Positions 1-64,000 of a stretch of 64,000 nucleotides of DNA are shown one piece after another; position 1 is the first letter of the stretch; each line of letters begins with the position of its first letter. This DNA is from Pecten maximus (Eukaryota): positions 23,498,001-23,562,000 of the forward strand of contig NC_047017.1 of the NCBI RefSeq assembly GCF_902652985.1. Direction: 5' to 3'. Position numbers and translations under genes: made by a program. The notes under the pieces were generated by a model. That model worked only from the letters and a program-made list of their open reading frames with translations, had not been told where the DNA came from and did not search any database.

Positions 1-60
1 AAATGTGTTGAATCTTTCTCATTTCGTGGTATTTACACTGATTAAAAAATAGAGTCTGAC

Positions 61-3000
61 CTTTGACCTCATATTTCCTTTGTTAGCAGCAAAGTGTTGC
101 TCACTCTGCTTGTTACTCTCCTCTTTGTGTTCGTGGTCGTGCTGTAATCGAGCCAACTGGCCATTGATTGACATTTTCATGTTTGTGTGCTCCCCTTTTA
201 TTTCATCCAATTCATGTCTCAGTTCCTTCATCTGAAACAATGTATAACAGATTAATACATAAATAGTAGAGAGCAAAAGGTCATCGGAATTCATCTTTTT
301 TTCAAGAAATCTGGAAAGTATTGTAAAAATATATATTGTGTATAGAGAAACATTTCCTTTTACCAATAAGATCTGTATACTCTGATGTATCTCTGTACCA
401 ATGGTGACTTACCTCATCTCCAGCAGACTCAAGTTTATCTATGAGAGCTTTACTTGACTCGCTCAATGTTCGATGTCGCATCATAAGACCCTTCACCTTG
501 TCATCAGTTGTAGGTATATAATCTTGAAATATAAAATGAATGAACATTTCACATGGTCACAGTATATTGTTGAGAGGAGCCCTAGAGATTCAGTTCTGTT
601 GATATATCAAAGTATAGCATTGTAATTGTGTTCAAGTTGAATAATTTAAAATGGACACTGTACGTGATAAAGAATCCACTTACCTTCGGGCATAATATCT
701 ATAACTCTCATCAAAAAATCTGAAAATTTCTTGTATCTGGTTACAGATCTTTCTAAGTGTTTTTGTCTGAAAATAAAATAATGAACCATTACAGTAGTTT
801 TTTAGAAAATGTGAAATTATACAATGACCAGAGGTGTTAAGGTATGAAACTTTGTAAGCAGAAATATCATTGAAATCTCACACCTTTGAAGTAATAGTAA
901 GCACTATGATAAAATCTTGACTTTAATTGAATTTTCAGTTAAGTAAAAACAAAATCTCACTTTCCTCTTACACAATCTTACTGCTATGAAATAACTGTTG
1001 ATAAATTCCATTAAGATAAATCATTGTCTTTATGACCGCGTTCTTTACCTCCTTTTCAGATCCTCCATTTGTTGTTGTAACATTTCCAGTTCCTTTGTCT
1101 TCTGATCTTTTAGTTTTAATTCTGTTTGGTATTTCTGAATCGCTCTCCTCCTCTTCGCCTCGTAGTCTTTGATGTATTTCTCACAGTTGGTAAATTCATC
1201 CTTCATCTGTAAGGGCAGTAAGAACTTGGGTTTAAAATTTTAATATTATACACCAATGGCAAAACCAATATAACAAAATTATATATAACTGTACCAGGTT
1301 ACAAATAATGTAATATAACATAACAAGGTAATACATTCTGTAATACAAAATAACAAGGTTTTACATTATGTAATACAACATAACCAGGTTATTCATTATA
1401 TGATACATCATAACCAGGTTATACATTATGTAATACAACATGACTGTGTTATACATTATGTAATACAAAATAACCAGGTTTTACATTATGTAATACAACA
1501 TAACCAGGTGATACATTATGTAATACAACATGACTGTGTTATACATTATGTAATACAAAATAACCAGGTTTTACATTATGTAATACAACATAACCAGGTG
1601 ATACATTATGTAATACAACATGATTGTGTTATACATTATGTGATACATCATAACCTGGTTTTACATTATGTAAAGCAACATAACCAGGTTATTCATTATA
1701 TGATACATCATAACCAGGTTATACATTATATGATACATCATAACCAGGTTATACATTATATGATACATCATAACCAGGTTATACATTATATGATACATCA
1801 TAACCAGGTTATACATTCTGTAATACAATTTTTTTTTTTTTTTTTTTTTTTAACGTCCTATTAACAGCCAGGATCATTTAAGGACGTGCCAGGTTTTGGA
1901 GGTGGAGGAAAGCCGGAGTACCCGGAGAAAAACCACCAGCCTACGATCACTACCTGGCAACTGCCCCACGTAGGTTTCGAACTCGCGACCCAGTGGTGGA
2001 GGGCTATAGTGATAAAGTGTCGGTACACCTTAACCACTCGGCCACCACGGCCCCTTGTAATACAATATAACCAGGTTATACATTATGTAACACAACATAA
2101 CCAGGTTATACATTATGTATTACAACATAACCAGGTTATGAATAATATAACGAGGTTATGAACAATTTTAGAAAACATAACCAGGTTTTACATACAACAT
2201 AACTGGGTTAGCATAATATAAATGTATTTCTTAGGGTATTCGTTGAATTGAGTGCATAAGGTCATATGAGTTATCTCCCTTTCAAAGACTATACACGGCA
2301 TTACCTGTACAGGTATGATATTGTTATGTAAGTTGTACATGAGGTTGTAGGTTCCGACACACGGCGTGAAGAGTAAGGGCATTGCGAGGCTCGCTGTTGT
2401 TCAGTAAGGATATGTTTAAAATTGTTCAAAATATAGCAAACAAGAAATATCTTTAAAAAAGATAAACGGCATAGTTTTAATGCTGGTGGTTATATTGTAA
2501 AACTGCTGGTGAAATAAATCAACAAACTAATGGGTTTCAGCACAGATAACAAAATTTGATCAGTTTGAATCATTTTTGGTGATAAGACTGCATTTGAATC
2601 AGGAATATAATTTTATTAATGCGTCATTTGAAAAGATACATCCACTTATTCAGCTTGCATTCTTAACTTTGTTTCATTTTTAACTGCATATCTGCATTTT
2701 GCATTTACTGCTACATTGACCAATCACAAACTTCATCTAGACCAGTAACGCCACCTGTGGCATCATATCCGGGGCCAAAAGAATATCATACCGCTATGCC
2801 GAAAAATATGTAAATTAAAGGTATTTTCATATTTTCTATACCACTTAAATCTGAGAGTAAAATCCAGTGAAAAGAGTGATAATTGTTTGACATATTGTTT
2901 GCAATCTTAAAAATCAAATTAATGTGTAGTCTTTTGAATGGCAATAAATCTGTTGACAAAAGTTCTATTATACCTAGTTGGAAGATATGTCTTTTTGAAT

Positions 3001-5951
3001 ATGTTCAATGAATGATTTCTAAAAATGTTCCTTAAATCCTTAAATTCACTAACAGGTTTTTTTTATTCAGCAGAACATTATCAAATACTGAAATAACCTG
3101 CACCATTACATATCAAATACCAGGTAAAAACATGTATTATAACATCTGCTGCCAACAGTGTTCGTACTATAACAGACAGCTAGCATTATCTAAACCTACA
3201 ATCAACAAGCTATTTTTTCTGTAAGTCTACATTGGAATGCTGCCAAACAGAATGTTTTAACTTGTTAAACACTGAACATGACGGTGACAGTCACACAATA
3301 TATCAAAAAACAATTAGTACCGTAGTAGTGTGAAGAATGAAACCTGGTACACTATTCCACAGGGCAAATTACCTACAGATCAAATATATGATAAATTGGC
3401 TTTTATTACTTATAGTACATATATGTATTATGAATTTGGAAGATTCTAGATAACCCAGAAATAATCATAAAATAAAAATAAATCAGCATAATTTAAAACA
3501 AATTTTCATGAAATAAATAATTTACAGGAATACACTTCATAAGCTGGCACTATGTGATAGAGAGGAATCATAATTAACACTCCCACAAATAAATCAGGAA
3601 ATCTGTACCACTAAATGGTCACCACAGTCTCGATTCCAAGGTTACAGTTTTCAGCATTAATTAGTCAAAGGTGATATTAGCCAATAGTGTTACCCTTTGT
3701 CAATGACAAAGATTTTATTCTCATAAACATATAAAGTGTAGAGAATTACATACATAAAAAATTAACATTTTGAATATTTTACTGTTTACATTTGGAAGGA
3801 ACAATTTCATTCAAGCTAATTTCAGAACAAAAATCTTGGGATCACTTGTTTAAGAAGGCTGGACGGGATTTTGCGGTCGTCAATCTCCAGAATAATGGTC
3901 AGAGAACAAACTAAGAGACCATATATATACAACACTCAGTGTATGAAAAGAGAGGTGAAATATATCGTCAATCCAACATATATATAACCAATGATCTCCA
4001 GGTAGTTGGGGAGCTTTCTCTAATTTGTTTAGATCCTAGTTAGTCATTAATATAATTTGTTTTGAGCTAAGAAAATATGCACCTAAGTTGCTGATTAACA
4101 TTCTAAAACCTTACATATCAACATCCAGATGCATTGTGATACCTAGGGCTGACATTATTGAATTGTTCTATTGATCAAAGTAAGTATTATTATAACACAT
4201 ATGTATATATTCTACAACAAACCCACAAATACCTTATGTTGCATCACAAACATAAGAAGAAAAAAAAGATAAATTCCTGTGAAACATTTTCATATCATCT
4301 GCAAATCTCACCTCATAATTACTTAGAGGGCAAACATGGAGATAAAACTGTTTCGTCCAAACTCTACAACAGCTCTAGACTGTATTTGACCTATTAAGCT
4401 CACATTCCCTTATAAGGGCATCCTACTTTTTTTCCAGAAAACAGGATGGGTGTCAAAGTTAAACATATAAAAAGTTCCTTACAGCAGTCAGATCTGCTAA
4501 GATAATTTTCAGTCTTTTAACTAACTCTGAATTGTTTTTGCTACATGTAGATATGTCCATGTAAATAAAAAAGAAAACCTCACCCAGATTTCATAAGGGA
4601 ATTTTCCCCTGTATATGTACATGGTTATATCAATTGCACCCTTTTGTGTTTTGTAAGTTCACAATGAACTTATTTTAAAAGTTGAATACGGTATATAAGA
4701 GCCTAGTGTCTGATGTTAACTAACCTGTTGCTGTCTTTTCTGTATGTCAATCTGGCGCTGTGCACACTGCTCCATTTTTCGTTTGAACTCCTGTCGCTTC
4801 TCATACAGCTCCATGTCAACCGCCTCCACCTCCACTTGTTTCTTGAGCAGGAGAGTTCTCTGCAACGTGTTGATCCCCGTTTCAATGAGCTTGTCACCAG
4901 ACTCCTTGACAACGGGGAATGCTGTGATCTCATCCTCGTCATCTCTGTAACATAAATACAAAATCTCTAATATAGCTTCACTTGTGTCAAAAATGGTAAT
5001 TATAGTCAAAAGTGTTTTCTTATTTCCCTGCTTTACTTAGATATTCTATTGCATTGGTGTAATGTTGAAAAAATTTGGCTAATGTTATATTCAAGGGTTT
5101 GTAAGTGAAGTATCCTAACAGTAAAATAATGGCATGCAAGTGTAAACCTGAATGTAAAACAGCAAAATGTTCAATATTATCTAAAATATAAGGTATATTT
5201 TTTTTCAGTTGTACAATATTTAGCCCCTTTTTATTATCTAACCATAGCTGCTGGCTCAGAAATTGTAAACAGTTACCAGATTAACTATCAGACACCTGCG
5301 AGAACTATGATACATCTAATTTTAGCATCAAAAGACTTGACATACAGTTTTAAAAATGTATTCATATGAAAATATTTACACGTTTAGAAATGCAGGCGGA
5401 GTAGAAATTAATCCATACCTAGTGTGATAATAGTCATAACAATGTCAAATCAAGATTAAATAAACTTAACAATTTTCAAAAATGCTAATTCAAGAATTAA
5501 ACCAAAACATACATCTAAATCTAATAGTATCGAAGAAAAGACATCGCAGGCTATTGAGAAACATGGCTTGGATATCAGTTGTTTATCAAACGAACTCACA
5601 CAAACAGTTATAGTTATTTTATTACTGCAGGTTTTGCTTATGAATATGATAAATGGCAATCATCTGTGCTAAAACACAAAATGCAACTTAATTAAATTTA
5701 TCTATTAGCGATTGTCAGTGTAATACTGAATGCTTGTAAACATAGCCTTCCACTAACAGCCTCCTCGTGCGTGACGAGAGACTTTAACATGCACGGCTGT
5801 AATTGATTCCATCTATAATTCACGCACCTGTTATCATCACCGGGCAATCACCACACACGAAATGGCGTCCTTACCTTTCGTTGAGTTGTGTGACGAATAC
5901 ATTGCGCTTCTGGTTGTCAAGATCCAAGTTGTATCCTCCAGTATCCGCCAT
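61..5951 (-). CDS. CCDC42/CFAP73-family coiled-coil protein (cilia/flagella-associated); 6 exons in window, 3' end beyond left edge
   Basis: Exons 5951-5875, 4944-4725, 1206-1049, 766-684, 522-413, 231-61; all GT-AG and in phase. They give MADTGGYNLDLDNQKRNVFVTQLNER-DDEDEITAFPVVKESGDKLIETGINTLQRTLLLKKQVEVE...EKYIKDYEAKRRRAIQKYQTELKLK...YKKFSDFLMRVIDIMPEDY..., which resembles the CCDC42/DUF4200 coiled-coil pattern. Paralog identity is not resolvable. Confidence 0.8.
1310..2185 (+). repeat. 30-bp minisatellite (TAACCAGGTTATACATTATGTAATACAACA)n, interrupted by a SINE
   Basis: About 17 copies at 1310-1829 and a few more at 2056-2185. Accounts for the repetitive ORF 1400..1864. Confidence 0.95.
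1830..2055 (-). mobile_element. tRNA-derived SINE with V-domain core (V-SINE), full length with poly(A) tail and 11-bp TSD
   Basis: Minus strand reads GGGGCCGTGGTGGCCGAGTGGTTAAGG (A box)...GAGTTCGAAAC (B box)...TTTTTCTCCGGGTACTCCGGCTTTCCTCCAC (V-core-like)...poly(A). TSD TGTAATACAAT at 1819-1829 and 2056-2066. Confidence 0.9.
2438..2810 (-). mobile_element. Non-autonomous Helentron/HINE-like element (~370 bp), uninterrupted copy
   Basis: Subterminal inverted motif CGGCATAG/CTATGCCG, 3' hairpin ATCTTTTTTAAAGAT followed by CTTGTT. Reverse-complement homologous to the split copy at 19372-19608 + 22397-22545. Confidence 0.65.
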
Positions 5952-6029
5952 TTTAGCAGACAGTTTTCTCTACTAATACCACAAACTCGAGATTTACGCT
6001 TTCAACCGTTCACAGCGACACTGTCCGCC

Positions 6030-6080
6030 ATGTCTAAACAACTTCATGCAAATGAGGGCTCCTAGGAGATGGTCACGTGG
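6030..6080 (-). promoter_or_regulatory. Putative proximal promoter motif cluster of the CCDC42-like gene (Fox site, octamer, RFX X-box-like, E-box)
   Basis: TAAACAA 6035-6041, ATGCAAAT 6046-6053, GGCTCCTAGGAGAT 6057-6070 (12/14 to the palindrome GTCTCCTAGGAGAC), CACGTG 6074-6079. All lie about 80-130 bp upstream of the ATG. Confidence 0.45.
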
Positions 6081-6944
6081 TCATGTTGACACTAATGTGT
6101 CCGGATATTTTTAGCAGACTATAGCTATAATTTGTCATAAATACGATTTATATTTAAAACATATAGTATACAGTCCTATGTTCTTATACTTTGACATTCA
6201 CTTGTTCTACCTGGTTTAATAAAACATCCCTAATATTGTCTTTGCTTGTTTAATGCTATGTACAGTACTTTAAATTTCTTTAAAGATACTTTGTTATACA
6301 TTGTATATTATATACATGAATATATCAGTGTATTAATATTCATCTCATAGTGTATGTATTTGATTATGCCTCTATGTGGGCCCAATTTTGAAAAAATAGA
6401 CTTCGTATCTTTTTGTATCTTAAATTGTATACATTGTACGTATACATGAACTTTTTAATTACGCCGGTGCCCCCACGTGGACCAAATTTTGGAGAAAAGT
6501 AGACTTTGTATCTTGAAAACATGCATATTTATTTGATTATTACTTAGTTTGTTCTGAGTCACGCACAAGCTTTAGTGTAAAGTGTATATTAGCTATTTCT
6601 ACTTTGCTATAAGATATATATTATAGTTTTTTTTTTTTATCTAAAACAATGTTCAGCATTGCAAAAAGTAATGTACGTATACATTGACGTATCTGTCACT
6701 TAAATCAATTTAAATACTACGTTATGATCAATATTTGTATATGTACACTGATTTCTTGTCCATGGTCTATGATTGTGGTCTTCACGAGATATCTTTTGAC
6801 CGTCTGATGATTATCTGTAGTATTAAGATATTCATTGTCTTAGATACTTTTCCATGCTAAAACGCCTTTCAAGTTAATTTTTGTCTACAATTTCTTATTA
6901 ACAAATATAACGCCCTGTTTTAGTCTTCTTGTTATATATTTTTG

Positions 6945-7218
6945 ATTAACACACCACTAATCTTAGAGACACCACATCCTAGTCCAATATCTCTGACTAA
7001 CACACAACACTAATCTTAGAGACACCACATCCTAGTCCAATATTCCTGACTAACACACAACACTAATCTTAGAGACACCACGTCCTAGCCCACTATTTCT
7101 GACCAACACACAACACTAATCTTAGAGACACCACGTCCTAGTCCAATATCTCTGACTAACACACACCACTAATCTTAGAGACACCACGTCCTAGCCCACT
7201 GTTTCTGACTAACACACA
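6945..7218 (+). repeat. ~53-bp minisatellite (AACACACAACACTAATCTTAGAGACACCACATCCTAGTCCAATATCTCTGACT)x5
   Basis: Five tandem copies just downstream of the GPCR stop. Confidence 0.9.
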
Positions 7219-7379
7219 TTAGCTGCGATAACGTAGCTCCGTCCGGATTGACTGACGGACGGACGGCCGGCCGGTTTCCTACACATGGTCGGCTGGAGAG
7301 CAGTGTAGACAGGCTATCATTATTCTTTCTAGTCATACATTTCTCCTTGACACCGGGAATGTAATAATATTCTTTCTAG

Positions 7380-8537
7380 TCATACATTTCTCCTTGACAC
7401 CGGGAATGTATTACGAACAGCAGGTGCCTTAATCTGGCGGGAAAACAGGCGACAACATTCGTGTCGAAAGTTTGGATTGAAGATGCCATATATTATAGGA
7501 TTGGAGACATTGCCGATACAAAAAGCCATCGATGCCACTTCTATCAACTGTTGTACATGAATGCTCTGTTTACGGAAATCTATTTTGTTATCCAAGTTAA
7601 GGACAAGTTCGATGGTAAGATATGGAACATAGCTGAAAACAAAGCTAACTGCTACTAATAAGAATATGATTGTAGTTTTTGAGACTTGTGCTATTTTTTG
7701 TAACTCTAGGTTTTTTCGTTGTTCGTTACTTCCGCTTGCCGTATGTTGTGAGCAGTTAAGTGATAGTTCTGTCGCGAACACCTCACCGGTACTCCGGGTT
7801 CTCTTAGCTCCAGACAAAAGATTGTACGGTTTGACCTTAGGAAGGGTTTCTGTGGACTCCCTAAGATTGTATCTAGACCGTCGATACACGACACGGATGA
7901 TGTTTATATAGACAAACAGGAGGACAACGAAATCAGCAAAGGCAAGGATAAGATAAAACCCAAAGTATAAAACAGGGATCAGACGGTCGATCGAGTCGTC
8001 AATGGAACAGGTTGTTGCAACTATCCCTGGAGTAGCCATCTTGATCGTCTTGGTGCCATGGACAAAGACGGACGGCCATGAGATACAGAGCGCCAGAATG
8101 AACGCGTAGGCGACATTTTTGTGTGGAGAGTGAAACCGAAAACTCTTTAATGGATGGCATATCTTATAGTACCTATCTCGGGATATACACAACAACAGCA
8201 GAGTCTGAGACGCGTATGCTACTATAGACACTGTACTGAACAACTTACACGGAATGGCATCTCCGTACAGCAAGGGAAAGCGCAACTGAAATATATCAAA
8301 AGGAATGCCGAGCACACAACACACGAGATCAATCACAGACAACCAGAATATGTAAACATTGGCACATGTTTTCCTGAACCGGTAACCGTAGACATAAATC
8401 ACAAACCCATTGCCGAGCAGTCCGAGGATTGTCATGAAGCCGGTAAACACTATCGCGGGGTAGTATAGATCTACCTCCTTCTCGTTGGCCAACCACAACA
8501 GTGTACTTGCTGCTATCTCTGCAGAATCATTTGCCAT
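7380..8537 (-). CDS. Intronless class A (rhodopsin-like) GPCR, orphan/peptide-receptor-like, 385 aa
   Basis: Seven hydrophobic segments; GN in TM1 (LLGNGFV), LSVID in TM2, DRY (SRDRY), TM6 SYVP, NPxxY (NPIIY) and helix 8 (NFRHEC); N-terminal N-D-S sequon. Confidence 0.93.
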   Translation of the reverse strand: MANDSAEIAASTLLWLANEKEVDLYYPAIVFTGFMTILGLLGNGFVIYVYGYRFRKTCANVYIFWLSVIDLVCCVLGIPFDIFQLRFPLLYGDAIPCKLFSTVSIVAYASQTLLLLCISRDRYYKICHPLKSFRFHSPHKNVAYAFILALCISWPSVFVHGTKTIKMATPGIVATTCSIDDSIDRLIPVLYFGFYLILAFADFVVLLFVYINIIRVVYRRSRYNLRESTETLPKVKPYNLLSGAKRTRSTGEVFATELSLNCSQHTASGSNEQRKNLELQKIAQVSKTTIIFLLVAVSFVFSYVPYLTIELVLNLDNKIDFRKQSIHVQQLIEVASMAFCIGNVSNPIIYGIFNPNFRHECCRLFSRQIKAPAVRNTFPVSRRNV

Positions 8538-8984
8538 CCCGTTTTTAAGATTACAATCATAGATTTATATGTACAATAAGGTATCAGAACTATCCGTCTG
8601 TGTCATATTGTCTTATTTAAAGCAACATGAAACCGAGGACTTTCAGCAGTCGCACGACATAAAGAATAAGATTTCAGTCAGGCATACCTTATGTTAAGCA
8701 ATTTGTCCATCTCGTCAAAGCCTCCATTAATTCAATTATGCTTTATAAATAACAATTCAATTTAACTGATGCCAGCCACCCAAGGAGGTATATAACGAGT
8801 TGGCACAGGAAATATTACAATTCACAATCCCATCGTTTGTCTTTCGTTACAGTTTTGGAACAGATGCCAACCTCCCAATGCATTTACGAATTGGCACATG
8901 GAATATTACAATTCACAATTCTATCGTTTGTCTTTCAACAGGTGCTTTAGGTTTTTTCTTCTTTCGAACTATCGGTGTATGTCA

Positions 8985-11430
8985 ATGTTGACGCTATAAA
9001 GTGGCATTTTCACTGTTTACGCTATTTACTGGCAATTTCAATGTTGACGCTATTTACCGGCGTTTGCTCTGTTGACACTTTTTAGTGTCATTTACACTGT
9101 TGACGCTATTTAGTGGCATTTACACTGTTGACGCTATTTAGTGACATTTTCACTGTTGACTCTATTTAGTGACATTTTCACTGTTGACTCTATTTACCGG
9201 CGTTTTCACTGTTGACGCTTTTTAGTGTCATTTACACTGTTGACGCTATTTAGTGATATTTTCACTGTTGACGCTATTTAGTGACATTTTCACTGTTGAC
9301 GCTTTATAGTGGCGTTTTCACTGTTGACGCTTTTAAGTGTCATTTTCACTGTTGACGCTATTTAGTGGCATTTACAATGTTGACGCTATTTAGTGACATT
9401 TTCACTGTTGACTCTATTTACCGGCATTTTCACTGTTGACGCTATTTACCGGCGTTTTCACTGTTGACGCTTTTTAGTGGCGTTTTCACTGTTGACGCTT
9501 TTAAGTGTCATTTTCACTGTTGACGCTATTTAGTGTCATTTTCACTGTTGACGCTATTTAGTGACATTTTCACTGTTGACTCTATTTACCGGCGTTTTCA
9601 CTGTTGACGCTTTTAAGTGTCATTTTCACTGTTGAAGCTATTTAGTGGCGTTTTCACTGTTGACGCTATTTTCTGGCATTTTCAATGTTGACGCTATTTA
9701 CCGGCGTTTGCACTGTTGACGCTTTTTAGTGTCATTTTCACTGTTGACGCTATTTACTGGCAATTTCAATGTTGACGCTATTTACCGGCGTTTGCACTAT
9801 TGACGCTATTTAGTGGCATTTTCACTGCTGACTCTATTTACCGGCGTTTTCACTGTTGACGCTATTTAGTGGCATTTTCACTGCTGACTCTATTTGCCGG
9901 CGTTTTCACTGTTGACGCTATTTACCGGCGTTTGCACTGTTGACGCTATTTAGTGGCATTTTCACTGATGACGCTATTTAGTGGCATTTTCACTGTTGAC
10001 GCTATTTAGTGGCATTTTCACTGTTGACGCTATTTACCGGTGTTTTCATTGTTGACGCTTTTTAGTGGCATTTTCACTGTTGACGCTATTTAGTGTCATT
10101 TTCACTGTTGACGCTATTTAGTGACATTTTCACTGTTGACTCTATTTACCGGCATTTTCACTGTTGACGCTATTTACCGGCGTTTTCACTGTTGACGCTA
10201 TTTACTTGCATTTTCACTTTTGACGCTGTTTAGTGGCATTTTCAATGTTGACGCTATTTTACTGGCGTTTTCACTGTTGACGCTTTTTAGTGTCATTTTC
10301 ACTGTTGACGCTATTTACTGGCAATTTCAATGTTGACGCTATTTACCGGCGTTTGCACTGTTGACGCTATTTAGTGGCATTTTCACTGTTGACGCTATTT
10401 AGTGGCATTTTCACTGCTGACTCTATTTACCGGCGTTTTCACTGTTGACGCTATTTACTGGCGTTTGCACTGTTGACGCTTTTTAGTGTCATTTTCACTG
10501 TTGATGCTATTTAGTGGCATTTTCACTGTTGACGCTATTTAGTGGCATTTTCACTGATGACGCTATTTAGTGGCATTTTCACTGTTGACGCTATTTAGTG
10601 GCATTTTCACTGTTGACGCTATTTACCGGTGTTTTCATTGTTGACGCTTTTTAGTGGCATTTTCACTGTTGACGCTATTTAGTGACATTTTCACTGTTGA
10701 CGCTATTTAGTGTCATTTTCACTGTTGACGCTATTTAGTGACATTTTCACTGTTGACCATATTTACCGGCATTTTCACTGTTGACGCTATTTACCGGCGT
10801 TTTCACTGTTGACGCTATTTACTTGCATTTTCACTTTTGACGCTATTTAGTGGCATTTTCACTGTTGACGCTTTTTAGTGGCGTTTTCACTGTTGACGCT
10901 ATTTAGTGGCATTTTCACTTTTGACGCTTTTTAGTGGCATTTTCACTGTTGATGCTATTTACCGGCGTTTTTACTGTTGACGCTATTTACTTGCATTTTC
11001 ACTTTTGACGCTATTTAGTGGCATTTTCACTGTTGACGCTATTTAGTGGCATTTTCACTGTTGACGCTATTTACCGGCGTTTTCACTGTTGACGCTATTT
11101 ACTTGCATTTTCACTTTTGACGCTATTTAGTGGCATTTTTTCTGTTGACGCTATTTAGTGGCATTTTCACTGTTGACGCTATTTAGTGGCATTTTCACTG
11201 TTGACGCTATTTACCGGCGTTTTCACTGTTGACGCTATTTACTTGCATTTTCACTTTTGACGCTGTTTAGTGGCATTTTCACTGTTGACGCTATTTTACT
11301 GGCGTTTTCACTGTTTTCGCTATTTACTGGCGTTTTCACTGTTGACGCTATTTACTGGTATTTTCACTGTTGACGCTATTCACTGAGGATTTCACTGTTG
11401 ACGTCATTTCACTGAGCTTTTCACTGCTGA
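8985..11430 (+). repeat. 28-bp minisatellite (CACTGTTGACGCTATTTAGTGGCATTTT)n, ~2.4 kb, ~85 copies
   Basis: Period 28 measured directly (CACTG at 9963 and 9991). Head-to-tail with no unique spacers. Confidence 0.97.
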
Positions 11431-13829
11431 TGTTATTTCCATGATCTCTTCACTGTGTATATGCTTTGCCTTTCCTGTGCGGTAAAATGGATATAAACGC
11501 GAAGAGAACCGTAGGGTATCGAAGATATGTAGGAAGTGACAAAGGTATGGCTCACGGGACTCACTTTGTATCATTATCAATATCAATCACACAGATTGTC
11601 CAAACATGTGTCGTACGGAAATACAGAATGTAAATGGTCTGGGAATAAAAATCGATTGGTGCAACATGGTAATGGGAAATATTGAACGTTAATCGTATAG
11701 GCGTGAATACAGTTCAAATACAATATCGGACTAATGGATTGTATACGCAATTTTTTAATGCAAAAATAACAAAGGACTAAATGCACGAATTGCTGGTTTC
11801 TGCTCCCCGGTTTGACGCATTTATTTTTCTGAGATGAATTTATTTTGTGGAATATATTCAATGAAAATAAAATGAATAGGAAAGAAATGTTTGTCTTAAT
11901 ATTTGTTTGATATTTTGACCTAAAATCATTGTTTCTTGTCCTATTTGTATGTTCAGCTAATCTACCGATACCTGACCTGTTGTGTAGAATTGACAATAGC
12001 GCACTGAAACCTCAAACCAAGCATTTTTGTAATTATCAATACTAGTTCCATATTGTGTACGATAATCAACAATTTTGGATGTGGAGCTAAAATTGGCCAA
12101 TAGTGCATTTAGTCCTTTTTGTGAACTACATAGGTTGTAGTCACTTGTCGAGTTGTTGTTTGTATGTAGATGATGAGATGTATTGATGGATGATGATTGA
12201 CGCCGTAGACTCTTCTTCATATTTATTATGTACAAGTACTATACATATATTCATGGCAGGTATTTTCAATGTATATGTCCAGTGAGGGCGAGAGTGTCTC
12301 CGCCCGGCCTGCTGGCCGGACTGTCCCGAGGACCAGTCACCTATCTCTCTCCCCTAACTCTTGTCGCACTGCTTCTTTATATGCTAGGGACGATGTTAAT
12401 TACATAATCCAAATCACTTAATACGTAGGTAAATATATAACTTGTGTCCAAATAGACAGAGTTCTTATGTAAATGGCATTGTATACCCAGGGGCAGTATC
12501 CGTGTCAACAGGTAGTAGCCACGTCTACACATATACTGCCCTTTGGACATACCGTGCTCTCTGAATATAAATTTCCGTACTCTTAATAATTTTGATAAAT
12601 TTCAAAATAAATCATTATACTTCATTTTGAATATGTATGTTTATCTATGCAAAAGAATGTTTTGCATAAAATAATATGTTTTGTCCGAGTGAATGTTTAA
12701 AATATGTTTAAGGTGAAAGTGCATGATGAGGATATAACGATTAAATAAGTATGTGGATGATACCGTTTCTATAAGTTTATCGCTTATTTTTAAATAATTA
12801 TTTTTAAAATTAAGTCGATACATGTTTTTATGAACTGCAACACGAGAAAAAAACGTTGATATTAACTGAAATCAAAGGGCTATAAGTGTTTTATTACCAA
12901 GGCTGTTTTTCAGTTTAAAAAAATCAACGAATTCAAACAGGGACGTATAAAATCAAAGTACTGAAAGTACTGTAGGAGGCGTTAGTCAGATGTAAAAGGA
13001 GATATTTGAAATAAAGCAAGAATACAAATTAAACTGATATCAACATGACTAAACATTTCCACTTAAGTGTGTCAAACCAACCGGACATAATGGTTTTCAC
13101 AGTCCTGATGAATGTAATGGTTTAGACTGTTCCGATATACATAATGGTTTTAACCATCTTAAAGTTTCAAACCTACTTCTAAAAGTAGTTAAACATTTCT
13201 TATTTCAATCACACTTTTACTTAAGAAGTCAAACATTTTAAATTTTTTCAAATAAACTTCTGCTTAGGTACATGTCATTAACATTCATACTTTAAACCAT
13301 CTTTTATATTTAAGTAGTTCAAAATTTGCATTTATGTGTTTAAAACAAACTTATATTTTATAGGCCTTGGTATTAGAAATGTCGAAACAATATGATATGC
13401 ATTTCGATAAGTTATAACAATACACGATATGTATTGAAAATACAGGGAGTGTCTGCTACTTTTTTTGTTGAAAGTGTGCAATGTCTTTCAATATCTTGTA
13501 AACAAAATTGTTTATTCCTTTCTATTTTGATCTTAGAATAATATCAAAATTAGATTGACGGCTTTTAAAAGTTATTACACTTTTTTTTCAACAAAGACCT
13601 CATTTGTTAAGGACAATTATTTTAAAATTAGATATCAATTCCATCTATTTTAATAGATCCAATGTCAATATTAACAATGAACTGTGATTTGTGATTTGTT
13701 GCTTTTTAATTTACCACCAAGATGTAGATAATAGCCTAGTAGCTATAGGTACTGTATATAAATATACAGCGTTTTACATGCAAAATATTGAAGAAAACTT
13801 TCATATTTGATATCAATTCAATATGATTG

Positions 13830-14443
13830 TATAGGTCCCTTGGGGTGGGGAAAGAACCCTGGGCCTATTTTTACATCAGGATTGTGTTCATCTCTTGGTC
13901 AATTTGGCTTAATTGACATAAATAACTTCTTCTCTGAAACTAAGCAATCGATATAGCTCATACTTGACTGGTAGCATCATTTTGGGTAGGGATTCAAAAT
14001 TGTAAAAATGGTGGGGTTGACCCCTGGGGGGCAGGGTCAAAAGGGGTCAATTGGTTTCTCTGAAACTAAGTTATGGATATAACTCACATTGGTGTGGTAG
14101 CAATCCCTATGGGGTTGTACCCAAAGTCAATTTCATTTCATGGATTAATTGAACAATTTGGTATAAAACCTACATTTGCATGGTAGCATGGTTATGGGGT
14201 GGGTATTCAAAATTGTACGAATGTTGGGGTTAACCTCCCGGGGGCTGAAGGATGGGACCAAAATAGGTCAATTTCGCTAAATTGACATTTTTAGAATAAC
14301 AATAAACCAATCTACATGTACCCATATAAAATGCTTATGATATATTGACATAGAAATACCAGCGACAAATTAACTTAAGCATCATTCTTGTTTCATATCT
14401 CATAAAACCAGGTGAGCGATACAGGCCCTCTGGGCCTCTTGTT
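13830..14443 (+). mobile_element. Degenerate Helentron/HINE-like element, 3' part with internal satellite-like repeats
   Basis: Ends CCAGGTGAGCGATACAGGCCCTCTGGGCCTCTTGTT (subterminal motif + hairpin + CTTGTT), nearly the same terminus as the element at 43899-44689. Confidence 0.7.
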
Positions 14444-17400
14444 TTATCTGTGAAACCATTCAGATCCCAACTCAATAATCTTGCTGGACACCCCTTTTGA
14501 GCCAACAATTGAATTGCAATTTATGGATAATTTTTTTAATTTTGGCAAGAAAACATTCTTTAAAGGGCATGTCTGCATCATTTTTAATAATTTGCCATTG
14601 AAACTTCGCACACACCTTCATAAGAGCCGGTTCTTTAAAATGTGAATGAAGGTCATGGTCAGAGAGATAAACTCAATATTTGTAGTCAGTCACACATGTT
14701 ACATGTATCTGTTTGCCAAATATCCAGCCTTCATGTGTATGTGCAGTTTTGGGTCATGTTTTCATTTTGGTAGGAATTTCTTTTTAAAAGTGCCATATCT
14801 GCGTCATTTTGATTATTTGACCTTGATACATTGCACACACCTTTAAAAGGGCCGATTCTTTAAAATGTGACCCAAATTAATAATTTTGAAAGAACTTTGA
14901 ATTTTTTTCATCATTTGACCCCCATGACCTTGAATGAAGGACAAGGTCAAATATAAGTATAACATTTGTAGCCAGCCATACGTTATCGATGTGCCAAACA
15001 TCAAGCCTTCATGTGTATATAGATAAAAGAGCAGAAACCTTTATTCTGCAATTTTGGATTATTTTTTAATTTTGGCTGGAGAAAATAGCTTTATGATTCT
15101 TTTCCAAGTGCCATATCTTTCTGCCTTATTTTTATCTGATGACAATAAAATATGCACATTCTGTTTCAGTGGACTATGTTCTTTCATATGAAATGAAAAG
15201 AATAATCAATTTGAGATTTTTATTTTTGACATTCGAACCCATAACAAGTCGTTGGCCTTGACATTCTCTGACAATATGTCATTGAGAAAAGTTTGCCCTA
15301 ACCACGTGCTAACCAATTTCCAATTTCCAATGAAACAAATTATGCTAAAATATGTGTGATGAGTTTCCTATATAAACTATAGTAAAATGTATCCTCTCCC
15401 CAGGGAGAATGCGACACATAGGGGGCCATGAAATTAACAATTTTGATAAAACAGCTTAAGAACCTTTTGTACACCATTCTGCGATATCTTGGTCTTAAGA
15501 AGAAGACCGACGCATGACGACAGATCAAATTATAATGGTGTATATTATGAGCTGAATGTCAAAGGATTGTAAACTCTGTACAAATTGTATTATATTATCA
15601 GGCAGTCAGCCTAAATGTATGTTTCATATCTACCATATTAGAAGTTTGAGGTTTTGTACGATATATATATATACTTAATTTTTACACATACATTAAATGA
15701 GTTAGCTACTTTCATAAATTAAGATGTTTTTTCTAGAGTTTACTAGGCCGGATGAAATATGATCATGAGCAATCAGTATGGTCAATATGAGATTTGATAA
15801 AATGCCTCTCGTAGGTCAACCACTCATGATCACTCAACTTCTTTTTGTAGGAGTCAATATTATATGTACGAGAATTAAACTCTCGCGATGTCTGTTGCAC
15901 ATAAGTACAAAGAAATACATTATCACTTAAGCCGAAAAAAATCACACTTAAGTAGCAATAACACATAATAGTCGAAAACCCAATATATGTTATCAGTGAT
16001 AAGAAACAGTACTTATAAGCATTTTTGGCAATTTATCCTGAAACAGCTATAGCCTTCCATATTTGACATCCCACAGATTGTTGCTTGTATATATATATAG
16101 TTTTAAAGGTCAACATTGGAAAAAACCTAAATGGTTATACATGAAATCATAATAAATAGAATTATTGACAAACAAGTTTCATTTATTTTCACACTTTCTG
16201 GAGACCAATAAGGAGATTGATGATTATTTTAAGGGATATGTTCGCGACATGAAAATCAAACATTTTTAATTAAATTTCAAAAGCAAATATAGATTTATTT
16301 TGAAAGTTATGAGGAATATTGATATTTGAGAAAGTCTTATATTATATGGATTTGATATGGATTGCCAATAGATATACATGTATTTATCATTTTACATGAA
16401 AACAACAAAAAGTTATATTACATGAAAACAACAAAAAGTTGTACTAATAGGTTAAAATGCAATTGGTATACATTTTGTTAATCTACAATTACTTTGTATT
16501 GTTTAATATATTCTATGTAATACAAACATTTCACAGCTTGGTGCATACAAATGTATATATATATTACATGAAAACATTTGAACAGGTTGAATCGTGAGCT
16601 GAATAATATATAAATAAGACAAGCTGGTTCAATAATAATTTAGCATTTTCATATATATTACGAGCGCGAGTAGCTACTGCAGTAAACCTTATCACAGAAA
16701 TCCAGATTCTGTATATTGTCTCTGTCGGGGAAGGTACAGCACAAATGACCACCACGACAGATATGTGCCAGTTTTCTTAGTTTTAAAAAATAAACGATCG
16801 AATTCCATCACGCCATCATGTAGGTCAACCGATTCATGGATTTGAAACACAGGGACTTCGATCAATTATCGCAGTAATCCGAAGGGTTCTGGGGTTGATA
16901 TCGCCTTAAAGCTGATTAAAGTTTGCATATAGTATATAGCAAGATCGTCAGAAAATTCGGACTATAATCGCAGTAGATATTGTGATTTTGTGGCCTGGCC
17001 AGGCTTGAACAACTTATCGTAAACAGTTTCGTCCTAAATAAACAAACACTTATTTCAGTGAGTCAACAAACAGATTTAAACTTTGTAAGCAACTTGCCTT
17101 TAATTCATGTTGATAGATATTAATTTCTAGCGACAAACATCATTTTGATGCTTCGTGTGAAGCCCGTGTCCACGTGCTTCCATTCGAGTGCTCGCTCACG
17201 TAAACAGACGGAACACGTGATCGCTAAATATCGGACTAAATCTCATAAAATCTCGTGAACAAACTACCAAGTTGTAAACAAAAGACATGTTGTTAGCCAA
17301 AACCTGGAGGGTAATATGAAAATCAGGAATTTGTTTGCGCTTGGTTGTTATGCCATCCTTATTTCTAGTAGTTAAACAAGTGTCCTCTGTAAGGTAACGT

Positions 17401-17636
17401 CAGAAACTCGCAGTTATCTCCCTTCAAACAGTATTTGCAATATAGATTTGCAAAAATCGATGCAGGTGTAGATATTTACAAGACATTATTCTTATTGTTT
17501 ATTCAAAATAATTCCTGAAATGTTCAAAACATTATCAGCATAGTTAATACATTTCTGTGCACATCTACTTTGAATGACGGACTACAATGACGTGCCTCAT
17601 ACTTGGAACTAATTATAAGCGAATCATTACCCCTAG

Positions 17637-18774
17637 CAGAGACATATATACAGAGAGATTGGCAGCTCTCTATTTGCCCTTGTGTTTACATAGTGGCCCC
17701 TGACCTTCCCACAATCCTTTGCGGTCGCTCGGTTCAGTCTTCACTAGACGCCATATTGGAGAAAACTTGAAACCCAGACACATAATTATCGATAATTTCT
17801 ATTTGAAATCATCACCAAGATCCAATTATGTGCTTTAATTTTATTAATATCAAAGTGCAGAAGTGTCATCAATATGAAATATATCACAATTTGCTGTCCA
17901 AGTGTTTGTATTTTGAGTATGAAAGTCAAGCACAACGCAGGAAAGATCGGCGGGAATCTCCAATTTTCGAAAAGTCCCTATGGGGTTTTCGAGAATACGG
18001 ATAAATGACAACAATGCGCATGATAATCTAGACCACATTCCATAAGTATGATAGTTTTTGGTTAATTTGGTAACTTTTGTAGTGGCCTAAATAAAACGAT
18101 GTGCTTTTTGTGTGCGTTTAAAATTGACGATGTTTTGGTCGGACGTAATGGCTGCTTAATTACAAAACTTGGACATGTCGAATAGGACCCAATGGATTTT
18201 AGAAAATACGGATAAATGGCAGCAATGTGCATGATCAATAAGACTATATCCCATAAGTATGATAGTTTTTGGTTAATGTGGTAACTTTTGTAGTGGCCTA
18301 AATAAAACGATGTGCTTTTTGTGTGCGTTTAAAATTGACGATGTTTTGGTCTGACGTAATGGCGGCTTAATTACAAACTTGGACATGTCGAATAGGACGC
18401 CAATGGATCGTAGAAAATACGGATAAATGGCAACAATGTGCATGATCACTAAGACTATATCACATAATTATGATAGTTTTTGGTTAATGTGGTAACTTTT
18501 GTAGTGGCCAAAATAAAACGATGTGCTTTCTGTGTGTATTTAAAATGACGATGTTTTGGTCTGACGTAATGGCGGATTAACCAGAACATGTCGAATAAGT
18601 TCCAATACTACGATACACACATGCGCATAGCCCGATTTACCTGCGCTCGCGTGTGTTTGATAGGAGACAGGACGCTCTCGATAAGGGATATGCTTGAGTG
18701 GTCACGAATAAAGGGAGCCACTATGTGTACGGGGAAATAGCGATGTTACTAATCTCTCTGTATATATGTCTTTG
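17637..18774 (+). mobile_element. Non-autonomous TIR DNA transposon (P/Galileo-like), 1138 bp, 7-bp TSD, internal ~210-bp tandem repeats
   Basis: TIR CAGAGACATATATACAGAGAGATT / AATCTCTCTGTATATATGTCTTTG. TSD CCCCTAG at 17630-17636 and 18775-18781. Internal unit recurs at ~18040, 18251 and 18461. A second copy lies inverted at 53899-55037. Confidence 0.9.
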
Positions 18775-19053
18775 CCCCTAGTTACAGAAATTACCACCAG
18801 AGGTCTCAAATTCCGGGCTTCCGCCGAAGAGAAATTTATACTGAATATACCTTTTTCATGTAATAGCACTTTATTTGTAGTCTTGATAGTTTTCATAAAT
18901 GTATATATAGTTCAACTACATCATATATATACCGAAAGAAACTACAAAATGAACTGTGAAAGGAAATATAACGAAAATGAAAGTGAGAGATTGTGACGTC
19001 ACAACTCGTAGGTGATTGTAATATGGCAGGCGTAAACGCCTCCATAAAAAAAA

Positions 19054-19084
<31 letters not shown>
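19054..19084 (+). repeat. G31 homopolymer (G-quadruplex-capable)
   Basis: 31 consecutive G after an A run. Confidence 0.9.
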
Positions 19085-19085
<1 letters not shown>

Positions 19086-19608
19086 GAGGAAGGGGGATCA
19101 CGTGCCTTTTTTATTATTTTATTTTAGTCATTTTAGTCCATCGGAAAATATGAAAAATCTATGTGTTTTACAGTATAAATATCTGTAGTGGTACGTCATA
19201 GAGTTCCAACTAGGCTATGATGTGACGAAATAATTGGATACTATACATGTATATTGTAAAACACCAGTTTATGTACACAATTTTCTTGTTATCCTTGTGT
19301 ATATGAACTAAGAAAAAACATTGTACGTGAATCAAGTAAATGATATAGAAGATATAGAAGGAGTAGGGGCTAATATTTTTTCCGGCATAGCCGTATAATA
19401 TTCTTTTTGTCCCCGGAAATGACGCGACAGGTGGCGTTACCGGTCAAGATGAAGTATGTGATTGATCAATGTAGCGGTAAATGCAAAATGCAGATATGCA
19501 CTTAAAAACGAAACAAAGTTAAGATTGAATACAAGCTGAATAAGTGGATGCATCTTTTCAAATGACACATTAATAAAATCATATTCCTGATTGAAATGCA
19601 ATCGTATT

Positions 19609-22396
19609 CAGGCGCGTAGCTGCCTATACGCAAATACGCAGTTGCGTACACATCAGTTTTCAACAAACAAAAAACAAACAAAAAACACAAAAACAAAGAA
19701 AGAAAAAACTGTTATTTATATGAGCTTATCTATACACAAAATATGAATGCTGCCCTAGGTGATGGTTCTAGTCAAACCCACTAATTGATATAACTAGTCA
19801 TTTAGTGGTAGGGAACGCAATCAATCGGTCGGTTAAAGTGGACAAAGAAAAATCCGAAGACCTATTTCTTTGGAAGAAATTTCAGCTCGCCCCGCAGGAA
19901 TCATCAGCATCAGAAAAAAGTCAAAATGGTACACCTGATGTAACAAAGCTCCCTGGTTGTCAGAATTGCAAAATGCTTACGCTAACATTTAATAGCATTC
20001 AGGACATAAAAGATCAATGCCAAATGTATGCATTTTATATACAAAATTTGCAAGATATATGTATATATGAGAGGTTGAAGCAAATTCTAAATAGCACACA
20101 AAGCCTAGTTTTGATATTGAACGGTTTACACAAAATATGGGAAAAAAGAAAATAAATCCAAATAATTTCAAAAATGTTGTCAAATAAAAAAGATGCCAAA
20201 TATATATATATACTAATATAGACTTAAAAACTTAATATAGACTTAAAAGTGTTTCGATAAGTTTAAAATGAGCTTTGATACAAAAACGTTAAGTCCTAAA
20301 CATAGGAAACTTAAGTTAAAAGAAAAAAATAGAATAATTAAATAATATTTTTTGTAGGTTTAACTTTACTCTACTAAATGATTATTAACTTGATTCCGGT
20401 TTGGTGTCCCCCACCTCTCTTGTCTTGATCAATCAGTCTATTTGGTATTGTACCTTCAAAATAGAGCAAATTATTTTCTAAATTCTCCTTATTTTCTTCT
20501 GTTTATCTCATACCATTCCCTTTTACAATACATATTTATTTTATACAATTCAGATTATCTTTTTTATACTAAACAGATTATATTTTTGAATATGTCTCAA
20601 GTACACGTATTTGCTTTTTTTTGCAGTTAGACGTACACGTAAAGCCATTTCAGGTAAAAGTAGATTTCAATTAATTCCATGAGGAAAAGGGGTATCTGAA
20701 AGCTCTTTTACACACATGTCAGACAATCTAACAGCTATATTCAGATACGTGCTGAATGCAAACTATATAGCATTGTTAGATCTCATATCCCTTAAAATGT
20801 ATTATCTTATTATATAAGATATGTTATCACAATAATATGCCGAAACACAATACAAAATAAAATTATGATTTAACTCATTCCATTATAACAATTATACACA
20901 ACGAGATTTTTTTTCAAATATGTGTGTGTGTGTATTTCGGCACAAATTTCATGAAGCTTGTAGAAAAAATAATCTGATACCTTCTCAATTAAGAAAAGTA
21001 AAATAAGCGCCTATAATCATCTATTGTTAAACGTACATGTAGTCAATGAGCGAATAGTGAATATCTAAATTGCTCATTTAAATATGATTTAAAAGTTGGG
21101 CATAGTAACATTTAATTTTTTTTCTGGGGTCTGATCTAGTCCACCAGGGTGAAGTCTGATTTACATACAGTATCTGTTACTGTTAATCTTAAAATGAATT
21201 ATAAAACATTAACCAAAACAACAAGTCCAGAGTTATATAATCATGCGCATAGAGTACAAAATTCACTATTGGAATTTTCCTCACTACATGACAGTTGGTA
21301 AAATGCAGAAATGAATCAATACTTTTAAGGAAATCGTTTGCTTTCAAACGTTAGGTGAACGTTACTATACGTATGATTAGGAATGTATTGAATATAATGA
21401 AACACAGCTTTCTGAACGCAGATAGACACAGAAATCTAATTTTCAAATGTACAGATTTTGATATTATCTATGTACCCTTTGTCTGATCTTCAATGAAATT
21501 AGTAAATTAATATATTTTTAAATAATTAGGTTTGCACACCAACGCTGTCACGAATGTTTTGCCTTATATATCCAGGCTGCTAAATAGTGGGATTAACGTC
21601 TCCAAACGAAACCAAGTGTGGTTTTCCTGGATTGCCTGGGTTGTCACTTGAATACGGTTCACTGGTAGTTAAGCTTCTGAACTCTGACCCCTATCTGAGA
21701 GAGTGTCCTAGGCTCGGCTATAACCGGAACAAGGACATTAATCCTCGTCAATCAACCCCTATCTGATTATCATTCCAACTTTTAATTAACTCTAGAACAC
21801 ATGTCGTGCTATGTTATGACCACCGGTACAGTTGAAAGATTCATTTATATCAAATTCAATTCGACTTTACTGGAACTTTTATAACTACAACTGTATTTTT
21901 ATATATAAATGTATTTTACCTACACATACCGTAATGAAAACATCACCCATTGTCGCAATGATCATTCCAAAACGTCGTGTTACGGTAACGCGACTTAAAT
22001 ACAAGGTTGATCTCAGGTATTTGGTCTTGATTTCTTTCTTTTACAGCCCTTCCCACAGGAAAGGTATTGCTTTGCCCAATGAACTATGGTTATATGTACC
22101 AGAGACATATATATGTCTCTGTTATGTACGTATGGTTATTGAACACGTATTCGGACATGCATGTAAACGTGTTCCAAACGTGCAAAATAAGGTAAAGGCA
22201 ACACAAATCATCATTATTAATGCTGTACAAGGCTCGTCGTTTCAAGAAAACATGACAACGTAACTATTCGGACATCGTTAAATGACGGACTTTTAAAATT
22301 GCCCAAACACTTAACTGCATATCATAATACGGTACTCATTCACCCCTCATTTCATTTCTCTGCATACACATACAAAATAACTTGGCTACGCGCATG
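19609..22396. mobile_element. Non-autonomous TIR element, 2788 bp, CAGG termini, 5-bp TSD (hAT5-like)
   Basis: CAGGCGCGTAGC ... GCTACGCGCATG (11/12 inverted match). GTATT duplicated at 19604-19608 and 22397-22401. No recognisable transposase ORF. Confidence 0.7.
22100..22121. mobile_element. TIR-only remnant (putative excision footprint) of the CAGAG family
   Basis: CAGAGACATATATATGTCTCTG flanked by (A)TATGTAC / (T)TATGTAC. Confidence 0.7.
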
Positions 22397-22563
22397 GTAT
22401 TATCACCAAAATGATTCAAACTGATATCATTCTGTTATCTGTGCTGTAACACAATAGTTCGTTCATTTATTCCACCAGCAGTTTTATATTATAAACACCA
22501 GCATTTAAACTATGCCGTTTATCTTTTTAAAAGATATTTCTTATTATTAATACTAACCAGTAG

Positions 22564-22587
22564 CAGAGATCTATATATAGGTCTCTG
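22564..22587. mobile_element. TIR-only remnant (putative excision footprint), related subfamily
   Basis: CAGAGATCTATATATAGGTCTCTG with perfect 7-bp TSD CCAGTAG at 22557-22563 and 22588-22594. Confidence 0.8.
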
Positions 22588-22840
22588 CCAGTAGGCTGTA
22601 TACAAATCAATCTGTTTGGTACGGTCAAACCTCATAAATGAAGGCGTCTCTGTCGTCATTTTGTTTTCGGATTAATTTTGCATACAAATACTAATTTATT
22701 TGATCAAAATTTTCAATATATTGATAATTATTTGGAAGATTGATTTTTCCAAAATTAGACATTAGTTCACCGGTTAAAGTCTGGGGTTTTTTCATCCTGG
22801 TTTGTACGAAAGTATCTCTAATAATTCAGTGCTAGCCAAA

Positions 22841-27720
<4,880 letters not shown>

Positions 27721-29237
27721 ACCTCATCATCATCAACATGTGAATCATTTTGTATGAATTTGGAACTCTGTTACTCCACCAGCATCTTCCTGGATTCATA
27801 CATCGAACGACTCTACACATGATTCTAGGCCTAAAATACAACATCAAGACGACTCCCAGATCACCGTATAGGACGGTGGGATACAAATAGTAACACATGG
27901 CAGTCATAATCTCATGAATAAATCCGTGTCGACATGATAATAATAGGTTAATATTATCTGGATATATTGTACTTGGAAGAATGTGTTACATTTTGTGTTT
28001 GAAATTGTTGTGTATGTGATGAAACAGGATAATTTTGATTGCATACTGTATAGTGTTAAATTTCACGGGACTAGTATTTCAGTTGTCCCAGCAATCAACA
28101 TGTTTTACAATATTTATTTAAATATTAAGACATTGCTTTTTATTTTTTTGAATTGGCAATTTATCATTAATATATATATTTTTGATCATGTTGCATGAAA
28201 TCATAATCTACCACAGTGCATACTAAAACAGGTGCGTAACAAGGCTGCCCAATATCAATGTGCAAGCCTAATCACTGCATAATTATGGAAAATTAATAAC
28301 ATTAGGCTTGATAAGCTTCATCTAGTGACAATGTAACGCAAGTGTAAATATTTGTGTATATAAATACTCCCTAGGTATTTATTTTCCCACTAGAATTAAT
28401 GACGGTGAGTGAAATTAAAATGACGGTGAGTGAAATTAAATTCCTCCCTAATATTACCATCTATAATGTAGATAGAACCATCCGTGAACAAAATCTTGAG
28501 GGATAAATCTGAGTATTGCCCAATGAAAGCAAATTTGTGTCTGGAAAACCCTGACCAAACCTTCCTGAAAGGTTAACTACATTTTCAGGTTAAAATGTAT
28601 TTCTTAGTTCAACAAGTTGTCTAGTTCATATAGCAGAACGACCTTGGATGTATGGGAGAAAGGGAGTGTCAGCCATATCTGTGATATCAAGAAGCTGCTG
28701 GAGCTTCTCACACATACTTTAGTCAGTCAATTTTGTTGTAGACTGGGGCAGTCACAAAAATGTTACAACTCACATGATCATAGAGTCTGTCTACAACAAG
28801 ATTGTTATAGTATGATTATCTTATGGATGAAGTAACTTGTTCAAAGGATTCATATCAAGACTTCATTAAATCAGATATAATTTATGCTTGGTACATTGTA
28901 AATTAGACCTTTGATTGATAATAAAATTTACATGTAAAGGTACATAGAGATCTCTACATTGTGCTGTGGACTAATGTTGCTGGTACAATATTTGTTTACA
29001 TATCTTTGGAGTGTCGGTTATGTAATGACTTTCTAAAGGGAAAACAAACTTTGTATATAATGTTAAATAAGAATTTAAGGGAATATATACTTAACAATGA
29101 TATGCAAATAATATATAAATAGCATCATGTTTATACATATTGTCAATGCAAATTATTGTCACAAAAAGTTATTTTATCGTAGAAAATGTTTTAATTGTTT
29201 TATAATAAAACTAAGTGTGCATATATATAGAAAACTT

Positions 29238-30135
29238 CTGATCATGTGACCAGGTAACTATTGATCATGTGACCAGGTAACTATTGATCATGTGACCTGG
29301 TAACTATTGATCATGTGACCAGGTAACTATTGATCATGTGACCAGGTAACTATTGATCATGTGACCTGGTAACTAATGATCATGTGACCAGGTAACTATT
29401 GATCATGTGACCAGGTAACTGTTTATCGTGTGACCAGGTAACTATTGATCGTGTGACCAGGTAACTATTGATCATGTGACCAGGTAATTATTGATCATGT
29501 GACCAGGTAAATATTGACCGTGTGAGCCGGTAACTATTGATCATGTGATAATTTAACTATTGCTCAGTAACTGTTGATCATGTGACCAGGTAACTAATGA
29601 TCATGTGACCAGGTAACTGTTGATCGTGTGACCAGGTAACTATTGATCGTGTGATCAGGTAACTATTGATCATGTGACCAGGTAACTATTGATTGTGTGA
29701 CCAGGTAACTATTGATCATGTGACCTGGTAACTATTGATCATGTGACCAGGTAACTATTGATCATGTGACCAGGTAACTATTGATCATGTGACCAGGTAA
29801 CTATTGATTGTGTGACCAGGTAACTGTTGATTGTGTGACCAGGTAACTATTGATCATGTGACCAGGAAAATATTGATCATGTGATAAAGTAACTATTGAT
29901 CATGTGATAGGGTAACTATTGATCATGTGACCAGGTAACTATTGATCGTGTGACGAGGTAACTATTGATCATGACATCTGGTAACTATTGATTATGTGAC
30001 CAGGAAACTATTGATCATGTGATCAGGAAACTATTGATCATGTGATCAGGTAACTATTGATCATGTGACCAGGTAACTATTGATCATGTGATAGGTAACT
30101 AGCAATCATGTGACCAGGTAACAAGCTGATCATCG
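29238..30135 (+). repeat. 23-bp minisatellite (GATCATGTGACCAGGTAACTATT)n, ~38 copies
   Basis: Head-to-tail copies between the convergent YIPF4 and kelch-like genes. Confidence 0.97.
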
Positions 30136-31723
30136 AGACATTGTCCTTTAATTTGTATATACAAATGTATTATTATTTGCAGATTCTAGAATATGTATAT
30201 ACATTTACATGTATAATTATATGTGTGTATTAAATTTGGGACTCACATCAATTTTTATTTTGTTAATTGTTTTTGTTTAGCTCGGTTGTCTGAATGACAT
30301 GTGAGCTTATGACATGGTGGGGCATCCGTCATAAACTTTTCTCTTAAACTTCCAGCTTTGTTTTGGACTTTGATGGAACTTAAATTAGAAGTGACCTTGA
30401 TTTGACCTTAGAATGCAGACATGTTGTATTTTGACCTAAATGAGAAGTCCTATATTTTAATGTTTCTCTTCCAGCACTGATGATACAATACAGTCACCAA
30501 TATTAGAACAAAATTACATAAGCGGTATTGATATTAACATACAGTTGATTACATACATATTGACCACGGAGATCATTAACTTCATGTAATATGTAAATAA
30601 CAAAATCAAATTTATACTCGCACAGTTCTGCATATAAGTTTCATTGGTTTATATGCAGTGTGAATGACATGTAAATATGAATCAACATAATGTTCTGACA
30701 GCATATTCATAACAAACAAAGATATTTCATCAAATTGTTTTATTTTATCACAAATGAGACGTTTTTGTGGAATGTATTACATACAAGTATGAGATATTCT
30801 GAGACAAGAACATGGAGACACAAAATATAATATCACATAAACAATTTTTCTTTTTAAAAAAGAGAATTCTTAACCTGTCATTAATTTGTATAATGTATAA
30901 GTCATGGATCCATCATACATAATTAAAACCACAACATATAAAAGTTGATATGATTCTGTGATGTTGTTACGATACAAAGGGTTATAAAAATTTCATTCAA
31001 ATTGCAACATACAAGACATGAAACAGAATAGCTGGTCAGTATGTATTGGAGGTGGCTTAAAGAAACAATATCAACTTTTGTAATCCGGTATAAAATATAC
31101 ATTCACAACCATAATTGAAAACGAATTTCATTAACAATAGATCAGTTTCATATTCAACACACTCAAGTTCTATACAAAATTTATGCATATCATATGATTT
31201 TCATATCTGCCATAATTGTAAATATAAATGCAATATTGTTTTTGAAATTGATAAATGTTTGTTATTATATGAAACTTAAGCTTTACTATCTGCCCATCCT
31301 CAGCTTATGTCATTCATTGTTATACAGTCAGCTTTTGGGGAGAGGAGAGAACTCTCCTGTTCAATATCATTGCAGAAATTCATACAATCCAGACATGTTA
31401 CCAGCTTGTATGAGGAGTTTCTCTTATTGTTATTTATAAACCACTGGTATCAAAAATAAAGCAAATGCTGATTGTATTGAAATACACTATACAAAATTGT
31501 GACAACAGTTTATGTATTAAGGGTTAAAATATGTCAGAATATGAGGTAAAAAACTATAATATACTGATCTATATATTTACAACAATTTAGTAAAAATAAT
31601 GGCAGACCTTAGTTCATCTTTTTACTCTTGTGTAACAAATATTGACATTATGAATCTATATAGGATTGTACATTTATAACAAAATTCTCAATATTAACCT
31701 CGCATCGTAAATTTCCACGTTTA

Positions 31724-31872
31724 CAGTACCTTAAATATGTCTTAATTTCATACGGGATTTCATGAAACAAATCTTAGAATGTTTAATTTTGCAAGCCTTG
31801 GTAAGCAATAAAATACAATTTTGAGACAAGTTTTATAAAATCCATAGGAAATTAAGACATATTTAAGGTACT
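31724..31872. mobile_element. Small hairpin/MITE-like inverted repeat
   Basis: AGTACCTTAAATATGTCTTAATTTC ... GAAATTAAGACATATTTAAGGTACT, with imperfect pairing further inward. Confidence 0.6.
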
Positions 31873-33667
31873 ATAAACATCGTTTACGCGACTGGGGAAA
31901 TCTGCGCTATTTCCCTTTGATCACGAAAATTTCCCTCTTGTGTATTATTTGGATATCATTTTGCGTAATCTTGAACTACAAATGAAGGTGGATCGATCAC
32001 GTATCGAAACATTACATATCGAAATTGCGAAAATTAACCCCCCACAAAAATAACAACGTTTAAAGTACTTATCATGTTACAGTTGTTCGATACCAGTTAC
32101 CAATTAAGACAAATTTAAGATACTTTTTTTCATGTGAGAAAACTTATATTTTGACAGATTTTAATCAAAGGCAGCCATTTTGCTGTGCCATTTCCAATTA
32201 TGACGTAATTGTTCATGACATCACAATCAATTTCTGACTGGCACAACCAATAAAACACACACTCCATGGTATATTACAATAGTGACATATACTAAAATAT
32301 TACATAGGTGCATTCAATGGATTACAGGACAATTATGTAAATATAATTTATGTCAAATAGAGTTTCTAAATAGAACTGTTATTCCCAACAATACAGTGCA
32401 TCCTATGTTGCTGTAGTGTGTGGATTCTACCAGAAGACTGGTGTAACCTAGGGTTCTTTCCTTTGACCAAATCTTGGAGGTCAAGCACTGATCAATCATA
32501 AGGAGGTTAGATCACACACAAGTACAAATATATACATCATAGAAAAACATGCATTGGATGCTGTTTTGTTTGCCATCTCTGCAGAAATATCAAAATTAAA
32601 CTTTATTTATTTTACAACAATTTCAAAACAAGTTTTATCAACTTATTTTAATCACTCTTGTTGGCCCCTATAGAAGCGTGTGAAGGGTAATGTAGGAATA
32701 ACACTATTTAGGGCCTTGTAGCACAGGGGTACACATATACCTCAAATATATAGCGATGAACACATACAGATATAAAACTTACTCAAAAACAAGGAAAACA
32801 ATTACATTATATGTATTGGCTTTCTGAAACTATTGGGACATTTTTTTCAGTTAAAGTTTCCGTATGTCAATTTTGAATGTCAAATGATTTAGAATGTTAC
32901 ATGTAGGTCAGGGCATGCATGGTTTGATAATACGACAGGTGATCATGATTGAGGTTTTATAATGATATGCATGGGTTGATTTCTTATCTTTTTCATCTGT
33001 TTCAACTGGATGAAAAAAAAAGAAAAGAAAAAAAAAGAGAAATGTTTAATATAGAGGCTGACTTCTAAATCATTTGGCACATTTAGATTTCAGGGGTCCA
33101 GTCAGACATGTCTGCCTGAAATTAATCAGCTAGCTTTTACACAAAATATGAGGTCAAATTGCATATTATATATGCATTTTCTAAAGTGGTATACTATCTG
33201 GATTATTTTCATATATATATGTCAAGTAGTAATAACGACAGTACAGACAAGTAAATTGTTGAATTTCCCGAGGCAATCTGCTCTTTTATCAAGACAAGTA
33301 AATTACAAACGATCACATATAGACATAGAACATGGAACAGTTACATAAATATAGTGGGTATAATCGCATCCAACAAACATCTCTTTGTTAGGATCCAGTA
33401 CCTATATTGGATTATACTGTCCTTATTACTTACTAGACCCTATATATATATATACAGTAAGCCTTACAAGCACATATACATGTTTAATGTTTATATCTCT
33501 TTGAAATAAAATAACGGCGTTTACATGTAGCTCTACCTGTGGCATTATCATCCCAATTCTGGTAAAGGTGTATTATCTCTATGTTATGGTTTTCTGTGCT
33601 GACTGCATTGTTTCAACCAGATACCAGAAAGCTGCCAAGGTGTGGCACATTAACTGTGGTAATGTGA

Positions 33668-35602
33668 CTATGTGTCTACCTCGGGACGGAACAGTTGTAA
33701 TAGCTTTCTGGTATGGAGCTTGGCTGCAATACAGCTGTAGTTTCTGGTGTCACAAAGGGATTGTTCTATAATGTCCCACTGACCACGACTAAAGTCGAGC
33801 CGACACACAATGTTGCGATATGTTGGATGTGTAAGCCGTGAACTCTCGCTCATGCCACAGGCATACAATGCCATATTTACAACAGCGAGTCCCACATTAT
33901 ACATAGCCTCTGGAAGTTCAGGGCCTGGACGCCACTGGTTGTTCGCTATGCTGAATATCTCTACAGACTTGAGAGCTTGTCTGTTGATAGTGTGAGAATT
34001 TTGGGAATAAATCTGACCACCGGCAACGTAGATTTCCTCATCCACAACACATGCACCAAAATTAAACCTTGGAGTAAGCATTCCAGACCTGGTGATCCAC
34101 TGGCCTTCGACAGGATGGTACATGACAACAAGGTTATGGGCTCCAACACCTGTGCGCCCACCTAGGAGGAATATGTGCTCCTCATGGACAACACATGCAA
34201 GGTCTACCAATGAGGTAGGGAGCATGCCCTGATAGCTCCACCGATTCTTGTTGATGTCGTACACTTCGATGATTTCAGTCGGATGTTGATTCTCTGTCAG
34301 ACCCCCAAAACAGTATATCTTTCCACCCAAGGAAGCCAAAGAAAAGTTTGATTTGGGGAATAACATGGGTGACAAGGCCACCCACTTGTTGTGATCATTG
34401 TCATAGCGATAAAAATCTTTACTCACAACTCTTTCTTCAAATTCATCTAATGAATCATCGGAGTCGAAATGCTCACAACTGTCCGAGTGATAAATATAGT
34501 TACCACCCCCAGCAAACAGGGCGTTTTTCTCTGTGACAACACCAGCCAGACTTTCCACATAAAAATCTCCACATCTGCTAGCAACAGGGGCCATGAAATA
34601 AGCCTCTCTTGTCAAGGGTTTGTAGCAGTTGATGTAAGGTCGTTGGTTCTCGGTTCCTCCTAGAAGCAACATACAGTGATCTGGCTTTATCATGCCAGAG
34701 CGCAATGCCAAAGAGAAGGTGCTCTCCCCCTGATAGGAATGTGGATTGATTTCATACTCCTTCAGATCTTGTAGAAGAGAAACACAATGGTGATCATTAA
34801 GAATTAAATTGCTTTTCATCACCCTTTCTTGCATGAAACGTAAAGAAATGAGACCAAAGCGAACTTTTGTCATTAACTGTCCCAGAAAACCTGCCCGTCC
34901 CTCCTGTGCGCCAACCCAAGCTAATATAGCTTCAAATACAACGTCTTCTTTGTCAACATTAAGTTCATCACTGGCAACAATTTCTGTTACTTTATCCAGA
35001 GGAAGCCGTAAAAACTCCTCACACTGATGAACATCCATGAAGTTCTTTTCGATATGTTCCCTAGCTTTAACCTGGAGTGAGAGGCAGCTATGAGCCTGGG
35101 CAAAGCAGTATATACCTACACAGTTACTGTTGTCCAGCTGCGTCTCCAGGAACCTAGCACAGGCCTTCTGGACAGGAATAATCTGAAACATGGAAGCTGC
35201 TGCCAGCAAGTTTTGTACATTTTGTTGACAAATATCCAGAGACCCTGTGTAAGCATAGGACACAACCTGGTTAACAGATTCAAAGTCAATTTCAAACAGT
35301 TCCACTTCATCCTTTCTGCTCTCATTCAGGTCCAGCGTGAACATGGCTTTGAAGTAGGGGCTAGCAGCTGCCAACACCACACGATGAGTAGGTAGCTTAT
35401 GGCCATCTACACTCAGGGTCACATCTGTTAACAGGCCATCATCATACAGCGACTTCATCTCCTTCAGGAACTGCGAACTATGGACATCATTGTGGAACAC
35501 CATGGAATCCATGCTGTTGTAGAAGACATTGTAGTCTACACTCTCACTCTCAGACAGCCAGGAGTCTGGACTGCCTTGTCCAAAGGGTTCACAAACAGAC
35601 AT
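33668..35602 (-). CDS. Kelch-like protein (BTB-BACK-Kelch; CUL3 substrate adaptor), single coding exon, 644 aa
   Basis: BTB (LTDVTLSVDGHKLPTHRVVLAAASPYFKAMF), BACK (CARFLETQLDNSNCVGI...ELNVDKEDVVFEAILAWV) and GG/W kelch repeats. The acceptor GTTGTAG| places the exon start at 35616, so the first ATG is 35602. A probable non-coding exon lies upstream with its donor at 36478. Confidence 0.92.
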   Translation of the reverse strand: MSVCEPFGQGSPDSWLSESESVDYNVFYNSMDSMVFHNDVHSSQFLKEMKSLYDDGLLTDVTLSVDGHKLPTHRVVLAAASPYFKAMFTLDLNESRKDEVELFEIDFESVNQVVSYAYTGSLDICQQNVQNLLAAASMFQIIPVQKACARFLETQLDNSNCVGIYCFAQAHSCLSLQVKAREHIEKNFMDVHQCEEFLRLPLDKVTEIVASDELNVDKEDVVFEAILAWVGAQEGRAGFLGQLMTKVRFGLISLRFMQERVMKSNLILNDHHCVSLLQDLKEYEINPHSYQGESTFSLALRSGMIKPDHCMLLLGGTENQRPYINCYKPLTREAYFMAPVASRCGDFYVESLAGVVTEKNALFAGGGNYIYHSDSCEHFDSDDSLDEFEERVVSKDFYRYDNDHNKWVALSPMLFPKSNFSLASLGGKIYCFGGLTENQHPTEIIEVYDINKNRWSYQGMLPTSLVDLACVVHEEHIFLLGGRTGVGAHNLVVMYHPVEGQWITRSGMLTPRFNFGACVVDEEIYVAGGQIYSQNSHTINRQALKSVEIFSIANNQWRPGPELPEAMYNVGLAVVNMALYACGMSESSRLTHPTYRNIVCRLDFSRGQWDIIEQSLCDTRNYSCIAAKLHTRKLLQLFRPEVDT

Positions 35603-37845
35603 CAGGCATGTCTTGTCTACAACACAGAAACACAACATCAGGATTAGGTCATAAAAACATACCAAAACAATCTACAGACAAAGGAAGAGTGAGGCCCAGC
35701 AGAAAGTGATTGTCGATGCACTGTGTTCCTGTTCACACTTAGAAATGCATCTGTACATGTAAGTATTGTAACGCACCCCTGTGCACAGACTTATACATGA
35801 TAAGTGGTATTAATTAATATCCTGTCTGTGTCGGGTTTGAAATCAGAGACTTTTACCTATTTCTCAACAATGCTACTGATAGCTAGACATTAAATATATA
35901 TTATCAATCAATATTATCTTATAAAATTTATAATTACATAGGTGTGATATGCCCTACCAGTAAACTAATATTGAATTGCTGGTTACCCCAATATAAAATC
36001 ATACTGTTATTATTAACCAATTTTTATTTATCTTATTCATGTGACAACAGAGGAAAACGTACAGCTTAGCCTATATCATCATCATAAAACTAGAGTGTTT
36101 GCCAATGCAGTAGCTATATATATATAGGCCTACTCAGTACAATGCGTGCATTATGTATTGCATTGGCAACAACCAGGATAAAGTGAGCCAAACTGTCGTT
36201 CACTCTGTCTAAATAATAAGACCTTAACTTAAATATGCGAGTACAACTTTATTATGAGTGTTGGACTGTAGTGCTGCTGGAAGAAAGTCCATCAAACTGT
36301 CTGACTGGACAGTGAAAGGCCTCTGTCTGTTGTTATCACGTTTCCGTTGTCATCACACGAATACTACAGCGAGTAGCACGCATTCTAATGTGGTTCGACA
36401 AATTTTAAAACTCGTTGCCGAAGAGAAGAACTTGACCACATTGCATTCTACCAACATGAATATATATATACTACTTACATTACTCTGTGGAGTAACGGTT
36501 TGATCGCTGTCTTGTTTACATCAGATGTCAACACACAATCAAGGACGATAACTCTTAAATCTTTGGTGACCGGATGTCGAGTATTTTAAGGTGTCCTACC
36601 CCGTAAATATTGATGAATTATCCGTAATGATTTTCGCACAAAAATCGTCACAATTATAAACTCGACTATGACATGCTAATGACGAAATAAATGCAACGTT
36701 TCTGTTTGACATGGTTTCCTATGTCTTATTTCATACAGGAACATATAATGTAAATTCTAAGAATGTAGGACACACTAGACCATTTCTGAAATAAATACTG
36801 ACATATATATATATATATTTCTTCAATAAGTGAGGTGGGACTCTTACATAGATATATTCCTATCTCCATCATCAATGAAATAAATCTGTTACCAGGGTTC
36901 ATGAGATATGCGAATTCTTTAACCTTGACTAAATGACCACCAAAATCTAATCGGGTGTAGAATTTCTTGCTGTGAGGACTTGATGAGAATATATATACAT
37001 GTACATATACACAAGCATTTTATTTCAAGAGTGGTCAAGTGTATCATCTTGACCTTTAACCGATCAACCATGACCACCAACATCTAATTAGGTGTAAAAC
37101 TAAATGCTGTGATGTTAATGTCCGAATATAAAACCAATCTGTCCAGTTCATAACTCACCAATGTTGAAATAATTTTAGATATCATGTACGAAAGCTATTT
37201 TACTTCAAAAGTAGACAAGTGTGACCTTTGACCTTTAAACTTTACCGATGACTACTAGACGTGTAGACCTTTATGGTGTGAATATGAAGTAAATCTGCAA
37301 AACATGGGTCCATGTACACAAGGTTATCGCAGGCGCCTCGGTAGCCGTTATCGTCAGTGCAGTCATGTGTGAGCTTCAGACTACTCTCCCCTAGAACGTG
37401 GGTTCGGGCCGCACTGGCGGCAGGGGATTATGTCTGCTGGGTTTGTTGTTTCTCCATCGATCGCATGTTGGTTTTCCTCCAACATTCAAAATAATATTTG
37501 TTCCCTGAATGGCGTCGTAATAAAATTTGAAAGTAGAGCTTATGTTGCTTGTTAACCATGTAAACCACGATAAATTTTTTTTTTCCTAAAGTGAGGGGTA
37601 TAACAATCAAGGATAACTATAGCCTTGCTTTTAAAACAAAAGGCCCAGGGGGTATGTATCATCAATATGAATATTGAAGAAATGCATTTATAATTGCAAG
37701 ATATTTCTGATACAAAGATAACAATGTACAGTATAATTTTCTTCACACAAACAGGCTTATTACAAAGTAAATCAAATTCCCAAAAATTAGGTTCAAACTT
37801 ATATATTTTAACTAGCTCATTGACCATTGACTTCATTCTGGAACT

Positions 37846-38045
37846 GGGGCCGCAGTGGCCAAGTGGTTAAGGTGTTGCGACACTATCACTAACCCTCCAC
37901 CTCCGGGCTGCGAATTCGAAACCTATGTGGAGCAGTTACCAGGTACTGACCATAGGTGGGTGGTTTTTCTCAACCTCCAAAACCGGGCATGTAAATGACA
38001 ATGGCTTTAATAGGATGTTAAAAAAACCCACCAAACCAAACCAAA
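37846..38045 (+). mobile_element. tRNA-derived V-SINE, same family as 1830-2055, with an internal deletion in the V core
   Basis: GGGGCCGCAGTGGCCAAGTGGTTAAGG...GAATTCGAAAC..., then an A run and (CCAAA)n tail. TSD CATTCTGGAACT (37834-37845) / CATTCTTGAACT (38046-38057). Confidence 0.85.
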
Positions 38046-38860
38046 CATTCTTGAACTTATACGTGGAACACCTAATGGCAATATATTGGAGATTGTTATA
38101 AAGTCGATGGACAAATGCTCTATGAGCCCAGAAGGCTTGCACTGTTCACATGAATTTTAGCAAATAAAACCAAAATGTTCCCCATTTTGACAATGTGTAA
38201 CAAAATTGTATTATATCGGTATATTGGGTAGTCAAAGAGTAACTAGTTTGAAAATTACTAAACTTCATTTTTAATTCAAAGCAATATTACTTTGTTTCTC
38301 TTATTGTACAATTTTGAAACCCTATCAAAGTAAATGGATATTTCCAGTCAAATTTGGTGAAATTCTGACCAGCAACTCAAAATCTGAAGAAATTCTTAAC
38401 AGATGACAAATGTTGCAGTATGACTTAAAACTCACTTTGGTCAATCAATGACAATAAAATCTGTCATTTCATTATTTACATATAACATAAAAACTATCTA
38501 AAATTCATGTCATTTATTGATATTATTTCAACTTTAAACATTCAATTACATAAACATTACATAACATATGTTGAACTGTAATACAACCCCTAATATCAGA
38601 CTCATCATTAACATCTTATAAAATGTACATAAAATATACATTAATTGGTTAAAACATCTTTATATCAGTTGAGTCCGAACCCCTCAACCCCATAATTTGG
38701 AAACAATACAAAAGAAGAAGACCTTTCACCAAATAGTACAATACACAACACATTTCACCAAATAGTACAATACACAACACATGTCACAAGAGTGTTATTT
38801 GTTACAAAGATGGCATCTGTCTTAGTGCGGTATTCGTTTTCGAAACAATTCGTCTGTGTA

Positions 38861-39312
38861 TATTAGACTCTTGGAGACAAATGAACACCTGTGTCTATAG
38901 GCGAGGGGTGACTAAGGAGTTTGTATTGTAACACTGGGTCTGTATCAGATACGGAGCAGTTTGTACTGCGACGCCTGGTCAGTATTAGACTCGAATGACC
39001 TGTGTTGACAGGTGAGCTCTTACTGAAGAGGAGTTTGTTGTGTAACACAGGGTCTGTTTCAGACTTGTCGGAGTTTGTACTGTGACACCTGGTCAGTATT
39101 AGACTCGGAGGACCTGTGCTGACAGGTGAGGTATTCATGACTGAAGAGGAGTTTGTTCTGTAACACTGGGTCTGTGTAAGACTCGTCGGAGTTTGTAGTG
39201 CGACACCTGGTCAGTATTTTGTTTCAGACTCGTCAGAGTTTGTACTGTGACACCAGGTCAGTAGTATTAGACTCGGAGGACCTGTGCTGACAGGTGAGGT
39301 ATGACTGAGGAG
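38861..39312 (-). repeat. ~115-170-bp tandem repeats containing the POLA2 terminal codons and stop
   Basis: TATTAGACTC(G)GAGGACCTGTG(C)TGACAGGTGAG-like blocks at ~39266 (true CDS end), 39097, 38983 and 38861. Confidence 0.8.
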
Positions 39313-42300
39313 TTAGTACTCTGTGACAGTTGATCTGTTTGTATTACGAGCCGGCAGTAGGTACCCCCGTTTTGTCCCTTCGAGAGTCGCCCTGGGTTTA
39401 TACAACAACATCCTTGAATATCCTGAAACATAGAATAATATAATGTACACTGTAGATTCTGATAAGATCATGACACTGGTTGAAGAACTGACTCCATTTG
39501 ACTTTTAACTTCCTATTTTTCAATTTCACAGAAAATCAATTTGCAAGTCAATTAGAGAAGCAATAAAATTTCTAAAAATTGGGAGGTTTTAAACCACAAA
39601 TAACACAAGAAAGTTAAATTTTACATAATCTCTAGCGAGTATTGAGATGTCCTTACTATAATAAAGATGAGCTAAAATGCCAAAATTTTAAAAGTCTAGA
39701 TTCCTTGCATCTTGATGATGCCAATGTCGGAATGTAACACTAAATTCTTGCTTTTGTGACATTTTTTATTCAGGCAAGACAAAATAATGAATTTGTATGG
39801 CTTAGTATTTTTCTAAGAAATGCAGACTCACTTTCACAAACTGTTTCAGATCAGATGGTACAATGAGTATGTGTGGAGTGACGGGGATCCTTCCTTTGTC
39901 TTCAAAGTATTTGTAGTCAATGTTTACTTCATCAGCTGGTGGACAGAGTGGATAGTAGTTCCTCTGGGTAAGAAGATGTTGTGTTAGTCGTCCTAGGCGA
40001 TCTGTAGATCCAGGAATATTGCTGCAAAATCATCAAAAAACTTATGGCCTTTACAAATAAGTTATTGGTAAAAGTATCTTAAAATCTATTACAAGATATC
40101 CTAGAGAGAATTTGGCAGCCACAGTTGTTATGTCTATGGAAGATTGATTTTTTTCTGTTGTTGGGCTGACAGATATATATGTCAACAGTAAATCATGTGT
40201 CATGTGGTTTTCTGTTGGTCAAATATTGACAGAAGGTATCATGTATTAAATTCAAATTCACAAATATGCACCGAAAATTCATGAAACATTTAGAAAATTA
40301 TCACAGAATTGTTTGGGCTTTAATAGTAACTATGCTTGCAATAAATCTCCTACACATCAAATCAAATTCACCAGCCTTTCGAACAGTATTTTAGCACCAA
40401 ATGGCCCATATATTGATATTTATGGCCTTCCTATATTTTCCATTGACTTTGACAGGAGATAAAACTGACTACAGTGAACTTTGACTTCAGTTTATTCATG
40501 TGTTAGCTCATTAGATTCGTCACAATAAATCAACGTCAGGTAACTTTGACATTAATGAGGACCTACCAGGAGATTTCCTCAGCTCCAAGCTGCATAAGGA
40601 TGTCTGTGGAGGTGATGCCAAATACAACATTGTCAACACACACAGTACATGGATCTGGCATGAAATGCAGGTTCTTGGATAACTGTAATGAATGTATGAA
40701 CAAATGATGGGTGTTGGTATTGAAGTGAGTGGTGAACATCACATTTCAGTAGCCTGATATGTGAACATCACATTCTAGTAACCTGTTGATAAATACAATT
40801 ATTGACAAAAGTGGACAAGCCAGTAGATATAGTTGTCGTTGTGCATGGAAACGAAATATAGCAAGAATTTACAATTTTGTACATCAACTTTGACACTACA
40901 CTGGAAGAGGACGTCAGATAAGAATTTAAAGTGAGGCGAAAATATACAAGAGTTTTAATTTGTGGGTTTTAAGGATCAGAAGGATACAAAACAAAAACAA
41001 GCATACTTGGTATTGCTTTCTTATGACCTCTATCAGCCCCCTTAAAAAAGTAAGTGACCTTGACCCTAAAACGCTGATCCTCAGGGAATGAATCTGCTAG
41101 AGCCCCGACAAACTTTGGCATTACCTATGTACATCATACAAAACTGACAGAGAGGAAACCTATATGTTCCCTCCCCCCTTTCACTGGTAGGGCTAGTAAG
41201 TTTTCACTGCCAGGTTTCTGGCAATATACACTATTTTGTCTTTGCTGAAGGTTTCTTGTCCTCCCCCTTTCTGTTGCCATAACCTTTGAATTAAGAGTTA
41301 CAAGATCTGACATTATTGCCAGTAATGCTTCTCAAAGAGGAGGAATGGCTATGTATTAACTGGAGAGCACCTAGGAGAAAGAAATACCAAGTGAAAAGGT
41401 ATGACACCCTAGCCGACTGGCACCAGACTCTAATATTACCTATTACTGAAATAAACCTGTTAGTGGCTTAGTGACTCAAATTATCAATATATTGTATCTT
41501 GTATTTGTAAAATGCATGAATGATATTATCAATCTTTCCATTAAATATGTTCTTACATTTTGCTTGAGGTTCTTCGGATCAAATGGAGGCTGGGGATACA
41601 CATAGTCATGGTGAACATCTCTGTAGGATGGTGCAATTATAAACTTGCAGCCACAGCTGTAATATAAATGTACATTTTAATATGTAAGTATATCACCCTG
41701 ATGGATATTGCCTTTGTTGAAATTCAGTCTGATGTTAATTTAACATTTTGTTTCTTACACACTTGTGTGATGGACAGATTCAACAACTATACTTTTAACT
41801 CAGTTCTGCATTATCAAGGGACATAATTATCCTACAATTCATTTTATCACTAAGGTAATCACCATCCAGGCTATAAAGAGATGTTTTATCAATCACATAT
41901 TTCCAAAATTACACTATAAAATGTCAAAATCTTAACCAGGTAAATGTACATGTTTCTAATCCATTTTGGCATGTAAAATTTACCTTTTACAATACCAGGA
42001 GCTAATAGATTAATACTGTGCTAGGGTGAGTGAACATTTGCAATATTTCATTTGAGATAATATTAATATAGGTTGTAGTCTGTAGGACAATGAAGTATGA
42101 AATTATACGTTGGTACCCCTGCAATCATAAATTTCCTTGTTGCAATGAATGATAATAAAATCTCACTTGTCTGCAATGTCACTGAGACTTTTCATTTGCA
42201 TCCAGAAAAGGTCATCAAATGAGGTTGTGCAATTTCCTTTCTGAAAGTAAAATCAGAAATCAATGTTGAATTATTTTCCCTTTCAGAATTTGATCTTCAA

Positions 42301-45300
42301 ATAAAATGAGTAAAAATACGTTTCATCTTAAAATAATGGTCCATAATAATCACAACTTACCTCAACTTGATCGTTCTTTACATCAACAAATGGACCAAGC
42401 TACAAAAGAAATTTTATGAATCAGTCAGTATAAAAACTTGATTTCGAATAAAAATTAACTAAGTTAATGAACAGTTATTGCTCCAACATTGAAGTCTTGG
42501 TCCTTTATTGGAAGAAGAAGGAAAGAGTGCGTTTTGTCAAAAGGACACCATAAAAGTTAACCCACCAAAAATTTAGTCTGGAAAGATTGTTTAACAAACG
42601 TTGGTTGATAAGCACGTAAGGTTTTTTTCCACAGCAATTTAGCATGGGCATAGTCTTACTTCGGGAAGGAAACCTACCCGCTGAGAAGAAAATTTTACAC
42701 TAAAGCCACAAATTATGGGAATTAACAATTCTAATGGAGAGAGACCCTTCATTGGCCCTATATGTCCCAGAAAAAAAGCCTCAATAAGATTTGTGAAGAT
42801 TTTTGTGTAAATAATTGTAGTTTAAAGTTTTAAAATTCCCAGAGAGGGATAGCAGTAGATCTCACCAATATACAGATATCTGGGCAGTCCCTGTTCAGGT
42901 ATTTACAGAGGTCTGCCAGAGGTTCATATGCCAAATTATCAGAGGTTGTGAAGGGCCCAGTGGCCACAATTACACTCAGCTTTCCTGAAAACAACATTAA
43001 TATAACATTATATAATTTGTGTTGATATCAGGTTCATGCTGCATTTCAATAAAAGTGACTAGATATAAATGTTAGGTTACTGGGGCAAAAGGACAACTTA
43101 ATATGTTTTAGTCTTCTGACACAATTAAATTCATCAAAACGTGTTAAAACACTCTAGCAATTTCATGGGAAAAAGGAACAAATTACACAGATTCCTTAAA
43201 ATGTATTTGAAGGTTACTTTGTCTAATCACCATTACAAGGCATATAAGATACATGATTTAGATTTCACATTTACATAAAACACAGCTAGTTCAGACAACT
43301 TTTACTTACCTGCTTCAGACTTTACAGCTACATCTGGTAGAGGAAGGCTAACACCCTACAAATTAAACAGATAATATCATCATGCATGTATTACAGCTTG
43401 GTCATAAAAACCATTAGAGTTAAAATGACAATTATCATTTTAAAACCACAAAAAAAATTACTTGACTCTATTGTAGATTATTGAAGAAAACCAATCGAAA
43501 ACAAATCAATACATGAAAATTAACAAAAAAATTCCCCTCAAAATCCATCAGTAACGAAGTAGTTCCTATCAGCCATATTACAGCTATTATAATACTGTTA
43601 ATTATCAAAATGTGTGACAAAATTTAGAACATAACTAAATTAACATTACAAAATAACTGTAGGCTCTTCAATAGAAGGATGATTGATCACATACAATGTA
43701 TATACCTTTGGATCACTTTGTTCAGCTATAGGTATAGCATTTTATTGATGATAGTTGTGTATTAAAATATTGACAGCAAAACAAAGATTCTTCTTAAACA
43801 ACTAACATTAGAACACTATTATCATTAAGATCAGTTGTGCACCTTTACACAGAAAATAAGTGCAAGGCTTTAAACCATTAACCCACCAATACTCCATCAA
43901 ACAAGAGGCCCAATGTGCCTGTATCGCTCACCTGGCTCTAGAGCAAATTTGCAGTTGATTGAGGTCATTTATACAGATACTATGCTGATAACAACTTTAT
44001 TCAAATATCAGAGTAAGCTAGGTTTATTCATGTCAATAAATTTTTTAGTCCTTCATTCCAGCATACTATTGGCCTAAGATCGGGTCTTGGCTCTTGGCTC
44101 TAAGCATGCTACAGACAGGCCCAATATCAAGTCCCTGGGCCTCTTGGTTATTGAGAAGAAGTCTTTTAAAGATTTTAACCTATTTGACCCATGTGACCTT
44201 GAATGAAGGTCAAGGTCATCTATTTGAACAAACTTGGTAGCCCTTCACCTAAGCATGCTACAGGCCCAATATCAAGTCCCTGGGCCTCTTGGTTATTGAG
44301 AAGAAGTCGTTTGAATATCATAACCTATATGACCCATGTGACCTTGAATGAAGGTCAAGGTCATTTATTTTAACAAACTTGGTAGCCCTTCACCCCAGCA
44401 TGCTACAGGCCCAATATCAAGTCCCTGTGCCTCTTGGTTATTGAGAAGAAGTTGTTTGAAGATTATAGCCTATTTGACCCATGTGACCTTGAATGAAGGT
44501 CAAGGTCATTTATTTAAACAAACTTTGTAGCCCTTCACCCCAGCATACTACAGGCCCAATATGAAGTTCCTGGGCCTCTTGGTTATTGAGAAGAAGTTGT
44601 TTAAATGAAAAAGTTGATGCCGGACGGACGGACGACGGACGCCACACCATGGCATAAGCTCACTTGCCCTTCGGGCAGGTGAGCTAAAAACACCAAAATA
44701 AAAATTACTTCAGGACAAACTAAGAACCATGGATGTAAGGCAATCTGAACAGCCTATTTTGTTGACAACTAAATATTTGAATTTTACCTGATGTAATTTC
44801 TTAGCAATAAACTTCTGTCCAGTATTGTTGATACCCTCCATTGCAACAATCTGAAATCAAGAGAAGAAATGATGGATGCATCATACAAACTCAATAAATG
44901 CTCTATAGTCACTTTTAATATCAACACAATACATATTATTGCTGTAAAAGTGAAATGATGAAGGATCAGGTAGGATTTTTATATTCAATATACACCTTTA
45001 AACTAATAACACATATAGTAGTTACTTGGTCATGTCAACATACCTGCCCTGGGAAAAGTGAAAATTCCTGGAGCTCAGTCAGATCAACTGGGATACACCT
45101 GCCTGCAGATGTCTCCTGGGAGCCCTCAAGTATCACAGACTTGGCATTCAGCTTGCCAATACTATCACAGCCAATACGCCCCACAACAGTGACAGTCTCC
45201 TGGACTGGTAGAGCTACGTGGGACAGATCCTCTATCTTATAATGGTCTCGGAGCTGTTTCGCTAGGTCCTCAATCATGTCATTCAGAACTGGAAAGTTGA

Positions 45301-48300
45301 GCAACATATATACTTCTAATAACAAAACTGATTTTGCCCATATACAACATATAAATCATGTGGACAGTAGTTGTAAGATACTTATAACACAAATCGATGA
45401 CGTCATTGACAATAAAAAAGTTGATGTTTAGTTTTGTTTACTATCTGAAATATATGATAGTTTGACAATACATACTACATATTGTGAAATGACTTAAGTA
45501 AATGTTTGTTCTACTAATTGACTATATTATATCTACTAATTGACTATATTATATCTACTAATTGACTATACAGTGGAACTTCGTTAACTCGAAGTCGACG
45601 GGACCATGAAAAAACTTCGAGTTATCCGAGTGTTCGAATTAAGCGAGTTATCGTTTTGGTGAAAAGTTTGGTCAATATTTGTCAACATTATATAATCATT
45701 ATAACTTCGCTCTGTCGCTCATCAGTTTAGTGTGAAGACTGGTCAATACATGGAAATATACATGTAATGTTTCGTTATGTCACTTGTAATTTGGTGTAGT
45801 TTTGCCGATATACAGTCACGATAAAGTTTCTTTCACTTAGTCACTTCAATAACGATCTGAAGTCATGTTTGCAAAAGGTAAACGATAAAACGGAATTCGA
45901 CAAAATAACAAGTTATTAATGTCTAAACAAATAACCGTTTAAGTTTAACACAGATTGCATACAAAACGTAACAGAACCATTACCCTTTTATTGGACATAT
46001 ATAAAATACTGTTTGATCGGCCTACTTACTTTTATTGATAACCACGCCATTTCCATAAGTATTAGCACCGGAAGTTGGGCTGCGCATGTGCGTATAAAAT
46101 GTTACTGTAACTGAGTTGGCGTTTTATCCGATTTAATAGACAGCACTGACCGTTACAGTTGTACTCTGAACACCTCGGCAGTAATTACGCTATTGTTTCA
46201 GCAGTTTAAAGATTTAATAGGCGCCGGTGACTGTGTCATTTCTACACCTGTAAAAACATCAGCCGGGTAGATCTACCGGTGTGTCAGAGATTAGTTCCGC
46301 TTGAGCGAACGGGTAGATGAGTTGTTGACTATCGTGTGTACTGATATCGGCGACCGCCTTGGGAAATTACCTGATGTAAGTAAAGCAGTACTTTTTATCA
46401 CCAAGACTTGTTGTTATAAGATTCAACCGACAATTTCTTTTATGAATTTATGAAACACTTATAATAGCATGTAGGTTAGTAGGCTAGTGCCGATATGTTC
46501 TGTATTACAAACGGAATTTAAATCTTAAAAAATGTCGGCGTTTGCCACCGATCGACGATACTTCGAGTTATTCGAACATTTCAAGTAGGATTTTTATTGT
46601 TGGGACCAAATTTTTACTTCGTATTATCCGAGTTTTTCGAGTTATCCGAATTCGAATTTTCCGAGTTTTTTTTACTAAGATAAAGAGAGAATTCGGCCGG
46701 GACCGGCGAGGTACTTCGAGTAAAGCGGGGTATTCGAGTTATCCGAGTTCGAGTTAACGAAGTTTCACTGTATTATAAAGTCGATTTACATGGGACAGGC
46801 TAGCCTGTTTAAATACTTCTGTAACTTGCTGTTTTTATTTTATAGATATTCTTCTATGTTGTGATGAAAATAACTAATTATTTCCCTCTATTTATGGAGG
46901 TCAAGAAGCTTTCAAATGTTAGAAATCTTGCAAATTTTGCTTTCTTGATAGATTTCCAAATAAATTTTGCGACTATGGGCCGTTTCAGGAAAACATGTAT
47001 GGGACGGGGGGAAGGCACTTTGAAATTAGGAGACCCACCTATAGGAGTGATTTAAAATTTTGATGACCCTCCAACATATTCACTATTTTGTGAATGGTAC
47101 CCTGGTATAGAAGCATTTTTAATGTAAAAATGGTACAAACACATCAAAAACATCCAACAACAGAATCAATTTATTTCAAACCCCACCAAACCATAGATGT
47201 GATTTTAATTTGAACCCACCCCAACACATGTAATTTATCTATGTGCCTTCCCTCCGTGCCTTATGTTTCCTGGAACAGCCCCAAGTCACTCCGAATATTG
47301 CAGTTCTTAAATGTTTTACACTCTTTTTCAAGGGAAGATCAGATCTGGATCAACAGGCAATTGCAATTTTTGAGAAGAACCTTTCTACGGAAATAAAGTT
47401 AATGGTGCGACAGACCCTACATCATACAATCACGGTGTTCAAAATAAGCCGACGACCAGCGCATTTCACCGGCTACTTTGCTCCCGGCGCCGGCTACTTT
47501 CAGATGTCTACTTACATATTAAAATGTTGTGAAACGTATTCTGACTTCGGGGGAGTTCGGGAAACAAATAAAACATAACCTTATTTATATAATATTCAAT
47601 GATTACTCATCGTTCACTTGTCCATGAAGAAAACAACAAGCTTCTTCACGACACCGATCAATGTTAATCTAGGTATTGTGTGATGCTTTTTACGCGCTGC
47701 GATAAAAACGTCTGACTGACCATGAGTTACAAGCACATGCTTCCGGTTCATCATGACACGAATAAACGACTTTTTTGAAGTCTCTTCAAGGAAAAAACAA
47801 AAGGGTATGTTATTTAGATGCATTTGAACTGTTCATCGTCGCACAACGGTACAATATAACCGTATGATTAACTATGGAGTGCGATCCTCTGAAGAGAGAT
47901 GATTACCAACATCTGACGTGATTGACATGTAGTTGGGTCACACTACGTAACTTACTGACACAGAATCAGCGTAATGAATTAAAATTATTAGGCACACAAT
48001 AAAGAAGTAAAATCACAGCCTTTAATAATGTATTTCGTGTTTTATATATCATTTTTCTTTAATTTGCGTTTTTTAAGATGTTCAGTTTCAGTTACATGTT
48101 TTGGAACTGTGACCTTTCTATTAAAAATGACACAAGACATGACTGTACAGATATCATTAATTCTTCACAAAAACTTCTAAATAAAACAAAAACACCAGTT
48201 CGTACACTCAGAAGTTTTACAGTACATATATATATAAAAAATGTACATGCAAAAAGGTAAAAAGTGCATTTTTTTATTGCTAAATTATTTCCAAAAACTA

Positions 48301-51300
48301 CTGTTATATAGTGGGAAAACCCATATCTGGCCTCTTTGATTTAAAATTTTCCTGGGGGAGACCCCCCATACCCCCTTTAGGAGAGGGGGCCATGCCCCCT
48401 CTCATACTATCCCCCCGCGACGCCAAAGGCGTCGCTGTTGGCTGTGTGCCTTTGGCACACATGGTGCCACCTACTATTTCTATTGTGCCAGCTACTCTAA
48501 AATCTACTGAACACCCTGACAATACGCTTACACTTTATGCAATGTGAAGAAAATAATCGTCAGACACTGTAGGATGTAATAAGAGTATGACATGCTTTAT
48601 TGTTATCCGACTCACTATATAAATGGATATTAACCAAATTTGACTGTTTTCCTATAAAACATGCTACCCATGAACTGTTGCCCGGTCATATGATTTACCG
48701 TGAATGTTACCCATAAACTGTTGCCCGATAACGCGCTGCCCAATCGAACGCGCCTAATTACAAGCATACAGATGACAGTGACTACACTACTTGTCGTCGA
48801 CAGGTTTAATTTGTAAACATTAGTCGACTGTATACATGACTTCTAGGTTTGAAGACAAACGATGACGAGCTTTTAAATGTCATAGAGAACAGAGACTCAG
48901 CTAATACGAGGAATATCATCAAGGGTTCTGTGAGTTATTAAATTTTGAATTTCAGACTGTTTTTTTTTTTTTTTTTTTGTAATTTATTCACCTCAATGGT
49001 CAGATAACAAAACAGTTTCCACTCGGTGTTGGTACTGACCAGGTGAACTGTTTCCCTCGGCCTTCGGCCTCTGGGAAACAGTTCACCTGGTCGTGAAAAC
49101 AGTTTTGACTGTTGACTGATGAGGCATGAAACAACTGTATACTATTTTACTAGTCATGCTGCTGGTTACTCATCAAATCTGGGATTAATGAAATGTGTTT
49201 AACATATTCACTATATATTTCAACAAATGAACATATACGAAGGACAAAATAAGGTTCACCTACCATTTGCTTTTTCAGTTAACTTTTGAAACATGTATTT
49301 AAAGTGTGGTTCCATAGCATTTCTGGGATCGTAATAAGCTATATGCACATCATGACCTTGACCCTTCCAGTCAGTGTTGTCATTGACCCCAAGTGCAGCA
49401 ACGCTTTCACCAGCATTCGACCTAGAGCTGAACTTCTTCGAGGGAGTTATCCTAAAAAAGAGCCATCAAAGTAATATACTTTTCTTGTGCGAGTGCCCCG
49501 AGCAGAAATTTAAATCTGGTCTGCTGTGTGATAATTTGATAATCCATTGCCCTACTGCAGAAGCCGGAGAAGCATGCTGTCAGCTGAGTGACAATCCTTT
49601 TTCAATATATTAAGTTAGATTATCAGTCATTTTTATATCCAGCAAATCAAAAGAGTTTTAGAAGATGTATGCCTATGTCTTACAATATCCTGAATCATTT
49701 TCATAAATATAATATAAAATACAACTAACCTGGTTCAAAATATGAATTATAAAACCAAGAATTGCATTTCCCCTTAAACTGTTAAAGCTTCATAATTTGA
49801 GTTTCATGAAAACTATAAAGAATATCCTAAAAAAAAGTGTTTGTTACCCCGGAGAGAAGCTGGCTGGAGAGAAGGGAACCATTGGACTACGGACACTGTT
49901 GGTGAATCGTTTCATTGGTGGGTTATCTGGAGTCAACTGTCGTTTTTGTGAAACGGCCACCTTTTTGGTGTTGGATGGTGTAGAATTTCCAGAGTAAGCA
50001 TTGTAAAGTTCAACAGCCTCATTCTCATCAATACTGGATAAAATCAAGGAAACATATAGCTGTACTTCAGGTTTAGTAGTTTAAATTTGGACTGGCAACA
50101 CTTTCAGCAAATAAAGCATTCATCTTAAAACTTGATCAATTTGTGTACATAGAAAGGATACCCATTCTGAACCGTGTTGACATCATACACTGTTGGGCCA
50201 GACTTTTTCTTGACTTGTGGTGTCCGGGGAGTCTTTTTGTTGAGTCTCTGTAATTGTGATTAAAATCCTTTCAAGCTTTCTAAAATTTCATGGGTTTCAA
50301 AGATAAATTACACTTTGGCAGGCTTGAATTAGACTATATGCATACATTTTAATTCCTGCCAACATCTATTCAAAGTGTGCACTGTTGAGATGGAATGCAT
50401 GTATTCGTTGGAATACAGATTTCTTACATATCGTATTTGACCTAATAAGGGCGCCTGCCCTAATAAGGGTGCCCCTACCTTTTTTCAAGAAAATAAATCT
50501 TTGACGGAGTGTCAAAATGGTGTTTAAAAATATCAATTCATGTGAAATGTTTTGCTACTTTATTTGTTCAATTTTCTTCAGCAAATTAAGTAACTGGAAC
50601 ACAAGTTTTCGCCACATTTTGTCTATTCCTACAGATGGCATGTCAGTGCAAAGAGCACCCGAAACTAAACACACATACAAATAATAACTTACCATCTTTA
50701 TTTGAAGATAAAGTAAAAGACTTCATTCTTGTGGATAAATAACTTTTTTTCAGAACAGAAAGCTAGTAAAAGACATTGTAAATCAATTATTAGGTCAAAG
50801 AAAACGATGTCCGATATGATCTGGGAAACCACCTGTGTCTATAAATAGAACACAAAAGAGTTCCATTTGAACATAAATGATGGAACACACATTCTCTGGC
50901 CTAAAGATCAGCTGGCATGGTTTACAAGTTTACAGGAATATTCAAGTGTTGTTTAAGCTTAATATATGATAATGAATAGATATCTTCATCTGGAATATTT
51001 TTATGACTGAATGTTTCCACAGCCTTTGGTATTCTGCTATAAGGTCGTATAGTCTGTTTCATAAAACTTCAGAATAAATAATCTTAATAAGGGCGCCCCC
51101 ACTGTCAATTACCCGCGCCCTCATTAGGTCAAATACGGTATGTCTTTAACTTACTTTTCTCAGAATAACAAAACATCATAAATAGTACTCAAATGACAAT
51201 AATGGTGCAAATAGGGATTTTGATCTGTAGGACCACTCTCAGGCAGTGCAAGTATTGATATTGTGAATGAATCAATACGTTTTGCATGTTATAGTCATGA

Positions 51301-53057
51301 TCAATCTATTACCATACATGTTCACTGCTGATGAGTTAGTTAGTCTATTCCTAGTTTAATTTTGTGTCAGTGTTCTGTTGACACTTTAATCCGTTTCTCA
51401 TTACTAGTATAATCCTACAACACAAACCTCTCTGTCAAACAGATCTAACACCTCGCAGCTGAGAGTCAGGTTTCCCTTGGTCGTCTTTGTATTGTAGAAA
51501 GCTATCCATTCTGTACTGATTTTTGATGCATCCAGTCGGTACAACACACACAACTCCTTTACTGTAATAAAACAAAACTTTACCAAATCAGCTATTTTTG
51601 TTTTTAGACCATGAAATATTAATGTTTCATTTACATGTCAGTAACAAAGTGAGATATACTTAGGTCATGAACATATATGTCAATTATCTTTCAATTAAGA
51701 CATCTTGGTATTATATGTCAATTTATAATATCAGCAGACTAAATCTCTATTTCTGACTTCCTGGAATGGTTTTTATGATTACAAGGATGTGTACATGTCA
51801 GATCTTTCAACATGTTTCTGACCCTTCAAATAGTATATGAAGCAAATATTAATATCAATCAAAATTACAACAGATTACAATTGTAGCAGGCCGGGTTTTA
51901 ATTGTAAATACTGTACATAGTTGTATGGTCGCCTTCTAGCTTCCGGCTAGGGGGAATTTCCCTTTAGCTCAGTCAGTAGAGCGGCGGACCAGTAAGCCGA
52001 GGGTCGTGGGTTCGATCCCGGCTGGCTGCACACTACTACTCCTTGAACTTTTACATTGGTGCCGCAGACCATTCCAAGTGAAAGCAAGAGGCTTCCTTGG
52101 AGAGAGAACCTAGGTTGGTGTGTTCCGGGGCGTCAACACGTTTGAAGGAGGGAGTAGTGTAGCAGGCCAGGTTTTAATTGTAAATACTGTACATAGTTGT
52201 ATGGTCGCCTTCTAGCTTCCGGCTAGGGGGAATTTCCCTTTAGCTCAGTCGGTAGAGCGATGGACCAGTAAGCCGAGGGTCGCGGGTTTGATCCCGGCTG
52301 GCTGCACACTACTACTCCTTGAAGTTTTAGACAATATTGTTGATTTGTCTCTATTAGTACTATATAGTCTATTTGTATCTAAAAATAGTGGACTGTACTG
52401 ATAGTCTGATAGTAACTATATTGTAATGAATGATGGCGAAGCAATGCATTTTAAGAGAAACATTTGCGCATTCAAGACAATCAACCTTGAGACAATAACT
52501 AGTGAAGGAACAATTTAAGTAATTTAATGCTACAGACCGATACCCGGCCGTTATTATCTCAAGGTTAATTATTGTCTTGAATGCGCAAACGTTTCTCTTA
52601 AAATCCATTGTAGGCATTAACACATATTTGCACAACTATCATGTCAGACAAAACAACCATCAGTATTATGAATCCAATGAATTGACTAAATGATACCATT
52701 AAATCAAATCAAGATAACAATGCTTGGAAGCTGCGGTAGTCACTTCGGTATCGTTATTTACTAGTCATATCGGCCATTTATAATTGCAGCACGCATACAA
52801 ATAATATCGCAATCGAGAACATGCAATAACAAATAATTGTGAGTAGACTGAGTTGGTCAATAACTGTAAATAACAGCTTATTTAGACTTTTTACCGAGTG
52901 AAATCGGGATATGCCATTCTTAAATTTTAACCATTGTGAACGCGAGATAATTTGTCAGATGAATAATTAATTGCTTACATTTATCTATAACATCTTGATT
53001 TTCAAGCTCTACACCAAAAATTGAAAATTCATCCTTCAGATCTTCGTCTGATGCCAT
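39267..53057 (-). CDS. POLA2: DNA polymerase alpha subunit B, 15 exons, 606 aa
   Basis: Exons 53057-52979, 51561-51428, 50247-50162, 50033-49848, 49451-49264, 45288-45044, 44850-44788, 43355-43310, 42984-42866, 42399-42361, 42240-42167, 41656-41557, 40682-40567, 40021-39832, 39422-39267 (1821 nt, all GT-AG, in phase). Motifs KYMFQKL, VTVVGRIGCDSIGKLNAKSVILEGS, FSLFPGQIVAMEG, GPFTTSDNLAYEPL, GPFVD, VYPQPPF, INPGRLSKG. Confidence 0.97.
43899..44689 (-). mobile_element. Complete non-autonomous Helentron/HINE (pearl/DINE-like) element with 145-bp internal tandem repeats
   Basis: Minus strand: 5' TTTTTAGCTCACCTGCCCGAAGGGCAAGTGAGCT stem, then a (GTCC)n microsatellite, then ~3.5 x 145-bp units (GACCCATGTG at 44186, 44331, 44476), then 3' CAGGTGAGCGATACAGG hairpin-CTTGTT. 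Confidence 0.88.
45571..46770. mobile_element. Tc1/mariner-pogo (Tigger-like) MITE, 1200 bp, TA TSD
   Basis: TA|CAGTGGAACTTCGTTAACTCGAA ... TTCGAGTTAACGAAGTTTCACTG|TA, with subterminal TTCGAGTTATCCGA repeats. Confidence 0.9.
46977..47281. mobile_element. Degenerate short TIR element (GGGC termini, possibly PIF/Harbinger-type)
   Basis: GGGCCGTTTCAGGAAAACAT ... ATGTTTCCTGGAACAGCCC. TSD unclear. Confidence 0.45.
47431..48518. mobile_element. Non-autonomous TIR element, 1088 bp, CA(G/C)GGTG termini, 5-bp TSD (hAT5-like)
   Basis: CACGGTGTTCA ... TGAACACCCTG; ACAAT on both sides; subterminal GGCTACT/GCTACT motifs at both ends. Confidence 0.7.
48985..49140. repeat. Imperfect hairpin, probably a Crypton-like element terminus
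   Basis: GACCAGGTGAACTGTTTCCC-TCGGCCTTCGGCCTCT-GGGAAACAGTTCACCTGGTC (20-bp perfect stem) with weaker outer arms. Confidence 0.6.
50431..51138. mobile_element. Tc1/mariner-pogo MITE, 708 bp, TA TSD
   Basis: TA|TCGTATTTGACCTAATAAGGGCGC ... GCGCCCTCATTAGGTCAAATACGG|TA. Confidence 0.85.
51882..52331 (+). mobile_element. TRIM (miniature LTR retrotransposon) with tRNA-like Pol III promoter in both LTRs (Helenus-like), in POLA2 intron 1
   Basis: LTRs 51882-52055 and 52158-52331 (174 bp each, 8 differences). The 102-bp internal region has PBS TGGTGCCG at 52057 and PPT GAAGGAGGGAGTAG. 4-bp TSD CAAT. A box TAGCTCAGTC(G/A)G and B box GGTT(C/T)GATCCC in each LTR. Confidence 0.93.
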
Positions 53058-53312
53058 TTCTTCTTTTTCTTTTTTCTTCTCCTCCCGCCTTGTCAAAAAT
53101 TTATTCTTTCCCGCGTAATATTTTGTACACATCCGGTTGGTTGTATCATTTTGCTGTTAATCATAAACACCCAAATACGTAGTAATTTTATGATGAAAAA
53201 AATCAGATTTTATTCAAAGTTATTTTTTCAAATATTCTGATTTTTTAACGACATATTTTTGGAAATGAGTATTCTTACTTAAGGTCCGCACTGAAGCTTC
53301 CCAAGTTTCAAG
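53058..53312. promoter_or_regulatory. Compact bidirectional promoter between POLA2 and the cadherin-like/U-box gene
   Basis: The divergent ATGs are only 255 bp apart. E2F-like TTTCCCGCG at ~53107-53115 and TCCCGCC at ~53083. Confidence 0.7.
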
Positions 53313-56300
53313 ATGGACGACTGCAATCTTGAAAAGTTAGCTGTCAAACCTGGAAAATTAACTCCAGCATTTAACAAGGATACTACAGATTACGCGGTGA
53401 CCGTTGCAAGCAATGTGGAGAAAATACGAATTGATCCACTGACAAGTGACACTGGTGCATCCTATTCTATATCGGTACGATTATGTTTCTATCGTTTCTG
53501 TGAGCAAAACAGTGCAGATACGATCTTGACTTTGTATTGTATTCTTTTCACTTTCCCGCAACGAAACATTCCTCCAATCACATGCATCTCTAATTGATGT
53601 TTGATATGAAATCAGGCAGCATTGCATGAAACGAGCGCAGCGTCTACAGTACACGTATATAGTGTAGTTATTATTATTATTTTTTAAATAACATTGTTTT
53701 AATGTTTAAACTATTATTTATCTTATTCGATATACAGTTCAGAGGAAGAACAAACTTTTTTGGAATTTATAATGGCTCCGTCTGTGGCTCGGCGTAACGT
53801 TTGTCATAGGAACAGTAAGGACCAGCAAAGGAACTCCATGATTGAATAGTTTATCAAACGTACTTATTTGTAATTAAATTTCAGTTATTTATCCTGACCA
53901 GAGACATATATATACAGAGATAAGTAACATCGCTATTTCCCCGTATAAGTGGTGGCTCCCTTTATTCGTGACCACTCAAGCATATCCCTTATCGAGAGCG
54001 CCTTGTCCCCTATCAAACACACGCGAGCACAGGTAAATCGGGTTTTGCGCATGTGTGTATCTGTACTGGAACTTATTCGACATGTTCTGGTTAATCCGCC
54101 ATTATGTCAGACCAAAACAACATCAATTTTAGATACACACAAAAAGCACATCGTTTTATTTAGGCCGCTACAAAAGTTACCACATTAACCAAAAACTATC
54201 ATACTTATGGGATATATAGTCTTATAGTCCGTGCACATTGTTGTCATTTATGCGTATTTTCGAAAATCCATTGGGTCCTATTCGACATGTCCAAGTTTTG
54301 TAATTAAGCAGCCATTACGTCAGACCAAAACATCGTCAATTTTAAACGCACACAAAAAGCACCTCGTTTTATTTAGGCCACTACAAAAGTTACCACATTA
54401 ACCAAAAACTATCATACTTATGGGATATAGTCTTATTGATCATGCACATTGTTGTCATTTATCCGTATTTTCGGAAATCCACTGGGTCCTATTGACATGT
54501 CCAAGTTTTGTAATTAAGTAGCCATTACGTCAGACCAAAACATCGTCAATTTTAAACGCACACAAAAAGCACATCGTTTTATCTAGGCCACTACAAAAGT
54601 TACCACATTAACCAAAAACTATCATACTTATGGAATATGGTCTTGTTTATCATGCACATTGTTGTCATTTATCCGTATTCTCGAAAACCCCATATTGACT
54701 TTTTCGAAAATTGGAGATTCCCGCCGATCTTTCCTGCGGTGTGCTTGACTTTCATACTCAAAATACAAACACTTGGACAGCAAATTGTGATATATTTCAT
54801 ATTGATGACACTTCTGCACTTTGATATTAATAAAATTAAAGCACATAATTGGATCTTGGTGATGATTTCAAATAGAAATTATCGATAATTATGTGTGTGG
54901 TTTTCACGATTTCTCTAATATGGCGTCAAGTGAAGACTGAACCAAGCGACCGAAAAGGATTGTGGGAAGGTCAGGGGCCACTATGTTGACACAAGGGCAA
55001 ATATAGAGTTACCGATCTCTCTGTATATATGTCTCTGTCCTGACATGATATACTTTGATTTATCTCTCAAAATCACGTAAAAGAAGGAATTGCAGAGTGC
55101 TGATTTAGATTTCAATTTACTTCTGGTTCACGCATTGAGAAATAAACTGAAAATTTTAAAGAAGTTTGTGTTTCTGAAGAAGCATGAATTTTACACACCC
55201 CCAATTAAAACATCACCTACAACTGAGACTAGTTTAGATTAAGAAAGTATGGCAAGGTTTTTTAGCATTGTAAAATTAGGACCGCAGTAACTCTATACAC
55301 CTGCTATTTCCATGACGAAGGATTTTGGAAGCATTTTTAATGTTAATTACCATGACTACAACTGTTTGTACATGTTGCCAGAAAAGAGTTTGCTTCTCAT
55401 GAATATGCTGAAAGAAGATTTGTGCTCTTAGTTAAGCAATAACAAATTAAAATACTTGATTTTAATGCAAACTGGCTTAACATTGTTTATAAGGATTGGT
55501 GCAAATCTGCCTGTAGTTAAGCAATCAGACTGAATAGCCTATATAATAAAACAAATAACCAGTAGACCAATCGTAGTGTTTTGTGCAAACATCAGACATC
55601 TATATCTATCAGAATGTCTGTGTGGTGTTAGGGCCAGAGGAAATTTGGGCTTATTCAAACTGCGCTAAATTCTTGGCAAAACTTTCCTCTGGCATCAACA
55701 TCAGATATTTGGCAGTTCTATGGTTAAGATATTTTGCATAGACTTAGAGCGGACTAACGTTTGGAAATATAAAGATCTAAAAAATGTGTTTAATTGCTTA
55801 ATAAGGTTTTGGATGTTGTCAAAGAAAGTCCATTATAATACTAATGACTATAGTTTCAAAACAGAGAGTATGTTATAAGGTCATCCTACTAGCTCAGGCA
55901 AGTGGGAATTTACCTTTAGACAAGTGGTAAGATGTTCTCTTTAGTTTTAGTCTCAGCATGGGTAGGATGTTTTTTATTAGGCTTACTCCTTCCTATTACA
56001 TTTTTGTTTGTCGTTGACCACCCTATGTGAGATTGAAAGTTTTCCTTGGAGCCAAAAATCCTTGGTTGTATATTGAGGGAATTACCAAAAGGTTGAAGGA
56101 ATTATCAAGAGATTCAAGGTATAGCTGTCTCAATCAGCATAGACAGTGGAAAAAGGAATAGTGTAAAATTGGAAAGTATAAGGTCAACCTACCTTTTCAG
56201 GCTAGCTGTAGTTTCCCTTTAGCCTGGTGGTAGGATGTCTGCTTGGGGAGTGAGAGGTTGTTAGTTTGAGCCCAAGCATGGACAGGATATTTCAACCCAG

Positions 56301-59300
56301 ACGTGTGAGAATTTAAAAAAAAACTTTGTCTATGCATTTGGACCTATCTCAGTGAATATAATTATTATGTGTATAGAGTAACAGATAATTTAAGATCTTT
56401 TAGGGTTCTAGGTTAACATTCCATAAAATGACCCGGGGTTGTGGCAAATCCAAGTGACTGTCTGCATAAGGAGTAAAGGAGAAAGGAAAATTATATAACT
56501 ATAGGTACTTTATATTATCCATGAATGAGATGATTATTTATCCAGTATCAAAATTCATGTTCAGTTTTATCTGTACATTCTCTTACTTTCCACAATTTAA
56601 AATTTCCCAACATGATAATGTGAGTGCCAACTTTATATACTGACCTTACTTTGTAGGGAAGTGGAGGAGAGAAGGAAGTTGGGCTTCCTGAGGGAGCTGT
56701 AACTGACATCAAGATAGAAGTCACATCAGAAGATGGCACAGTGAAAAACTATTTCCTCCATGTCAAACGACTCTCAGCAAAAGATGCCGTACTCAGTGAC
56801 CTCAAGTTTTCTCAGGGGTGTCTCATGCCTGACTTTGATTCTGCAGTTACTACTTATTCTTGTAAGTTACACTTACTTAAAGCTTAAATTTACATGTTAA
56901 ATCTCTGTTGATAATGGCAAAACTTATATACATTTATATTCATTTCTGTTAACCCTACCATGACTAAGTATGGTTTACAGTTTTAGTATTCTAAGATATT
57001 ACTGTTGAATTCTAATTCACTTATTTAAAGATATTTTACCAGATTAATCCCAGATTACATATTCTAATTCTATTGTAATTAGATTTTGATTTTAGTTTTT
57101 GACAGTATATTTTACCTGATTACATAGATATTCTAACATGCAATTGGGTTTTGCTGTCATGTTTTGACAATTTATATGTATTTGTTTTATCAGGAAGTAT
57201 GTCAAGCATGATCTTATTTCACAATCATCTTTTCAATAGGTATATTACCATGCAATGTGGCCAGTGTCATTGCTAAACCAGTTGCTCCAGATCCCAAAAA
57301 TGTCATTCTGGTATGTGGAGAGAAGCCAGGAACAGCCTACCCCCTAAATGTGGGGGAGACCAACATCCAGCTAGAGGTCACATCTGCTGATGGCTCAAAC
57401 AAACAGGTAAAATGGCAGTTATTACTTCAAAAGTAATTGTTATTATAAGATTTTCTTTTTTTCAGGAATATTTCTGGGTTAGGTTCATGAATGTTGTGTG
57501 CGAATTTTTCTTCATTTTTTTTCATAACAGTAGATGGGCTAGTTCCTTGTATGCTATTATTCTGAAAAGTTCAATGAGACTTTCAGCAAACAATTATTTT
57601 TTAATTTCCAGATGTCACCTCTAAATGAAATATAATACAAAATTATTATAATTATATTAGTGTTCATTTCCACCACCAGACTTACAGTGTTGACATACTG
57701 AGGAAACCTATGCCAAGATATGCCAAGTTTACAGACCCTGAAATGGCACAGAAGTATGAATGTCCAATATCACTCTCACCTCTCTACCGACCTATCTCCA
57801 TCCGGGGAAGTGAGCCCAAACACACCTACTCGGCCCCAAACATTGACGCTATGACTCGCACTTCCAAGGTGGATCCTATCAGTGGAATGTCCCTGATGGG
57901 TGAATGGAGAATAGTTGATATAGCCATAGAGAAACAAATGGCTGCAGCATCAGCAAGCATCCCACTGACATATGGGGGTAAATTATCAAACTACCTGCTC
58001 TTATTCCAATTAATGTCCAGCTTTGTCACTCTAAAGATGTTTCACCTTTTTATATGAAGATAAATATATCAAATGTGATGGTATGAACATTTGTTTATTT
58101 GCGGTCTTGCTTGATTAAATCCATATACTGATGATAAAATATGTTTTCCTTTTGTGTAGGTACCTCAGATGCTGTGAAGTTTGGAGAATTAGCTGCCACG
58201 ATTGAAAAATGCAATGTGGCACCTAAAGTTGAGGTAAATATAACACACCTGTGTGCATACAATTAGACACCTGTGTTTATACATACAATGAGACACCTGT
58301 GTTTATACATACAATGAGACACCTGTGTTTATACATACAATGAGACACCTGTGTTTATACATACAATTAGACACCTGTGTTTATACATACAATGAGACAC
58401 CTGTGTTAATATATACAATGAGACACCTGTGTTTATACATACAAGGAGACACCTGTGTTTATACATACAATGAGACACCTGTGTTTATACATACAATTAG
58501 ACACCTGTGTTTTACATCCAATGAGACACCTGTGTTTATACATACAATGATACACATGTGTTTTACATCCAATTAGACACCTATGTTTATACATATAATG
58601 AGACACCTGTGTTTATACATACAATGAGACACCTGTGTTTGTACATACAATGAGACACCTGTGTTTATACTTACAATTAGACACCTGTGTTTATACATAC
58701 AATGAGACACCTGTGTTAATATATACAATGAGACACCTGTGTTTATACATACAAGGAGACACCTGTGTTTAAACATGCAATGAGACATGTGTTTATACAT
58801 ACAATGAGACACATGTGTTTATACATATCATGAGACACCTGTGTTTAAACATACAATGAGACACCTGTGTTTTACATATAATGAGACACATGTGTTTATA
58901 CATACAATAAGACACATGTGTCTATACATACAATGAGACACCTATGTTTATACATATAATGAGACACCTGTGTTTATACATACAATGAGACACCTGTGTT
59001 TATGCATACAATGAGACACCTGTGTTTTACATCCAATTAGACACCTATGTTTATACATATAATGAGACACCTGTGTTTATACTTACAATGAGACACCTGT
59101 GTTTGTACATACAATGAGACACCTGTGTTTAAACATATAATGAGACATCTGTGTTTATACATACAATGAGACACATGTGTTTATGCATACAATGGGACAC
59201 ATGTGTTTTACATCCAATGAGACACCTGTGTTTATAATACAATGGTACACATGTGTTTTACATACAATGAGACACATGTGTTTATGCATACAATGGGACA

Positions 59301-62300
59301 CCTGTGTTTTACATCCAATGAGACACCTGTGTTTATACATACAATGAGACACCTGTGTTTATACATATAATGAGACACATGTGGCTATATATATAATGAG
59401 ACACCAGTGTTTTACATACAATGAGACACCTGTGTTTATACATATAATGAGACACCTGTGTTTATACAGATAATGAGACACCTGTGTTTATATATATAAT
59501 GAGACACCTGTGTTTTACATACAATGAGACACCTGTGTTTATACATACAATGAGACACCTGTGTTTATACAGATAATGAGACACCTGTGTTTATATATAT
59601 AATGAGACACCTGTGTTTATACATATAATGAGACACCTGTGTTTATACATATAATGAGACACATGTGGTTATATATATAATGAAACACCTGTGTTTTACA
59701 TCCAATTAGACACCTGTGTTTTTACATACAATGAGACACCTGTGTTTATATATACAATGAGACACCTGTGTTTATATATACAATGAGACACCTGTGTTTA
59801 TATATACTATGAGACACCTGTGTTTATACATACACTTAGACACCTCTGTTTATACATACAATGGAACACCTGTGTTAATACATACAATGAGACACCTGTG
59901 TTTATACATACAATGGACACATGTGTTTATACATACAATGAGACACCAGTGTTTATACATACAATGAGACACCTGTGTTTATATATACAATGAGACACCT
60001 GTGTTTATACATGCAATGAGACACCTGTCAATACATACATTGAGACACCAGTGTTAATTAAACGAAACACCTGTGTTTATTCATACAGTTAGACACTTGT
60101 TTGTACTTACAATGAGACACTTGTTTGTACATACAATTAGACACCATATTTATACAATGATACACTTGTTTATGCATACAATGGGAAGCACCTGTCAATA
60201 TACAGGTAAAAACATACAGAATCAGAAGACTACAGTATTTTATATGAGGACAATGAAACAATTAAGCAATCCTTGATACCGTATGGCGTGTAAAGTTTGT
60301 TGTGCATAAACATTCAATATTGTTTGGTTATTGATAAGAAACCACAAAGATAAATTGATGTGAAGAACTAGAATATAATTTTCTGATTGGTAACCATGAA
60401 CATTTGTACCATGAAACAGACTAATTAACTGGAAACCATGAAGCAAAAATGTTAACATATATTCATGTTCTACATTATATTAAAAATGTTCACATTATTA
60501 TTTTAAATAATTTTTTCATTCCAGGATATGAAAGACAAATTTAAGGATTCTTCAGCTTCATTAACACACATTGTAAAGGTTGGTATGACAAGGAACGATA
60601 TAAAGTATGTGTATTACTAGGACCATTAAGGACAGCCATTATCTAGAGCTGTGCGGGGTTGGGTTATAATATTGGTCGAGGGCAACAATTCTGTAAGACG
60701 GTTTTAAATAAGGTGTAAGCCAAAATTGGTATGTAACTGAATCTTTGTCTGTAATTGAGGAAACCTGTTCTTCTTCAGTTTTATGGGGCGCTGTTTTACT
60801 ATTTATTCCCATTTGGTGATATCACCTATTCGAATAGGTGATATCACCAATTCATTTTTCAAATAAGTGATATCACCTATTCGAATAGGTGATATCACCA
60901 ATTCGAATAGGTGATATCACTTAATGAAACGAATAGGTGATATCACTTATTCGAATAGGTGATATCACTCATTCGAATAGGTGATATCACTCATTCGAAT
61001 AGGTGATATCACTTAATGAAACGAATAGGTGATATCACTTATTCGAATAGGTGATATCACCCATTCGAATAGGTGATATCACTTATAAAATTCTTAAGTG
61101 ATATCACCTATTCGAATGAGTGATATCACCTATACGAATAGGTGATATCATTTATGAAATTTTATAAGTGATATCACCTATTCGAATGAGTGATATCACT
61201 ATGGGGCGCCGTTTTACTATTTATTCCCATTTGGTGATATCACCCATTCGAATAGGTGATATCACTCATTCATTTTTAAAATAAGTGATATCACCTATTC
61301 GAATTGGTGATACCGTATAGCGGGAAATTTTAGCGGGGCTTTAATTTGGCGATTTGGCGGGTCCGTATAAAGATAGCCAAAATTTAACCCGTCAAATTTT
61401 AACACCGCCAAATAAAAAGACGAGAAAATTTCAATTTACCCAATAGTTTCCGTTCGGCCGCCATTTACCTTTGATAACTCAAGAGAGTAACGACTGGTAG
61501 TAACGTTGGATGTTGCCTGGCAATTGTCGGCCAAAATGCCGATAGGTACATGCGAATAGCTAGTGAACAACTACTCACGATACATGTATAGCAACACAAG
61601 TATGATATATATCGCATCATAATTAATTTCTGTGAAAACAAAGCCATCTACCCATACCATTCAATGAACTGATGTTAACACTTTACCTGTAGACTAATTG
61701 TTCAACTCACCTGTACGTATACACATCATACAATAGATGACCATGGCGATATCTTACGGTTGATTAAATTCTCTTTGTCTGTTGCTTGTACACATACTCA
61801 TATAAACACTAATTTGACAAATCTACATGTATGTGTTCGTCTGAATTTTTTTGGTAATAATTTCCGGTTTCTAGGCAGAGGATCGATAATACACAAAACA
61901 CTTAATAAACATGGATAGGTTGTATGGAAATATCATAATTATCTATATATATCGGTAGGTAATATATATGCTCAACGCCAAATTAAAACCATAGATTTAA
62001 GGAAATCGCCAAATTTTAACACGCCAAAATTTAACTTTCAGTTTTCATGACCAAATCGCCAAATTTTATGACCGCTAAAATTTCCCGCTATACGGTATCA
62101 CCTATTCGTTTCATTAAGTGATATCACCTATTCATTAATACCTAGATTTTAAATACATGTATTGTAAAAATGAAATATTTGATGCCATGGCAGTTGAATT
62201 AATTTCCATTTGATATGATGAACATGTTTCCATGTAAAGTTTGGTGCTAAATGTCAGGTAATAGACCGATCAGGTGATATAGGGAAGTCTAGTACAGAAT

Positions 62301-63836
62301 ACTGCATGGGATATCCTTGTCTGGGTGTACATGTACATGAAAGAGTTTAATTTTCTCACCTTTGTCAGTATTTTTAATTTAGAGAAATATTTTATATCAT
62401 CATAACAGTCTTGCTTTTGTTTCTTCCTGTAATGACTAGGTGAGAGGATGGGAGAAGAATTTACACCAGATATTTGGAGTGACCAGTGTTGATAAATTAG
62501 TTGGACAGGCAAAAGATCAAATCAAAACCTATTTTAAAATTCTACCCAAACCAGGTTTGTGATTTTTTTTTTGTGTGTAATAAACAACTATTAATTTTCG
62601 GATAAGGTACACATTTTGATGTAATTTAAATTTGATTGCATGTCATTATGTTTGATTTTGAATAACATCATGCAGACTGCTTTAGAAAATTCAAAATGTA
62701 AATAAGAATTTGTACAGCTTGCACAACACAAAAATGTCCACTACTACTGGGAAACTCTTTTACAGGAGAATGTAACTTTATTGTAATATTCTTACTATCA
62801 CAATATAGCATGTGATAGTCTGTCACAATATAACTTATGATGCTGATACTCTATTGCAATATAGCATGTCATAGTCTATTACAATATAATGTATGATACT
62901 GATACTCTATTACAATATAGCATGTCATAGTCTATTACAATATAGCATGTCATAGTCTATTACAATATAACATGTAATAGTCTATGACAACATGCTATTC
63001 TGTTTTAAGTGAATTTTTCAGTTTGTTTTGAATATGAAAATTCTGGTTAAACCAGTGTAAAAATGTTGACATAAAAAAACTTGTACGTTAAGAAATTATG
63101 TCCTGATTTGTATGTGTTTGTCTCACACAGGTCAGTCTAAACAGTGGTCAGAGGGAGAGGGTCCTCTCGATTGTCTCCTCAGGGCTGCTCAGTTTTATGC
63201 TGTAGCTATCTCAAACAAGCCTAAAGATGCCAGTCTGCACCTACAGCTGGGCATGGTTCTGGAGGAGCGGTACTATGCTGAGGATCTGTTTGGTCTTAAA
63301 AAAGAGGTAAGTGAGGTGTTGTAAGAATCGTAAGTAAGTTACTTTATTATTTTAACTGAGGCTGATACCAGTTATGGATGATAACTTTGCCTGATTTCAT
63401 TTCATTAAATTTATTGTACAAGATTGGAGAGTACTACAGGATTAGACAACAGGCAATGCCTATATCAGTCTCCTCCTATTATATTGCCTGATTAAGGCTA
63501 GCAGAAAAAAATAATGATAACCAAATTATCAACCAACAATGATTTCGCTGCTTTAAAGGAATTGAAAACTTAATTTGACACCTACACATTTGTATTATAT
63601 ATTTGTAGGAATCTGATTCTCTACCATCTATGAACTTGGATGCAAAAGAGAGTTCAAAAGAAGAGGAATGTGCAGCTATTTGCAAGCTCCATGGTGTAGA
63701 TGCTGATGCAGCTCCTCTTGCTCTCCAACTGAAGGCTATAGACGCAGAGTACCAGCAGCTGAATCAGAATGGCCAGAGTGCAAAGGCTGACCGCATCATG
63801 GGACTGTTTGCCTGGAAGTCCAAACAGGCAAAACCG
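53313..63836 (+). CDS. Uncharacterised protein: 2 x cadherin-like beta-sandwich + U-box + TPR-like helices; 9 exons / 493 aa in window, 3' end beyond right edge
   Basis: Exons 53313-53474, 56657-56861, 57240-57406, 57680-57977, 58160-58233, 60525-60578, 62440-62554, 63131-63306, 63609-63836 (GT-AG, in phase). Repeat motifs L..L....G.L.P.F....T.Y...V/L and I.IEVTS.DG....Y.....R occur twice. U-box-like YECPISLSPLYRP...HTY...I.......DPISG. TPR-like AAQFYAVAISNKPKDASLHLQLGMVLE. Confidence 0.85.
53899..55037 (-). mobile_element. Second copy (inverted) of the P/Galileo-like element, 1139 bp, 7-bp TSD
   Basis: CAGAGACATATATATACAGAGA ... TCTCTCTGTATATATGTCTCTG. TSD TCCTGAC at 53892-53898 and 55038-55044. 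Reverse-complement homologous to 17637-18774 along its length. Confidence 0.92.
58244..60200 (+). repeat. 26-bp minisatellite (GAGACACCTGTGTTTATACATACAAT)n, ~70 copies, filling most of intron 5
   Basis: Period 26 (AGACAC at 58265, 58291, 58317). Starts ~10 bp after the donor site and decays at the 3' end. Confidence 0.97.
60782..62135. repeat. Array of palindromic units (CGAATAGGTGATATCACCTATTCG) in two blocks with a shared leader; second block interrupted by a MITE
   Basis: Leader TATGGGGCGCYGTTTTACTATTTATTCCCATTTGGTGATATCACC at 60782 and ~61200; about 20 GTGATATCAC cores. Confidence 0.85.
61313..62095. mobile_element. Tc1/mariner-pogo MITE, 783 bp, TA TSD, inserted into the centre of a GATATC core
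   Basis: GGTGA-TA|CCGTATAGCGGGAAATTTTAGCGG ... CCGCTAAAATTTCCCGCTATACGG|TA-TCACC; perfect 24-bp TIR. Confidence 0.93.
62790..62995 (+). repeat. ~25-bp degenerate minisatellite (CTATTACAATATAGCATGTCATAGT)n
   Basis: About 7 imperfect copies. Confidence 0.75.
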
Positions 63837-63890
63837 GTAAGATAAGGAAACGTTATCCACCATGGCAATGATGCATCATGGTTACCATTT

Positions 63891-64000
63891 CAATTATTAT
63901 CTTGATCTGCGCTCCTGTTCTGTAATTAACAACACTCAACTATGTCAAGACGTAGTGGAGTGTTATTTGCAGAACAGGAGCACAGATCAAGATATGATTG
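63891..64000. repeat. Inverted repeat/hairpin at window end (Crypton-like terminus?)
   Basis: TATCTTGATCTGCGCTCCTGTTCTG ... CAGAACAGGAGCACAGATCAAGATA (24/25). Confidence 0.7.

Follow-up and report, generated by a model that had tools for sequence, protein, structure and literature searches.

The Pecten maximus gene LOC117323628, which begins in the analysed window (64,000 nucleotides of contig NC_047017.1), is proposed here, with a probability of about 0.5, to encode a cytosolic TRAF-like ubiquitin ligase whose RING domain became U-box-like in a stepwise manner and independently of the true U-boxes. According to this reading, which draws on the comparison of orthologous sequences, the ancestral protein would have combined a full C3HC4 RING with TRAF-type zinc fingers; zinc site II would have been replaced by a D/N-P-x-D/N loop, once or twice, near the base of the animals, and in bilaterians, site I would then have given way to CP[IV][ST]..[YF]S, probably on two or three occasions. 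The retained I208/L210/M236/P244 face would bind E2~ubiquitin, and the TPR solenoid together with the tandem beta-sandwiches would hold the substrate or anchor the ligase.

Gene Model and Genomic Locus

The product of LOC117323628 (P0001) has 1098 amino acids. The spliced 493-residue reading frame given in the original prediction proved exact and corresponds to residues 1-493 of this protein; its nine exons are stop-free with AG/GT at all bounds, and the motifs quoted for it are present. Beyond the window, 11 further exons extend the gene to approximately 76,290 (extended window coordinates). Six of the eight introns of the 493-residue model are spliced out in contigs of RNA runs (X4 is RNA on record, and the majority of the runs were classed as RNA by the tool's guess): joints were seen for three introns in 4/4 runs, for the first intron in 3/4, and for the last two in 4/4. 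The two introns flanking exon 6 have no whole joint in these contigs but receive support from loose contig ends that read into exon 6. The interval separating the gene from POLA2 (Table 1) is likely a bidirectional promoter shared by the two genes, and its short length leaves little space for an upstream coding exon. Such an exon was considered, as AG precedes the ATG, and rejected: no RNA joint leads into it, and Met1 is conserved.

Table 1. Features of LOC117323628 and its upstream interval, in window positions.
Feature	Residues	Position	Strand	Remarks
Head-to-head interval with POLA2, 255 bases		53058..53312	.	POLA2 start codon at 53057, minus strand
Exon 1	1-54	53313..53474	+	First half of cadherin-like domain 1 (PF12733 E 1e-6); starts at conserved Met; no signal peptide
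Exon 2	55-122	56657..56861	+	End of cadherin-like domain 1, beginning of domain 2
Exon 3	123-178	57240..57406	+	Cadherin-like domain 2
Exon 4	179-277	57680..57977	+	Last strand of domain 2, RING-derived (U-box-like) domain, predicted zinc-free, linker helix
RING-derived domain	200-270	57743..57955	+
Degenerate TRAF-type zinc finger 1	271-296	57956..58233	+	End of exon 4 plus exon 5
Exon 5		58160..58233	+	Part of degenerate TRAF-type zinc finger 1
Exon 6	303-320	60525..60578	+	Linker; further zinc finger at this place in basal orthologues
Exon 7	321-358	62440..62554	+	Invariant W324, first helix of the solenoid
Exon 8	359-417	63131..63306	+	First TPR-like helix pair (370-412)
Exon 9	418-493	63609..63836	+	Conserved helical insert within the solenoid

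Cadherin-Like Domains and Their Origin

The scallop protein has two matches to PF12733 (E 1.5e-25, 89.9 bits against a cut-off of 24.2), as the original prediction held; the domain is matched in 35/35 members scanned, and this region of the structure model consists of beta strands. The predicted cytosolic N-terminus was likewise borne out: the scallop protein has no signal peptide and no hydrophobic N-terminus (maximal 11-residue hydropathy 0.75), the maximal 19-residue hydropathy is 1.35 for scallop residues 1-493 and 2.09 across 78 proteins, and 74/78 orthologues start with M-[DN]-[DN], the proteins beginning at the cadherin-like domain. These features disagree with the secreted or surface location typical of the PF12733 family and point to use in the cytosol for a domain that elsewhere is known from surface proteins.

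The chytrid orthologue carries the whole architecture, which places any bacterial transfer before the split of animals and fungi, so that it is not animal-specific; the ancient horizontal transfer suggested earlier does not hold as stated. The domain tree, built on 97 columns from 74 cadherin-like domains, 24 of them from the family and 50 from outside it, leaves 41/71 branches open and resolves neither a donor nor whether the pair entered as a pair. Scanning the genome with P0166, a close repeat protein, yielded a single, uninformative match at 22%. The search of prokaryotic genomes, limited by its pattern, gave 129 matches, 0 of them related to the C-terminal part, and the metagenome scan gave 19 loci, all closest to animal references, with no protist. 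Among the 150 matches listed in a representative search, 11 are family members and long repeat proteins dominate; in the ESM Atlas only the family's own cluster lies above 0.9.

These data bear on the view that the protein is a canonical U-box E3 whose transferred, bacterial-type sandwiches sense cytosolic glycans or microbes as part of immunity, which we regard as very unlikely. Identity of the cadherin-like pair to the repeats of large repeat proteins outside the family is 33-41%, compared with 29% between scallop and chytrid, and the few of those proteins that are named are bacterial; moreover, TRAF6, the closest sequence to the RING-derived domain, is an immune ligase. This view is opposed by the lack of a PF04564 match described below, the presence of the fusion already in the chytrid, and the open branches of the domain tree. 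In addition, LOC117323628 is single-copy in the scallop genome and evolves slowly (53% identity between the scallop and amphioxus orthologues), unlike typical invertebrate pattern-recognition families. For the PF12733 domain, PMC2824669 proposes lateral transfer and binding of carbohydrates, which would fit an immune sensor; however, the glycan or microbe recognition suggested for this protein finds no support in any analysis run.

Fold and Family of the RING-Derived Domain

The structure model of exon 4 (pLDDT 83.6) matched TRAF6 first in Foldseek (E 6.8e-4, TM 0.65), and a wide structure search retrieved RING1B (Z 10.3, rmsd 1.4, 69 aligned), TRAF6 (Z 9.2, rmsd 2.3, 83 aligned), the CHIP U-box (Z 9.0, rmsd 2.6, 74 aligned), and Ufd2 (Z 8.7, rmsd 3.3, 76 aligned). 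As modelled, the domain has a RING/U-box fold, with RING and U-box nearly tied by fold. Of the U-box originally predicted, the fold thus stands; the family assignment does not. PF04564 has no match to exon 4 at E<=10, matches 0/6 proteins at E<=1 and 0/5 at E<=0.1, and is absent among the 25 families listed of 40 for 35 members, so that at most 2 members can have a match. Its scan of the scallop genome at E<=10 gave 24 matches, the LOC117323628 locus not among them, and a profile of the 64 zinc-free members found no significant match at the scallop U-box-scan loci (best L019, 10.3 bits). The best RING match of the family profile is TRAF6 (E 6.7e-6, among the best 60 of 101 PDB matches). The coral orthologue has a RING followed by TRAF-type zinc fingers (match to TRAF6 RING-ZF1-ZF2, E 4.4e-8), and so, as read from sequence, do the ctenophore and chytrid ones; the ctenophore (Bolinopsis) protein exceeds the zf-C3HC4 cut-off (22.4 vs 21 bits).

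Membership in the true U-box family was rejected, given no PF04564 match, TRAF6 as the closest sequence, and C3HC4 RINGs in the outgroup orthologues; the sequences also suggest neither descent from a U-box ancestor nor orthology to the seven animal U-box genes. The U-box resemblance of the scallop domain is likely convergent and independent of the true U-boxes, because there is no PF04564 match, the architecture is different, and orthologues have zinc RINGs. The earlier suggestion of a candidate E3 ligase is retained as such, on sequence and model grounds. In bilaterians, this candidate is missed by Pfam RING and U-box scans, and ligase censuses therefore likely omit the family.

Zinc Ligands Across Orthologues

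The eight RING ligand positions are occupied in scallop by C206, S209, P224, H226, S229, N232, D243, and S246, of which only C206 and H226 are retained ligands; the C3HC4 pattern of eight zinc ligands in cross-brace spacing is absent, and the domain is predicted to be zinc-free. All eight ligands are present in Bolinopsis and in the chytrid Gaertneriomyces (read from sequence), and site I alone in sponges, cnidarians, and a hemichordate. The four site-I cysteines occur in 14/78 aligned orthologues, two of these having all eight ligands, and are missing from 64/78, including scallop; over all 177 stored members, which are partly redundant, the split between two, one, and no sites is 7 / 36 / 134. 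The replacing residues are those seen in U-boxes rather than the product of random decay. The orthologues likely preserve a step-by-step record from a zinc finger to a zinc-free U-box-like domain, with a single chytrid genus and a single named ctenophore setting the outgroup polarity.

The gene tree agrees with animal phylogeny, and the hemichordate Saccoglossus, which retains site I, groups with echinoderms (support 99). For site I, two changes suffice by parsimony, one loss and one regain; multiple losses presuppose no regain of cysteines. We tentatively extend the preferred reading to a complete living RING-to-U-box transition within one single-copy family, from two zinc sites to one to none after two or three parallel losses converging on the U-box consensus. 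All states would be active ligases, and the family would be a TRAF-like class of E3s in flagellated opisthokonts that has been overlooked and that amniotes lost. If so, sponges, cnidarians, and bilaterians would have the loss of site II in common, as one character that sets them apart from ctenophores. The derivation of U-boxes from RINGs by loss of zinc has long been inferred by comparing end points; in this family, a single gene shows all three states among its orthologues, allowing a direct comparison of stability, zinc content, and E2 activation and a mapping of compensating substitutions.

Zinc Fingers, TPR Solenoid, and C-Terminus

Many orthologues from deuterostomes and cnidarians keep the Cys/His ligands of zinc finger 1; scallop has lost them, and its TRAF-type fingers are degenerate. 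There is no MATH domain among the Pfam matches listed, and the structure model is helical from residue 320 on. The TPR-like segment originally noted is confirmed by TPR_11 matches in 35/35 members at E<=0.1, although the scallop protein itself stays below Pfam cut-offs (best TPR_11 E 2e-5); fold matches are generic, with LGN on top (Z 13.9, rmsd 7.0, 304 aligned). Residues 494-1098 comprise more TPRs, a basic disordered insert (829-937) with a net charge of at least +5 in 76/78 orthologues, and a conserved helical C-terminus. The latter is the best-conserved block (mean 0.69, 45/154 columns at 90% or more), compared with a mean of 0.58 and 7/71 such columns for the RING region.

Predicted E2 Face and Linchpin Position

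The predicted E2-facing residues in scallop are I208, L210, I233, M236, and P244. Hydrophobic residues occupy position 208 in 78/78 orthologues, 210 in 73/78, 233 in 78/78, and 236 in 73/78, and Pro occupies 244 in 75/78; this conservation reaches from sponges to frogs and molluscs. A loop-1 Ile/Leu, a helix hydrophobic, and a loop-2 Pro are the positions named as E2-binding in RING and U-box domains (PMC13290226). Conserved hydrophobics of this kind could also serve folding instead of E2 binding. Homodimer prediction for residues 186-300 scored 0.00, with the alignment not used, and counts neither for nor against dimerisation; the scallop genome has 59 E2 matches, all partial.

The linchpin position is G247 in scallop and is K/R in 1/78 orthologues (E in 35, G in 25, D in 10; acidic in 45/78), and even the full-RING orthologues have Ser (ctenophore) or Ala (chytrid). 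Linchpins other than Arg occur elsewhere, for instance Asn in TRAF6 and Gly at the scallop U-box locus L019, which we take to be PRP19. By analogy with TRAF6, activation would have to rely on a basic residue from outside the core; K263, which aligns with TRAF6 Arg126 (K/R in 45/78), is a candidate. The position of the second ubiquitin-gripping residue, TRAF6 Arg147, is K/R in 7/78 only, and the finger bearing its equivalent is degenerate in molluscs. In RNF38, most non-Arg linchpins, Glu included, gave minimal activity only (PMC12326332).

The same ancestry could have led to a scaffold whose domain no longer activates E2, which seems to us possible and rather unlikely. Such a domain would act as a structural hinge, bind ubiquitin as a module within a TPR adaptor, or pair as an inactive partner with another RING. 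The missing and often acidic linchpin, the progressive loss of zinc sites and fingers, and the higher conservation of the C-terminus than of the RING region would all suit such a scaffold, as would the precedent of IFT172, in which a U-box-like domain combined with TPRs is reported to bind ubiquitin with its E2 site occluded (PMC13290226). On the other hand, all hydrophobic positions named as E2-binding are conserved, and ligands were lost via U-box-type substitutions, both of which count against a scaffold.

Phyletic Distribution and Cell Context

Orthologues were found in a zoosporic chytrid, a ctenophore, sponges, cnidarians, spiralians, deuterostomes, fish, and amphibians, with Xenopus LOC108716581, sea urchin, and Ciona represented. 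By NCBI name, 0/104 matches belong to amniotes, arthropods, nematodes, or non-flagellated fungi, and there is none from algae, ciliates, or choanoflagellates; the search needs shared exact words, so these absences are soft. Three nr entries labelled 'Mustela putorius furo' carry the same accessions as tilapia proteins, and their label was taken to be wrong.

We guess that ciliated or flagellated cells are the leading candidate for the cell context. The protein might even be a cilia or sperm TPR adaptor first and a ligase second, with the basic disordered insert binding microtubules; this idea, which we find doubtful, can be combined with the readings already discussed. It would fit a distribution that includes a zoosporic chytrid, with no match from arthropods, nematodes, or non-flagellated fungi, and the charge of the insert; however, amniotes have motile cilia and yielded no match, and neither did algae, ciliates, or choanoflagellates (both soft absences). 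Nor is there a full-length orthologue among the best 60 of 101 PDB profile matches or the 49 coral-protein matches. The X-box-like pattern has 28 matches vs 23.5 expected, none near the start codon.

Comparison with Known Systems

The architecture is already on record: it is listed as 'CadL+CadL+ring+cart' for sea-urchin LOC580673 (Anantharaman and Aravind, 2010; PMC2824669 supplement). This protein (P0045) is a direct orthologue that aligns with 44% identity to 89% of the query, and its five-member cluster also includes Lottia, Capitella, and two Branchiostoma proteins. The record is a table line that notes the RING and TRAF-type finger for sea urchin alone; as far as the line goes, it mentions neither TPRs nor any member from chytrids, ctenophores, sponges, or vertebrates, and gives no ligand series or function. 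Literature searches with the gene identifiers of 11 orthologues and PF12733 returned only PMC2824669 as relevant; searches by topic returned no paper on this family. Both covered main texts, and proteomic or expression tables in supplements may list the family. Within these searches no characterised orthologue appeared, in line with the original description of the protein as uncharacterised. The cadherin-like domain is not special to this animal protein: CPED1 (C7orf58) also carries PF12733, although it is secreted and has ATP-grasp and PC-esterase domains with no RING or TPR.

We know of no two-one-zero series among orthologues of Gid2. This catalytic one-zinc RING sets a precedent for the one-site state of sponges and cnidarians, but it requires its partner Gid9 (10.1101/2021.04.07.436316). 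IFT172 likewise sets a zinc-free RING fold on TPR helices; however, its architecture is unrelated, its domain is C-terminal, loop 2 of the human protein is replaced by a helix, and the evidence for ligase activity is weak (PMC13290226). The animal U-box ligases (UBE4A/B, CHIP, PRP19, CYC4, UIP5, and WDSUB1; PMC3087547) share with the scallop protein the predicted zinc-free RING fold and the CP[IV]S and DP..[GEN]..L motifs, and CHIP (Z 9.0) also pairs TPRs with its U-box, whereas our family has no PF04564 match, another architecture, and orthologues with zinc RINGs. TRAF6 is the best sequence match and the top Foldseek match, arranges RING, linker helix, and zinc fingers in the same order, and also lacks an Arg linchpin, its basic linker-helix residue being partly kept in the family; the family differs in having no MATH domain, in the loss of zinc sites in most animals, in the mostly absent Arg147 equivalent, and in carrying cadherin-like domains in front and TPRs behind.

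Gene structure and genomic neighborhood

The original prediction for the scallop gene LOC117323628, a model of nine exons with canonical splice sites encoding 493 residues without a stop, proved exact: this translation is identical to residues 1-493 of P0001, an uncharacterized Pecten maximus protein of 1098 residues, and eleven more exons were mapped past the window end, all at most 13 kb beyond. Six of the eight introns within the window are joined GT..AG in contigs of five public sequencing runs (one RNA on record, the other four presumed RNA), and both introns adjoining exon 6 are backed by loose contig ends reading into this exon. The gene starts 255 bases from the start of POLA2 on the opposite strand, and the interval common to both genes contains a TTTCCCGCG element near 53108, which we take to be an E2F-like motif.

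Other features are listed in the table. The KLHL-type gene belongs to the ubiquitin-ligase adaptor class. Run contigs pile on the intron 1 repeat and its flanks at a depth of up to about 1000, and a like unit occurs near 17850-18500; this repeat is dispersed and probably transcribed. The tandem tRNA-like pair, for which ARAGORN made no call, is probably a tRNA-derived SINE.

Features mapped in and near the window
Feature	Position	Strand	Remarks
Coiled-coil gene exons	19-5036	minus	DUF4200 match E 5e-5, below cut-off; presumably CCDC42/CFAP73-like, a ciliary family
Rhodopsin-family GPCR, intronless	7380-8564	minus	7tm_1 E 2.9e-28
Exons of presumably YIPF4-like gene	22778-26689	plus	No Pfam match on the one exon scanned
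tRNA-Ser(AGA)	25607-25680		ARAGORN; inside the 22778-26689 span
BTB-BACK-Kelch (KLHL-type) gene, intronless	33668-35671	minus	Pfam
POLA2 (DNA polymerase alpha subunit B)	39802-53057	minus	Head-to-head with LOC117323628; four exons carry Pfam matches (N-terminal, OB, and phosphoesterase-like domains)
Two tandem tRNA-like sequences	51970-52300	minus	Seen in sequence
LOC117323628	53313-63836	plus	Continues past the window end
210-base tandem repeat	54091-54687 (with flanks 53900-55000)		Intron 1 of LOC117323628
Intronic satellite, 26-mer x 74 and palindromic 22-mer x 21	58256-60156 and 60815-61312
L006, genomic locus with 882-codon open frame	G000:C3:23601001-23611000	minus	Presumably resembles LINE reverse transcriptase

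Domain architecture and fold

The AlphaFold model of the scallop protein (52 sequences, pLDDT 83, pTM 0.76) comprises two β-sandwiches (aa 6-186), a small mixed domain (about aa 200-270), a helical solenoid from about aa 330 to the C-terminal end, and a disordered insert (aa 829-937). The two predicted cadherin-like domains were recovered by PF12733, which matched twice above cut-off, and the expected TPR-like helices correspond to the solenoid, which resembles TPR proteins through generic matches. The proposed lack of a signal peptide holds for the scallop N-terminus, and 74 of 78 aligned orthologs start with M-[DN]-[DN] right at the first domain. The insert is abundant in Ala, Pro, Gly, Lys, and Arg, with eight RG and a net charge of +15 (at least +5 in 76 of 78 orthologs), and the highest conservation in the 78-protein alignment falls on the C-terminal 154 residues.

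The small domain had been named a U-box; its RING/U-box fold stood, but the Pfam U-box model (PF04564) gave no match. TRAF6 headed the Foldseek matches of the small-domain model (E 6.8e-4), where no U-box came before rank 32, while a wide structure search returned RING1B, TRAF6, and CHIP with Z-scores of 10.3, 9.2, and 9.0, too close for the fold to split the RING from the U-box class. For this domain, the best sequence match of the family profile is TRAF6 (E 6.7e-6), which the whole coral ortholog matches with E 4.4e-8 and its RING-zinc finger region alone with 2.5e-9; scallop exon 4 had a single match in all, TRAF6, at a non-significant E of 1.9. The protein looks like a RING/U-box ligase by its fold and its E2 face, yet does not belong to the U-box family.

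The architecture, for which no characterized animal protein was initially known, was on record by 2010: the supplement of PMC2824669 gives the sea-urchin ortholog as CadL+CadL+ring+cart, next to relatives from Lottia, Capitella, and Branchiostoma. In the main text of the animal U-box ligase survey (PMC3087547), neither 'cadherin' nor 'TPR' occurs as a whole word, and the other animal PF12733 protein is CPED1 (PMC11257572). Searches by gene identifiers or terms, whose reach excluded other papers' supplements, found no functional paper on the family. The protein is real, conserved, and so far unstudied; new here are the graded zinc-ligand loss inside one orthologous group, the chytrid ortholog, and the apparent loss in amniotes.

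Orthologs and graded loss of zinc ligands

Orthologs were identified in molluscs, annelids, nemerteans, and one bryozoan; in echinoderms, a hemichordate, amphioxus, tunicates, cartilaginous and bony fish, coelacanth, and amphibians; and in cnidarians, sponges, one ctenophore, and the chytrid Gaertneriomyces. The alignment covers 78 of these proteins; near-duplicates, the majority of fragments, and a single chimeric model were set aside. The chytrid and ctenophore proteins have all eight C3HC4 ligands and TRAF-type fingers (the last chytrid ligand pair is misaligned, and its residues were identified in the sequence itself). Twelve proteins (three sponges, two cnidarians, Saccoglossus, and six other records, five of them sponge-like) have zinc site I only, site II being replaced by D/N/H-P-x-D/N/T. 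The other 64 are without site I too, with zero (5 proteins), one (51), or two (8) cysteines. All six metagenome loci covering the domain show the one-site state and are closest to coral or sponge-like references. Vertebrates, amphioxus, echinoderms, and cnidarians have kept zinc finger 1, which follows the domain; lophotrochozoans have lost it.

A quick-method tree, made from the helical parts alone of 46 of the 78 proteins, matches animal phylogeny and groups Saccoglossus with echinoderms, with a long chytrid branch and no resolution at the base of bilaterians. Parsimony on this tree requires a minimum of two changes, and two or three losses of site I follow under the assumption that cysteine regain is disallowed. 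Sponges, cnidarians, and bilaterians, unlike the ctenophore, share the loss of site II with the same D/N-P replacement (compared with the orthologs P0289 and P0362). This would be a single weak character in line with a sister position of ctenophores to the other animals, and parallel loss is clearly possible in this domain. Five full-length orthologs near the glass sponge Oopsacas (P0057, P0058, P0059, P0153, and P0323) come from assembled contigs of up to 1.2 Mb, which suggests an intron-free gene there, versus 20 exons in scallop.

None of the 104 matches to the conserved C-terminus came from amniotes, arthropods, nematodes, or dikaryans, whereas fish and amphibians gave many. Together with the chytrid, this phyletic spread hints at motile cilia or flagella as cell context; however, amniotes have motile cilia, no alga or ciliate ortholog was found, and the gene's promoter has no X-box-like site, and we regard this context as less likely than not.

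The cadherin-like pair shares 33-41% identity with repeats from 179 non-family proteins, a set picked with the profile of the pair, compared with 29% between scallop and chytrid; the few named carriers are bacterial. This similarity fits the bacterial origin proposed for the domain (PMC2824669), but the domain tree lacks resolution. Since a chytrid ortholog exists, the fusion is older than the animal-fungal split, unless it was transferred between eukaryotes. The scallop genome has one copy of the gene and one other plausible PF12733 exon.

Ligase activity

The hydrophobic positions with which RING and U-box domains bind E2 are kept in 78, 73, 78, and 73 of the 78 orthologs, and Pro in 75; a cationic linchpin occurs in only one, this position being frequently acidic. 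RNF38 with an acidic linchpin is reported to have trace activity left (PMC12326332). TRAF6, likewise without a cationic linchpin, relies on Arg126 in the linker helix and Arg147 in zinc finger 1, supplied by the partner subunit (PMC5702613). By manual placement through the coral alignment with TRAF6, the Arg126 counterpart is K263 (K/R in 45/78), while the Arg147 counterpart is K/R in 7/78. The evidence on activity is therefore mixed. We give an active ubiquitin ligase a probability of about one half and consider a ubiquitin-binding or structural pseudo-ligase, for which IFT172 is a precedent (PMC13290226), less probable. Active one-zinc RINGs are known, an example being Gid2.
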